Source of the DNA: Escherichia phage CMSTMSU
Reading direction: 5' to 3' (one strand)
DNA: 64,000 bases
Sequence record: MH494197.1
In this document: piece after piece, positions 1-64,000 of the stretch
Layout: each line of letters begins with the position of its first letter
How positions within the stretch are numbered: the stretch's first letter is position 1
The notes under the pieces: generated by a model
Database searches by the model: none
Told to the model about the DNA's origin: nothing
The model's input: the letters and a program-made list of their open reading frames with translations, nothing else
Program-made: the position numbers and the translations under genes

Positions 1-238
1 AATTTTGTCAACCAATAAATCAAGGTCAGATTTAACTTCAGGTTTCTTCTCAATACCATTTAGTAAGCTGTTAAGCTCTTGAGCACCCTCAATCGCTTCT
101 TGATGACTGGTAAATTGAACAGGCACATCAACACCATCTAGAACGATATTGAGTACTTTACCATCTACATAAGCGTAAGAGTAAGATTCTTTTTGAAGGA
201 AATGGTTTTGAAGAAAATGTTGCTCATATTGTTACTCC

Positions 239-580
239 TTATTTCCCAGATGCTGGGTATGTTTTAAACATATAGTGACATTGTACTAAATCATTGAATT
301 TCAATCCAAAATCTTTAGTACCCATCAGTGTGTGATAAAAATAATGTGAAATCTCATTGGTTTCTGCATCTTTAATATAGATACCGAACTCGGTACAGCA
401 GAACTGAACGACTTCATTATAACCTACTAATTTCGAAACAACAAGTACTTGATCATAAGAATTTGCATCAAAACGAATGATATACATATCTTCAGTTTCA
501 GGATGCACAATCATACCACCACGTGAAATTATTTTGACAAAATTCTCGCTCAAGTACTGAATTGTTGAACTCATGTCCAT
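239..580 (-). CDS. hypothetical protein (113 aa)
   Basis: ORF from six-frame track; ATG immediately follows stop of upstream ORF; no recognisable motif. Confidence 0.45.
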   Translation of the reverse strand: MDMSSTIQYLSENFVKIISRGGMIVHPETEDMYIIRFDANSYDQVLVVSKLVGYNEVVQFCCTEFGIYIKDAETNEISHYFYHTLMGTKDFGLKFNDLVQCHYMFKTYPASGK

Positions 581-904
581 CTACGACTCCTTGCGTATAA
601 CACGTCCTGTTAAGTGCTCGTCTGCACAGAACTTCATTATAAATGCCTTAAGATAGAAGTTGTCTAAGATGCGGTATGCTTGCTTCTTCATAACAACTTC
701 CTTCTTTTCTACATCTACAATTATATCATGTTCTTCATGAAGTTCCGGATCATTTTGTAAGTTTGGAAATTTAGTACGCTCATAACCACCTATATCCTCC
801 ATTTCCCATAAAATTCCAATCGCTACTGAAAGATCATGGTGAATTTGAAAATAGCCATTTGCAGCAGTGTAGATATAACCATGCTTGGTTATTGCATAAC
901 CCAC
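581..904 (-). CDS. hypothetical protein (107 aa)
   Basis: ORF from track, tightly packed with neighbour. Confidence 0.4.
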   Translation of the reverse strand: MGYAITKHGYIYTAANGYFQIHHDLSVAIGILWEMEDIGGYERTKFPNLQNDPELHEEHDIIVDVEKKEVVMKKQAYRILDNFYLKAFIMKFCADEHLTGRVIRKES

Positions 905-1093
905 TTCTTACTCTCGGAATGCATCTCACGCTTCAATGCATATGGTGAGCGGGTAGCTTCTCTGGCTCTGGCTCACGGTTTTCGTTGTAAATCTCTTGTT
1001 CGATTCTCAACGCTTTATGATATGAGTATACATGAATTAGACGACAAAGTACAATAGTAATGCAACAAATAATTGTAAAATATATCAGATTAA

Positions 1094-1513
1094 TCATTTC
1101 AACCTCTGCATAGAAACGTACTCGTTGATTGCATCAACTAAATCATATCCAGACATCACCGTATCATTGATGGTCACATTGTACTTTTTACGAACTTGTG
1201 TACCATCTGTTTTACTGTATAGTGATCCATCTGGTTGAATTGCTAAAGTATTGTTTAGAATAAAATCAAACATTTCTTCTTTTGATAGATTTACAGTACA
1301 GGTGTCAATATGATCAGTACTTACCAATTCACGAGTATGTTTAACACCGTACTCGGTGTGTTCACCTACACTACGATGCAATACCTTTAACTGCTCCGCT
1401 GCTGTCTCTTCGTCATAGACATGAATAGTTTCAGTACTGTATAAAATATCTTGAATATTACCAGTACTTACTTCTGTCCATGTATCTTTGAAATGTGTTT
1501 TGATTGTTTTCAT
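1094..1513 (-). CDS. hypothetical protein (139 aa)
   Basis: ORF from track; no recognisable motif. Confidence 0.45.
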   Translation of the reverse strand: MKTIKTHFKDTWTEVSTGNIQDILYSTETIHVYDEETAAEQLKVLHRSVGEHTEYGVKHTRELVSTDHIDTCTVNLSKEEMFDFILNNTLAIQPDGSLYSKTDGTQVRKKYNVTINDTVMSGYDLVDAINEYVSMQRLK

Positions 1514-1524
1514 ATTATCTCGTA

Positions 1525-1974
1525 TTAGTTATATGAAGTGAATAGATCAATACTTTCATCATCTACACTGATTAATTTACCAGTTGAACTAACAAACACA
1601 ATATTACCACCGGTGAGTTGAACACGCTGGTTTACTGAATATTGATCACTAAGGTTATAATTAGCCCATTCAACTACATAACGCTGTTCAACACCATTAG
1701 TATCATAAAGATAAACGTGTGTAACATCACGCATTTTTAAACGGTCTAACAGTGTAGAGTTATCCATGAAATCCGATGGTGTATCACTACGCAATGCAAT
1801 ACCGAACTCACCAATACCAGTACTAATAGTTAGACCGTTGGAAAAACGACTACAAAGAGTTTTCTCGTCAGCAATATGCATCCATAAAACATTCTTTACA
1901 TCAATCTCAATGAACTCACAATTTTCAAAAACTAAACCTACTTTAGAAACCTTACCATTAAATTGCATCATCAA
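1525..1974 (-). CDS. hypothetical protein (149 aa)
   Basis: ORF from track. Confidence 0.45.
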   Translation of the reverse strand: MMMQFNGKVSKVGLVFENCEFIEIDVKNVLWMHIADEKTLCSRFSNGLTISTGIGEFGIALRSDTPSDFMDNSTLLDRLKMRDVTHVYLYDTNGVEQRYVVEWANYNLSDQYSVNQRVQLTGGNIVFVSSTGKLISVDDESIDLFTSYN

Positions 1975-1977
1975 CTC

Positions 1978-2406
1978 CTATTTTTTGTATTTTAAAATAA
2001 AATCTCTTGCTGCTTTCATAAGTTTAAATGGAATAGCTAATTCTTTAACAGTACTATCCATGAAATGTTCTTCTTCTGTATCATAGAATGTTGACGTGTA
2101 GTGTTCACAATCATCAATTCTATCCCAGATACTTGGCGTGTCAGCAATAACAGTGATTTGTTTATCAGTTTTGGTATGTGCCGCATGTACCGTAAATCCA
2201 ATATCACCCGTTTCAACACGAATTACAAACGATTTATCAGATATATAGCTCAACCAGCAATCTTTACCGAAGTATACAGTACTGTGTTTCTTCTCAAATG
2301 TATTACTGTTTTCAAGTACATCAATGACAATATCAACCTCATTATCACTTAAAATTTTATTCATATCATCTTCCTCGTAGGTTTCTGGCAATTTCAAATA
2401 TACCAT
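1978..2406 (-). CDS. hypothetical protein, acidic-FQ-x-S motif family member (variant TEEEHFMDSTV)
   Basis: ORF 142 aa; C-proximal motif shared with paralogs listed in findings. Confidence 0.5.
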   Translation of the reverse strand: MVYLKLPETYEEDDMNKILSDNEVDIVIDVLENSNTFEKKHSTVYFGKDCWLSYISDKSFVIRVETGDIGFTVHAAHTKTDKQITVIADTPSIWDRIDDCEHYTSTFYDTEEEHFMDSTVKELAIPFKLMKAARDFILKYKK

Positions 2407-2770
2407 TTATGTTGTCAACTGACAATCCACACATATCGTATAATGTAGATAGCTGAAAGAACATATCTTCATCTATAGTAACATGTTCAATCTGCATTTG
2501 CAAGAGCACTTCACCAAGAAAATGATCGTATGTTTGTATCTTAAAAGAATCATAATATATATCAATGAAGAATTTTGGCACACCATAGAACGAAACGACA
2601 AGTACAATGTTGTCAGAAGCTTCACATGGAACACTCAATGTATTTTTAAATGAACGGTATTCAAATGTGTACGGGTCTACGTCACATGTATAGAATGAAC
2701 TACACCCTTCAGAAAATATTACACCATTTTCAATTAGCATAGATAGTGTATGTGGTGGAATTTTCAACAT
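2366..2770 (-). CDS. hypothetical protein, acidic-FQ-x-S motif family member (DEDMFFQLSTL)
   Basis: ORF 134 aa; conserved motif; true start probably an internal Met. Confidence 0.5.
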   Translation of the reverse strand: MLKIPPHTLSMLIENGVIFSEGCSSFYTCDVDPYTFEYRSFKNTLSVPCEASDNIVLVVSFYGVPKFFIDIYYDSFKIQTYDHFLGEVLLQMQIEHVTIDEDMFFQLSTLYDMCGLSVDNINGIFEIARNLRGR

Positions 2771-3053
2771 TTAAATGTTTATCCTTTATTTTGTTGTACG
2801 TTTTATGTAGTACACCACAAATATAAAATAATTTACTTAGATTAGAATAACTTATGTTAGTTAGATCGTATACGAAATTTAGTTGCATGTACATATCTTC
2901 AGTTAAATCATACAACGATTCATCCACATCAATTACGATTTTGTGCGTGGTATCAATCTCTACTTTATTAGGCCACATATCAATAACATAATCATTACCA
3001 TGTTTTTCAGATATGGAAATGAACACATTATCGCTTTGTTCTAAAAACTCCAT
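2730..3053 (-). CDS. hypothetical protein, possible diverged family member
   Basis: ORF 107 aa; motif-like TEDMYMQLNFV. Confidence 0.4.
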   Translation of the reverse strand: MEFLEQSDNVFISISEKHGNDYVIDMWPNKVEIDTTHKIVIDVDESLYDLTEDMYMQLNFVYDLTNISYSNLSKLFYICGVLHKTYNKIKDKHLNVENSTTYTIYAN

Positions 3054-3204
3054 GTATCCGTTAAGAAATGATCCAGTTATTATCTCATATTCACCAGAAT
3101 AATACGTTGTTCTGGACTCAAATGCATTAAAAATATAAAACGATATGTTTGGTTGATATACTCATCCATTAAACTAATAACTTCTTTATTCATTACATTA
3201 ATCC

Positions 3205-3240
3205 CACAAGAAAAAGGCCGATTCATAATGAATCAGCCTT
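3205..3240 (-). terminator. rho-independent terminator (hairpin plus U-tract)
   Basis: Imperfect 13 bp inverted repeat aaggccgattcat/atgaatcagcctt followed on minus-strand RNA by UUUUUCUU. Confidence 0.5.
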
Positions 3241-3429
3241 AAGTATAACACAGTAGAAGTAAAATGTCAACTTCTAAAATACAGTATCAAAGAGGAATAA
3301 AAAGATACTGTTAGAGGGTAATGAATATAATGAACCATGAGGGTGATATCATTATACTTTAAAAGAGTGATAGCTTCTAGACAAAAGGAGGAATTCAGTA
3401 CCGACTAGAAGCTATCCGGTTAAACGATT

Positions 3430-3633
3430 TCAGTACTGAATGTTTAGTTTAGGATGAGTATGTCCATCTTCGATTTGCTTTAGAATCGAGTCGCGGATCT
3501 CTACTGCACCCTGATAACTGTATTTATCGTTCGGAACTACCCATGTATATTCACCATCAGTGGTTTTAAAATCAATACATGGATTGTCTCTGTATTCAGA
3601 TGCAATGATTGAAATAACATGCAATGAATTCAA
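3430..3633 (-). CDS. hypothetical protein (67 aa)
   Basis: ORF from track. Confidence 0.4.
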   Translation of the reverse strand: MNSLHVISIIASEYRDNPCIDFKTTDGEYTWVVPNDKYSYQGAVEIRDSILKQIEDGHTHPKLNIQY

Positions 3634-4039
3634 TGAATGATTTGTATAAGGATAATTGTTATTGTCTCGGAACGTGAATGTTTTAGTTCATCAGGTGCAA
3701 CAATAAATTCCATTATTCATCCTCGTACTTCTTGAATGGTGGAACATCTCCATTGAAGTCTTTGCACATCTTAGTTGCACGAACTTCAGTATTGTTGTGG
3801 TAATTTTTCTTAAATTCATAAGAAACATAATTACGAATACCGTGTATGAATAATAGCAAGAACCAATGTACGACCAAATAAGCATAACAAATTCAAAACA
3901 TATTAAGCTCCGAGTTATGGATTAATCAAACGACACATACCAACTATAACATTTATCTCTTCTAATGTCAAGTCACCAATGTCATTTATCATTGAGTACT
4001 GGAATAATGACTCTTCTGTGTACTCAAAATCACGTACTG

Positions 4040-4273
4040 CTATAAAATTGGCTCCTTAGAAACATCTAATGTTATCTTAGCCATTGTACTATATAAATCA
4101 AATTGATACAAAATATTAGGAGAAGTATATGCTATGTATAAATTATTAGATTCTGATGGATGTACCAGTGTGAATACATCATAACATAATATTTTTATGT
4201 TAGGATCATCAAAATTACCAGTATGAAGATTCTTACGAACATCTTGCATTATACGAGTTATTAAACTAGTCAT
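4040..4273 (-). CDS. hypothetical protein (77 aa)
   Basis: ORF from track. Confidence 0.4.
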   Translation of the reverse strand: MTSLITRIMQDVRKNLHTGNFDDPNIKILCYDVFTLVHPSESNNLYIAYTSPNILYQFDLYSTMAKITLDVSKEPIL

Positions 4274-4565
4274 TAAAGGGATTTGGAACCTCTTCTGGAA
4301 TCAATCTTTGAACTTTAAGTATAGCTTTAATGTCCTCAAATGTCAATCCATTTAGATCGTTTACGAGACAGTACTGGAAGAATTTTTCTTCAGTATCTAT
4401 ATCGTCAAAATTCAATTCAATTCCAGTGTCATAATAATCACTATTTACATTAGCAATTCTGATTTTAACTCGTTCAAAATACACATCAAATGAATAAAAA
4501 TGATCATTGATTTCATAACCAAGAAAAATATTAAAACATTTACTCAAATCAGTGGTTTCGTTCAA
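4266..4565 (-). CDS. hypothetical protein, acidic-FQ motif family member (TEEKFFQYCLV)
   Basis: ORF 99 aa with conserved motif. Confidence 0.45.
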   Translation of the reverse strand: MNETTDLSKCFNIFLGYEINDHFYSFDVYFERVKIRIANVNSDYYDTGIELNFDDIDTEEKFFQYCLVNDLNGLTFEDIKAILKVQRLIPEEVPNPFND

Positions 4566-4697
4566 ATCGTCATCATAGCAAAAACTCTAACTTCACCAAT
4601 ATCTTTTAATTGTACATCATGTAGTGACCATGCGTTGTTTTTAATACGTAGTTCACCATTTTAACAATGTTGTATTTCATAGTGTACCTTTATTTTG

Positions 4698-4770
<73 letters not shown>

Positions 4771-4773
4771 TGA

Positions 4774-4856
<83 letters not shown>

Positions 4857-4907
4857 AGAAGTAAGATAACCAACAAGTCTCCATACTCTTTCGCATTGAG
4901 GGGAGGC

Positions 4908-4968
<61 letters not shown>

Positions 4969-5020
4969 GCCAAGTGTCGGCATAGGTGCAGCACTATAAA
5001 GTTCTTCAAGCTGTTTGGCA

Positions 5021-5110
<90 letters not shown>

Positions 5111-5112
5111 TA

Positions 5113-5237
<125 letters not shown>

Positions 5238-5256
5238 GCATACTCGAAGTACCTCT

Positions 5257-5294
<38 letters not shown>

Positions 5295-5313
5295 AACTGA
5301 ATACTTACATCCC

Positions 5314-5348
<35 letters not shown>

Positions 5349-5400
5349 ATAGGCACACACGGAACTGCTTTATAAGCTACTGAATCGGGAATCACAACCT

Positions 5401-5660
<260 letters not shown>

Positions 5661-5724
5661 TAATACCCGCTAGTAGTTTAAGTCTGCGGCGTTGAAGACA
5701 CCAAGTGAAGTCTTACCACGTAGT

Positions 5725-5964
5725 TTAGGTGAAATGACATATTTTGTCAATTTCTTTTACCGTACCAGTGATTGAATTCGTCTTCAGTAACATGTGGGTT
5801 CTGGAAATCGTATTCACGTTTCTTATGAAGTTTTTAGCTTGTTCTGCAATCTTAGTTCGTTGATCTTCTGGAATGTCGAATGTATTGTTACGTTTGCACC
5901 ATTCGTGCACTAATGCTTCCAGAAGGAACTGTTCAGTTTCTTTGACTAGAGTGATTTTAGTCAA
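5725..5964 (-). CDS. hypothetical protein (frame-interrupted, probably extends upstream)
   Basis: ORF 79 aa; upstream coding continues in another frame. Confidence 0.35.
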   Translation of the reverse strand: MTKITLVKETEQFLLEALVHEWCKRNNTFDIPEDQRTKIAEQAKNFIRNVNTISRTHMLLKTNSITGTVKEIDKICHFT

Positions 5965-6075
5965 GCCTTTTCGATGTTCATATAATCATCGACATATCCA
6001 TTCCAAATAACAATCTCTGGATTGCCGTCAATCTCTTGAAGCATTTTGATCAAGTCATTCTTTTCATTTAAATTC

Positions 6076-6321
<246 letters not shown>

Positions 6322-6341
6322 AAGTATGCCATATTTGTTTC

Positions 6342-6527
6342 CTATGAAATGAATGTAGCGTTAATTCCCATTATAAATGCAAATATACCAAACAATATCA
6401 GACCGATTGGTACAAAGATCATAGATCTATTTCCATGTTTCGATAAAAATCGTTCAACTGTAATTAAACGTATTGATATCGGAACCATTATAATAATATA
6501 CAATATTGAAAGAATTAAAAGTTGCAT
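6342..6527 (-). CDS. small membrane protein (two predicted TM helices)
   Basis: 61 aa, two hydrophobic stretches ILSILYIIIMVPI and IFVPIGLILFGIFAFIMGI. Confidence 0.4.
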   Translation of the reverse strand: MQLLILSILYIIIMVPISIRLITVERFLSKHGNRSMIFVPIGLILFGIFAFIMGINATFIS

Positions 6528-6556
6528 TTTAATTTCCTATTGTAATTTCGTTTTTG

Positions 6557-6961
<405 letters not shown>

Positions 6962-7000
6962 ATATCAATACTTAATACTACTGTCCAGTACTATTTTCAG

Positions 7001-7069
<69 letters not shown>

Positions 7070-7426
7070 GCGTTTCTGGAATTCATCTTCTGCATCAGCA
7101 CTTAGCTGGAAGGTAATGTATTGAGCATTTATACTATTTATTATATCACGTAAAGTGTTATTTGTCCTTTTATTTCTTCAAATGATTCAAAAACAATTTC
7201 ATCGTCATTTATAAGAAATGATTCGCCATATCCATTGAAAATGCGAATTCGGATTATCTTGACACCAGTTATTGGTATGGTCGGTCGTTAATTCTGAATT
7301 CAAAAATGATTTAAGAAACTCTTCATACTTTGAAATGTCTTTAACACTCATATCACCAACTTTAATTAAAAAATGGATGGTGACGCTTTTAAACGCCGCT
7401 GTTAATTCAGCTTTATAACCACCGTT

Positions 7427-7636
7427 TTAACTTGCCTTTCGGCTACCTTGACGTGGTGCGTACAGGCTACTAAAAGCAACTACTGTAAACATATTTCCAC
7501 GCCTTACCCTTTTAAATAAAAGTCCATCCGGTTTTCCAGTTTGGTGAAGGATAGTCACCTCTAGTTTAAACCTGCTAGTCAAGTAATAATTGCCTATCGT
7601 CCAATTATCAAACCCGTCTAGGTTAACATTCACCAC
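7427..7636 (-). CDS. hypothetical protein (69 aa)
   Basis: ORF from track; sits downstream of promoter at 7712-7740. Confidence 0.35.
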   Translation of the reverse strand: MVNVNLDGFDNWTIGNYYLTSRFKLEVTILHQTGKPDGLLFKRVRRGNMFTVVAFSSLYAPRQGSRKAS

Positions 7637-7711
7637 TTCCTAGAGTACCAGAGATCTTGTTCTGGATTGCATCGACGTAACTTACACCATATACGTCTGA
7701 TTGTGGAATTC

Positions 7712-7745
<34 letters not shown>

Positions 7746-7805
7746 TTTACAAATCTGGACGTTCATCTTTAAACATATTAATCTCCTTGGTACTGAACTA
7801 TTTAT

Positions 7806-8218
<413 letters not shown>

Positions 8219-8235
8219 CTTTTTATTCATCGGTA

Positions 8236-8273
<38 letters not shown>

Positions 8274-8287
8274 TTAAATATGCTTTG

Positions 8288-8322
<35 letters not shown>

Positions 8323-8386
8323 AGAATCTAATGGTAGATAATAAGGATTCCACTTTATTTTTGGCGTTTCATCCACTCTTCATGTG

Positions 8387-8547
8387 TCATATTCGTACCA
8401 GTAGTTCAATTAAGTACATTTCATATGCTGGATCGTTGATAAGTTTATCATACAGATGTGGCTCTGAAATGAATTCCCAATGATACTTTAGCCATTTACC
8501 GATACCCGAATATCTAAAATTAATATCATTCATCCATTCTTCATGTG

Positions 8548-8551
<4 letters not shown>
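8387..8551 (-). CDS. small protein, MTHEEW family (54 aa)
   Basis: Manual translation MTHEEWMNDINFRYSGIGKWLKYHWEF...; ATGA stop/start overlaps with flanking copies. Confidence 0.5.
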
Positions 8552-8712
<161 letters not shown>

Positions 8713-8733
8713 GGTTTAACCTTTAATTAAAAT

Positions 8734-8814
<81 letters not shown>

Positions 8815-8818
8815 ATTT

Positions 8819-8934
<116 letters not shown>

Positions 8935-9019
8935 ATAGTCTGTTCCAATATTTATGATTCGGTTTCGGGATTAAATTTTATAAATTCATCTTTATGTTCA
9001 TCTTCAATTGCAATATCTT

Positions 9020-9241
9020 CTACGTCTTCAGGCCAGATTGTGGTGTCCCTTGGTAGAAGCGATAGTTATCGAATTCTGCACTACGTGTTCTTCCCTGTTC
9101 CCAACCAATAGTACAGTCATGATATACATCACCACTACGTGTACGAATGCTTATTGAGTCTTGTGTTTCATAAAGAACGTCAATGCGTGTGTTACGATTT
9201 GTATTGAATTTTTCAAAATGCATAGTAATCCCCAATAACAA
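9020..9241 (-). CDS. hypothetical protein (73 aa)
   Basis: ORF from track. Confidence 0.4.
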   Translation of the reverse strand: MLLGITMHFEKFNTNRNTRIDVLYETQDSISIRTRSGDVYHDCTIGWEQGRTRSAEFDNYRFYQGTPQSGLKT

Positions 9242-9244
9242 TTG

Positions 9245-9463
9245 TTATTCTTGTGGTTTAGTTACACCAACACCAATAATACTTTTAATATCAATATGGA
9301 TATTAGCAAGTTCATTACTGTCAAACGGGTTAGTTTCAGTTACAACAACAGTGGTGTCATTAACTAAAACTACTGAACCTTTTACACGGTATCCCTGAAG
9401 GAGTACTTGTACATTGTCACCAGCGTTTAATGAGTTAATAACTTCTAATAGAGTAGATTCCAT
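9245..9463 (-). CDS. hypothetical protein (72 aa)
   Basis: ORF from track. Confidence 0.4.
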   Translation of the reverse strand: MESTLLEVINSLNAGDNVQVLLQGYRVKGSVVLVNDTTVVVTETNPFDSNELANIHIDIKSIIGVGVTKPQE

Positions 9464-9473
9464 TTTATTTTCC

Positions 9474-9671
9474 TTACGGTTTACTATTTTTACGTTTTTC
9501 TGATTCGGGTACAGTTTTCATTTCACCAATACATAGTTCCATGATGAGTACACCTTTGTCATTATAACGTACTACATCTTCAATGTCAAAATGTCTCGCA
9601 CTATGAACAACTTCAATACATGCATCATCGGGATATGATTCCAATAATGCTACAAGTTCTGCTTTAGTCAC
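9474..9671 (-). CDS. hypothetical protein (65 aa)
   Basis: ORF from track. Confidence 0.4.
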   Translation of the reverse strand: MTKAELVALLESYPDDACIEVVHSARHFDIEDVVRYNDKGVLIMELCIGEMKTVPESEKRKNSKP

Positions 9672-9684
9672 TTTGGATTCCTCG

Positions 9685-9817
<133 letters not shown>

Positions 9818-9818
9818 G

Positions 9819-9998
9819 TTAATCAATTATAATTAGGTGTTTCATTTCTTCAGTACTGAAGAATAAGCTATCACTGATCCTGTTACCATTGGAATCTACT
9901 ACATAATATATATTACCGTATTTCACCACTTCAATTCCATCAATTTCAATACGTGGTAACATGCGGATAATATCATCAGCACCGTACACTGATGACAT
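9819..9998 (-). CDS. small protein (59 aa) with family-like motif SLFFSTEE
   Basis: Manual translation MSSVYGADDIIRMLPRIEIDGIEVVKYGNIYYVVDSNGNRISDSLFFSTEEMKHLIIID; below track size cutoff. Confidence 0.4.
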   Translation of the reverse strand: MSSVYGADDIIRMLPRIEIDGIEVVKYGNIYYVVDSNGNRISDSLFFSTEEMKHLIIID

Positions 9999-10040
9999 AA
10001 AACTTTTGTAGGATTAATAATTACTCTCATACTATATCTT

Positions 10041-10211
10041 CTATTTCCTAATTGCAAGCTCATAGATGAACCAGTGATTACTATCCGCATCAAGTACAAA
10101 TGATTTGAAAAGTTGTTTATCTTTTAACACATCATAATGACCTTGGCGTATACCAAAACCAAAAGGATTATGTTTAAATTTTAGTTCATCTAACCATTCT
10201 TTGTGTGTCAT
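10041..10211 (-). CDS. small protein, MTH(K)EW family (56 aa), distal paralog
   Basis: Manual translation MTHKEWLDELKFKHNPFGFGIRQGHYDVLKDKQLFKSFVLDADSNHWFIYELAIRK. Confidence 0.45.
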   Translation of the reverse strand: MTHKEWLDELKFKHNPFGFGIRQGHYDVLKDKQLFKSFVLDADSNHWFIYELAIRK

Positions 10212-10380
10212 CTTATTTTGTCCATGACTGCTATACTAAAATATGTACCAAAATCATCACAATTGATGATGTTGTTATAGTACTCGATTGTTACGCAATG
10301 ATATATACAATTCAAGCTTAAAATAGTATATATCTGCTGCATTTATATTATAGTGTAGATTAAACCACTCATCAAATGTC

Positions 10381-10716
10381 TTAGGCTGCATTATATTTAT
10401 CTTTATAAAAATCCATGATTTTAGTCAACAGTACTGCAATCGTATAATCTAAATCAGGATAAAGTAAATTGTACTGAAATTCTTCCTCTACACTATAGTT
10501 TGTGGTGCAGTACTGATAGTCTTTATAACCAATGGAAAAATGGTTAGGATACAATGTACAACGAAAACGATATGCTTCATCTGTCATATAATCATTGTAT
10601 TCAACACAGAAGTATAGTGATTTGGCATTTAATTCAATAAGCTCAACGAAACCATCAGGTAATGAATGGTTATAAATTACTGAATCTTCATTAAACCATT
10701 CATAGTATTTTTCCAA
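10381..10716 (-). CDS. hypothetical protein (111 aa)
   Basis: ORF from track. Confidence 0.45.
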   Translation of the reverse strand: MEKYYEWFNEDSVIYNHSLPDGFVELIELNAKSLYFCVEYNDYMTDEAYRFRCTLYPNHFSIGYKDYQYCTTNYSVEEEFQYNLLYPDLDYTIAVLLTKIMDFYKDKYNAA

Positions 10717-10802
10717 AAATCACTAATGGATACATCCAGACTTTGTATAGGTGGAGTAATGACAATTTGAACTTCGTTATTCATTTCGACCCTTACTATA
10801 TT

Positions 10803-11153
10803 TCACGTATGGGCTATCATACAGATCATAACTTTTTGTGCACGTTCTTTTCGGCGTTCATACATGATTCTATCATACTCTTTAGCTTTCTGATTTGCTT
10901 CATTATACAATTTTAAAATTAGCAAAAATGCATCAAGATCGGGATAGTTTGCTGGATTGATAGTACTCAGCATAAATCGTTCTTCTTCAGTTCTAGCTAA
11001 GTCAAATTCATACTTAATAGTTTTATACCCACTCCATTTATATATATGCGTTACTTTATTAGTAAGTACATTATATTCAACGAAGTCAGTACTACCATCA
11101 AGTACACGAGTAATCTTAATAGATGTACCAATGACAATCTGTACAGAACTCAT
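10803..11153 (-). CDS. hypothetical protein (116 aa)
   Basis: ORF from track. Confidence 0.45.
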   Translation of the reverse strand: MSSVQIVIGTSIKITRVLDGSTDFVEYNVLTNKVTHIYKWSGYKTIKYEFDLARTEEERFMLSTINPANYPDLDAFLLILKLYNEANQKAKEYDRIMYERRKERAQKVMICMIAHT

Positions 11154-11267
11154 TTCTGAAGTTTTAAAGTAAAAATGTTATTACGGCGAAGATTAACTTC
11201 TCGATCTCCAATGCGAACATGCTTAATAACTTCCATTAATGGTTCTGGGACACCACGAATCGGCATG

Positions 11268-11834
11268 TTAGTATTCCTCAACAACGGTTAGGAATCTATC
11301 CCAACCAGTATAAGTGAAATGATCAAAGTATTGTTTTTCGCCACCTACCATATATACTTCAATTAAACCGTGGTCGAAATAATTTTTGGTTTTAACTTCA
11401 GTTACAATTGCTTTATGTCTGAAACCATTATAATCAGTATATGTTACAATATCGTGAATTTTGATATTATCAGGTGTATAAGTGTTGGCGTTATTATTGA
11501 GAACATGAAGATGATGGTCTACGATTTCTTTACTGGAAATTACCCCAAATATGTTACCAGAAAATACTTTATTACCATTACAGGTCAATGCCCAGCCATC
11601 ACCAACTTCAATAGATTCAAATACATAATGTGTGCAAATTTTAGATACATCTGATGTATCCCAGTAATCACCATCAAGATTGGTGAATTTATAAACAGTT
11701 TTGAGTTTTTCGCCATCAAATGAAAGCAATGATACTCCGATAACAACCGTTCCGTCTTTAAGAATAATATTAAATTTATTATTTGTATTAAAGTATGCTT
11801 CTGACTCAGATGAGTTGAATTTAATAAAGTTCAT
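11268..11834 (-). CDS. hypothetical protein (188 aa)
   Basis: ORF from track. Confidence 0.5.
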   Translation of the reverse strand: MNFIKFNSSESEAYFNTNNKFNIILKDGTVVIGVSLLSFDGEKLKTVYKFTNLDGDYWDTSDVSKICTHYVFESIEVGDGWALTCNGNKVFSGNIFGVISSKEIVDHHLHVLNNNANTYTPDNIKIHDIVTYTDYNGFRHKAIVTEVKTKNYFDHGLIEVYMVGGEKQYFDHFTYTGWDRFLTVVEEY

Positions 11835-11997
11835 ATGTTCTCCTTAGTAAGTCATAGTATTATATCAGAGTTTCATTGCACTTACCAGCATGTTTTCATA
11901 ACTTCTGTGATGTAAATCATTTTATCTTTTAGTTCATAAGGGATGCAAATTTCACGGGCTTAACGTTGTGTTCTTTTGAAACTCATCCTCTTCGGAA

Positions 11998-12270
11998 TCA
12001 GCCGTAAAATGGATGCGTCACAAAGTTATCATCAACTGGACGATTATGTGGTTTCATTAATGCATCATGATTGACAAAATAATAAGCATCAATATCAGGA
12101 CGGAAATACAAACAATCAACCTTAATGCACGGGTGTAACCATAAGGACAAAGAATATGTTATTTGGTTACCAATTTGTCTTGGACCAGATGCAATTGTAT
12201 TGATGTTATTTTTATCTTGTACCATTTCATAAATGAAATCTATCATTTCACGTAGTTCAGATTCAGTCAT
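11998..12270 (-). CDS. hypothetical protein (90 aa)
   Basis: ORF from track; AAGGAA Shine-Dalgarno just upstream of ATG. Confidence 0.5.
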   Translation of the reverse strand: MTESELREMIDFIYEMVQDKNNINTIASGPRQIGNQITYSLSLWLHPCIKVDCLYFRPDIDAYYFVNHDALMKPHNRPVDDNFVTHPFYG

Positions 12271-12280
12271 TTTATTTCCT

Positions 12281-12308
12281 TAAAAAATACCCAGTACTAG
12301 ACTGGGTA
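12281..12308 (-). terminator. rho-independent terminator (hairpin tacccagt-ACTAG-actgggta plus U6)
   Basis: 8 bp perfect stem, 5 nt loop, followed on minus RNA by UUUUUU; contains AGTACT core. Confidence 0.55.
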
Positions 12309-12486
12309 TAAAGTAATGTTCAATCAGATTTCTTTTCGTAATCTGCAAAACAGTCAGGATTGTTGCACACAGTGAATCAACTGCTGCTGCGTTTTCATCA
12401 AGGGATTTCGCTAGTTCTTGAATCTCTTGAAGTTTTACTACTAAGTCAATTTTTGATTACTCATTACTTCTCCTATTGAATGTATT

Positions 12487-12792
12487 TTAGATGTTAATTT
12501 TGATACCAGATAGATCCAGTACTTTACGTATAGTAGGTTCTGGTTCAGGCTGAACAACCTCTTCAGGCTCTTGTACTGGAATCTTTGTGTTAATATTTAG
12601 ACCATCTTGAAGAATTTCAGGGATAATTCCATGCTGCACATCATTGTACATAGACACAACAGTTTCTGCACAAGATAACATTTCACGAACTTTAAACTGA
12701 TATCCTTGTGGTAAATCTTTGATGATTTCCATAACATCTAATAACTTCGTTTGTACATCAATAAGAATACTGTTTGATTTATCTGCGTCCAT
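12487..12792 (-). CDS. hypothetical protein (101 aa)
   Basis: ORF from track. Confidence 0.45.
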   Translation of the reverse strand: MDADKSNSILIDVQTKLLDVMEIIKDLPQGYQFKVREMLSCAETVVSMYNDVQHGIIPEILQDGLNINTKIPVQEPEEVVQPEPEPTIRKVLDLSGIKINI

Positions 12793-12831
12793 TAATCCAA
12801 CTCCACTACGTTATTTTTTTCTTTGTATTTA

Positions 12832-13281
12832 CTACAGTGGGTGAATCATTTTTGTCACATCACCTCGTAATTTCTTTTCTAGTGCGATGATACGCTTTAA
12901 TGTCTTAATTGACGGTCGTTTCTTTGTTAGCTCGGCTTTTGCTTCAGTATAATACTTTCGGATATATCCATATGCATAATACTTAGAACCAATAAAAATT
13001 TCAGCAACGGCTGGCTGATAACTCATTTCGTACCCATTAATGTCCACGGGTGATGCATAAAATACAATATTTGTATTACACGAAGAAATTTTAGCAACCA
13101 GTAAGTTAGCTTCAAGTTTATTCAAAATCAACGTAGTGGTTTCTTCTGCCTCGTCACTGTACTGCATAGCTGACATTAGAAGTTGAAAGGACTTGAAGTA
13201 ATTACTACCACTGATTACCGTATTGAAGATTAAGCCCAATGTAATCAGTACTAGTGTACCAAGACATATAAACAAAACCAA
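12832..13281 (-). CDS. membrane-anchored hypothetical protein (N-terminal TM helix)
   Basis: 149 aa; N-terminus LFICLGTLVLITLGLIFNTVI hydrophobic. Confidence 0.45.
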   Translation of the reverse strand: MVLFICLGTLVLITLGLIFNTVISGSNYFKSFQLLMSAMQYSDEAEETTTLILNKLEANLLVAKISSCNTNIVFYASPVDINGYEMSYQPAVAEIFIGSKYYAYGYIRKYYTEAKAELTKKRPSIKTLKRIIALEKKLRGDVTKMIHPL

Positions 13282-13312
13282 TATTCAACACTCATTAATA
13301 TATCCTCAGTTT

Positions 13313-13348
13313 GTATTTTATTAAAAGCCCCATCAACATTGATGAGGC
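13313..13348 (-). terminator. rho-independent terminator
   Basis: Hairpin gccccatcaa/ttgatgaggc followed on minus RNA by UUUUAAUAAAAU. Confidence 0.5.
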
Positions 13349-13358
13349 AGGAAATCAA

Positions 13359-13568
13359 TTACTTACGGTTTGCTTTACGCAGTTCAGAAAGTTCTTCTTG
13401 TAGACTTTTCTTCCATGCAATTAGATGAGCAAAACGGATTGGCCTTGCACCAGTACCGTGAAATACTGCGAGAGCTTCTTCAGCTTGATGAATCTGGAAC
13501 TGAATGTAGTTCACAGTGCGGTCGAAGTCGGTGATATCTAGTACTTGTGCGTTAGTTTCTTTAGCCAT
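13359..13568 (-). CDS. hypothetical protein (69 aa), apparently monocistronic between two terminators
   Basis: ORF from track flanked by hairpin terminators on both sides. Confidence 0.45.
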   Translation of the reverse strand: MAKETNAQVLDITDFDRTVNYIQFQIHQAEEALAVFHGTGARPIRFAHLIAWKKSLQEELSELRKANRK

Positions 13569-13593
13569 TTTAATACCCTTTTATTTCTTTTTA

Positions 13594-13616
13594 TGAAAAA
13601 CCCTCATCATTGAGGA
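13594..13616 (-). terminator. rho-independent terminator
   Basis: Hairpin cctca-tcat-tgagg followed on minus RNA by UUUUUCAUAAAAAG. Confidence 0.45.
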
Positions 13617-13704
13617 ATGGTTTGCATTTTACATCTGCCGATAATATACATTATATCATACTTTTCAGCGTTGTCCCAAAAATTAATTATTTTTAGAACA
13701 AATT

Positions 13705-14037
13705 TCACGACTGGTAACTCTGTTTCGTTTGATTCGGATTCATTATATCCGTTCTTCGTGAGAACGTCAATAACTTTTTAGAATCGATTGTAAATTTATC
13801 AAGTTCAGTATAACGATAATAACCAATGGTCTGACTGAACTCATACTCACGACGCTGACGGCAACATGTTTGTGTTTCTGACATAATTGCATTGATTAGA
13901 TAATAAGATTCAGTACTATCATTGTTTGGTACATAAATCTTACCATCAAAATGAATCACTTCATGCTTATTCATACAGTGAGTTAATCTCCGATTGAAGA
14001 ATTGAAATAATTTCCTTTTGAAGACCTGTAATTTCAC
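13705..14037 (-). CDS. hypothetical protein (110 aa)
   Basis: ORF from track. Confidence 0.45.
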   Translation of the reverse strand: MKLQVFKRKLFQFFNRRLTHCMNKHEVIHFDGKIYVPNNDSTESYYLINAIMSETQTCCRQRREYEFSQTIGYYRYTELDKFTIDSKKLLTFSRRTDIMNPNQTKQSYQS

Positions 14038-14234
14038 TGTTCAGTGAGGATAAACGTTTGGTCAATGCCATAAACTGTTTAGCGTCTTCTTTGGAACGGT
14101 CGTTACGAACTTTATCGGAACTCCAGTTAGCGTATGATTGCTCATCTTTTTGTTAAGAATGTCCCAGTCCAAACGGACTAGTTTTCGTTCTTTCTTAAGT
14201 TCGCTTAGGCGAGATTTCATTTCTTCTTTAGTCA

Positions 14235-14441
14235 TTACAAGGTTCCTTTCATAAAGTCAGGGATAACGATTACGATAGAAGGATTATACTCCACATATCC
14301 ATTCTTTGTCAATAGACTTTTGATATCAGAAATAACATTATCATGTTGTTCCATATCTTTATCGCAGTGAATTTCCAATTCTTTTAGGAAAGGTTGTTTA
14401 ACTGAAATTGATTGGGTCAGTGTTTGAATACGCTGCATCAT
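14235..14441 (-). CDS. hypothetical protein (68 aa)
   Basis: ORF from track. Confidence 0.4.
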   Translation of the reverse strand: MMQRIQTLTQSISVKQPFLKELEIHCDKDMEQHDNVISDIKSLLTKNGYVEYNPSIVIVIPDFMKGTL

Positions 14442-14649
14442 ATCAATTGGATCAGACTGAACTCATTACCAACATAAAGTGTGCCAGATGCATCCTTTTC
14501 AAGTAAGACTTCTAAAATTTTCATTTTGTACCCTTTAATGTACCAAAATTACGTAGAGTAAATCCGGAACTGGGAAATATACATCACAGTCAATGTCAGG
14601 ATTAATTGTCACTACCTCATTACACATTATATCACGAATCCACTTCCGT

Positions 14650-14997
14650 CTACGATTTTTGCATTAAATCGTTCCATTCTTTTCGTTCAATAACATATGT
14701 GTTAATCAAACACAAGTCATGACCACGTTTCGAAATATAACCAAGTACTACATCATTGTGGACAACACGTATAGTAACTTTTCCAATTCGAGTTCCTCGT
14801 ACTGCATTAGTACTAGTATCGTCGTAAATCAGTTCTATCCTAAGTGAACCATTAGATATAAGAGTTGTGGTATATTTTGAAACCATATTCTCAATTTCTT
14901 GAGTTAAATCGTCTCGGTTAAGGTACTCAAACACCGAATATGTCAACTCATTTGCATCCAAATATTGGACTGTTGGAAGCTGGGCAACCATATCCAA
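14650..14997 (-). CDS. hypothetical protein (115 aa)
   Basis: ORF from track. Confidence 0.45.
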   Translation of the reverse strand: MDMVAQLPTVQYLDANELTYSVFEYLNRDDLTQEIENMVSKYTTTLISNGSLRIELIYDDTSTNAVRGTRIGKVTIRVVHNDVVLGYISKRGHDLCLINTYVIERKEWNDLMQKS

Positions 14998-15061
14998 AGA
15001 TACAGGTTCTATGTATATTTTTCAATATCAGATGTTTTGACGAATAGATACCCTTCTAGCG

Positions 15062-15352
15062 TCATTGAACTAACAATTTCCGCATAATAAGAGTACAGAT
15101 AAAAACATTCGTCTCATTCGAATCAGTTTCTACCCAAACCTCTGGCTGTTTCATCTCATATTGTTGTAGAATTCGTTGTGTAAACCCAATGTAAAATCCA
15201 AGATTAACATCGGATTGAGTTTCAAATGGATTAAACATCAAATATGGATATTTGTCAAGATACTCATTGAACTTACGCTGGGTATCTCTATCACAATCAA
15301 TGATGTACTTTCGGAATTCAGAAATAATTACTTTTTCCAATGACATAATCAA
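15062..15352 (-). CDS. hypothetical protein (96 aa)
   Basis: ORF from track. Confidence 0.45.
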   Translation of the reverse strand: MIMSLEKVIISEFRKYIIDCDRDTQRKFNEYLDKYPYLMFNPFETQSDVNLGFYIGFTQRILQQYEMKQPEVWVETDSNETNVFICTLIMRKLLVQ

Positions 15353-15546
15353 TCCTCACGATGCATATAGTACATAAACATCGCCAACCATATGCAGAAT
15401 CCCACGCAACGAAGAAACAGATCAACTGTTGGGTCTGTACCACCATTAACTTGGTAAACGATTACTGGGATTAAAGAAATAGCAATAGACACTGTACATA
15501 AGATGAATGCAACAAACACCTCAAACATAAACTTAATCGTTTCCAT
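15349..15546 (-). CDS. small membrane protein (two TM helices)
   Basis: 65 aa with two hydrophobic segments; 4 nt overlap with downstream ORF. Confidence 0.45.
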   Translation of the reverse strand: METIKFMFEVFVAFILCTVSIAISLIPVIVYQVNGGTDPTVDLFLRCVGFCIWLAMFMYYMHRED

Positions 15547-16117
15547 TATTATCCTTCAATGTGTAGTGTAGTACATCTAAAAAGTTATACATTGATTCAT
15601 TACGCATAACCTTGATTGTTAAATTACCACAACCCAACATACGTTTGAGGCGACGCTTCACAGCAGTTAAATCATGAGAACTATTTGTGTACAGACCATT
15701 AACCTGTCCGAACAGTAGGAACATGAAGAATGTAATCATAATTCATTAGTAAGCGTTGATTATATTTCTTTAATGCTTGCTTGTATTCTGAAATATTTTC
15801 AAAGAATGTACAATAACGGTCATAACGATTCATTTTATTCAAAATTGAAATACGAAAAGCGTTACCACTATTCCAATCATCTTCAGTTGGGTTTGGGTTG
15901 ATATGTGCCATGTTAGCTGTACTATACCCACCACTTGTGAAAACTTCAGAATATCCATTCTCAAAACATACAATGTTGCTTTGTGTCCTCGGAATTCTTT
16001 ACGGTACTTTGACAGAACTTGAATGTGATTACGCTTGGACTTGTACATTTCGTAACCTTCATAATCGCCACTGAATTCACAAATTTTATCAACACCAGCC
16101 ATTTCGTATATCCTCAT
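15533..16117 (-). CDS. hypothetical protein(s), frame-interrupted region
   Basis: Three overlapping ORF fragments at 15533-15739, 15699-15911 and 15839-16117 in different frames. Confidence 0.3.
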
Positions 16118-16633
16118 TTGATTAATATAGGAGTATTATACATACTCCATTTTCATGTGTCAAGCTTTATAATACGGAAGACTTTTCACTAAAGATTCTG
16201 ACGTATTATTTTTACCCATGTACTACCGTTGTCATTGGATACATATCCAATACCATTAACAAACTTACGCATAATACCAGTAAAAATATTAGTATACACC
16301 ATTACTCAGTATCCTTTGGTTTAGAATGTAAACCATACTTTTCATCATAACGATCATAGGTAGTGCCATTAGTACTAGTTTTGATGCTTTCGGTGCGATT
16401 GATTGGTTCGATTTTGACACCACGATAACCAATCTCTTCTTTAAATTGTTCCCATGATTCACGTAGACTCATTTTAGTCCCTTTTTGTTATTTCATACAC
16501 TCACGTAGGTCAATCTTTTCAACTGAACCACCGAGTACTAGATAGTGAAAATTAGAATCTTTGTTTGCCATATTCAAAAGATCTGCTTTCTGTTGAAGCG
16601 TAAAGCGTGAAGTACTGTTACGTACTGGCATAG

Positions 16634-16828
16634 TTACTCCTTAAAGTAGATATCACGAATTTGCTTAATCATCTCTAACTCTTGAAGTCCTATCATACCA
16701 AAGTTTTCTTGTACTGTCAACTGTTGGAAGTACATTTCCTCTAAATTATTATAAGGAATATCCACTAATGATAAAGGTACTCGTTCTTCACTGAATGCCA
16801 GATCTTCAACTAAATGTTTTATAATCAT
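16634..16828 (-). CDS. hypothetical protein, acidic-FQ motif family member (LEEMYFQQLTV)
   Basis: ORF 64 aa with conserved motif. Confidence 0.45.
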   Translation of the reverse strand: MIIKHLVEDLAFSEERVPLSLVDIPYNNLEEMYFQQLTVQENFGMIGLQELEMIKQIRDIYFKE

Positions 16829-17156
16829 AACAGTAAATGAATCTTTTGTATATGAAATTTGTAAAACGTTTGGTTAGTAGTGAACATTGTGTTTGATGGA
16901 TGGAAACCCATTTCAACAAATACTGTATCTTTATCATTATGTGTGCAATATGTACATCTTGAATTCGCAAGAACTTTAGATTTTGGGTAATAAAATCACC
17001 CAGCAACTTCTGTCGTTTCCAGTCCTCATATACAACTGGATGCTTAACCTTCTTCAAACGGTGCAGTACTGTCATAGTTTTTCCAGTCCAATGAATCGAA
17101 ATCGATTTGTTCAGGGTTATCAACAGCGACAACTCGTGCATTATGAAGAGTTTCAA
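16806..17156 (-). CDS. hypothetical protein (116 aa)
   Basis: ORF from track. Confidence 0.4.
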   Translation of the reverse strand: MKLFIMHELSLLITLNKSISIHWTGKTMTVLHRLKKVKHPVVYEDWKRQKLLGDFITQNLKFLRIQDVHIAHIMIKIQYLLKWVSIHQTQCSLLTKRFTNFIYKRFIYCYDYKTFS

Positions 17157-17207
17157 AGTAGCCGTTCCACGGTGTTCGTAATGGAACTGTCACATCGCCA
17201 ACTTTAA

Positions 17208-17453
17208 CTAAGAATGAATATTCTGGTGATATTGGGTCAAACCACTCTTTTGTTTAGCATTTTCGACGATGGTTTCGTGTTCTTTTGTATAGCAATTATC
17301 TTGCTTCATATAAAACACCCAATGCTCTTTTAGGCACTGTAAAGCAGCAACTGCTTCCTCTTTAGAAGACCATTGAATATCAATTGTATTAAGAACGTCA
17401 TAACAATTTTCAGTATCACCTGTAGTGTAATGTACTTCAATGCAGTATTTCAT
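17208..17453 (-). CDS. hypothetical protein (81 aa)
   Basis: ORF from track. Confidence 0.45.
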   Translation of the reverse strand: MKYCIEVHYTTGDTENCYDVLNTIDIQWSSKEEAVAALQCLKEHWVFYMKQDNCYTKEHETIVENAKQKSGLTQYHQNIHS

Positions 17454-17487
17454 TATTCAACACCTTTTAGTAATTTACAAATTTCAA

Positions 17488-17907
17488 TCATATGATAATA
17501 ACATGTATTCCAAAATTGCCCAGTAGTACTACCAACATCATGCACAGTACTTTGTTGGAAAACATATTCATCATTGAACAACTTTTAATGTCATCAATGT
17601 AAAATTCTGGTTTTGAATCATTATTGTATTCAATACTCGTTTCACCATCTGGATCAAGTGAAATTGATGATATGTCGTGAATTCCTATCGGATTTGTTGG
17701 ATAAATTCTCAACGTAAGAGGATAGAAGTCTGGATCGGTTTCATATGTATATTCGATTATGTAATTACCATCTCCAGTGATTGAGTTATATTTAAATGTA
17801 GGTTCAAATACATTATGGATATTATAGCCTAGTTTATTCATCTCGTTAAGATGTAATAATATTTTATGTAAAGTCCCTAATACATGAATCAAATTATCAA
17901 TTTTCAT
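17488..17907 (-). CDS. hypothetical protein (139 aa)
   Basis: ORF from track. Confidence 0.45.
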   Translation of the reverse strand: MKIDNLIHVLGTLHKILLHLNEMNKLGYNIHNVFEPTFKYNSITGDGNYIIEYTYETDPDFYPLTLRIYPTNPIGIHDISSISLDPDGETSIEYNNDSKPEFYIDDIKSCSMMNMFSNKVLCMMLVVLLGNFGIHVIII

Positions 17908-18007
17908 TTACGATCCTTTGAAAAGTTCAGTTTAAAAGTTTTACCAAATTCCATTGTAGCTTTACCCAGATTGTTAATATTTTCTTTCAACATTTCTTGC
18001 ATCTTTC

Positions 18008-18205
18008 TCACACTTTCATTCCGGCTTCTTCTTCTTTGCGGAGGATTGGTCGCAATCGTTCCTGAATATCGTTGAAACGTGTATTGAGTTCAACCAATGA
18101 TTCATATGTGAAATCTTTCATGTCGATGATAGTACTTCGTTGAAAGAATTCTTCTTCGGATAAATTACTTAAAATGATTTTATCACTACCAATAGATAAT
18201 GTCAA
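18008..18205 (-). CDS. hypothetical protein, acidic-FQ motif family member (SEEEFFQRSTI)
   Basis: ORF 65 aa with conserved motif. Confidence 0.45.
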   Translation of the reverse strand: MTLSIGSDKIILSNLSEEEFFQRSTIIDMKDFTYESLVELNTRFNDIQERLRPILRKEEEAGMKV

Positions 18206-18481
18206 TTCATCATCTTGATTTTTTTAATTACAATACGTACAGGTGATTTTATAGTAATGTGAACATCATGATTATTAAAAGTTTCAGTTTTGTTTGACGT
18301 TCTGAATTGTAGTCTTCCGGTTAGTGCGTGTACTGGCATTGGGTTCTTTTACCAGTAATAACATCTTCCCACGAATCAAGGATATTATTAATAATTTTAA
18401 CATAAGGAACTGTCATATATGCACCTATGAAAAATCCACGCATAGCGTGGATCTGTAATTAATCGAGTATAGTAACTTCAA

Positions 18482-18935
18482 TCAAACGAATTTCGATGAA
18501 TTCGTTTTCAGTTTCCATGATGAACCTAATTTCTTATTAAGTTCAGTTTTAACATCACTTTTAAATTTTCCCATAGTATTAGGAATAATTTGTTTGGTTA
18601 GTTTATCGTAACCACAATAAAACATAGGTTTCTCCCTTCGAGATATTAGCTGAACAAAATCCTTTGGATATGCAGGTATATTATGCATCACTTCATGAAT
18701 GCACTCAGTACTTGAATCTTGTACTTTGTACATTACATTAAGTTTACCTTTGAAAGTGCCAATCATATCAACAATAATACCTTTACCGGATTTAAGTAAA
18801 GTTCCATTCTTTGTATGAGAACAATAGAATACCTCATCACCAATATTAGGATAGTACAAATTAAATTCTAATTCTTCCTTTGATGACTGACGTTGAAATT
18901 TCATTACACGTTCAGTATAGGTGGGGTAGTTCTTC
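18482..18935 (-). CDS. hypothetical protein (about 150 aa)
   Basis: Track ORF 18482-18988 trimmed to internal Met because the methyltransferase C-terminus occupies another frame to 18940. Confidence 0.4.
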
Positions 18936-18939
18936 ATGT

Positions 18940-19797
18940 TCAAAAGAATATCTCTCTTAGTAAGTGTGATATAACTGGCATAGTCCATCCATTCCCAAGC
19001 ATTTTGTATGCTTGTGTCTTACTAGACACTTTAAAGAAATCTACAGGAATACCCTGTAATTTACAACATTCTACTACACTTAAGTGTCTATAGTCAATAT
19101 TTCTTTTACCATTCTCCAATAGATATTGACGATTAATCGTTGGTCACGAAACACCAACTGTCGTCTTGATTTATTAAAGTACTGGTTACAATCACCACCC
19201 TTAAAATAGTTAGCATCTATACAGTACGAAGCGGTTCTGTCAGTGTACCAACCATCTTCAATGATATCTTGAAGTTTAGGGCATTTGATAATGCAGGTGG
19301 TATAAAAAGCTTATCAGTACTGCACCAGTAGTATCTCTGCCTGAAGTGAGGCGTATAATGCTGGGAATTTATCAGTACTGGTGTGATTCCTAAAATACTA
19401 TTAATGTATTCTTTGAAATCTTCCTTCATTTTAACATTCTCGAACAGAAATTGCAAGTTTGGATTTACACTTTTGATGTGCTCAAAAATATCAACCATAA
19501 CCAAAAATAACTGTCCACGTATATCATTCAAGCCACCTTGCTTACCAGCAACAGACCGAGCTTGACATGGGAATCCTCCCATGAGTAAATCTATCTTATC
19601 CCACTCAATATTCCATTCTTTCCACTTAGTCACATCACCTAACTGGATAATATCAGGAAAATTCTCGGAAGATTCAGCAATTGCGTACTTGTCAATTTCA
19701 GATGAGTAATATTTTTCAACTGGAATACCTGCATCTGCCAATGCCATATATCCAACGCTCATTCCATTAAAAGTGACAGTACTCTGATAGGTTTCAT
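18940..19797 (-). CDS. DNA (cytosine-5)-methyltransferase, orphan; at least 3 frameshifts
   Basis: Manual three-frame reading: N-term MKPIRVLSLF-NGMSVG (motif I), GGFPCQ (catalytic PCQ), ENV (motif VI), ECCKLQGIPVDFF and GNGWTMPV (motifs IX/X). Confidence 0.75.
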
Positions 19798-19849
19798 ATA
19801 AAATCCTTTTATATTGTTAAGGTACTATAATACATTATAGCATCTTATT

Positions 19850-20436
19850 TAGAAATCTTCCAGACTTTTTCATCGCACCATCGAGAAGTACAGATGATCG
19901 CAGATGCAAGAATTGAAGCACTGGCTCGACCACCACCAAGTAAGTACTGGCTAATGACACCAATCATATTGAAGACTTTATCATACTCAGCAAGGAGTTC
20001 AAAATCCTTCTTCCAACATTGATATTCTTCTTCAGTAACATTAAACTCATCACCAAGTTCATTTAAAATCTTTTAAGTACTGCACGATGTTCACTCATCT
20101 GATTCCCCATATCGTTCGTCGTAAAAATCATCATCACGGTCCAATGGTTCTTTTGGTTTTCTGCCATATATTTCCTCACATGGTAAATGTATTATCACCA
20201 TCCATATCTTCATCTGTAGCTTCAGCTAAGGTCTTAATCGTTAGCAATTCACGCTTCACGTACAACATGAAGACCTTTTCATAATTACCGAACATCATCT
20301 CAGGTGACATGTAATTCTCCGTTACAATGACGATTGGACGGCCCTGTGACAGCATACGAAACATAGTACGGTATTTGTCAAAGGTGCGAAATTCATCCAT
20401 GTTCATCATGTGGCGTTTACGAACTACTTTAGTCAT
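19850..20436 (-). CDS. hypothetical protein (frame-interrupted)
   Basis: ORF 20176-20436 continues downstream in other frames. Confidence 0.35.
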
Positions 20437-20450
20437 TTTGATACCTTTAG

Positions 20451-20711
20451 TTAATTGAACTCGATTTCTGGATAATGATTATAGAACATCTCACGTACTG
20501 CGTCAAGCTGTTCTTTAAATTTCTCAATGTCATCAAGAGTTAGTACAGTGTTACTAACTGTACTCAACTGAAAAAGTGCCTCTTCAGTACTGTTTTCTGA
20601 TAAATCAAATGTACATGATGAATCATCTGTTATAATATTATCACATATTTCAAATGTGTCAATATGAACATCATTGAGTAGATCACCACTATAATCATTA
20701 TATATGAACAC
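20451..20711 (-). CDS. hypothetical protein, acidic-FQ motif family member (TEEALFQLSTV)
   Basis: ORF 86 aa with conserved motif. Confidence 0.5.
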   Translation of the reverse strand: MFIYNDYSGDLLNDVHIDTFEICDNIITDDSSCTFDLSENSTEEALFQLSTVSNTVLTLDDIEKFKEQLDAVREMFYNHYPEIEFN

Positions 20712-20907
20712 AAAAATGTATGATGGTTTTTATCTCAGTTTCTGACTCATAGGCTACCAAATCATATGTTACGTAACATTTAAAGTCAGGTGAATCGTAT
20801 TCCATAGATACAATTCCTATATCACGATATTGATTCGCTTCACTGATTAAATCCGGTATAGGTGTAATACTAAGTAAATGGAAAAACTGTCCGGATTTAG
20901 CATTTGA

Positions 20908-21351
20908 TTACCTTCGGTTTTGCTCTGTGATATCAAACATAGATAGAACGAAATCATTTAGCTTTTCAACACAATTGATTATAGTGCTTAAATCAGAATA
21001 ACTAACTGTTAAATTTTTAACAAGAGATTCCTGAAAGTATCCTTCTTCAGTTGAGCAATAACTCACATTTGAGATAGTCTCATAATGTATATCTTTGCTT
21101 GTTTTACATGTTATAATTTCTATTATATCCGATGTTGTGTTATATAATAATATAAATGTTGTTGTTCGTGAATTCTTATTGTAAAATGCGAGTTCAGTGC
21201 TGTCATATGTTTTCTCAATAAGAACATTGTACTCTTCCGAAAACGATGTGGAAATTCTAATTATCTCTTCTGGATCAGGAACATAAGAGCCATCAAATTT
21301 ACAAGACAATGCAATTTCAAAATGATTTTTTATTTCATCAATTTTCATCAT
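20908..21351 (-). CDS. hypothetical protein, acidic-FQ motif family member (TEEGYFQESLV)
   Basis: ORF 147 aa with conserved motif. Confidence 0.5.
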   Translation of the reverse strand: MMKIDEIKNHFEIALSCKFDGSYVPDPEEIIRISTSFSEEYNVLIEKTYDSTELAFYNKNSRTTTFILLYNTTSDIIEIITCKTSKDIHYETISNVSYCSTEEGYFQESLVKNLTVSYSDLSTIINCVEKLNDFVLSMFDITEQNRR

Positions 21352-21382
21352 AGCTCACCATTTAATTTGCTATTTACATATT

Positions 21383-21742
21383 CTAATGCTTTTTAACAAT
21401 GCCAATTTCGGTAACTCCTATTACATTTTTCTCGATTAACGACAATTGAAATAGTTCATCTTCCTCAATATCAATACTATGGGTTCTTGACCAATAATCG
21501 TTGAAGTCATATGCATATCGTATTGTATTTTCTTTAATATCAAGTACCAATATAACCATACCATCGTGTAGGTATGTCAGTGTTTTTCCGTATATATTAA
21601 AAATTAACCTATCTGGTGTACCCAATGGAAGATGAATTATATTTTGTGTAGTTCCAACAATAACAAAATCATTATCTATATTTTTATTCAAGTCACCTAG
21701 AATGTCATATATAGTAGTCATGTTAATCTTGACCCTCAGCAT
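21383..21742 (-). CDS. hypothetical protein, acidic-FQ motif family member (EEDELFQLSLI)
   Basis: ORF 119 aa with conserved motif. Confidence 0.5.
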   Translation of the reverse strand: MLRVKINMTTIYDILGDLNKNIDNDFVIVGTTQNIIHLPLGTPDRLIFNIYGKTLTYLHDGMVILVLDIKENTIRYAYDFNDYWSRTHSIDIEEDELFQLSLIEKNVIGVTEIGIVKKH

Positions 21743-21757
21743 TTCTGATGATTCGCA

Positions 21758-21988
21758 TTACTTCTCTGGATACGTTGTATACTTTTTATAGTACTCAAAT
21801 GTAACTGAACCAAAATCATTAACAGTACTATCCATGAAGAACGATTCTTCGGTGCAATACACACCAGTAATTGAAACATGCTCTTGATGGAATTTAGCAT
21901 CTTTCCAGTAACGGAATTCGAAAATAAATTGACCGTCATGACCGACCCTACAACACTCAGCACGGTCACTGTCTACGCAGCAAATCAC
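21758..21988 (-). CDS. hypothetical protein, family variant (TEESFFMDSTV)
   Basis: ORF 76 aa; motif matches 1978-2406 variant. Confidence 0.45.
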   Translation of the reverse strand: MICCVDSDRAECCRVGHDGQFIFEFRYWKDAKFHQEHVSITGVYCTEESFFMDSTVNDFGSVTFEYYKKYTTYPEK

Positions 21989-22138
21989 AATATCCCTTTC
22001 GAGTCATACCAGATATTTCCAATATTTGTTTCAATAACTGCATAATCAATTTTTGTAGAATTGGGAATTACACCTTTTTGCCAGTACTAGACTGGTATTA
22101 TCAATATCCAGTAAACTTACCATATCAACTCCCCACTA

Positions 22139-22534
22139 TTACTGTGTTTTAATTTCTAACAATTCACTATACATCTTCTTCAATTGTACAATATCTTCAT
22201 ATAAAATACCACCCATATCATCAATCAAAGAACGTTGGAATAGTGATTCATCTGACTGTATCGTGTCCAAATCAGAAATTTTCAATACTGTAACTGGGTT
22301 TAGGGTGTTTACAATAAGTTTGTTTGTGTATGGTATGTATGTGATCTTGATATTCATTTCCGAATCAAGGGCATACAACCTCAAAACAGACAAATCACCA
22401 CAAAGTTGGATTTTTGGTTCATCAAACTCATCAGACCACCACATAGTACTAGTCATATAATTGACGTGTTGGTTCAAATGTGATATATCCAAATCGAAAT
22501 AATATTTTAGTTCATTGTGTAAATCTAAACTCAT
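22139..22534 (-). CDS. hypothetical protein, acidic-FQ motif family member (SDESLFQRSLI)
   Basis: ORF 131 aa with conserved motif. Confidence 0.5.
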   Translation of the reverse strand: MSLDLHNELKYYFDLDISHLNQHVNYMTSTMWWSDEFDEPKIQLCGDLSVLRLYALDSEMNIKITYIPYTNKLIVNTLNPVTVLKISDLDTIQSDESLFQRSLIDDMGGILYEDIVQLKKMYSELLEIKTQ

Positions 22535-22589
22535 AAATTTATCCTCTATGCATCATTATCTTACAGTGTAGGATAAACCCACGATAATG

Positions 22590-22838
22590 TCAAGATGTGA
22601 ATTGCTTATACCAGTGATACAGTTCTTTCAATTCTTCAGTACTGAATAGAACATCTTCAATCGTTGTTTGTTGGAAGTGGTAATCTTCGTTTAAGTACAT
22701 TGAAATATTTTTATATACTTTTCGATTACATTTCCCAAGAAATGATGTTCTTTTGGATGTATATTCAATAAATGTTAACTTATCTAATTCTACATCCAAT
22801 GACAATTTCATACAGTATTCAGTATCATCTACGTACAT
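22590..22838 (-). CDS. hypothetical protein, family-like (EDVLFSTEEL)
   Basis: ORF 82 aa. Confidence 0.45.
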   Translation of the reverse strand: MYVDDTEYCMKLSLDVELDKLTFIEYTSKRTSFLGKCNRKVYKNISMYLNEDYHFQQTTIEDVLFSTEELKELYHWYKQFTS

Positions 22839-23002
22839 AAGTTTATTTGAATAACAATCAACTGTGATATATTCTTTATGTGAGAATTGGTATATACCAT
22901 TAAATTTTTACCATTTGTACTTCTGAATTTTTCAAGGTAATAAGAGAGTGGTTTAGATATTGTACTACCAATAGTATTATTCATAGAACCTCAAAATTTA
23001 GA

Positions 23003-23030
23003 CAAGAAAAATGCCCCGAAGGTCGGGGCA
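23003..23030 (-). terminator. rho-independent terminator (strong GC hairpin)
   Basis: Hairpin tgccccga-agg-tcggggca followed on minus RNA by UUUUUCUUGUC. Confidence 0.6.
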
Positions 23031-23139
23031 GTACGAAAAAGATTTTGTACAAAAAGGGAATAATACAATAAAATAATAACGCATCATTATTATGTAAGGG
23101 AGGAAAGTAACATGATAATGTTAACCATTACTGGTATAA

Positions 23140-23687
23140 TTATTTATCATTTAATTCTTTTAATTGAGCTTGTATATCACCAGAAAGTTTACGGATTTTC
23201 TTGAAACAGTAAACACTATCATCAAGTTCAAGTTCTAGGCCGTGTGTGATTGCATAAAGCATTTCAGCAAGTACTAGATCCTGACGCATCCAGTTACCAT
23301 TCTTATAGGTTGTCATTACACAATAAGGACAGTGGCTGTTTCCGGTTTGTTTACCGAACACAGATTGGATTGTATCATGCTTGAAACCCACAAAGATTGG
23401 TTGATCTTGTTGATTTCAGCTACTACGTCCATTTGTGCACCAGTGTTGATTGCAAACACTTGGTCACCGTTCTCGGTTTTGTTAATGTTTAGTTCAATAT
23501 CACTACCAAGTTTACGAACAGCCAATGTATAAAGTAGGATTTCATACATATCATAATTGGTTGTTTCGCCATTTGGTGCAGTTACATCGAGACTAACACC
23601 ATGCATTTTAACTTCAGTACTGAATCCATCTTTATCTGCTAGAAAATCAGTGATTTGTTCAGTTAGGATTTTAATTTGGTCAATCAT
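23140..23687 (-). CDS. hypothetical protein with Cys-rich HCPYC segment (one frameshift)
   Basis: Fragments 23316-23687 and 23140-23391 are contiguous in different frames. Confidence 0.4.
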
Positions 23688-23703
23688 TATTCATATCCTT
23701 ATG

Positions 23704-23729
23704 TTGGAAAAGCCCCCATTACGGAGGCT
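23704..23729 (-). terminator. rho-independent terminator (imperfect hairpin)
   Basis: agccccc-attac-ggaggct followed on minus RNA by UUUUCC. Confidence 0.4.
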
Positions 23730-23742
23730 TTTGTTAATCTAA

Positions 23743-24180
23743 TTATAGGGAAGCTTCGTATTCAGCTACAATGTCAACCATCTCATTGACAAAGTTGATG
23801 TGGTCATGAGTTACAGTACGGAAATCATAAACCAGTGATTGTTGGAAGAATACGTCTTCAGCCAGATTACCTTCAAAGTTCAGGTCGATGTTTTCTTCAT
23901 CGTTGGTTGGAGCAACTTTGATATTTAGTTGATTTTCATCAACGACCAATTTCACTACACAACCCAATGCAATCGCCAGTACATAGGCAGGTTTCTTAGC
24001 TGCTTCAGAACGGAATGGAGCACGTAGTGCAAATGGTGCTGCTAATCTCATCATTCAGTTCTTTATATTTAACGTTAATCATCAGTTCTTCAATTTTGAC
24101 GCTCTCGATTACACGACCAGTTTCAGCAGCGAAGAAAGAGTGGTTACGGATAGTTTGTTCGATATTCATGTGTTATTCCT
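23743..24180 (-). CDS. hypothetical protein, acidic-FQ motif family member (AEDVFFQQSLV); N-terminal frameshift
   Basis: ORF 23743-24054 plus upstream ATG-initiated segment in another frame. Confidence 0.4.
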
Positions 24181-24362
24181 TATATAGATTGCTAAAGTTA
24201 CGAAGATTACGGTTTGCTTTAAACTGTTTTAAATCACCAAATCTATCATCAACGATAAAAGTGGCAGCCTGTTTTGATTGGCATATTGTACAAATCAACA
24301 TACCCTGTATTGTATACTCGGTTGAACAATTTGTACAGTACTTTTTTCATAAAGTTCAGTAC

Positions 24363-24698
24363 TCATAAAACCTTCACATCAGTACGTTTATCTCTTTCTT
24401 CTTTCTTTACCTCATCGGAGCGGGTATCTTCTAATTGTAACACAACTTCTTTCAGAATGTCAACATCAATCATTGCTTCTTTGTATTGAAAGTCGTTTAC
24501 GCCGAAAATATACTTCAATGCAACCCATACACGTTTGTACCATTTTAAGAAAGGATTCAAACGCATACTCACCAGACATTGACCAAGTTTATCATCTCCA
24601 TGTTCTTGTGTCAAGTCAAATTGTGAAATGTGAACACAATGTTCCGTATTATCGCCACAACTACAACGTACTATAAATTCTTTGCTGTCTTTGCTCAT
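24363..24698 (-). CDS. hypothetical protein (111 aa)
   Basis: ORF from track. Confidence 0.4.
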   Translation of the reverse strand: MSKDSKEFIVRCSCGDNTEHCVHISQFDLTQEHGDDKLGQCLVSMRLNPFLKWYKRVWVALKYIFGVNDFQYKEAMIDVDILKEVVLQLEDTRSDEVKKEERDKRTDVKVL

Positions 24699-24833
24699 AC
24701 TGGATAAGCCTTCATAAATTGTTTTAGAACTCCAAACTTAGAAGCACTGTAATCATACTGATAACTTAGCTCACGTTTATCATTCATTCGATAAACCATA
24801 TGATTGTTTGGATAACCTATTCTAACAGGTTTG

Positions 24834-25127
24834 TTAGGATTTGCAAAAAATTGCCCATTCTTTTACAGGAAAAACGTTTTCAGATAACATCTTCACATCT
24901 TTACTGTAATACTTCATTGCTTGGGTACAGTGCTTGTAATCTTCTGCACTCAGTTCTTCACACACAACACTGTGCGTTTCAGTACTGGATACCCATGACT
25001 CTTCTTCATAATATAAGTCAATTACATCTTCTACTGTATAGCTATCAGGTAAATCATAATATACCCAATTACTAAAACCAGAGCTTACACCAACTCGAAT
25101 TCGATAGTACTTCATATTTTTTATCAT
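24834..25127 (-). CDS. hypothetical protein (97 aa)
   Basis: ORF from track. Confidence 0.45.
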   Translation of the reverse strand: MIKNMKYYRIRVGVSSGFSNWVYYDLPDSYTVEDVIDLYYEEESWVSSTETHSVVCEELSAEDYKHCTQAMKYYSKDVKMLSENVFPVKEWAIFCKS

Positions 25128-25348
25128 CCGATTTTACATAATAGTAACATACAATGCAGTGAATTACAAGAAGAATAATTTCTACTACATTCAGTGCCAC
25201 AACATGCCCTTGTGGGACCGTAAGTGACAATAACAACATTATAGTAGGTATTACGAATATTGTCCATGTTTTTTCATTTTATTTCCTTAATGTAGGCAAA
25301 TGGTAAAAATACAACCTCTACACGGAAATGCAGTTGCGAGTGCATCAA

Positions 25349-25765
25349 CTATAGATTTGTTTTATTACATTGCCATACTTTTGTAACTTTGTGTTGGAAT
25401 ACCTTGCCATCTTTTACTAACCAATACATTTGCATTTTAACAGTACAGTTATCAGATGGTATTAGTAAATCTTCCATATCATATGAATTAAAGATTCTCT
25501 CGTTCATATAATCTCCTAGTGAAAAAGCCAGATTCTTTCTTATATATTCGGCGACACAATCAGTAGTTTGTGTATTTGTGAATGCAACAACTTCATTCGA
25601 TACACCATTCCCATTACACAATGGACAAATCCCCATATACTTAGGTGTTGGAACTGTATCTAGTTTATATTTCCCTGAAGATATCATGTATTGTTGTGGT
25701 AATACATCCAAAGAAATAATATAATCTTCATCGAATTGCTTACAACATACCCAACATTTACTCAT
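25349..25765 (-). CDS. hypothetical Cys-rich protein (possible zinc ribbon)
   Basis: 138 aa with CWVCC and CPLC pairs. Confidence 0.45.
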   Translation of the reverse strand: MSKCWVCCKQFDEDYIISLDVLPQQYMISSGKYKLDTVPTPKYMGICPLCNGNGVSNEVVAFTNTQTTDCVAEYIRKNLAFSLGDYMNERIFNSYDMEDLLIPSDNCTVKMQMYWLVKDGKVFQHKVTKVWQCNKTNL

Positions 25766-26050
25766 TGTGGTTCTCCTTCAAAACAATTCTTATATCTTCG
25801 AATGTTTTAACAAACCAGTCATGTTCATCAGATACATCAACCACCTTCCCACCATAAACATAGTAATGATAGAAGGGTAACTTACTTTTCCTCAATCGTT
25901 CAGCAAGTTCTGGGTTTTGAAATATCTTAGCACATATTGCATCCGGATACGAGAAATGCATTCGGGTGTCATTTCAATACGGTCGTGCATATACTTGTTC
26001 GCCGCTGCTTTGCAGCAGCACCGACACTTTTCTAAGATCATCATGTTTCT
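25758..26050 (-). CDS. hypothetical protein (frame-interrupted N-terminus)
   Basis: ORF 25758-25961 with upstream continuation in another frame. Confidence 0.35.
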
Positions 26051-26237
26051 GGCCTGTTAAAACCAAAAATAAAAAGTTTCTACCGATGGGAACCAACCGT
26101 AGGGTTCTAAGGTAAAACTATGTGACGAAAAGTTAGATAGATCCCTACCTAACTTAGTTTTAGCTTTACTATAGATATTAATGTGTCTGTATCCGTCATC
26201 AGTAGGGTCAATATAGTTAAATGACTCTTCAGGAAAT

Positions 26238-26597
26238 TCAAACATAATTACTCTTCTTCACCAGATGGTGTACCACGTAGTTTATCAAAATCAACCCAAA
26301 TGCCATGCTGGTTTTGAAGCGACATTTCTCATAGTACCAGCTATAGTCTGTTTCAACACCGGAAATTGAACGAACACTACAGTCATACATATTGTATAAA
26401 TGTGTACGTACAATGAATGTTCCGATAAGAAGAACAAACACAACAATACCAGTACAGATCTTTGGATGATCCATAATTAGGTCCAACACAGAACTGGTTT
26501 CAGTACTATCCATTTTACTACGACCGATGGCAACAAATTTCAGTACTGCTAATGATACCAGTAATGAAATAACAAGAACACTCAAATAAATTAGCAT
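26238..26597 (-). CDS. membrane protein (two TM helices)
   Basis: 119 aa; hydrophobic N-terminus and second TM segment. Confidence 0.45.
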   Translation of the reverse strand: MLIYLSVLVISLLVSLAVLKFVAIGRSKMDSTETSSVLDLIMDHPKICTGIVVFVLLIGTFIVRTHLYNMYDCSVRSISGVETDYSWYYEKCRFKTSMAFGLILINYVVHHLVKKSNYV

Positions 26598-27163
26598 ATT
26601 TAGACTCCTACACCAAAACGTAAAAGGATGTTATTAACAAACACAAAATCAAATGGAGACTTTGGTTCAGATACCGAGTACTGAAAAGTTTCAGTGGCAA
26701 AATTTTCCCTATTATGCCATGTTGATGAATCGATTAGTAATTGTTTATCACCAATTGACGTTGAATGTAATGGGACGTGTGCTGATGAATTTATGGAATA
26801 CGCATTTAGTTTTCCTTGTTCATCAAATGTAACACAAAGGTAATATCTCTTCTCAACATCAGGGAACGCTCTTTAATATACGAATATATTGATTCATTCA
26901 AATCATCATCATCCCTTGTCTTAGAACCGAGAACTTGAGCAAAAGACAAATGACGTTTAGGTTGGATCGTTCCGGTCTTTTAGAATGAATTCTTTGGTTA
27001 AGTAAAAGTTATTGTGTTTTACCTCAATATTAACAGTTTTGAAGTTTGTGATTTTATCATATACGTTCCTAAAACTGTTATATCCCATGTACTAATTTCC
27101 TGCATCGTTGCAGTAACTAGTTCTTCTAGTTCTTGGATAAATGGCAAATCGTCTTGATTAAAT

Positions 27164-27718
27164 CTAATCACAGTTTTCATATACCTTTTTCAAATTCATG
27201 ATTTCAAGAAGACTATATTCTTTTTCACTAATCAAATCTTCAGTGAGTGCTTCTGGTTCGGTGTTACAATACAACTTCCCATTAATGATAACATAACCAT
27301 TGCTAAGATACAACGCACTCATTATCTGTTGGCCTTCTTTAGCATTGACTGCTATACCAGCATTTGTTACAACAAGCCCATTGTTTGCAAATGCTGATGT
27401 TAGTTCTGACCATTCAACTGATATTAAATCACGATAGTCTTTTGATACTTTTATATTAACAATACAAGCAACTCTTGTAATAGATGGAGTACTAATCGTA
27501 TACATCTGTGGGTGTTGGTAGTTTGAGTTATATGTTTGTGGTGTATTAACAGCAGTTCCTGAATTCGGAGTTGTTGGCATAATTACTTGATCCATATTTG
27601 GAACAGCCGTTCTTAGTGATGCAATACGCCCAGTTTCATCCAATTTCAAAACTAAACGATGAGTTTTATCCTCAGAGTGATACGGGAATAGACCACCGGA
27701 ATTCATATTTTGAAGCAT
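27164..27718 (-). CDS. hypothetical protein (184 aa)
   Basis: ORF from track. Confidence 0.45.
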   Translation of the reverse strand: MLQNMNSGGLFPYHSEDKTHRLVLKLDETGRIASLRTAVPNMDQVIMPTTPNSGTAVNTPQTYNSNYQHPQMYTISTPSITRVACIVNIKVSKDYRDLISVEWSELTSAFANNGLVVTNAGIAVNAKEGQQIMSALYLSNGYVIINGKLYCNTEPEALTEDLISEKEYSLLEIMNLKKVYENCD

Positions 27719-27797
27719 TTTAATTAATTCATAAGTATTTTTAAAAACATAATAAATCCTATAGAAAATGGGAGTACAATGTACTCCCAGATTTAGA

Positions 27798-28139
27798 TTA
27801 TAGTTTAATTACTTCTTGGATACCAGTATCCATTGCTTTCTTAGTGCGTGTATCAGAAACTACTGTACATAAATGTTCAATATTTTCACTTGGGAATGTG
27901 TTAGTATCAAGAATTTTGGAGTTCCAGAAACCTTTACGGAACTTAGCATAATCAGTACACTGGTCAATTTTCATTTTCTGAAGATTGTTGAACTGTGTAC
28001 GTCCCGACTCGATAGTTACCATAAGTTCTTGATAAATCTTAGGATCGAGATTAGGAACCTGTTGTTGAATCTGTGACATCACAAACTTCTGGTCAACACC
28101 TTCACGACCTTTAAAGTATGTTTCGATGGTTTCTTTCAA
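27798..28139 (-). CDS. hypothetical protein (113 aa)
   Basis: ORF from track. Confidence 0.45.
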   Translation of the reverse strand: MKETIETYFKGREGVDQKFVMSQIQQQVPNLDPKIYQELMVTIESGRTQFNNLQKMKIDQCTDYAKFRKGFWNSKILDTNTFPSENIEHLCTVVSDTRTKKAMDTGIQEVIKL

Positions 28140-28347
28140 TGCATCCTTATACTTATCAGAAACTTGTACTTTTTCTTGAATGACAAGAGTGTATTTACTT
28201 AGTTGACTTTCTGATGCATCATAGTACTTTTAATATTACCTTCAAATTCAACAGCACGGTCATGTGCATCTACATACATACTAACTGAACCAATTGCCAT
28301 AAGACCGAATACAACAACAACACCAATCAATGCAATAATTTTACCAT

Positions 28348-28656
28348 TCATAACTTGTTATCCCTCATATAAAGGCCAATGAAAATAGATACAATCAGTA
28401 ATAAAATAGAAGCACCGATGAGAACATCTTTACGTGGTTCCATTTTTACAGACAAGTACTCGAACTCTTTATTAGAGAGTCTTTCAAACTTTGTGTCAAT
28501 ATTATGCACTTCTTTTCTCAACAAGTCAAGAGTTAATTTTTCATTTAATGCATCCATTCGCATCTTAGCATGTAGTTCTTCGTTCTTCATGCCTTGTGCA
28601 AAGGAAGTGCTATCAAATTTAACAATCTTCCCATCATTATCAATTCCAAAGAACAT
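28348..28656 (-). CDS. hypothetical protein with C-terminal TM segment
   Basis: 102 aa; C-terminus ILLLIVSIFIGLYM hydrophobic. Confidence 0.4.
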   Translation of the reverse strand: MFFGIDNDGKIVKFDSTSFAQGMKNEELHAKMRMDALNEKLTLDLLRKEVHNIDTKFERLSNKEFEYLSVKMEPRKDVLIGASILLLIVSIFIGLYMRDNKL

Positions 28657-28712
28657 AATAACATCATTCTTCTTACCACCACGCCACGAAGCGAGTGTTG
28701 CCTCAACAAAAT

Positions 28713-28934
28713 CTACGTTTTATAATCATAAACCAAAACTTGGATGTTGACTTGTTTACGTGCACCCATAGTTTTTAGTTCTTCACGCAGATACTCATCA
28801 TAACCATCTACATTATAATTAGTAGTGTTGATTACATGGTGTGTTTTATAATAGTCTACCACACTTGGGTATTCTGGTAAAGTACTAAGATATTTCTCAT
28901 CATACATTTCATGTAATTCATCAGGACTGAACAA
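28713..28934 (-). CDS. hypothetical protein (73 aa)
   Basis: ORF from track. Confidence 0.4.
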   Translation of the reverse strand: MFSPDELHEMYDEKYLSTLPEYPSVVDYYKTHHVINTTNYNVDGYDEYLREELKTMGARKQVNIQVLVYDYKT

Positions 28935-29075
28935 TGAGTTTTATCAGCGAACAGATAGTTAATATAAGAACTTTCTGCGGCAGCATAATCCCCAATGTTA
29001 ACCTGTTGCCAGCGTGGAGGGTCATTGTACCCTGACGGTTTACTCGCTCAATCTCAAACTTCCCTACAGTACTTT

Positions 29076-29438
29076 TTACATACCAGTCAACTTCGTATGA
29101 ATAATCAAATACCTTATAGGACTCACATTCACGATGGGATTTCCCTTACTATCATAACGAGTTCTGCATTTCTCGTGCCACGTGTAATGCTTACATGAGC
29201 TTGATTGTGTACAAAACTCCTTGTGATTATATTTGGATGTTACCTGCCCATTTAGAATCTCTACATCGTACAATTGACTGTAGTTGATTGCATATGAGAT
29301 ACCAAGCACAAGAGCAGCACCAACTATACAACAACCAATATGAATCAACAGTTCTTTAGTACTGATATGCTTATCATACATGTATTTCATAACAAATACA
29401 ACGATAAGTGAAGGAATCAACAGAATAATAAAATTCAT
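29076..29438 (-). CDS. membrane protein (two TM helices)
   Basis: 120 aa; N-terminus MNFIILLIPSLIVVFVM hydrophobic. Confidence 0.45.
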   Translation of the reverse strand: MNFIILLIPSLIVVFVMKYMYDKHISTKELLIHIGCCIVGAALVLGISYAINYSQLYDVEILNGQVTSKYNHKEFCTQSSSCKHYTWHEKCRTRYDSKGNPIVNVSPIRYLIIHTKLTGM

Positions 29439-30130
29439 GTATTAGTCCAGTTTAAGTTTATTGAGACAATAGGAGATTTGGATAGCTTCACGTGCTGCAT
29501 CATACAGGGGTGATGTAATTCCAAACCATTAATACCACATTTTTCTACATACTTCACGAATTTAGCTAACTGCACTGACACAATCTCATCCATTTCGGTG
29601 CGAGCTTCTTCATTCAATAAACGCTTCAGGGTTCGTGCGTTTTCAGGAGCATCATATTTCCACAAATCACCAACATTCAATAGTTTTAAGTGATTAGCTT
29701 GTAAAATACTACAGTCGAAGTTACATCCATTTCCCCAAATTGAATGTTCAACCTCTTTACCATAACAATCAAAACGGATATCTTTCCAGAAATCGACAAT
29801 ACCATTAGAAGTAAAGATTTGTTTGGATTTACCATTAGGACCGTACAATTCTGGTGCAACTAGTGCCATAGTACTGGCAACTTCAGCATATGCATTAGGA
29901 TATTCCTTCTGACATGTATTCATCCAGAAATCCATTGCACCTGCATCTGATTTCAGCCCAGCGTTGACTTGTGCTTGGTATGGTAACTTAACATATACAA
30001 ATTGTCTGATATCATGTTCAGGTTTACTTGGAACAACTACTGCTGCATAATTTGGAATAATAATATCATAACCAGAGTTTTCAGGAGTACCGAGAGCTTC
30101 AATATCAACACTAACATGACGGCGTTTCAT
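29435..30130 (-). CDS. 3-prime to 5-prime exonuclease, DEDD/DnaQ-like (DexA-like)
   Basis: Exo I-like VDIEALG (D-x-E) and Exo II-like GNGCNFD motifs; C-terminus may be frameshifted. Confidence 0.45.
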   Translation of the reverse strand: MKRRHVSVDIEALGTPENSGYDIIIPNYAAVVVPSKPEHDIRQFVYVKLPYQAQVNAGLKSDAGAMDFWMNTCQKEYPNAYAEVASTMALVAPELYGPNGKSKQIFTSNGIVDFWKDIRFDCYGKEVEHSIWGNGCNFDCSILQANHLKLLNVGDLWKYDAPENARTLKRLLNEEARTEMDEIVSVQLAKFVKYVEKCGINGLELHHPCMMQHVKLSKSPIVSINLNWTNT

Positions 30131-30207
30131 ATTTCGTTCCTTATCTGTATATTAAAAGAGTGCGTTTCAATAAGAACATTATATTGAAAACGCACTCTTG
30201 TCAACTA

Positions 30208-31418
30208 TTACTTGTTAGCTTTTTCAGCAATTTCACGAAGAGTATCTTCAAGTTCATGAGAGAGTTTTGCGATTTCAATCTTAGCTCGCTCACGCTCTTC
30301 TTTACCTTTCTTCTCTTCAATCAGTACTGCTTCGATGCTATCGATCATTGTTTTGTGTACATTACGCAATGTTTTAATATCCACGATACCACGATTATTT
30401 GCTTTAGCAGCATCCAACATGTTAGTTGCTACCATTTTAGAGTTTACTTCGAGTAAACGGTTAGTTTCATTGTCAATCAGATTACCCAACTCATTGTCTT
30501 TACGTTGACGTTCGGAAATCAACTGTTCAGCCAATTGTGATTTCCATGCTGGAATAACAACTGATTTCAAATCCTCAAACTTAGAAACAGTGTTGAGGTT
30601 TACTTTCTTCATACTCATCAGGCGAGGACCGCTCAGTTCACACATCATGATAAGACGACGAATCTTATCTTCCTGCTTAGATAGAGCTTCACAAATCATC
30701 TTTTGCTCGGATTGCAAAAGAATCAACGTCAGGGTTCGCTTGCATTGCTACCAATTCAGCATCTTGTGCTTTGGTAACTTCTTCCAACTCAACTAACGTA
30801 TCACGTAGTTCAAAGAGATAGTTTTGTTTTCGTTGTAAGCAGTGTCTAGCCATGCACATTCCCATGCTGGCGGTTAATACCAACCTGAAGAGTGTTCATG
30901 ATTTCATCAATTTGTTCTTTACTGTTTTTGTACTGATCGCCAACTTTCTGTTTAGCATTAACAAAAGTTTTTGACCCAGCCTACGATTGATTTATCATCC
31001 TGTAGACTATCAATATCAACTGCACGAGTCAATGTCAAGATAGTAGTAATAGACTTACCGAATTCGGTATTATCATCAGTTACGTTAACTTTTGACATGA
31101 TTTCATCAGCCAAACGTCCAACACCTGCCCCAGCAGTGGTTCCGATGGTATTAATATTCTGCACAGTTAAAGCCATACTGTTGCCTTTAGTATCTTTCAG
31201 TACTGGAAGTGACTTGGACTGTTGTTCGAAGATATCAGTTGCGTCAATTGTGTGTGCTGCTGTTTTGGTAGTACGTTTGGCAGTTTTGGTTGCTTTGGCT
31301 TGTTTAACTGTTGCTTTTTCGGATTGATTTCTTTCTCGGACATTGTGTATTCCTCAGTTAATTTAAGATAGTGTTGCTCAGTGATAAACATTCTACAGGC
31401 AACACTCAGTACTGTCAA
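30208..31418 (-). CDS. coiled-coil protein, TelA-like (toxic anion resistance family); several frameshifts
   Basis: Four collinear fragments at 31197-31418, 30958-31176, 30689-30883 and 30208-30726; heptad-rich; family assignment from recalled architecture only. Confidence 0.3.
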
Positions 31419-31425
31419 CTACTTT

Positions 31426-32016
31426 TTACTCTTTATTTCCATACGCTAGGTTGCGAATGATATTGGCAGTATCTTCATCGACTGCTTTACCAGTTTGTGC
31501 TTGTAAACGACCTATAATCAATGGGATAGTGATAGTTTGAATATCAATCATTCGGCTCATATCAATCTGATACTGCTTACTAACACCAACAATACTAGTT
31601 TCAGTCATTGCTGTTGAAATACCCATTTTCATAATACGTTCAAGCGTTAGTTCATATTCAAATGGATCTTCCAAACGACGAATTGCATATTCACACCCAA
31701 TCTTACCATACTCAAGTTCATTTTTGATTTCACGAACTTCATCACGAATTTCAGTGAATAAAGACGTAATACCACTAAACTTGTTAGTATCGTACTTCAC
31801 GGCCTCATTCAATGCTTTCATTACTTTTGGCAAATCAGATGGTTGAACTTTGATATCTGCTTTCCCAAACAACTTCTGTGCAAAGGTAGGTTTCAACGGG
31901 AATAACTTTTCCAGTGCTGTTGTAAGGTTACCCATTAATAAACGGATATAATCACTGTGTTGTTGTAGTGCTGCGTTCAAATCCAATTGTCGCTCAGAGA
32001 TCTTCTGAATCTTCAT
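31426..32016 (-). CDS. hypothetical protein (196 aa)
   Basis: ORF from track. Confidence 0.5.
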   Translation of the reverse strand: MKIQKISERQLDLNAALQQHSDYIRLLMGNLTTALEKLFPLKPTFAQKLFGKADIKVQPSDLPKVMKALNEAVKYDTNKFSGITSLFTEIRDEVREIKNELEYGKIGCEYAIRRLEDPFEYELTLERIMKMGISTAMTETSIVGVSKQYQIDMSRMIDIQTITIPLIIGRLQAQTGKAVDEDTANIIRNLAYGNKE

Positions 32017-32066
32017 ACCAACTTCTTGTGCACATACTGGGAGGTTAACATACCAATCCAGTACTT

Positions 32067-32432
32067 TTACCGAATCTTTTTAATTGTATCTGGGAATTCC
32101 ATCCAACGTTCAATGTCAGCAACCATATCACATTCAGGATCGATAGGTTTCTTCTTAAGAACAATAGGAGCCGGAACTTCTGGTGAAGTAGCTACTGCTG
32201 CCATGTTTGGACGAAGTTTGCCTTCCTTCCAGTCTCGGTACTCCTTCTCTAACGGAGGAATTGGGAGATCTGGAACGATTCTCACATTTGAGAAATGAAT
32301 TTTATCTTTCATCAAATCCATTACCTTCAAACGGCGATTATCAAAATAGATCTCGTCGAGTGAAAGTGAACGGGTGTCGAAATGTGGATTTCCCAATGAA
32401 TCGTATGTTCTGTCCACAACAATGGTATACAT
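32067..32432 (-). CDS. hypothetical protein (121 aa, may extend upstream)
   Basis: ORF from track. Confidence 0.4.
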   Translation of the reverse strand: MYTIVVDRTYDSLGNPHFDTRSLSLDEIYFDNRRLKVMDLMKDKIHFSNVRIVPDLPIPPLEKEYRDWKEGKLRPNMAAVATSPEVPAPIVLKKKPIDPECDMVADIERWMEFPDTIKKIR

Positions 32433-32569
32433 ATATTTTCGATTCGATGAACGATCATACTGTTTTAACAGTGAGTTAAGAACGTAGTTGAAGTTAAATT
32501 CTTTGATTTCAACTTCTTTGCCGTTGTCAATGAAAAATATTTTCCTTTCATTACTAACCTCTTAATTAA

Positions 32570-33185
32570 TTAAAATTGATACGATACGTACATTCTACAT
32601 ACACACGATGTATTTGTCAAACCATTTTTAAAGAAAAAAGGACGCACCTTAGTGCATCCTTTTGTTACTCTTGTCCTTGTACCACACAAATGTTTTACTG
32701 GTGGGTACTTTTCATTCTTTGGTGGTTCCGGCATATCATACACAGTTGCATTTCTGAATTTTAAAATGTATGAATCCATTAAACGAATTATACAATAGTT
32801 CATGCACTTTTGTGCACGTTCTTTCAAAATGTTTATATGGTTCTGGACACCCAAGATAATCCAATTTGTACATACCCATAGCAGCTTGCATAAAGCGTTG
32901 AGCAGAGAACTTACGCTTGTCTACCTTACTAGCTCGATGCTGGTCACATGTCCAACTAGAGATACGGAGATGACAGAATAAATCAAAACTCACCATACTA
33001 TCAAAGTACTTGTTATGACCGTTCAACTCTCCATAAAATACCGCTTCGGAAACAGTTTCATATAGTGAGTAATTTGTATGTATATGTTCATTGTCAAATA
33101 TAGCTTTTAGATCTTTGTAAGTTTCTGGTACTGGTGGCTCTGGTAAAACTTCACCGAACGTCTCTAAGCACCAAATCTTCCACAA
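32570..33185 (-). CDS. hypothetical protein (frame-interrupted)
   Basis: Fragments 32736-33185 and 32570-32854 overlap in different frames. Confidence 0.35.
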
Positions 33186-33453
33186 GCCTTTCGTAAATTT
33201 TACTTCAAGTTCTTTATCGCTGTCAATATAAAAGTTTTCTCATTGATAAAACTTTTCGTGCCATGTATGCTTTGAATACCGCATCAGGGTCGATATCTTC
33301 ACGCTTGATATCGTCCATCCTTTACCGATTCGAGAAATTTCGAATCGTCTCATATACATCCTACATGCCAAATCTTTGTTGTACTACGATGATACTTGTC
33401 GTCTTGGTGAAGTTTGGTAGTCTCATGGAGAGATTTAAGCATGTTTAAAATTC

Positions 33454-34131
33454 TCATCGTAACACCAAATACTTCCCATCTTTGCCTACTACATACTGAT
33501 TACCGCTTCGTAGGACGCTATAACTTTCACCTAGTACCGAACTTAAACGAGATGTATCTACCTGCGTATCGTTCGATAGAAGCTGTTTTACGTATGCTTC
33601 TGACACAAAGCCACTACCAGTACTGTAATGTAATTTACCATATGCAGTGTTTAGTGCAAGCATGTGACCTTCTTTAACAACTGATACTCCAGCAAAGTCT
33701 AAAAATTCACTGATGGATTTAGGAATACCCAAATCGATACGTTGTTGAATTTCATCAAAATCAACATCAATCGGATCATTCACACCATAAAGCTGAATCT
33801 TCCAGCGATTTGGGCAAATGTTTTCAATAGTTTTGATAAGACGAAGTAGGTTTTCTGGAAATTCCGCATCACGTTCCATTTCTACGAATACCTGATAACG
33901 ACCATCCAGATTAGGTGTTTCAGCAGCTTCCGTATCAACTGCATCAATTGGTGACTTCTCAATAAAAGATGACAGGTCATATGCAGCATCAAAGTTGTTT
34001 AGTACTTGAAACATAACAACGATATTACTATCTTCAATCTTAGGAGTATATTCATCTACACTAATAATAGGATGAATCAAATCCTTTAGTACTTGTGGAC
34101 GTAAACCTTGTTCATTTAGTTTCTTTTTCAT
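33454..34131 (-). CDS. hypothetical protein (225 aa)
   Basis: Long intact ORF. Confidence 0.5.
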   Translation of the reverse strand: MKKKLNEQGLRPQVLKDLIHPIISVDEYTPKIEDSNIVVMFQVLNNFDAAYDLSSFIEKSPIDAVDTEAAETPNLDGRYQVFVEMERDAEFPENLLRLIKTIENICPNRWKIQLYGVNDPIDVDFDEIQQRIDLGIPKSISEFLDFAGVSVVKEGHMLALNTAYGKLHYSTGSGFVSEAYVKQLLSNDTQVDTSRLSSVLGESYSVLRSGNQYVVGKDGKYLVLR

Positions 34132-34316
34132 TGCATACCACCTTGTTGTACATCATCAGATACTTCTACATCTAAATCAACATCTTCACCAGTAATTGGT
34201 TCATCTGATGGTTCTTGTGCATTCATAGGATTACTATTGAACTCTGAAGCCATTAGTTTGTATTCATCAAAACTTTCAGGGTTAATTAAGTTTCTAGGAA
34301 TTTGTACACGAACCAA
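34128..34316 (-). CDS. hypothetical acidic protein (62 aa)
   Basis: ORF from track; 4 nt overlap with downstream gene. Confidence 0.4.
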   Translation of the reverse strand: MVRVQIPRNLINPESFDEYKLMASEFNSNPMNAQEPSDEPITGEDVDLDVEVSDDVQQGGMQ

Positions 34317-34431
34317 TAGAACTGGAATTCGTTCATTTTTGGAATACGAACAGAACCAGATTGCGTTGCCACACTCTTCATATCAGCCTGACGGTTAGGA
34401 TCTTGAATAGGTGTAATTTCATAATCTGCTT

Positions 34432-34692
34432 TCACATATACCTTAGTTCCGTGCTTCTCAAGAATTGAGAATGCAGTAGGATCAGGAAATTCTCACGATA
34501 GTATTTGAATGTCACAGTACACCAGTACTTACTAACAATCGGACCTTCAACAAGTTCACCTTCGATAATACCATGATATGCGTACAAATCATTATCATCA
34601 AAATATTTTTCAACAGCCAGAAGTATATCAAGCATACCGCTGTTATCATACAACTGCTGGACTGCATTATCTGTATAATCTAAATCATCCAT
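34432..34692 (-). CDS. hypothetical protein (86 aa)
   Basis: ORF from track. Confidence 0.4.
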   Translation of the reverse strand: MDDLDYTDNAVQQLYDNSGMLDILLAVEKYFDDNDLYAYHGIIEGELVEGPIVSKYWCTVTFKYYRENFLILLHSQFLRSTELRYM

Positions 34693-34786
34693 GTTTTATA
34701 TTATCCTTAAAAACTAGCACATATAATACTATTTACTACTTTTAAAAACAATAAAGGGATTAAATAATCCCCATTGTTTTACTATA

Positions 34787-35411
34787 TTATTGGTAATATT
34801 TCGACAGTACTGAATAGATTTTCAAACGTAGTTCATCCCAGTTGTTAACATAGTCATACCCATAACCATTTTTATACATATGATTGTGGGACGCTCGCAT
34901 CATAACTGATGGGATACCCAATTCCATTGATGTTTCAATATTATTGATATAATCATCAATCATCAGTTTTACGTCATATCGTTCTTTTAATTCTACTAGT
35001 GCTTCATGCTTAGATTCATTCATTTCAACAATGATGATTTCATCAAAACATGTCTCACCAAATACATGCATAAGATTAGTATTGCGAAGTACCTCGCTAT
35101 AACCTTTCTTACCACACTTAGTCAGTACTATGAATTTTTCCTTGTAAAACGATCACGCAGTTCATGCATAATACTTACAGTGTTAGTTTCTACAGGTTTT
35201 AGTAATCCAAACATATACGAACGTTGATTGAATTCAGTAATGATCTCTTGAACTTTTTTCGTGAAACACCAAACCATTCGGATAAATCGTATGCGAGTGG
35301 GTATGGTGTTGTTGGGTTGATATCATATTGGAGTTTTGCGTATTCTCCTAATGAACCAATGTGATCTAGTAGTACTTCATCACAGTCGAATACAATACAA
35401 CGGTCTTTCAT
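34787..35411 (-). CDS. HAD-superfamily phosphatase, 5-prime(3-prime)-deoxyribonucleotidase-like; frameshifted
   Basis: N-terminal IVFDCDEVLLD (HAD motif I DxDxV) and C-terminal VKLMIDDY (motif IV) in two ORF fragments. Confidence 0.4.
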
Positions 35412-36362
35412 TACATGTTCCCCGAACAGATTAGGTCAATCTCACACAGTAATGCACTGAGATTCATTTCACGGTCAGACACAGTAGCTTGTTTAACAAC
35501 AGCGTCACGAATCTTAACCTTAATTTTCATTAGAGTAATTTCATCAGTACTGAACATTTCTGCATTACGATACAGATAAGAGAAGAATGCATCCATCTCA
35601 TCATCAGGAATGTTTTGCACGATCTGCTCACGCATTTGACGAATGTTACCAGCTTTTAGTGCATCAACAATGGCAGTACGATACCCAGCAGAGTTCTCAA
35701 TACTGTCTTCAAGTTTTACAAGTTTACCATCGACTACTGAACTTTGCAATACGTTTAGCGTTTTGCGGAAATCAGGATATGAAGCATTGATGTATTTTTG
35801 TACTTGTTCAATACTTTCATCAGTACTTAGATCTACTCCTTCTGCCAATAGTACGTTGTAGATGCGTGACATGAATTGTTCCATATCATGCTTCTCAATG
35901 GTGATGACCTGAACACGAGAGATAATAGGTTTCTGAATCTTATGTGGTTCATTACTGGTAAGAATGAAACGAGCATTTTCATGGTAATCTTCCATGACAC
36001 GTTTCAAGCTACCCTGTGCTTTGTGGTTCATTTGTTCCATTTCTTCCAGAACAAATACACGATAACGACCAAAACATGATAGTTTTGCTGCTGCGTCAAT
36101 TTTATCACGAACAGCATCGATACCTTCATCTGACATATTCAGTGTTGTTACATCACTAGGGTCAAGGTGTCCGTTAGCTTCCAGACCATTCAGTAGTACT
36201 TTGATTGCTGAAGTTTTACCTGTCCCTGCTGGTCCAAAAATCCAATATGTGGATATCACCAGTACGAATCCATTCTTCCATCTTCTGACGTAGGGCTTCG
36301 TTCTTAGATACATAATCTTCCATAGTTTGTGGGCGGTATTTTTCAGTCCATAATGTAGTCAT
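35411..36362 (-). CDS. 44: clamp-loader large subunit gp44-like AAA+ ATPase; one N-terminal frameshift
   Basis: Start MTTLWTEKYRPQTMEDYV then frame break at T5 run near 36245; Walker A GPAGTGKTS, Walker B VLEEMEQ, SRV sensor motif. Confidence 0.8.
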
Positions 36363-36441
36363 GTTTTATTTCCTTGTATATTAGGTGTTTATGAAATCCA
36401 ATCTGCATAATCATACAACAATGCAGTGAATAAGTCTTCTG

Positions 36442-36654
36442 TCATTTCAAGTTGATTAAACAAAAATTAAATGAGTTTGCTTTGTTCTTCACACCCATTG
36501 CTTCGGCCGGCTGATACGATAAGTAAGTACTTAAACATATCATGAGAAACTTCATATACGTACTTCGTGTTAGTTCTATCTTCAAACATAAATCGTCCAT
36601 TTTAGAAACTAACGTAACGTCAGAAAAACTATATTTTCCATCATCAGTTATCAT
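36442..36654 (-). CDS. hypothetical protein (70 aa)
   Basis: ORF from track. Confidence 0.35.
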   Translation of the reverse strand: MITDDGKYSFSDVTLVSKMDDLCLKIELTRSTYMKFLMICLSTYLSYQPAEAMGVKNKANSFNFCLINLK

Positions 36655-36709
36655 GTATTTTCATCCAAATAAAAGCCCAGATAATATATCCGAGCTTTAG
36701 ATTTATGTT

Positions 36710-37036
36710 TTAACGACCAAATGTTTGAGCAGAGATGCGTGGATCAGTGTCAGATACCAAACTTACTGCTGCTGGATAATCCACAAGATTCATTTTAATA
36801 CCATCAATCTCAATAGTTCTCGACCAACGACCGTGGTCAATTAGAATCCATTGTCCTTCTTTGATATCGGTAATGTCTTCACCAACAGAATATACTTTAG
36901 CCCAACGACAACGAATACCACGTATCTTACCATCATCACTTGTCAGTACAATTCCACCTGCGGTTTTACGCTCACCATGTTCTAGCTCAGTTACAATAAC
37001 TTTACCTTTACAAGCTGTCATTACTTTATTGGTCAT
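36710..37036 (-). CDS. co-chaperonin GroES-like (gp31-like)
   Basis: GKVIVTELEHGERKTAGGIVL matches GroES mobile-loop region; 108 aa. Confidence 0.5.
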   Translation of the reverse strand: MTNKVMTACKGKVIVTELEHGERKTAGGIVLTSDDGKIRGIRCRWAKVYSVGEDITDIKEGQWILIDHGRWSRTIEIDGIKMNLVDYPAAVSLVSDTDPRISAQTFGR

Positions 37037-37039
37037 GAA

Positions 37040-37384
37040 TTACTCCTGATCTTTAGTTTTTGCTCGGCGTGGAGCTTTCTTCTCTTCAGATACTTCAACT
37101 TCTGGTTCTTGTGGTTGAACTTCAAAGCTTTCATCATCCCATACTTCTTCAGTACTATATTCAGCACTGTGAAGTTGGTGTTCAGGAATGAAATCAGGAA
37201 TTTGCATTTCACGTTCTTTTTCTTGGATTAGTTCTTCACGGGTTTTAATGACCGTACCACCTGAACTAATCTTATCACCACGAGCATTTAGGTTTGCATT
37301 ACCTAGTGCTACTTGGTGCTGGTTTTGATACTTTAGCATATCCATATCAATGGTGGTTCCACGATAAGTTGTGTGTTTTGACAT
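37040..37384 (-). CDS. hypothetical protein with acidic C-terminal tail (114 aa)
   Basis: ORF from track. Confidence 0.45.
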   Translation of the reverse strand: MSKHTTYRGTTIDMDMLKYQNQHQVALGNANLNARGDKISSGGTVIKTREELIQEKEREMQIPDFIPEHQLHSAEYSTEEVWDDESFEVQPQEPEVEVSEEKKAPRRAKTKDQE

Positions 37385-38004
37385 ATAAAAATCCTTTTTC
37401 TATGTGAGTGATATAACGCCTCAAACAACATTATATCACATGTTTTTCTACCATTTCAAAAATTCATTTACATCTAGTTTATACTTCAAAGAATCAACCA
37501 TATGCAAATCAATCAGGAACAAACAATACGAAGCCACTGAACTACCACGCCCAAGACCCCAAAAATATTGTGCTCTTCCATATAATCAACTAACCAGATC
37601 ATACATCTTAAAAGCTTAGTCATGTTGTAATGTTCAAACAAATCAATCTCATACATTACACGTTCACGGGCTTCATCCGATGTACATTTCTGTAAAAGTA
37701 CTCACGCAAGTTGATGTTATCGTACACTGGATCATAACGCCATAGCTCATGGTTTTATCATGTTCTATTGTATAATCCAGCATACGCTGTTCTAAACCAA
37801 ATTTTTACAATTATCGTTAAATTTCAATCGTTCCGGTTCATCAATCTCCTGTAGCTGTAAGTACTGAATATCTGCACCACAGTTGATTGCATACACGACT
37901 GCATTAAGGTTACATTTTACATCACCATTGGGACTTATAAATCTGTTTCCTTGTACTTTCATTTTTCTTCTTCTGATCCTCTTCGTTATCCGTTAAGTAA
38001 GAGT

Positions 38005-38202
38005 TCATGTCAAATATACATGGGTCTTGTTCATCATAGGAGGTTTTTCTTTTTGTCCCTGACGAATCTCTAATTCAGCATAGCACTGATTCAGAACGGT
38101 TTGCATGTTACCAACAATCATATCACTCATACCTGCTGCACGAGCAGACGTAATACGCATCGATTGTTCGTTAATTTTCAATTGTAACTCTTTCTCGGTC
38201 AT
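38005..38202 (-). CDS. hypothetical protein (65 aa)
   Basis: ORF from track. Confidence 0.4.
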   Translation of the reverse strand: MTEKELQLKINEQSMRITSARAAGMSDMIVGNMQTVLNQCYAELEIRQGQKEKPPMMNKTHVYLT

Positions 38203-38232
38203 GGTTGATGGATCAAAAATGGATTGAACATA

Positions 38233-38457
38233 TCATCCTCCTAAATTGCTGTTTTGTAATGAAATCAAAAATGTATCATGAACGTAGTTTTCGAATTCAT
38301 GTGCAAAGAATCCAAACTCAACTCCTGTGATTTCAAACTCAACACCAACCATCTTACCATGTTCATTGTTCTGAAGTAAAGTGTTAAAGAATGCTTCGCC
38401 CTTTCCGTGCACAATATGCAACTGGAATGATTGGCATAAATTTCTTTTCAACTCCAT
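38233..38457 (-). CDS. hypothetical protein (74 aa)
   Basis: ORF from track. Confidence 0.4.
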   Translation of the reverse strand: MELKRNLCQSFQLHIVHGKGEAFFNTLLQNNEHGKMVGVEFEITGVEFGFFAHEFENYVHDTFLISLQNSNLGG

Positions 38458-38507
38458 TTTCTTCGTATGGGTGATTCATGAAGCGAGGAACAGTGTCAAG
38501 CATCTCA

Positions 38508-38786
38508 TCAGAAATTCCGTATAGCATCTACATACAAACCACGGTTCTGTAAATCAGTTGGGTCTTTCACAAGGTTAGTTGTGTCTTCGCCAATTGCTGC
38601 AAAAATATTTTGACGCAAGCCAAATATTTCACCGAGTGTTCCGTTATCAATTTGCGTGTAACTTCTTGGATTCTTAGAAACTGACACCAATGAACCTGCT
38701 GGTAAAACTTCACGGTATAATATATCATACTGCAAGTTACCTTGGTTGTCAAGTGCTGACATTACTTTATAGTTTCCCATTACCAT
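38508..38786 (-). CDS. hypothetical protein (92 aa)
   Basis: ORF from track. Confidence 0.4.
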   Translation of the reverse strand: MVMGNYKVMSALDNQGNLQYDILYREVLPAGSLVSVSKNPRSYTQIDNGTLGEIFGLRQNIFAAIGEDTTNLVKDPTDLQNRGLYVDAIRNF

Positions 38787-39161
38787 TCTAAATTTTCCAT
38801 CAGGTATAGTTGCACCAGTTTGGTTTATGATATTTTCCCTAAGTACTTTTTAATATCACTCAACGTAGTGTAAGTATAGTTCTGACTCAAAAGTTTTCTT
38901 TTAATAAAATACGTGGTACTTTTTGTAACCCGTATCTATCATCTGATTGACGATGGAAAGCTTGATTTGTAAATGATGGTGTACTAATACACTTAAACCA
39001 TTCACGTTCAAAATAAACAGAAGGTACAATATGTGCACTTAAGTAGTTTTGTCCAAAACCACGTACAATTTTAAGTTTAAATAACTTGGACGCAACACCA
39101 CCTTCAGTGTCATATGCTTTGATGTTGAATTCTAAATTTATATCATCATTTGCACTGAAAT

Positions 39162-40638
39162 CTAAACTTTTGCATATGCCGTCCCGACCAAGAACCCATC
39201 TGCGGTGAGGTCCAAACCATATTTGCGAATATCATCAGGTCCACCATCTAATACATAAGATACCTGATTAGTACTGGTAGTTTGTATTTGTGGATAAGTA
39301 CTGTGACCGAAATATTCACCCACATGAATACTACCTAAATCACTATCAGTTGTGAAGTCTATTGAGTTTCCTTCTTCTGCGTTCACTAGAACACGGAACA
39401 TCTTCTCTTCACCTATAATATTCTCACCTAAGCTTGAATCATAATATCCTAAATCAATCCAATCTGAACTTTTAAACACTGGCTTTGTTTCACCTAGATC
39501 ATATTCACCAGAGATTACATATGGATATACAACGTTATCTTTCAACTGATACAAATGATTAGGTAAAGGTTTATCACCATCAGCGTATATACCATCTACA
39601 TTGTCTGGACATACCCACATTTGATATGCTTTGAAACGTTGGTTTATAGCGAAGCGGTCAGTGTCATAACTATATGTACTCAAAATATCAACAATTTCAA
39701 CTTTGAAATATGCATCACATGCATCAGAGTCATATAGGAATGTTTGCAGAAATTGTCCATTTGGGTTGAAAACCAATCCTGAATCTAGTAACTCCCCAGA
39801 GCTAGTTTGAATATTAACCTTAATTTCTTTATTAATACCAAATACAGGCCATATATTATCAATAGGACGTAGGATTGCATAATCATCAGTAATGTGGCGA
39901 GCAGGAACTTCTGCTGGGGTCATATCGAGTAGACGATACGCTGGATAAAATACTCTAGGAGATAGGTCTGTTGATGTATCAGTTCCTAAAATAAATGGAC
40001 GACGGCGACCAAATCCCTGTACAAATAAAGTACTGTTGGAACCGTATTCAATATCGCCAATACAATATAATTTGTCATCATCACCGATTTCGATTCCGGA
40101 GTAACCCACACTTCCTGACTATCATATTCAATTGTTACTTCATTTGAACCAATTTCACCACTAGGGAAATGTTACCATAGTACATAACATTTACTGCTTG
40201 AAGATAAAAGTTAATCTGTTCAGAGTTGTTAAATGTACCATCATCTTTACAATGCAATTTAATAAAATAAACATCTTCGGTATTAGTGCTTGCCGATAGA
40301 TCAAATTGAGTTTTATCAATTTTACATTTGTGCTTACCATTAATCAACTTGTTACCAGTAATACCTGATGATATAGGTGTGAGATTAGATTCATCATTTC
40401 CAACATACACTGCGTAGTGATCTTCTGGTTGAAATACTGCATCAGAACTGTCCAAACCCTGAATAGTTAGAATCATCTCTAAGTATTCGTTTTCATTAAG
40501 TATATAACTATCATCCGTTGTGGTTTCTTTGTTGATACTCAAACGCACAAGAATGTCTTGTCCTTCTTGTATATATCGAGCATCGGCTTTTATATCCCAT
40601 CTAGGGTAAAAGTTGTCATTATAATTCTCCATAGCCAA
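39162..40638 (-). CDS. large hypothetical protein (about 490 aa, frame-interrupted)
   Basis: Fragments 40135-40638 and 39162-40109 collinear; may continue to about 38800. Confidence 0.45.
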
Positions 40639-40649
40639 GCTACCATTAT

Positions 40650-42119
40650 CTATAGATTATTTATATAAAGGACAAGGAAGACCCACAAAGGTCTTCCCTG
40701 TTTATAATCAATCTTCAGTTTTGGCGTGAAGTCAATCTTACGTAGTTCTTTCAACTCATCTTTATAGATGTTCCAAATCAAATCATGATTCGACAGGAGA
40801 TTGTTATATTCATCCATTAAATCCAAGTTATGTTGAATATCAGCTAGTACTGATTGATAATTGTCTTGGGTCCAACGATATGATGGGAAGTTTACGATGC
40901 TTTGAATATTCTCATCGGTTGCTTCGATTTCAGTGTTTAATGATTTAACAAACTCAACCATTTCTGAACGGTTAGCAAAACCCTTAACCTTAGCAATCAT
41001 ATCATTATCAAAACATTCTTTGATTAGAATCTTATAACGTACTTCAGCAGCACAATCATCAAGTTTCTTCTCATAGCGTTTCACATAGTATTTGAAACGG
41101 AATTCAACAAAGTCCTTAATCAAATCCATTGTGTTATCATAGACTTTAACCTTACCATTCTCACCTAGAACAGTTAGGATTTGTGTCATCTTCTTATGAA
41201 TGCCAAAGTATTCAATTACATCTTTCTCCACCCATTTAGCAGATGTTCCGCGTGGTAATTTGATTGTAATATCAATAACATCAGTACTATCATTATCATA
41301 ATCACGAATATCACCATCATCGCTCATCTTAATGAGTTTCTCGATGAATTTCTCAATACTGTAGTTAGGTGGTAGACCTGTTACTTTAACAGTACTGGCA
41401 TCAATTACTTGTGCTTTACCATAGAACTCATATTTGTTTTCATCAAGCTTAGTTACGATATCACTTGCACCACATGAAACATAGTATGGAGTCATTTCTT
41501 TTAATGGTTTTTATCAATAGCACGAATACAGTTATCAATAACATCTTCAATCTTATGTGGTAGAATTGTACTCTTATAACCTACTGACATACTATCGTTA
41601 CCAAACAAAGATAGTGGGATAATAGGTAAAAAGAAACTTGGTTCCATTGTAGTACCATCATAGTTCTCTTTCATTGGAATAATGTCAGAGTCACGCAGTA
41701 CTAACATTTCAGTACTTTTATTCTTTTAACATAAGTATAACGAGCAGAAGCTGGAGTACTGTTTACTTGTGTACCAAAACCACCACGTTTACCAATGAGT
41801 GGGTAGTTGTTTACTACTGGTGATGCTAGGTTCTGGAGAGTTCCAGATGCAGATGTATCACCGTGTAGATAGATACCATCACTAATCATTTTACCAGCAC
41901 ATGATACAGTTTTGATTTCACCACTAACTTTTGAGAGGGTGAAGATTGCTTTACGTTGTGAACTCTTAAGGCCATCAATCCCGGGATTGCACGGTCTAGT
42001 GTGTACATTGAATATTCTAGTGATGTGGTATTCACATAATCAGAACTGTTATAATCTAGTAGAGTTAGTGTTTGGTTATCGATGCTTTGATTTTCGGTTT
42101 TTACTTTTAGCCATTCCAT
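40650..42119 (-). CDS. 52: DNA topoisomerase II medium subunit gp52 (GyrA-like); at least 3 frameshifts
   Basis: Four fragments; LEYSMYTLDRAIPGL, ASARYTYV, FFLPIIPLSLFGNDSMSVGYKSTILPH and GKVKVYDNTMDLIKDFVEFR match recalled T4 gp52; hairpin at 40676-40703 may mark true 3-prime end. Confidence 0.8.
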
Positions 42120-42162
42120 TGTCTCTTTGTAAAGGGAACACCATGTTCCCCATTAATCTATA

Positions 42163-44122
42163 TTATTCCATCCAGTTCTTACGATCATCAGCACGTTTCT
42201 TGTTGAAAATCAAATCAAGAGTTTCACCAAGGCGACCATCATCTGTAATCGCTACTGCAACACTGTTAGTGAATGCATCACGGAAGTTTGCTTTTTCTAA
42301 CGTACCCAATCCTTTCGCACGGGTTGCTTTCCAACCTTTCCAATCATCTGGGTTGTATTCATGTACATCATGACCATAGTAGTACTTGGATTCCTTACCT
42401 TTCTCTAGAATGATGAATGGTGTTTTGAATATATACACAAATGGATTCTCTGGGTCTTGGAATAGTTCAGGCCAGAATTTGTATAGGAAGTTACATACTA
42501 AAGCACCAATGTTCTTTCCATCCTCATCTTCGTCGGCACAGATATAAAGCTTACCATAGTTAAGGTCTGCTCTTTCCGCTTTTACACGGAATCAGGTTGA
42601 TACTCGCCATTATATCATGCAATGCCATTGAATCCATTAATTCTTTGGTTTTCTCATTACCACTGACGTTCATAATTTTACCACGCAATGGTAGAATACC
42701 ATGAACTTTAGGATCACGAGCACTCGCCATGTTGGAAATAGCAGAATCACCCTCAGCAATTAGTAGGATGCATTTGGAACGATCCGTACCTGTACTGTCC
42801 AATAGTTTTGCAACTTTACCTTTCAGTAGTTTTTAGCTAGACGGCGATCTTCTTCTGCATCTTTCTTGTTGGTACGAGCAGCACAGCGTTCAAAAATTTC
42901 ATCAATCCACTCTTTGTTCTTCTTGACTAATTCATCGAACCATTCAGAATTCATCGCTTGTTGAATTGGACGAATAACGTTTTCGTTGGTTAGTTTTGAT
43001 TTAATCTGTGAGTTGAATGATGGTGCTTTCATCGTTGTTACGTTATAAATCAACAGACCTTCTTCAATATCAGAGCGGTTAGGTTTCATCTTGCGTTTCT
43101 TTGATTCTTTCTCTAGAGCAGTTCCTACTCCTAATGAGAAGAATTTCTTGAATGTATCAAGATGTGTACCACCATCAAATGCTGGGGCATTGTTAACCAA
43201 ACCATGCATATGGAAGTTATTGTTCATACCCGATACTGCATTAGGAACAATGTAGAAAGTACTGTTAAAGTTGAATGATTCATCTTTAACGTTCAATTGC
43301 ATCAGTTTAGATGCGTTGAATAGTGCTTTTTCGGTAGTTCCTTTAATTGCAATACGCTTACCGTTAAGGAAAATCTTATAGGTAGGGTTAGCAGCAGACA
43401 TTTCTTTCAAAATACTGTATAGCAATTCGGTTGGTAGTTTACGGTTCGGAAATACCTCAGAACTCAAAGTGAAGCGAATTGTTGTTCCAGTCTTATCTGC
43501 TTGAACCTTACGAATAGTTGGTTCATGTACATGAAGTTCAGGAAACATAATAGTTCCTTCTTCGAACTTCTGATTGAACTTATAAAACCGTCATAACCGT
43601 CATTGCTACTTTGTGTTTTATACGGGCGACCTTGGCGATGGATTTCAAGTTCAGCTTTAGAACTTACAATCATTGCAACTGAACCACCCAAACCATTCTG
43701 ACCGATTGTTTCATCACGCTTCGAATCATCAAAGTTACGACCAGTTTTAGTTTCAGTCATTACCATTGTACATAGGTTTTTCTGATACTCAGGAACATAG
43801 TCAATTGGAATACCACGTCCATTATCACTGATCTCAAAGGATAACTCTTCCTCATTGAAATCAACTTTGAGTACTGGCTCTTTTGTACCAGCTTTTTAAA
43901 TTCATCTAAGCTGTTATCGATAATTTCACGAGTAGCAGTTAGAATTGCAGGAACCCACTCAACGTTTTTAACTTCATATCCAGACTCACCAAAGATCAGT
44001 ACTTGACTTTCGTGAACAGAACGTGAACCCAGATACATCTCAGTACGCAAGCGAGCATGTTGATAATCGTTTAGACGTTGTACATCATGTTCCTGAAGAA
44101 CAGCACTTTCTTTCTTAGCCAT
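42163..44122 (-). CDS. 39: DNA topoisomerase II large subunit gp39 (GyrB-like ATPase/Toprim, probably fused gp39+gp60); at least 4 frameshifts
   Basis: Five collinear fragments; GHKL N-box EIIDNSLDE, Toprim LIAEGDSA and PLRGKIMNV; start MAKKESAVLQ with AAAGGA Shine-Dalgarno. Confidence 0.85.
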
Positions 44123-44182
44123 TTGAATTCCTTTTAATGTCTCTTTGTCATGCAACATTGTATCATCAATGCTTTGTTTGTC

Positions 44183-44212
44183 TCAAAAATATCGGGACAT
44201 TAAATGCCCCGA
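44183..44212 (-). terminator. rho-independent terminator
   Basis: Hairpin tcgggaca-ttaaa-tgccccga followed on minus RNA by UUUUUGAG. Confidence 0.5.
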
Positions 44213-44218
44213 CAATTA

Positions 44219-45010
44219 TTATTTTACCAGAAGTAATTGTAATTCAGCACTAGGACTAAATTCATCATCACTCCAGTACTTGTGAACCTTCTCTGGACTA
44301 GCCTTAGCCAGTACTTCACCACCACCAACAATGTAGACTTGGTGTGAACCAATCAAACGGGTCCAGAATTTAATTGCATCATCAGTGTGAAGACTGTCGC
44401 TTAGTACTTTAATACCATGAGCAACCATATCCATAAAGATATTATAGATGATACCTTTAGTACCAGTTTTGGAGGCCGTAGCAGCAATCTCAAACACTTG
44501 TGGTACACCTACCACCGCATCATTAGACAAATGTCCACTAACGATAGCAAGCTGTTTACCAGCCTTATCATATGCAATAAACCCAGTACCATTCTTATTC
44601 ATAAACACATCATAATCTTTGTGTTCTGCGAACTTGACCATGTTGTGCTTACCTGTCATCTCGGCAGTTTTATCAACGAACTCATCACGGTCTTGGCCTT
44701 GGAAACTATCGAAACGTTGTGGCATTTCTTCCAATTTCTCTTTATGTTCTTCTTCACATGAATCCATTATATCACTAGTTCTGTCTTCTGTATCAGCTAA
44801 TTCTGCATCTTGTACAATATCAACCAAACCACGCATACTAGATTCTTTTACCTTATTAGGGAGTTTTGAACCTTTCTTAAGATTTCCCGCTTTTCGTCGG
44901 CGGCATTCCACTCTTTAGCTGCACTTTGTGAAATCCCTGCTTTTTGGCGAATTCAGGATTATGGCAGCAGCAGCGAAGAATTTCGCTTGGCTTTTACTTT
45001 TACTTGGCAT
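44219..45010 (-). CDS. hypothetical protein (about 260 aa, N-terminal frameshifts)
   Basis: ORF 44219-44911 plus upstream MPSKSKSQAKFFAAAA segment in another frame. Confidence 0.45.
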
Positions 45011-45058
45011 TATAAACTCCTAACTCTCTTCTCATCTTAACAATTGAGATATCTTGAT

Positions 45059-45715
<657 letters not shown>

Positions 45716-45728
45716 TTATATAAAGTAC

Positions 45729-46539
<811 letters not shown>

Positions 46540-46563
46540 TTAATGATAGACTCCTGTAATTGA

Positions 46564-47147
<584 letters not shown>

Positions 47148-47176
47148 CTAATCTTGGAGTTTTAGGTTATATACTG

Positions 47177-47737
<561 letters not shown>

Positions 47738-47763
47738 TTACTTTGACAGTACAGGTTACCTTT

Positions 47764-48233
47764 TTACCCGAATTCAACTTTCTGGACATACGTTACGTTA
47801 CCCAAACGACGAACGAATGATTCCATTGCATCAACGTTGTTTTGGATAACAGTTGCGTTTGTGCCGCGACCTGTAGTTTTCATTACAATGTGTACTTGCT
47901 TACCTTCTTCTAAGAACTTACCTGCACTTTTCGCTTTAATAAGCAAATCATGCTCTTGAGTTCCGAAGTTGAATTGAATCTCTTTAGTACTAACAGTGTT
48001 TTGACGCTGTTTCTTCAAAGAGGCTTTTTCAGCCTGTTTCAATTCGTATTTGAATTTGTTCAGATCAGTGATTTTAACAGCAGGTTCATCACCTGCTCCA
48101 ATAACCACCAAATCCAGACCTTCAGTTTCTGCTAAAGCAAGTGCTTTAGAGATTGCCATGACTTCACTTTTACCTTCCGTAACTAGACGGACAGTTTTGC
48201 GGTGATTTCGTTATTGGCAATAATAGATTTCAT
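47764..48233 (-). CDS. infC: translation initiation factor IF-3 homolog; one N-terminal frameshift
   Basis: NNEITAKTVRLV, LAETEGLDLVVIGAGDEPAVKITD, NKFKYE, TKEIQFNFGTQEHD and FLEEGKQV align with recalled E. coli IF3 N- and C-domains. Confidence 0.75.
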
Positions 48234-48256
48234 GTAATAAAAGCTCCGATATGGTT

Positions 48257-48496
48257 TTAATGTTCAATTCGATAGTAATTATAGCTAAGAACTAATGTTC
48301 TGTCAAGCACTATCATTATGTTTTTAATTGCTTCACAGATTGCTTGAACTTGCACTAGATAAGTTTTAGCAAACTCTGCTTGAGTACGCACACGTGGATT
48401 TGGTGCGTCTTTGATCATAAGTTCTAAATCATAAACTACTTTATCGAAAACACCCTTGTCTTCAATAATACGATCATAAAAGGTTTTGTCAGTCAT
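48257..48496 (-). CDS. hypothetical protein (79 aa)
   Basis: ORF from track. Confidence 0.45.
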   Translation of the reverse strand: MTDKTFYDRIIEDKGVFDKVVYDLELMIKDAPNPRVRTQAEFAKTYLVQVQAICEAIKNIMIVLDRTLVLSYNYYRIEH

Positions 48497-48519
48497 GTCA
48501 AGAACTCCATGTGGTTAAA

Positions 48520-49107
48520 TTATAATTTTACGTAAGAAACTACAGCAGCATCAGTTACAGAAGGTACGTTTAAGTACACATTCTCGTACTCAATGAAATC
48601 AACAGTGGTAGTAGATAGTGCATCTTTAACACGTTGGATTGTTTTCTGTACAGAAATTTCTTGATTCTCAATTGCATTAGTACCATCACCTTTAAGTGAT
48701 TCGTTTAACAATTCTTGAATAACTTCTGCTGCTTTAGCAGTTTTAAGATCAACAGTGGTTAGTGCAGCTTGTTCTTCAACGCTTAGAGTGCTTAGGAATG
48801 GCTCGTAGCTGATATAACCCACATTGATGGTTGCACCAGTTGGAATAGTTGCTGCTGTGCGGGTAGCAAATTCAACAGTACAATACACTGGGACAGAATA
48901 AGTTGATAGTAGGCGTGTAACCTGTAGGTAACGTAGTAGTGCTACAGACTTGTCAATTGTTTGTTGGTCGGTTGGTGCAGTTGTTGGGGAAGATGAATCA
49001 TAATCTTCATACATATAATAAGGAATATTATCTAGATTTGTCCCTGCAACTTCAATTTTGAATACTTGTAGTAAATTGTTCATTGTATATTCTTCTCCAT
49101 AATACAA
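48520..49107 (-). CDS. hypothetical protein (195 aa)
   Basis: ORF from track. Confidence 0.5.
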   Translation of the reverse strand: MYYGEEYTMNNLLQVFKIEVAGTNLDNIPYYMYEDYDSSSPTTAPTDQQTIDKSVALLRYLQVTRLLSTYSVPVYCTVEFATRTAATIPTGATINVGYISYEPFLSTLSVEEQAALTTVDLKTAKAAEVIQELLNESLKGDGTNAIENQEISVQKTIQRVKDALSTTTVDFIEYENVYLNVPSVTDAAVVSYVKL

Positions 49108-49361
49108 AACACTTTTGATTATTTATTGTTAAGAATCAAAATTATTTATGTATATCATTTAGTCTATTAGAATCGTGCATTCTGACGCAACATAACATTG
49201 TAACGCGGTCGTGTCATAGCAGTGTATAGGATTCTGCATTTTGTATCGTTAGTTCCGATACGCTCAATAAAATCAGTATCAAACCAGATGTTATCGAATG
49301 TACTTCCTTGTGATTTGTGAACAGTTGTTGCATAAGGATAGTTGATAATATGTAATTTGTT

Positions 49362-50501
49362 TTAATCACATAGTAATCTTGCCACATATATGGTTTCTTT
49401 GTCAATGGGTTGATTTCTTTTTCTCAATGTTTTAACTAGTTCATCGAGTTTAGCTTCCATTGCAATTCTCGTTTCTGGTCCTACACCTAAGATGTAGCTA
49501 CCATTTGGTAAACGGAATTGCCAACAATCAATACCCATGAAACTTTCGGTTTTCACATCAGGACATTGGATGATTTGCTGAACCACATATGGACTGTTCT
49601 CAGTGATGCTTTCAAAGACAATCGGTTCACCTTTTGTGAATTCCTCTGGTACTTCAAACAATTGGCTACGAATGTAGATGTTAGCCAAGTTCACACGGTA
49701 GTTGGTGTATGCCAAGATTTTATTTTCATTAACAAAATCAAATATCTTCTTAGCTGAACCTTTGTTCTCCATAATGAATTCACGGTAAACTTCCAAGAAA
49801 AGATCTTCATCTTCAATTGGTGTAATAGTACTCAGACCATGTGTCTGGTGCATAATATCAAACGGGTTCTTGGAAGTACCTATGCACTCGCGGATTGCAG
49901 TTGCAATTGCAAGTATAGGGTTATCCAACGCTTGACGTAAAACTTCTGTTAATTCATATTGTACTGGAACATCAAAAGTAGGGGAAAGCTTAGTTTCTCC
50001 TATTGTTCCTTCTGATTCAACTGGAGGCAACTGACAGCGATCACCGATGAATAAAACCGCTCGGCGAACACGCCACAATTGATCCTGAATGTGTTGAAAC
50101 AGTTCTTCTGAAATCATACTACATTCATCGACAATTAGAATATCAACATTAGTATTACTAACTTTACTTTGTGGGTCATGCTTCAGTACTTGACGATTCT
50201 TTTCATATACTAGTTTTAAACCTAGAAATGAGTGAATAGTACTAACCTGTGCATCTTCTTTAGTTAACCCAGCATTGTTGATTAGCATATTGCGAATAAC
50301 AGAGTTTGCCTTGTGTGTTGGCGATGTTACTGCAATATTGTAATTTTACATAGTGCTTTAACAATCTCAGCAGTAGTGAATGTTTTACCTGTACCGCTGG
50401 TGCTGACAGTACTGATATAGTTTTACCTGCATAATTATAAACACGATCTACAAAATTATCAAAATTTCTTGTTGCTTATCCGTAAGCTTAATTTTACTCA
50501 T
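49362..50501 (-). CDS. dda: Dda-like SF1B DNA helicase (RecD-like); about 3 N-terminal frameshifts
   Basis: Walker A GTGKTF after frame correction, Walker B IVDECSM, SF1 motifs; start MSKIKLTDKQQEIL with GAGGGAA Shine-Dalgarno. Confidence 0.75.
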
Positions 50502-50526
50502 CGTTCCCTCGACTGATTATTACACT

Positions 50527-51819
<1,293 letters not shown>

Positions 51820-51841
51820 TTATTACTTTAACTCCATATAA

Positions 51842-53338
<1,497 letters not shown>

Positions 53339-53340
53339 AA

Positions 53341-54395
<1,055 letters not shown>

Positions 54396-54522
54396 TTAAG
54401 TGTTCGATTGGTTCTTTTCACATTCGACTTAGGAAAATTCTCATTAATTTTAGACAATATATACTGCATCATCAATACCTCAATTATTTGCGGTTTGCTT
54501 TTTAGACTTATTAGCCATTTTA

Positions 54523-54741
<219 letters not shown>

Positions 54742-54990
54742 TCATTATAGCACAGTTCTGGTGTTTGTCCTAAATTTTATTCGGTTGGTACAAACATGAC
54801 AATGTGTGCCTGAACAACTCTAGTACCATCTACCAGCACAAGACCATTTGGACAAACATCAGATACTGCACCAGTCACCTTAAATCCACCAGTTAGGTAG
54901 AAGTCATAGATAACATTACGCTCAATTGTAAAAATATCACTCATATAAATTCCATAAGAAAGGGATTCATAGAATCCTGTTAGTTTTATT

Positions 54991-56110
54991 TTATAGTTTA
55001 AATGGCGAGAATGTATCTCCTTGGATATCATTCACAATACCACCAATGATATAAGAACTGATTTCAGTTTCTTGTGGTGCTACCTGTACAGAACTACCAC
55101 TTACCCAGTGTTCAGTCCACGGTAGTGGGTTACTCTTGGATACAGTATATGGACATTTGATACCAAGTGCCGTCATACGCTTAGAACCAATCCATCGGAC
55201 ATACTGTTTAAGAATTTCAGAGTTCAATCCAATAATAGAACCATCTTTAAAGAGGAAATCTGCCCATGCTTCTTCTTGGCGAATAGCAGACATAAACATT
55301 TCCAGTACTTCATCATAGCACTCTTCGGCAATTTTTACCATATCTGGATCTTCTTTCTTTAGAAGACGTAAAATCATTTGTGTTGCTGCGAGATGAAGGT
55401 TTTCATCACGACAAATTAGACGAATAATCTTTGCATTACCTTCCATGAGGTTGTTCTCTGCAAATGCCCATGAACAAGCAAAACTAGCATAAAACGAACA
55501 CCTTCAAGAATGTTAATACTATTCAAACATAACCATAGTTTTTCTTTAGATCATACATATTAATTTCAATAGTTTTACCATTAACAGTATGAGTGCCTTC
55601 ACCTAATGCACGATACAATGTTCCTAGTTCATCAAGGTCATCATAGTATTTTGAAATATCAGCAGCACAATCAGTGATTTCTGAAATGTCCAACATAGTA
55701 TCAAAAACTTCAGATGGATTAGGATAAATGTTACGAATAATATGTGTATATGATTTACTATGAATAGCACCTTCAAAGAACGCCCATGTTTCAATAAAGT
55801 TTTCAAGTTCAGGTAGAGATGCATATGGAAGTAGCATTAGATTAGGACCACGACCTTGAACTGAATCAAGAAGGATTTGACGTTTTAAGTTTGATGTAAA
55901 GATATGCTTCTCAGAATCATTGAGGTTAGCAAAATCAATTTTATCTTTAGATACGTCAACTTCACCGTGTCCAGAAGAAACTTTTCTGTTGTTCAGTTAG
56001 TTTTTCAAGTGTAGAGTATTTGTTACTTTCAAAGCGTTGAATATCAACACTTTCATCAAAAACATATTCTTTTCTAGGTGAGACTTCTCATTAATTTTGA
56101 AAACTGACAT
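54991..56110 (-). CDS. nrdB: ribonucleotide reductase class Ia beta subunit NrdB; at least 2 frameshifts
   Basis: Start MSVFKINEKSHLEKNMFF; TWAFFEGAIHSKSYTHIIRN and MEGNAKIIRLICRDENLHL iron-ligand motifs; length fits intron-less nrdB. Confidence 0.9.
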
Positions 56111-56160
56111 ATATATTCCTTTATATTTGGAAAGATTAATCCGCCGAAGCGGATCTTTAA

Positions 56161-58442
56161 TTAGATCTTACAACTATCACAATCACCTTCATCTAAGTCA
56201 GGTAGTGTAGGTAACACAAACTGTCCAGATTCTGGTTTTGCAGCTTCTTTTAGTACTTTCTCAACATCCACTTCATCAGAACCATCATTAGTATTATGAT
56301 AGTACAGATTTTTCAAACCAACTTTGTATGCATACATTAGTTCAGTTAGTAGTGTTGACATTGGCAACTTACCATCAGGAAGTGTGCTGGATTGTAACTG
56401 GTATTCACACTAATACTTTGGTCAATGTATTTCTGAAGAACACCACAGATTTGTAGATAACCGATGTTATCTTTCTGATCCCATAGTAAATCATATTTGT
56501 TTTTCAACTTATTGATTTCAGGAACGACTTGTTTAAGAATACCATCTTTAGATAGTTTCTTAGTTACAAGTGAACGAGGTTTCTCAATACCATTAGTACT
56601 GTTACTGATTTGTGCACTAGTTTCTGCTGGCATCAGTGCCATAGTTGTTGCGTTACGAATACCATATTGTTTGATATCCTGACGCAATGTTTCCCAATCT
56701 TGTTTTAGTTCAGGAGATACCAACGCATCAATATCTTCTTTATAGGTATCAATTGGTAGAATACCTTTAGCATATTTTAGTGTGTCAAAACCTTCACACT
56801 TACCTTTCTCTTTAGCAAGCTGTACAGAAGATTTAATTAGATAATAAGACCATGCTTCAGCCCACTCGTTAACTGTTTCCAATGCAGCTTCATTGTAACG
56901 CAAACCACGTTTAGCAAGGAAGTATGCAAAGTTAATGATACCAACACCTAATGGGCGATACATTTTAGTTGCACGGTCAGCATGAACTACTGGGTAGTCT
57001 TGATAATCCAATAGAGAATCAAGAGCACGTACAGAAAGATCACATGCAGTTTCCATATCTTCTGGACGATCAAAGTTGCCCCAGTTGATTGCACTCAAAG
57101 TACATAGACTAATCAAACCTTCACCAGTATTAATATCATCAAATGGCACAGATGGTAGTGCGATTTCTTGACACAAGTTGGATTGTTCAATTGGTGCAAT
57201 TGATTCAATAAAGGTTGAGTGTGTGTTTGCATGGTCAATGTTTTGAATATAGATACGACCAGTTTCTGCACGCTCAGTCATTAGAGTACTGAATACTTCA
57301 ACAGCAGATACAGATTTTTACGAATGCTTGGGTCAGCTTCATACTTCTTGTATAGCTTTTCAAATTCTTTTGGTTAGAACAGAATGCTTCATATAGTCCG
57401 GAACTTCATTAGGACTAAAGAATGTAATATTCTTGCCATCAACTAAACGTTGATATAGTGTTTTGTTCACTTGGAAACAATAGTCAAGTTGTCGAACACG
57501 GTTGAACTCAGTGCCTTTGTTATTTTTCAGTACTACAAGATTGTCAAATTCCAAATGCCACAATGGGAAGTGGACGGTTGCTGCACCACCACGTACACCA
57601 CCTTGAGAGCAGCTTTTAACGGTCTTAGCAGTTGATGCAATGAAAGGAATCAAACCAGTGTGTACTGCATCACCTGAACGAATCTCGAGTCCAGAGCACG
57701 AATGCGGCCCATATTGATACCAAGTCCAGCTTTACGGGAAATATAACGTAGGATAGCGTGGTTAGAAGAACCAATACTATCTAGACTATCTCCAACGTTT
57801 AGTACTACACAAGAACTAAACTGACGTGTATTGGTACGTAGACCAGCCATGATAGGAGTCGGGAGACTGATATCAAAGTTACTAACAGCATCATAAAACT
57901 TCTTAACATAAGACATACGTACAGAGCGATCATACTCCATAAAGATGATTGCTGCAATGGTCATATATGCCATTTGTGGAGTTTCGTAGATTTTCTTAGT
58001 TACGCGATTCTTATATAGATACTTTCCTTCCCACTGACGCATAGCAACATAAGTGAATTTATCATCACGTTTATGTTTGATGTAACGTCCAAGCTCTTCA
58101 ATTTCTTGAAGTGTGTATTTCTCAAGAATTTCTGGATCATAGATTTTTGTATCTACCATTTCTTGTAGATGTGCAGTGTATTTGATAGGGTCATAGTCGC
58201 CATACACTTGCTTACGGATACTATAATTTAGTAAGCGACCAGCAACGTATTGGTAGTTTGGTGTATCTTCAGAAATAAGTTCTGCTGCTGATTTAATCAG
58301 AATATCATGAATAGTATTGGTTTCAATACCTTCAAAGAATTGAAGTTGTGCACGAATTTCAATTTCGGAAACAGATACACCACTCAGCCCTTCGGCAGCA
58401 AAAATAAAATTTGATGGATCTTATCCAAAGATAACGGTTCTT
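56161..58442 (-). CDS. nrdA: ribonucleotide reductase class Ia alpha subunit NrdA; at least 5 frameshifts
   Basis: Start MINVTKRNGKK; four collinear fragments, long stretches align with recalled E. coli NrdA (FSPNEVP, RIYIQNIDHANTHS, GVGIINFAYFLAKRG, LMPAETSAQISNSTNGIE, C-terminal CDSCKI). Confidence 0.9.
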
Positions 58443-58519
58443 TTTTCCATTACGCTTGGTTACGTTAATCATGTGTCATCCTTGTTATTTTGTTTATACA
58501 GTTCTTAAATTTTGTGGAA

Positions 58520-58541
58520 GAAAAAGGCGGGACGCCTTTTA
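58520..58541 (-). terminator. possible terminator hairpin overlapping stop codon
   Basis: aaaaggcg-gga-cgcctttt inverted repeat; U-tract weak. Confidence 0.3.
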
Positions 58542-59119
58542 AGGTTTGTCCCACCCACGATATACAAATTCTATGTGGTATCCTGAATTTAAATAATCCG
58601 CATTAACTATGTCAAATTGCATATTTCCAGTACTTGAATCATAAACTGGATTACTAAACAGAATAGATAAAATTGCATCAGTACGACTTGTGTTATTCGA
58701 CTGTGCAATCATTGTTGAAGAACCAGCAGCAACAATTTGCACTGTACCTGATTCTAAAATAGTCTCATTGCTATTATACGCGATGTAGTCGATGAATACA
58801 CGACTTTCACTTTCAATAATAACTTCAACACTCTCTTGGTTTTGTGGAATGTCTACTTCAAATGGACGGTTGATGATTTTTGATACCGTTCTCCACGGTG
58901 AGAATTCGGTAATTATTTCCACGTTCTCTTTACCAGAGTTTGGATCAGTTTCCATGTACGCCCAGCAACTAAGCTTGCTGGGTCTGATGAGGAAGGTAGG
59001 CCGATGAATACACGACCCACATCAGTACTGAATCCTATCTGGCCTTTTTCCAACGCGTCTGGTAAGTCACGTTGCTTACCAGTTCTTACTTGCTGTAACG
59101 CAATTTGTTGTTGTGCCAT
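58539..59119 (-). CDS. hypothetical protein (about 190 aa, one frameshift)
   Basis: Fragments 58913-59119 and 58539-58955 collinear. Confidence 0.45.
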
Positions 59120-59276
59120 AAAACTATCTCCTATAGTATTATAGGATTATTTAGCGTTTTCTTTAACTTCAGCAATACGCTCATTGATTAGTTGAGATAC
59201 AACAGAGCTATCAACGGAAGAAAGAATTGATTCAGGAACTAGGGATTTCAAGTGTTTTACATAGTTTGCAACACTT

Positions 59277-59789
59277 TTAGTTCTTTGGTTTTAGTGCTTC
59301 TTTGATAATATCCAAATCTTCTTTTGAAGCTTCAACACGTTCAATAACAACAACGTCTTCTTCTTCAACAACAGGTGCTAGTTCTTCAGCGATTACTTGT
59401 ACTTCTTCAGATACTTTAATTTGTTCTTCAGTATCTACTACATATGATTCGATTACTTCTGGTGCAACATTACGAGATACTTCGTCAACACTAATATCTT
59501 CAGCAATTTTCTCTTTGATTACTTCTACTGGTTTTGCACCGCGAGATTTATAATCTTTAATATTAACTAAAAGTTTATTTGAAAGTTGTAGTTTGTCAAT
59601 TTCTTCATCACTTAGTTTGATTACTTCATCTAAGGAGTAGCCTTTACTTTCTAGTGCACGAATTGTATATAGGTCTTGTTTCATTTGTTTATGCTGTTCC
59701 ATTTGATTCAATTTCTCCACGTAAAATATAGTATTGCTCAACTCTACCAATCCACATATCAACCGCATCTTTGAAGTCTTGTCCTTCAA
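59277..59789 (-). CDS. hypothetical protein with acidic C-terminal region
   Basis: ORF 170 aa (true start probably internal Met). Confidence 0.4.
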   Translation of the reverse strand: MKDKTSKMRLICGLVELSNTIFYVEKLNQMEQHKQMKQDLYTIRALESKGYSLDEVIKLSDEEIDKLQLSNKLLVNIKDYKSRGAKPVEVIKEKIAEDISVDEVSRNVAPEVIESYVVDTEEQIKVSEEVQVIAEELAPVVEEEDVVVIERVEASKEDLDIIKEALKPKN

Positions 59790-60420
59790 TAACGAATTCT
59801 TGATATTGTAAATTGTTAGGATCTTTTCTTACACAGATGAAAATTACACCACGCTCAATATTTGTTCCAAACATTTGATTATGCGATAGTGCATATGCAG
59901 CGATTTGCATACGGTAATTTTCGATATGTTCCCATGTCTTTAATTTACGGGAATTCTTATAGTCCATGATAGAAGGAATCCATCATGAACCCCAACTAAG
60001 TCAGTTGTTCCAGCCCATAATCCTTCATAGAATAAAGGAACTTCCTGACCCACACTTCATTGATTCTAGGCCATGCTTCTTCTTGAATTTTGTCAGCCAT
60101 TTTACGTGCCAGAACTCGTATCGGCATACCACCTTGGTGGTCAGGCTTTCCATCCAGACGATATTCTAAGTTCTCGTGCATAAAAGTACCAACAGTACAT
60201 GCTTCTAATGTAATCTCATTAGCTTTCTCTTCACCAACAAATTCTCTCCATTTTTCAACCCCTCATTGTCAGAGGTGGCACTAAGAATTGTTGTTACTGA
60301 CGGCAGATTCCTGTTGGAGTTGAATAAAGGCGACCTTCGGGGCCGCCTTCAATTCTTTGTAATCAACGTATGTATATCTGCTAACAATTGGTGGTGTGTA
60401 CATCCGTGTACTCCTAATTA
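59689..60420 (-). CDS. hypothetical protein, possible PD-(D/E)xK-type nuclease (frame-interrupted), tentative
   Basis: Fragments 59996-60181 and 59689-59967 plus upstream segment; nuclease call is weak. Confidence 0.25.
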
Positions 60421-60851
60421 TAGCATCGTATTTTTGTTTGTCTCAGTTTTATTGCTTATTTGCTGCAACAGCAGCTTTTGTTGCCAATCTTCAACTTGGT
60501 CTTCAGAGTTCTGTTCAACTTCACCAGTACTTTCTGAATCATTACCAGTAAATGTTACAACATCCGAATTCGCATCTTGCACAAATGGCAAAGAGTTTAG
60601 AATATCCATCATAACATTATAAGGAACATCAATGTTGGTTCGCTTTTGATTTCAGCGATTAAAGATTGTAGGTTCACTTCTTCGCGACCCGATGATACTA
60701 AAGACAACGCAATAGTAGTAATCATATTGCGTATGTCTTTACCGAGCCTCTTCTGTAAGATCTTGAAATCTCATTTAGATTCATCCTTAATTATTTTTAA
60801 CGTATCCTAGTACACGTTTAACTTTCTTCTCGTTCTCAGATAGCCAAGTTT

Positions 60852-61400
60852 TCATTTCTTCTTTGTTTTGAAGAATTTAGTACCTACAGTACCGCGAACA
60901 CTTTCCATCTTAATACCAATTTGAGTTGGTTTTACAGATTCTTTCATTTCACGTTCAGTTGGTACTGGCTCAGAAATAATATCTTCTTCGAAATCAGCAT
61001 CAGCACCCATGTCGAACGTTGGGGTGTCAGCAGCAATGTCGATATCAACATCTTCACTACCAATATCAGAAACTGCTGGACCATCAGTGATATCACCAGT
61101 TAGTTTTAAAGTTTCAGTACTGATTTTGTCTTTAACATCCATTAGAGTAGTAACTGCATGTTGAAGTAGGTGGCGAACGCTATCACTAAAGTTCTGTGCA
61201 GCATCAAGACCTTGTTCCGCTTTGATACGGTCAAGTAGTGGGCCTAGAACGTCAACGCCCATGTTGTTGATTACTTCAGACTGACGTTGTAGTTTGTCAA
61301 CGATTTCACCTTTAACAGAGAGAACGATTTCAGCTTTCTCAATATTAGATTCGTTCAATTTGATGAACTTCATTGCTTCAACACGTGAAGCAGATTCCAT
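60852..61400 (-). CDS. hypothetical protein (182 aa), acidic
   Basis: ORF from track. Confidence 0.5.
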   Translation of the reverse strand: MESASRVEAMKFIKLNESNIEKAEIVLSVKGEIVDKLQRQSEVINNMGVDVLGPLLDRIKAEQGLDAAQNFSDSVRHLLQHAVTTLMDVKDKISTETLKLTGDITDGPAVSDIGSEDVDIDIAADTPTFDMGADADFEEDIISEPVPTEREMKESVKPTQIGIKMESVRGTVGTKFFKTKKK

Positions 61401-61453
61401 TAGTTTTTGTAGTTAGACATTTGAATTTCCTTATAAAATATCACTAAATTTAT

Positions 61454-61744
61454 TTACTTTATATAACCTTCACTCTTTAGAAAGTTCAGTACACGCTCTT
61501 TGAGTTTGTATGCTTCAGCTTTCTTTTCAGCGATGATGATATCTAAATCTTTTGCTTCATCGTACTTCGACTCATTCAGAACACGTTGACGTTTCTGTGC
61601 AGCCTTCAATGCTTCGGTAATTACATTGGTGTATTGTAAACCGGAACTGATGATACCAAGAACTTTTGCATCTGTCAACATTCTTCCTTCGTTGAGAAGG
61701 TTTACTAGTGTTAGTGCAGCTTCATACATCATAATATTATTCAT
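61454..61744 (-). CDS. hypothetical protein (96 aa)
   Basis: ORF from track. Confidence 0.45.
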   Translation of the reverse strand: MNNIMMYEAALTLVNLLNEGRMLTDAKVLGIISSGLQYTNVITEALKAAQKRQRVLNESKYDEAKDLDIIIAEKKAEAYKLKERVLNFLKSEGYIK

Positions 61745-62130
61745 GATAACTTGAGAACTATGATTACATTTAACACTGTATACTTTTGTTGATTTAGTAC
61801 CTTGAATTTTTCTTCTACTAAACTCCAGTTAGTTTTAGGTTTAGCAGGTGCACGTTGTACAACAGGTTGTGCTGGTTGGTGACCAAGCATGTGTTCATTG
61901 TATGGGGCGTGGAATGGAACAACATGTGGATGAGCCTGTTCTGGATCAACACCATAATTCATACCAGCTTCATTTAATGATGTCAATATGTCGGTCATTG
62001 CACCGATATCACCACCTGACTTGTAAGGAACACCAGACGCATTATGGGTTGCACCAGCTTCAATGTCATTCAAACCGCTTAACAAATCAGCCATCTGATT
62101 AACTGATTGTTGATCGTACTCGTAATTCAT
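61741..62130 (-). CDS. hypothetical protein (129 aa)
   Basis: ORF from track; 4 nt overlap with downstream gene. Confidence 0.45.
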   Translation of the reverse strand: MNYEYDQQSVNQMADLLSGLNDIEAGATHNASGVPYKSGGDIGAMTDILTSLNEAGMNYGVDPEQAHPHVVPFHAPYNEHMLGHQPAQPVVQRAPAKPKTNWSLVEEKFKVLNQQKYTVLNVIIVLKLS

Positions 62131-62751
62131 TTATTACTCCTAACAGTTGAATACTCTTCAGTACCGTCATCTTTCTCAACAATATTTAGGACTCCACGAG
62201 ATACCATTTTATCCGCTAGTTCCTGATAGTATTCGTTTACTTTTCAACTGGCACGGAACCTCGTGCCTTAATTTTCTGTAATAGTCTGTATTCTTCGTTG
62301 GAAACCATAGTGTTGTGACCATGAACATTAGGTACAGTTCTCATTATCGGCCTCGCATACGGTGACAGAAATCAATGATTTGATCTACCATCTCATCATT
62401 CTCTTGTTGTGCAGAGTTTGCTATTACACTTTCATCACCATAGATATCATCTTCTTTTCGATATCAGCGATTGCATGAATCATTTCACCCATACCGGTGC
62501 GTGTTGTGTTAGTGGAGATGGTGAATTTGGATTACCGTCTGGTTCCATACCGGCTCACCCATCACTTCACTATTAATTTCTTGTGGTGATTTCTCTTCAC
62601 GAATTGTAGTACTTTGATTTTGATTGTCAACTGGAGTTACATCATCCAAAGGAAAACATTCAATTCGTTTGGCTTAGTGCCACTTTTAGTTACTACTAAA
62701 GATTGCTGTGGGTTTTGTCCAGCATCGATACCAACAACAGGTTCAATTGAA

Positions 62752-63351
62752 TCAGTACCGCTTTGATTCCGGGCTAACTTTAATGTTATTAGCATTACGT
62801 TGTAGTTCTGCTTGTTTAAGTTTAGCTTGGGTTTGTGGGTTCACTTGCTGTTGTTGCTGTGACACATTCATTTTAGCAATCTGTGTAGATTTTAATTGAT
62901 TTTCTGGATTTTCCAAATTAGAGGATAAATCTTCAAACACAATAGTTTTTAATTCTTGAATACTCAACTTAGAAACATCAGAGTATGTGAAGTTACTTTT
63001 GTATGCTTCAACTAAGTCTTTCATTGTCATAGAATCAACTGTCTTATGCCAATCAGAACTTTCAACAATATGTTTAGTTACATTGTCAGTACTGAAGTAT
63101 GAGAAACTTTCACTCATTTGTGCTTTGTACTTTTGTAGAATTTGAAAAATTTCACGGTTATCTGAATTATCCATAGCGGCATTTAGTGTAATGAAATCAC
63201 CCGCATCCATATTATCCAGTACAACAGAAACATCAACATTCAAATTATGTGCGTCAGCAAACTTCTGTAGCTCCGCTGCTGTTTGGTTTATATCCATAAT
63301 TACTCCATATAAAATAAAAAGACCTCTGTCTTGCTTTATGATATTTATCAC
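62752..63351 (-). CDS. hypothetical protein (199 aa), Gln-rich C-terminus
   Basis: ORF from track. Confidence 0.5.
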   Translation of the reverse strand: MINIIKQDRGLFILYGVIMDINQTAAELQKFADAHNLNVDVSVVLDNMDAGDFITLNAAMDNSDNREIFQILQKYKAQMSESFSYFSTDNVTKHIVESSDWHKTVDSMTMKDLVEAYKSNFTYSDVSKLSIQELKTIVFEDLSSNLENPENQLKSTQIAKMNVSQQQQQVNPQTQAKLKQAELQRNANNIKVSPESKRY

Positions 63352-63740
63352 AATTAAGAAAAGGTCTGTTTGCTGATGCTAATATTTGTATCATTACCTG
63401 TTGTGATAAATTTTGTAATTCTTTTACCATTTAATTCTGTAGGTAAAACTAATGGTATTCCATTCAAACGCAAATCAACATCCATTGGTATTGCGAATTT
63501 GAAAGTACTAAGAGTACATTTACCCCATGAAACTGGAAGATTATAGAAAGATGCATTGTTATCTTTATATAGATCTATTTCAGTTTTACTACACTTACCA
63601 TCATGGGATAATCATGTACCATAATAGCCTCCAACAATCTCGACAAATTCATAGCACCTGTGAACTTAGAATCGATGATTGTTGGAGTTTACCATCACCT
63701 ATATCTACAACAGTATTAATTGTGTAGAAAGTATATGGTT

Positions 63741-63938
63741 TCATTCATTATCCTTATTTTTAGTCTCAACAACTTTATATCCAAAGAAATTTGTAGGAGG
63801 CATTCTTCGAAGTAATGGGTAATTTAATCCAGTACTGACTGATGCTACTGCACCTGCTGATGTTGCACCAGCAGAAGCATTTTCTTTTAGTTTAGTTTTC
63901 TTCTTCATATCAATTCCCTTTATTACGTTTTTCATCAA
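63741..63938 (-). CDS. hypothetical protein (65 aa)
   Basis: ORF from track near window edge. Confidence 0.4.
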   Translation of the reverse strand: MMKNVIKGIDMKKKTKLKENASAGATSAGAVASVSTGLNYPLLRRMPPTNFFGYKVVETKNKDNE

Positions 63939-64000
63939 GTGCTATGTTCTCCAAGCCCTTCTGAAACTTTTTATAATCTCGGTTCTTAATACTAAGAAAT

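What the first reader, a model, noticed from the sequence alone, without database searches (positions are those of the whole stretch)
18940..19797. Orphan C5-cytosine DNA methyltransferase with no adjacent restriction enzyme
All diagnostic C5-MTase motifs are recoverable across three frames. No endonuclease partner is visible, so this looks like a protective or epigenetic orphan enzyme. Its target is unknown; the over-represented CAGTACTG site is one candidate worth testing.
Basis: partly seen in the sequence, partly recalled or inferred. Interest (0 to 1): 0.45.

Follow-up and report, generated by a model that had tools for sequence, protein, structure and literature searches.

The report
Intact phage methylase, nanopore frameshift artefacts
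This is an ordinary, already-annotated phage DNA cytosine methyltransferase gene that only looks broken because the genome is an unpolished nanopore assembly; the same error pattern shows the phage DNA was modified at every CCWGG site, not at CAGTACTG.

Summary
A C5-cytosine methyltransferase gene lies on the minus strand at 18940-19797, split over three frames. The window is Escherichia phage CMSTMSU (MH494197), a 121Q/PBECO4-like jumbo phage assembled from MinION/Albacore/Canu reads without polishing. The three frame breaks are 1-nt deletions in homopolymers. The one change next to the catalytic PCQ (W80R) is a garbled CCTGG. Relatives carry an intact 286-aa gene under strong purifying selection (dN/dS 0.07). 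Across the window there are 299 deletions against 4 insertions. All 38 CCWGG sites of the closest relative are corrupted, against about 7% for other 5-mers, and half-sites are not affected. This is the known basecaller signature of 5mC at Dcm sites, so the native DNA was modified at CCWGG. CAGTACTG really is over-represented (32 observed, 0.8 expected) but shows no such signature. No nuclease partner is recognisable nearby. The enzyme is compact, and its closest solved structures are eukaryotic DNMT3 catalytic domains. It is not a Dcm/EcoRII-type protein. I could not decide whether this enzyme or host Dcm writes the CCWGG mark. The gene is already known, so interest is low to moderate.

The parts
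18940..19797 (-). C5-cytosine DNA methyltransferase gene. It is 858 nt in this record and 861 nt (286 aa) once the three missing bases are restored. It is the orthologue of 121Q gp91 and fEgEco12 g455.
   Evidence: Pfam PF00145 at 4.7e-37 for the intact orthologue and 1.7e-21 and 1.5e-9 for the window fragments. TIGR00675 scores 119 bits against a cut-off of 100.65.
19770..19773 (-). Artefactual 1-nt deletion no. 1: T4 on the gene strand where relatives have T5. It splits motif I (VLSLFNGMSVG).
   Evidence: column 39.
19562..19570 (-). Motif IV catalytic Pro-Cys-Gln codons (CCATGTCAA on the gene strand), intact.
19556..19560 (-). Corrupted Dcm-type site inside the gene. The + strand reads CCGAG where fEgEco12 and 121Q read CCAGG (gene strand CCTGG). 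This produces the apparent W80R change (PCQAWS to PCQARS).
   Evidence: columns 253-254.
19612..19612 (-). Single substitution (G to A on the gene strand, D62N) relative to both relatives. It may be real or an error; I could not tell.
   Evidence: column 200.
19279..19281 (-). Artefactual 1-nt deletion no. 2: C3 on the gene strand where fEgEco12 has C4, at the start of the target-recognition region.
   Evidence: column 532.
19142..19143 (-). Artefactual 1-nt deletion no. 3: C2 on the gene strand where fEgEco12 has C3. After it the reading frame returns to the first frame.
   Evidence: column 670.
19804..19808 (-). Shine-Dalgarno-like AAGGA, 6 nt upstream of the ATG.
   Evidence: Read directly from the sequence. 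The promoter scan gave nothing above chance.
1..64000 (.). Window-wide basecalling-error signature. All 38 positions where fEgEco12 has CCWGG are corrupted, mostly to CC-GG, C--GG or CC--G (for example window 745, 1610, 3840, 7250, 19556, 62550). No intact CCWGG is left in the window, where about 39 are expected. There are 299 deletions against 4 insertions, mostly in homopolymers of 3-7 nt.
   Evidence: Method paper PMC6256653. Known basecaller behaviour, PMC6591954.

Best explanation
The locus is a real, intact, conserved, solitary phage-encoded C5-cytosine DNA methyltransferase. It is the CMSTMSU orthologue of 121Q gp91, 286 aa, with a compact DNMT3-like fold and a short target-recognition region. 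Its apparent split over three frames and the W80R change next to the catalytic cysteine are consensus errors of an unpolished MinION/Albacore/Canu assembly. Three are homopolymer deletions and one is a garbled CCTGG. Inferred mechanism: the enzyme uses S-adenosylmethionine and the PCQ cysteine to flip out and methylate C5 of cytosines on replicating phage DNA. With no cognate nuclease, the role would be protective (anti-restriction), not part of a restriction-modification pair. Shown indirectly: the packaged DNA that was sequenced carried a modification at essentially every CCWGG site and at no other motif detectable this way. Not resolved: who writes that mark. My single most likely target for this enzyme is CCWGG (about 40%). 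That would copy the host's own Dcm mark, would block EcoRII-type enzymes, and would not create McrBC (R-5mC) targets. Almost as likely, host Dcm makes the CCWGG mark and the phage enzyme has another target, for example a CpG-containing motif.
For: Identity of the record: protein P0031, '[Escherichia phage CMSTMSU]', equals the window ORF including PCQARS. The sequencing method is stated in PMC6256653. Intact orthologues exist in 33 or more phage records. dN/dS between fEgEco12 and 121Q is 0.073. Errors: 299 deletions against 4 insertions, concentrated in homopolymers. The window has 769 private differences, against 132 and 143 for the two relatives. CCWGG sites are corrupted 38 of 38, against 7.5% for 5-mers in general and 6.6% and 4.3% for the half-sites. 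All 34 sites that WPEC5 covers are intact there. Albacore-era default models miscall Dcm sites and shorten homopolymers (PMC6591954). Family assignment: PF00145, TIGR00675 and phrog_116. Model: pLDDT 94, with the top 50 PDB matches all DNMT3A/B/C at TM about 0.8, and sequence-level agreement. Solitary status: no Pfam hit above the curated cut-off and no PADLOC hit in nine flanking ORFs, only unknown-function PHROG families in the four of them that were scanned, and homologues alone in phage contigs. CCWGG is not depleted by base composition (38 observed, 39 expected) while other G+C-rich palindromes are. GCGC is 0 against 60 expected, CCSGG 3 against 21, and CCGG 16 against 60. This fits a protected site.
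Against: Nothing here links the CCWGG mark to this enzyme rather than to host Dcm. The protein is not Dcm/EcoRII-like: NF007772 scores 21 bits against a cut-off of 710, and only over motifs IV-VI. For the related phage RaK2, whose homologue is about 63% identical (judged from K64-1), the authors mention 'data not shown' bisulfite evidence for methylated CpG (PMC3622015). That points to a different target. The absence of a second error motif is weak evidence, because the basecaller may tolerate 5mC in other contexts such as CpG. No activity, expression or protective effect has been measured.
Confidence: 0.8

Rival explanations
1. Host Dcm writes all the CCWGG methylation seen in the error profile, and the phage enzyme has a different target that leaves no basecalling signature, for example a CpG-containing motif.
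For: The protein is not a Dcm/EcoRII subfamily member. The RaK2 paper reports methylated CpG by bisulfite, with the data not shown. The closest structures are the CpG-specific DNMT3 enzymes. Hosts in the Enterobacteriaceae normally have Dcm (PMC6591954).
Against: CpG and GpC have identical window-private error rates (3.7% each), and no NCGN context stands out. Complete corruption of 38 of 38 sites implies near-complete methylation of about 386 kb per genome copy during lytic growth. By my inference that is demanding for a low-abundance host enzyme. CCWGG escapes the palindrome avoidance seen for other G+C-rich sites.
Confidence: 0.45
2. One reading: the enzyme targets the over-represented CAGTACTG, or its core AGTACT or GTAC.
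For: CAGTACTG occurs 32 times against 0.77 expected and AGTACT 140 times. The sites are better conserved between relatives than average 8-mers: 0.56 against 0.37, and 0.67 against 0.32. So the DNA element itself appears to be under selection.
Against: There is no excess of window-private errors at CAGTACTG (2 of 25), AGTACT (4 of 113) or GTAC (9 of 333), while every CCWGG is hit. The target-recognition region is only about 80 aa, which is short for an 8-bp site. By my own knowledge, methylating the C of GTAC would create A-5mC (R-5mC) McrBC targets at hundreds of sites. Protective methylation does not predict over-representation of the target.
Confidence: 0.05
3. The gene is a true pseudogene in this phage: a decayed methyltransferase with real frameshifts.
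For: As deposited, the reading frame is broken three times, and the record annotates only a 176-aa fragment.
Against: Every lesion sits in a homopolymer or a CCWGG site. The same lesions occur about once per 214 nt across the whole window, including replication and nucleotide-metabolism genes. The deletion-to-insertion ratio is 299 to 4. The assembly was unpolished Albacore/Canu. Relatives at 99% identity are intact.
Confidence: 0.03
4. It is the methylase half of a restriction-modification system whose nuclease is one of the small unannotated neighbouring ORFs.
For: Restriction endonucleases are notoriously hard to recognise by sequence. The downstream ORF (18482-18935, phrog_28599) is tightly packed against the methylase stop codon.
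Against: The neighbours have no Pfam hit above the curated cut-off and no PADLOC hit. Those scanned against PHROGs (four ORFs) fall in phage-specific families of unknown function. Distant homologues of the methylase sit in entirely different phage neighbourhoods without a conserved partner.
Confidence: 0.05

Closest known systems
121Q gp91 (AIT13988.1), fEgEco12 g455 (XBS49537.1), WPEC5_CDS0257: the annotated 'DNA cytosine methyltransferase' of Asteriusvirus-like jumbo coliphages
   Same: Same locus, same neighbours and same 286-aa protein. The repaired window sequence differs from fEgEco12 by D62N only.
   Different: The window copy carries three 1-nt homopolymer deletions and a garbled CCTGG, all attributable to nanopore consensus errors. 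None of these orthologues has a published specificity.
Catalytic domain of mammalian DNMT3A/DNMT3B/DNMT3C (e.g. PDB 6W89, 6KDA, 5YX2)
   Same: These are the best sequence matches among solved structures, over the full length (E about 1e-23). They fill all top 50 Foldseek matches (TM about 0.8, 25-28% identity). The two share a compact size of about 285 aa, a short target-recognition region and a motif I of the type RVLSLF(D/N)G. DNMT3B's best phage family is the same phrog_116, and hhalign gives 99.7% probability.
   Different: There are no PWWP or ADD regulatory domains. It is a viral or prokaryotic protein. The central target-recognition core (CIDANYxKGG...QYFxKSRRQ) does not align with DNMT3. 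CpG specificity and DNMT3-type oligomerisation were not tested. I built no phylogeny, so 'closest solved structure' does not mean sister group.
E. coli Dcm / M.EcoRII (CCWGG-specific C5 methyltransferases, about 472 aa)
   Same: Same enzyme superfamily and chemistry. CCWGG is the only motif shown to be modified on this phage's DNA.
   Different: It is not a subfamily member. NF007772 scores 21 bits against a cut-off of 710 and matches only motifs IV-VI. The phage protein is 186 aa shorter and has an unrelated target-recognition region.
Classical type II C5 methyltransferases M.HhaI and M.HaeIII
   Same: The ten conserved motifs and the fold are shared. The N-terminal halves align at E 1e-15 to 1e-17.
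   Different: M.HhaI aligns only over its N-terminal half, and M.HaeIII only up to about residue 204. Their cognate nucleases have no counterpart here. GCGC (the HhaI site) is completely absent from these phage genomes, and GGCC is half-depleted. Automatic labels in some records, such as 'HaeIII methylase' or 'HpaII methylase', are not evidence of specificity.

Membership tests
C5-cytosine DNA methyltransferase (Pfam PF00145 / TIGR00675) | HMM score above the curated threshold | tested here: met
   PF00145 scores 128.6 bits against a cut-off of 22 for the intact orthologue. The window fragments score 77.4 and 38.2 bits. TIGR00675 scores 119.1 against 100.65.
C5-cytosine DNA methyltransferase (Pfam PF00145 / TIGR00675) | Catalytic Pro-Cys motif IV, together with ENV (VI), QxRxR-type (VIII) and GN (X) motifs and the SAM-binding motif I | tested here: met
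   GGFPCQ, FENV, FRQRYYW, LGNGW and SLFNGMSVG are all present in the window once its frames are joined. P77, C78, E120, N121, V122, R153, R155, G269 and N270 are invariant in 87 homologues.
C5-cytosine DNA methyltransferase (Pfam PF00145 / TIGR00675) | Demonstrated transfer of methyl to C5 of cytosine in DNA | not testable with these tools
   The only evidence is indirect: the native DNA carried a basecall-disturbing modification at CCWGG, and the writer is unknown.
Dcm / M.EcoRII subfamily (NF007772, PRK10458) | Full-length match, including the CCWGG target-recognition domain, above the curated cut-off | tested here: not met
   21.4 bits against a cut-off of 710. Only residues 68-123 match.
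Type II restriction-modification system | A cognate restriction endonuclease gene adjacent to the methylase | tested here: not met
   No Pfam hit above the curated cut-off and no PADLOC hit in nine flanking ORFs spanning about 2 kb on either side. Four of those ORFs were also scanned against PHROGs and hit only unknown-function families. Homologues sit alone in phage contigs. Divergent nucleases could escape these models.
DNMT3-type de novo methyltransferase | Catalytic-domain fold and full-length sequence similarity | tested here: met
   phmmer E 1e-23 over residues 2-282. Foldseek TM 0.75-0.80 for the top 50 matches. hhalign 99.7% probability.
DNMT3-type de novo methyltransferase | Chromatin-reading N-terminal domains (PWWP, ADD), CpG specificity and oligomerisation through the RD interface | tested here: not met
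   The protein is 286 aa and consists of the catalytic domain only. CpG specificity and oligomerisation were not testable. CpG shows no error signature.
Intein-interrupted allele of this methylase (as in UE-S1 and TH47) | In-frame Hint/LAGLIDADG insertion before the catalytic Cys | tested here: not met
   The window, fEgEco12 and 121Q read GGFPCQ without interruption. UE-S1 carries the insertion.

The most novel reading that the evidence does not exclude
The compact, DNMT3-like phage enzyme itself, and not host Dcm, writes the CCWGG mark. It would be a methylase with a minimal target-recognition region, unrelated in that region to Dcm/EcoRII, that has converged on the host's own 'self' mark. 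It would paint that mark on a 386-kb genome, blocking EcoRII-type restriction while staying invisible to McrBC. A further unexcluded possibility is that this large phage family (phrog_116) is among the closest prokaryotic or viral relatives of eukaryotic DNMT3.
Probability: 0.4. Interest if true: 0.5.

Novelty: already known. Interest (0 to 1): 0.3.

Why it matters
As a gene this is routine. The same methyltransferase is annotated in dozens of related jumbo phages and, in truncated form, in the source record. Three points have practical value. First, the frameshifts here and throughout this record are sequencing artefacts. Any pseudogene, frameshifting or motif-count claim drawn from this window must be discounted. 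For example, the window shows 0 CCWGG where about 39 are expected, and 33 CCGG where the relative has 16-17. Second, the error profile of an unpolished nanopore assembly serves as a free methylation assay. It shows full CCWGG modification of the virion DNA and gives no support to CAGTACTG as a methylation site. Third, it sets up a cheap decisive experiment (growth on a dcm-minus host) to learn whether a DNMT3-like minimal methylase makes the Dcm mark.

Tried and rejected
1. An unbiased 3- to 6-mer search for a second systematically miscalled motif. I masked homopolymers and CCWGG and used WPEC5 to keep only window-private differences. Nothing approached 100%. The best hits (CGTAGC 4 of 6, GGCACA 5 of 12, and G+C-rich 4-mers at 9-12%) look like ordinary context bias.
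2. A CpG-specific signature. CpG and GpC both show 3.7%, so the result is uninformative.
3. Relaxed specificity around CCWGG. Half-sites and CCGG are at background. CCSGG has too few sites (3), and they are confounded by homopolymers.
4. A second nanopore-type record for replication. TH47 has intact CCWGG sites and is not error-rich, and UE-S1 was sequenced on Illumina. This was a dead end.
5. Specificity from homologues. No hit carries a characterised enzyme name. Plasmid hits are few and distant. Genomic neighbourhoods of distant homologues are phage contigs without nucleases.
6. Literature on Asteriusvirus, Sharanji, UE-S1, BASEL phi92-like phages and the jumbo-phage review. All of it is annotation-level only. 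Only RaK2 has an experimental remark, with the motif text lost.
7. Searching papers for the literal string CAGTACTG returned only primer sequences.
8. The promoter and terminator scan around the gene gave nothing above chance.
9. CCWGG depletion as a 5mC-deamination footprint. Observed/expected is 0.97 by base composition and 0.71 by the Markov model, and CTWGG+CCWAG is 1.06. There is too little sequence to interpret.

Full report
WHAT IS THERE. The region 18940-19797 holds a minus-strand gene. Its ATG is at 19797-19795 and its TGA at 18942-18940. Translating the three minus-strand frames recovers every C5-methyltransferase motif, but in four consecutive segments. These are MKPIRVLSL; then NGMSVGYMAL...GGFPCQARS...FENV...FRQRYYW...ALSNA; then a short middle piece; then ENGKRNIDYRHLSVVECCKLQGIP...LGNGWTMPVISHLLREIFF. 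The window's own fragments match Pfam PF00145 at E 1.7e-21 for the N-terminal half and E 1.5e-9 for the C-terminal end.

WHERE THE WINDOW COMES FROM. Megablast places the region in 35 jumbo coliphage records of the 121Q/PBECO4 (Asteriusvirus) type. The best are fEgEco12 and WPEC5, at 99.2% identity with 8 extra bases per 2 kb. In these relatives the gene is one uninterrupted 861-nt ORF annotated 'DNA (cytosine) methyltransferase'. A protein-database hit named '[Escherichia phage CMSTMSU]' (176 aa, from a 386,442-bp contig) is identical to the window's broken ORF, including its PCQARS peculiarity. The window is therefore CMSTMSU, GenBank MH494197. Its announcement paper states MinION FLO-MIN106 sequencing, Albacore 2.1.3 basecalling and Canu assembly, with no polishing step mentioned. 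The host is given only as 'E. coli' (PMC6256653).

THE FRAME BREAKS ARE ARTEFACTS. In the gene, the window differs from fEgEco12 at six columns. Three are 1-nt deletions, each inside a homopolymer: T5 to T4 at 19770-19773, C4 to C3 at 19279-19281, and C3 to C2 at 19142-19143. One is a G-to-A change (D62N). The last two turn CCTGG into CTCGG, which makes PCQAWS read PCQARS. Across the whole window, compared with fEgEco12, there are 299 deletions and only 4 insertions, and most 1-nt deletions lie in runs of 3-7 identical bases. With WPEC5 as a third genome, the window has 769 private differences, against 132 and 143 for the two relatives. The orthologues are under strong purifying selection, with dN/dS 0.073 between fEgEco12 and 121Q. 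A true pseudogene is therefore very unlikely. The repaired window protein equals fEgEco12 g455 apart from D62N.

A METHYLATION SIGNAL HIDDEN IN THE ERRORS. All 38 CCWGG sites of fEgEco12 that align to the window are corrupted there, mostly by 1-3-nt deletions (CC-GG, C--GG, CC--G). The window contains no intact CCWGG at all, although about 39 are expected. The background rate for any 5-mer is 7.5%. The half-sites DCWGG and CCWGH are at 6.6% and 4.3%, and CCGG is at 6%. All 34 of these sites that WPEC5 covers are intact in WPEC5. This is the published behaviour of default ONT basecallers of that period. They miscall Dcm-methylated CCAGG/CCTGG sites in native DNA, which accounted for about 70% of consensus errors, and after that they shorten homopolymers (PMC6591954). 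The sequenced virion DNA was therefore modified at essentially every CCWGG. The 'mutation' beside the catalytic cysteine is one of those 38 sites. An unbiased k-mer search on window-private differences found no second motif with anything like this behaviour. CpG and GpC are indistinguishable.

THE CAGTACTG IDEA. The octamer really is over-represented: 32 copies against 0.77 expected from dinucleotide shuffles. AGTACT occurs 140 times. The sites lie inside coding sequence in different reading frames, without conserved flanks. They are better conserved between relatives than average 8-mers. The element is therefore real and probably under selection. As a methylation target it has no support. Window-private differences hit 2 of 25 CAGTACTG, 4 of 113 AGTACT and 9 of 333 GTAC sites, all at background. 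This test is one-sided, because a 5mC that the basecaller tolerates would be missed. By inference, an 80-aa recognition region is small for an 8-bp site, and 5mC at GTAC would create McrBC (R-5mC) targets.

WHAT KIND OF ENZYME. The intact protein matches PF00145, TIGR00675 and phage family phrog_116 over its full length. It is not a Dcm/EcoRII subfamily member, scoring 21 bits against a cut-off of 710. Among solved structures the best sequence matches are the catalytic domains of DNMT3B and DNMT3A, over the full length at E about 1e-23. M.HhaI matches only over its N-terminal half, and M.HaeIII only up to about residue 204. An AlphaFold model built from 87 homologues is confident (pLDDT 94.2). 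Its top 50 Foldseek hits in the PDB are all DNMT3A/B/C, at TM 0.75-0.80. In the reverse direction, DNMT3B's best phage family is phrog_116. The core of the recognition region (DR.KSYCIDANYxKGG...QYFxKSRRQ) is nearly invariant across the family and has no DNMT3 counterpart. The literature treats the prokaryotic source of DNMT3 as unresolved. I built no phylogeny, so I claim only 'closest solved structure'.

SOLITARY STATUS. Nine flanking ORFs of fEgEco12 have no Pfam hit above the curated cut-off and no PADLOC hit. Four of them were also scanned against PHROGs and fall only in phage families of unknown function. Homologues at 43-47% identity sit in unrelated phage neighbourhoods, next to ligase, RecA-like, portal and endolysin genes, and without nucleases. 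Homologues occur in 252 phage records but in only 6 plasmids. 'Orphan' is supported, with the usual caveat that nucleases are hard to recognise by sequence.

WHO WRITES THE CCWGG MARK. This is the open question. Three points favour the phage enzyme. It is the one C5 methylase reported in these genomes. Corruption of 38 of 38 sites implies near-complete methylation of a very large, rapidly replicated genome. CCWGG escapes the strong avoidance seen for other G+C-rich palindromes. Three points favour host Dcm. Dcm is nearly universal in E. coli. The phage protein's recognition region is unrelated to Dcm's. For RaK2, whose homologue is about 63% identical (judged from K64-1), the authors mention unpublished bisulfite evidence for methylated CpG, and digestion only by enzymes that tolerate Dam, Dcm, CpG and EcoKI methylation. 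I put CCWGG as this enzyme's target at about 40%, a CpG-containing or other motif at about 55%, and CAGTACTG, AGTACT or GTAC at about 5%.

VERDICT. The gene is real, intact in nature, solitary and already annotated in relatives, so its novelty is 'already known'. The three-frame layout is a sequencing artefact. The CAGTACTG target idea is not supported. Interest is low to moderate (0.3). It rests mainly on the untested possibility that a DNMT3-like minimal methylase makes the Dcm mark.

Noticed in passing
L008:13750-15630 (Escherichia phage UE-S1, ON568341.1); the same place in TH47 (L007, MT446416.1): In two relatives the orthologous methylase carries an in-frame intein of about 340 aa, inserted exactly before the catalytic cysteine: GGFP|CFPAGTMIM...NNIVVHN|CQAWS. 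It has Cys1, a terminal His-Asn, and the catalytic Cys as the +1 residue. It matches Hint_2 (3.8e-8) and LAGLIDADG_3 (3.4e-10). The window, fEgEco12 and 121Q have the intein-less allele.
   Followed up: partly
window 1432, 2277, 3431 ... 63830 (32 sites; two lie inside the methylase gene at 19315 and 19373): The palindromic octamer CAGTACTG occurs 32 times against 0.77 expected, and AGTACT 140 times. TCAGTACT is the commonest 8-mer of the region. The sites lie within coding sequence in different frames, lack conserved flanks and are better conserved between relatives than average 8-mers. The over-representation holds in 121Q, TH47 and UE-S1. Function unknown.
   Followed up: partly
whole window and loci L002-L008 (about 270 kb of Asteriusvirus-like sequence): GCGC is completely absent: 0 observed against about 60 expected in the window and about 240 expected in total. 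CCGG, CGCG, CCSGG and GGWCC are depleted, and several 6-bp palindromes (CAGCTG, CCATGG, AGGCCT) are absent. CCWGG and GCWGC are not depleted. This points to strong, selective restriction-site avoidance.
   Followed up: partly
whole window: The record is riddled with consensus errors, roughly one deletion per 214 nt (299 in 64 kb). Most ORFs longer than about 70 codons are therefore artificially split. This fits the inflated gene counts (767-938) in the announcement paper. Motif counts are distorted as well: 0 CCWGG, and CCGG inflated to 33 against 16-17 in the relative by CC-GG errors.
   Followed up: yes
window about 56124-56138 (compare L004:7567-8340, fEgEco12 g398): The window lacks a segment of about 790 nt that in fEgEco12 and WPEC5 encodes a 257-aa ORF of unknown function between the two ribonucleotide-reductase subunit genes. 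That ORF has no Pfam hit. It may be a mobile ORF.
   Followed up: partly
window 2426-2748: About 320 nt in the window have no counterpart in fEgEco12 at the corresponding junction. I did not examine this.
   Followed up: no
window about 8368-8712: Adjacent segments of about 165 nt match each other's counterparts at about 82% identity. They correspond to three tandem 165-nt paralogous ORFs (fEgEco12 g484-g486).
   Followed up: no
Literature: Klebsiella phage RaK2 (PMC3622015): The RaK2 paper mentions, as data not shown, that RaK2 DNA is cut only by enzymes tolerant of Dam, Dcm, CpG and EcoKI methylation. It also says bisulfite sequencing found methylated CpG in a motif whose sequence is missing from the held text. 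This is the only experimental hint about methylation in this phage group.
   Followed up: partly

Follow-up and report, generated by a model that had tools for sequence, protein, structure and literature searches.

Initiation factor IF3 decides which start sites the ribosome accepts, which makes a virus with an initiation factor of its own interesting in principle, and several reports have dealt with such viruses. Phage CBB encodes an IF-3, with homologues in GAP32, 121Q, PBECO4 and Rak2 (PMC5259590, 2017), IF1 and IF3 have been counted among the genes by which huge phages would redirect host translation (Al-Shayeb et al. 2020, PMC7162821), and IF3 has been included among the translation genes of jumbo phages (Iyer et al. 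2021, PMC7824862). The paper on phage Sharanji treats a direct orthologue of the gene analyzed here, and says that no definitive statement can be made about its function in phages (PMC11895373, 2025). Both Turkey3 and 121Q annotate the gene as "translation initiation factor IF-3", and our literature search found no experimental work on any phage IF3. The phage IF3 gene is thus already known, being annotated throughout the Rak2/121Q group and covered in papers from 2017 to 2025.

The DNA analyzed here, referred to as the window, is a 64,000-nucleotide stretch of Escherichia phage CMSTMSU (MH494197.1), and positions are counted from its first letter. Over 2.2 kb around the IF3 gene it shares 98.6% DNA identity with Escherichia phage Turkey3, 97-98% with eight further coliphages of 350-385 kb, and about 85% with 121Q, PBECO4, slurp01, Sharanji and other Asteriusvirus members. 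By sequence, the source genome is Asteriusvirus-like, a jumbo coliphage of the Rak2/121Q type. The original prediction had taken the setting to be that of a T4-type phage, in which IF3 is not known to be a standard gene; it is instead the setting of the Rak2/121Q group, where the gene is standard and has long been annotated. The features needed to follow the reading of the gene are these:

47733..48233, minus strand: infC-like gene for translation initiation factor IF3, 167 aa after repair of two assembly deletions
48195..48198, minus strand: A4 homopolymer (A5 in Turkey3), at which the frame breaks after codon 13, giving a TAG at 48185..48183
47764..47770, minus strand: 2-base deletion in a CCAGG (Dcm-type) motif, turning TTC CAG GGT into TTC GGG TAA

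Nucleotide alignment to the intact Turkey3 and 121Q genes, profile searches, and an AlphaFold2 model searched with Foldseek identified the minus strand of 47733..48233 as a two-domain IF3 gene. It starts at an ATG (48233..48231, minus strand), and the TAA that ends the frame of the relatives has its equivalent in the window at 47735..47733, which gives a length of 501 nt against 504 nt (167 aa) in Turkey3 and 121Q. As written, the frame that opens at 48233 reads MKSIIANNEITAK and then meets the TAG after 16 codons, and a mechanical ORF lying one base out of phase (47764..48159, minus strand, 131 aa) continues ...TVRLVTEGKSEVMAISKALALAETEGLDLVVIG... The original prediction, an IF3 homologue of about 155 aa at 47764-48233, had the start right and described a product that is IF3-like; its 3' end at 47764 is an artefact, the gene reaching 47733, and its product had been obtained by silently joining two frames at the A4 run, the real one having 167 aa.

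That shorter reconstruction already scored above the Pfam gathering thresholds for both domains (IF3_N 3.8e-16, 59.5 bits; IF3_C 8.1e-11, 42.2 bits). The repaired protein matched PF05198 IF3_N with 59.3 bits (cut-off 26.9 bits) through its residues 7-71, aligned to positions 2-69 of the 70 in the profile, and PF00707 IF3_C with 46.5 bits (cut-off 34.8 bits), the match covering profile positions 2-84 of 86 once the 3' deletion was mended. It also reached 1e-28 and 100.3 bits with the NCBIfam model infC (TIGR00168.2), which is of the equivalog type and has a cut-off of 60 bits. Because both Pfam domains and TIGR00168 are well over their cut-offs, the likeness to IF3 is far beyond chance. The top sequence matches in the PDB were full-length IF3 chains, namely 8jsg_A (180 residues, 1.7e-16), which we take to be E. 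coli IF3, followed by 5me0_Y (3.4e-16) and 5lmn_X (8.7e-16), of 171 residues each, and the scores against these three were about equal (61.5-63.8 bits).

The structural comparison agreed with the profiles. The AlphaFold2 model, built on a database protein (P0001) that is 99% identical to the repaired window protein, had a mean pLDDT of 82.8 and comprised a beta-alpha-beta N-domain, a long linker helix (residues 58-80) and an alpha/beta C-domain. All 22 Foldseek matches in the PDB at E <= 0.001 were bacterial or mitochondrial IF3, with the C-domain superimposing on 1tig (TM 0.82, 2.0 A) and the N-domain on 6o6d (TM 0.82, 1.9 A) and 1tif (TM 0.75). The window gene is a phage-encoded IF3 homologue in which the N- and C-terminal domains are both present, and on this point the original prediction was borne out by profile search and fold alike.

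The interrupted frame lends itself to a biological reading, in which the gene is a decaying IF3 pseudogene or is decoded by a programmed -1 frameshift on the A-AAA-C run, comparable to that of prfB (RF2), and in the window as written the first 13 codons are connected to the remainder only through a -1 shift at 48195..48198. However, Turkey3 has five A residues at the equivalent position, the IF3 frame is uninterrupted in all relatives examined, and a second deletion, at the CCAGG site, truncates the same gene. This second deletion, of CCAGG to CGG between 47770 and 47769, creates a false stop at 47766..47764 that costs the last 12 residues of the C-domain, and in nucleotide alignment the two deletions make up the whole indel difference of the IF3 gene between the window and Turkey3.

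The same pattern was found well beyond the gene. Comparison with Turkey3 over 33 kb (30775..63813) gave 151 indels, all of them deletions in the window and none an insertion, with 113 located in homopolymers and 22 at CCWGG (135 together); CCWGG sites number zero in the 64-kb window versus 24 in 34 kb of Turkey3. Across the compared stretch, 36 of 44 Turkey3 genes are frameshifted in the window, essential replication genes among them, and the list includes ribonucleotide reductase, both gyrase subunits and the Dda helicase. One-sided deletions in homopolymers and at Dcm-methylated sites are the signature of an unpolished long-read assembly. A viable phage could not have such widespread breaks; the pattern points to errors in the assembly, and because the window holds 151 one-sided deletions and 36 of 44 broken genes while its relatives are intact, the break in the IF3 frame is likewise an artefact. 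Errors of sequencing or assembly account for the broken frame and the short C-terminus; a pseudogene or a frameshift at the A-run is effectively excluded by the A5 of Turkey3, the intact relatives and the deletion pattern, and we leave it only a very slim chance. The boundaries of the IF3 gene are now corrected, and the window has to be regarded as an error-rich assembly in which any split gene, frameshift or short ORF is to be distrusted, probably across its whole length.

Two further observations came from the alignment with Turkey3. A DNA cytosine methyltransferase is annotated in that phage (record 281036-281896), which by offset corresponds to about 18800..19650 of the window, and CCWGG methylation made by the phage or its host would fit systematic base-calling deletions at CCWGG. 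A Turkey3 segment of about 790 bp (7720-8506 of the extracted Turkey3 region) is absent from the window at 56124..56135; it includes a hypothetical ORF of 257 aa, placed between the alpha and beta genes of ribonucleotide reductase, and may be a mobile insertion in Turkey3, for example a homing-endonuclease-type element.

A tblastn search found IF3 matches in 96 phage records, 83 of which gave a single-piece match covering at least 80% of the query in an intact frame of 165-169 aa. Intact copies span Asteriusvirus, Alcyoneusvirus (RaK2, K64-1), Eneladusvirus (fHe-Yen9-04, Serratia BF), Mimasvirus (XbC2), CBB, Munch and further phages, and the named orthologues include 121Q gp47 (YP_009101641), RaK2 ORF153 (YP_007007308), CBB_318, Sharanji WNN14575 and Turkey3 XMR01311, in addition to those of PBECO4 and of GAP32, which we take to be a Mimasvirus member. 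Protein identity to the window copy is 98% for Turkey3, 89% for 121Q, 68% for RaK2, and 50-58% for Eneladusvirus and Mimasvirus. The genes of this group share with the window gene a length of 165-169 aa, the neighbours, the ATG start and the position of the promoter, and the window copy differs from the Rak2/121Q type only by the two assembly deletions and a few substitutions. Pairwise dN/dS of IF3 across genera was 0.08-0.23, so the phage gene is under purifying selection. Remoter copies were detected by tblastn in Vibrio phage 2.275.O, Agrobacterium phage Atu_ph07 and uncultured huge phages; these are phage-borne and full-length too, but only 33-36% identical.

The order RNase H, Dda helicase, two small ORFs, IF3, ClpS-like gene, KTSC-domain gene and structural gene was the same in all Rak2-like genomes inspected, and the IF3 gene order is conserved in Asteriusvirus, Alcyoneusvirus, Eneladusvirus, Mimasvirus and a Vibrio jumbo phage, that is, in at least five lineages. 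The immediate downstream neighbour in the window is:

47177..47719, minus strand: ClpS-like gene, 181 aa, frameshifted in the window, starting 13 nt after the IF3 stop

This gene is probably co-transcribed with IF3. Relatives carry it under the annotation 'ATP-dependent Clp protease adaptor ClpS', which looks weak for this sequence, the Pfam ClpS model giving 17.1 bits, with a cut-off of 23, over 36 of the 181 residues. In Vibrio phage 2.275.O a bS21 gene stands directly after IF3 and before the ClpS-like gene (2015-2260 of the extracted locus). In Atu_ph07 the IF3 gene adjoins a Clp ATPase subunit gene (173-1432 of the extracted locus), and in huge phages unrelated to one another IF3 is thus found repeatedly next to Clp-related or ribosomal genes.

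An IF3 gene in a phage sequence might also have come from the host, as an infC on a contig that is chimeric or contaminated. The assignment to the IF3 family would suit this origin, as would one database cluster, P0005, which is labelled 'Escherichia coli'. Nevertheless, the phage protein is only 31% identical to E. coli IF3 and is no closer to it than to two other full-length IF3 sequences of the PDB, its flanking genes are phage genes whose order is conserved in more than 80 jumbo-phage genomes, and no rpmI-rplT follows it. The synteny and the low identity rule out host contamination, which we consider vanishingly improbable, so the check proposed with the original prediction came out in favour of a genuine phage gene. 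As for cluster P0005, its IF3 is 73% identical to the phage protein and bears the NCBI label 'translation initiation factor IF-3 [Escherichia coli]', but its contig of 358,987 bp has the size of a jumbo-phage genome and looks like one deposited inside an E. coli assembly.

Compared with bacterial IF3 (InfC, E. coli P0A707; PDB 8jsg, 5lmn, 1tif/1tig), the phage protein has the same two domains and the same long lysine-rich linker helix, but it lacks the first nine or so residues and its linker is two residues longer. The genetic context differs as well. Cellular infC starts with AUU and lies in an infC-rpmI-rplT operon with an L20-type leader, whereas the phage gene starts with ATG, is followed by the ClpS-like and KTSC-domain genes, and has no leader RNA. 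Its expression signals in the window are the following:

48278..48306, minus strand: predicted sigma-70-type promoter, TTGACA-17 nt-TATAAT (12/12), 44 nt upstream of the IF3 ATG
48244..48247, minus strand: GGAG Shine-Dalgarno, 10 nt before the IF3 ATG

A promoter-like site was found at the matching position in five other genomes, among them 121Q (12/12), fHe-Yen9-04 (TTGACA-16-TATCAT, 11/12), RaK2 (TTTACT-17-TATAAT, 10/12) and XbC2 (TTGACG-17-TACCAT, 9/12). The number of promoter-like matches in the 4.5-kb scanned region was not above that of shuffles (20 vs 19.6), and it is therefore the perfect match and the conserved position, and only these, that argue for the IF3 promoter. The ATG and a GGAG about 10 nt before it were present in the window, Turkey3, 121Q, RaK2, Yen9-04 and XbC2 (6/6). 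The autoregulatory AUU start, for which the original prediction had suggested looking, was thus found neither in the window nor in any of the five relatives examined. A regulatory leader RNA was also rejected: no Rfam family matched 47000..49200 at E <= 1 save two chance-level hits, and the leader is unstructured, less structured in fact than shuffled sequence (fold z-score +1.57).

These signals suggest that IF3 would be transcribed by the host RNA polymerase and translated efficiently without regulation, probably early in infection; a literature search for transcriptome or timing data on Rak2-like phages returned nothing usable. A second near-consensus sigma-70 promoter (TTGACA-17-TATGAT, 11/12) lies at 48473..48501 on the minus strand, a short way upstream of the small ORF in front of IF3, and the region may contain several host-type promoters in tandem.

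The residues of the protein were then compared, in E. coli IF3 numbering, with those of its bacterial counterpart. The linker Y75 together with D106, K110, G132 and R133 is shared with E. coli IF3 and is invariant or nearly so in the alignment of the phage clade, and positions 112, 116, 129 and 168, which are basic in E. coli, stay Lys or Arg. The role of the linker Y75 has been described (PMC7145577), and the phage residue aligned with it, Y63, is Tyr in 164 and Phe in 16 of 180 homologues. On the other hand, two sites differ throughout the phage clade. R99-P100 is replaced by N, T, S or A followed by F, Y, C, S or A. The 129-RFRGR-133 loop, which in E. coli IF3 is the loop that touches the start codon, reads K-T-T-G-R in the window protein and K/R-x-[T/S/A/V/I/Q]-G-R in all 23 Rak2-like cluster representatives, one of which has His in place of R133, so that a basic residue at 131 is missing. 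No gap interrupts the alignment between FLEEG and GR. RFRGR is highly conserved in bacteria (PMC11775629), but it is not a formal criterion of the IF3 family, and the phage protein passes the infC equivalog model.

Of the 150 library representatives closest to the phage protein, the top 25 included 15 with a non-basic residue at 131, vs about 10% further out, and a wider set of IF3-like library proteins, possibly from phages, shows the same degenerate motif. The remoter phage proteins differ in this respect, that of Atu_ph07 keeping R99-P100 and RFKGR and that of Vibrio phage 2.275.O having RLHGR. The loss of R131 and R99 in the Rak2/121Q clade is a feature that we did not find described elsewhere, and it may be new.

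Replacement of the residue that contacts the start codon has precedents in mammalian mitochondrial IF3 (KKGK), in mycoplasma IF3 (R131 to P, F or Y) and in the E. coli mutant R131P. The R131P change in E. coli infC makes discrimination less strict for start codons, leaderless mRNAs and initiator tRNAs alike; natural substitutions in the RFRGR motif are present in mycoplasmas and mitochondria, and in the systems with an altered motif starts other than AUG, mRNAs without a leader or unusual initiator tRNAs are tolerated (PMC11775629). By this analogy the absence of R131 suggests altered proofreading, and a protein without R99 and R131 might bind or act differently, although the parallel with mitochondrial, mycoplasma and R131P IF3 is a lead and not a finding. 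Unlike those systems, the phage genes examined use ATG and a Shine-Dalgarno sequence, and no unusual initiator tRNA was found.

A phage need for a relaxed IF3 was sought in 34 kb of Turkey3 and rejected there as far as unusual starts and leaderless genes are concerned: all 44 annotated genes start with ATG and 40 of the 44 have an SD-like core, both counts being dependent on the gene caller. A link to a phage initiator tRNA was rejected as well, the candidate being:

6632..6708, minus strand: tRNA of 77 nt with anticodon CAT, found by ARAGORN and below the gathering score of the Rfam tRNA model

Because its G1:C72 end is paired, this tRNA is not an initiator. Turkey3 has a tRNA-Met of different sequence at the corresponding place, and the window tRNA could belong to the elongator Met or the lysidine-type Ile class, with possible damage from assembly errors.

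Taken as a specific proposal, the IF3 of the Rak2/121Q clade would be a natural fidelity variant, which has lost R131 and R99, has kept the rest of the 30S-binding surface, and, by loading early on 30S subunits, would change the stringency or the kinetics of start-site selection toward phage messages. This proposal is rather unlikely in our estimation, and we put it forward tentatively.

The same residues allow a different reading, in which the phage protein is an IF3 mimic acting as an antagonist that would occupy the IF3 site on the host 30S subunit and would not support normal proofreading or initiation on host mRNAs, contributing to host shut-off or ribosome reprogramming instead of supplying more IF3 activity. 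It would be consistent with the Rak2-like clade being devoid of R99 and R131 while the C-domain residues elsewhere remain conserved and basic, with the enrichment of the loss of a basic 131 in the nearest relatives, with a strong host-type promoter, which fits an early take-over function, and with the orthologue beside a phage bS21 gene in the Vibrio jumbo phage, which suggests a ribosome-modifying module. However, purifying selection has kept the linker Tyr, K110, G132-R133 and both folds, as expected of a working IF3, the phage sequence bears no sign of loss of function, and mitochondrial IF3 works with KKGK instead of RFRGR (PMC11775629). We judge the antagonist distinctly improbable.

We therefore return to the reading of the gene as a jumbo-phage orthologue of bacterial IF3 (121Q gp47, RaK2 ORF153, CBB_318), functional and vertically inherited as a core gene of the Rak2/121Q group, whose product would join the host 30S subunit and sustain or bias initiation in the infected cell, and whose break in the window is an error, and we hold this reading with high confidence. 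Its mode of action is proposed as follows. The host RNA polymerase would read IF3 from the strong sigma-70 promoter of the gene itself, probably early, and translation would be directed by the GGAG and ATG. We infer that the C-domain would then bind the host 30S subunit in the manner of cellular IF3, with retention of the linker tyrosine and the N-domain. The host IF3 pool would thereby be enlarged or replaced, leaving 30S subunits free and competent for initiation on phage mRNA. As a last and speculative step, with R131 and R99 lost, the phage IF3 may proofread start sites in a way unlike that of host IF3. A bias of initiation toward phage mRNAs, which the original prediction had envisaged, is likewise speculation, as it is in published work.

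Two leads emerge for the biology of these phages, the conserved consensus host-type promoter before IF3 and the clade-wide loss of R131 and R99. If the second of them holds experimentally, the phage IF3 would become a tool for the study of start-codon proofreading and would offer a concrete mechanism of translational take-over. Among viruses, a fidelity-variant phage IF3 would then, if true, correspond to the IF3 variants of mycoplasmas, mitochondria and E. coli R131P.
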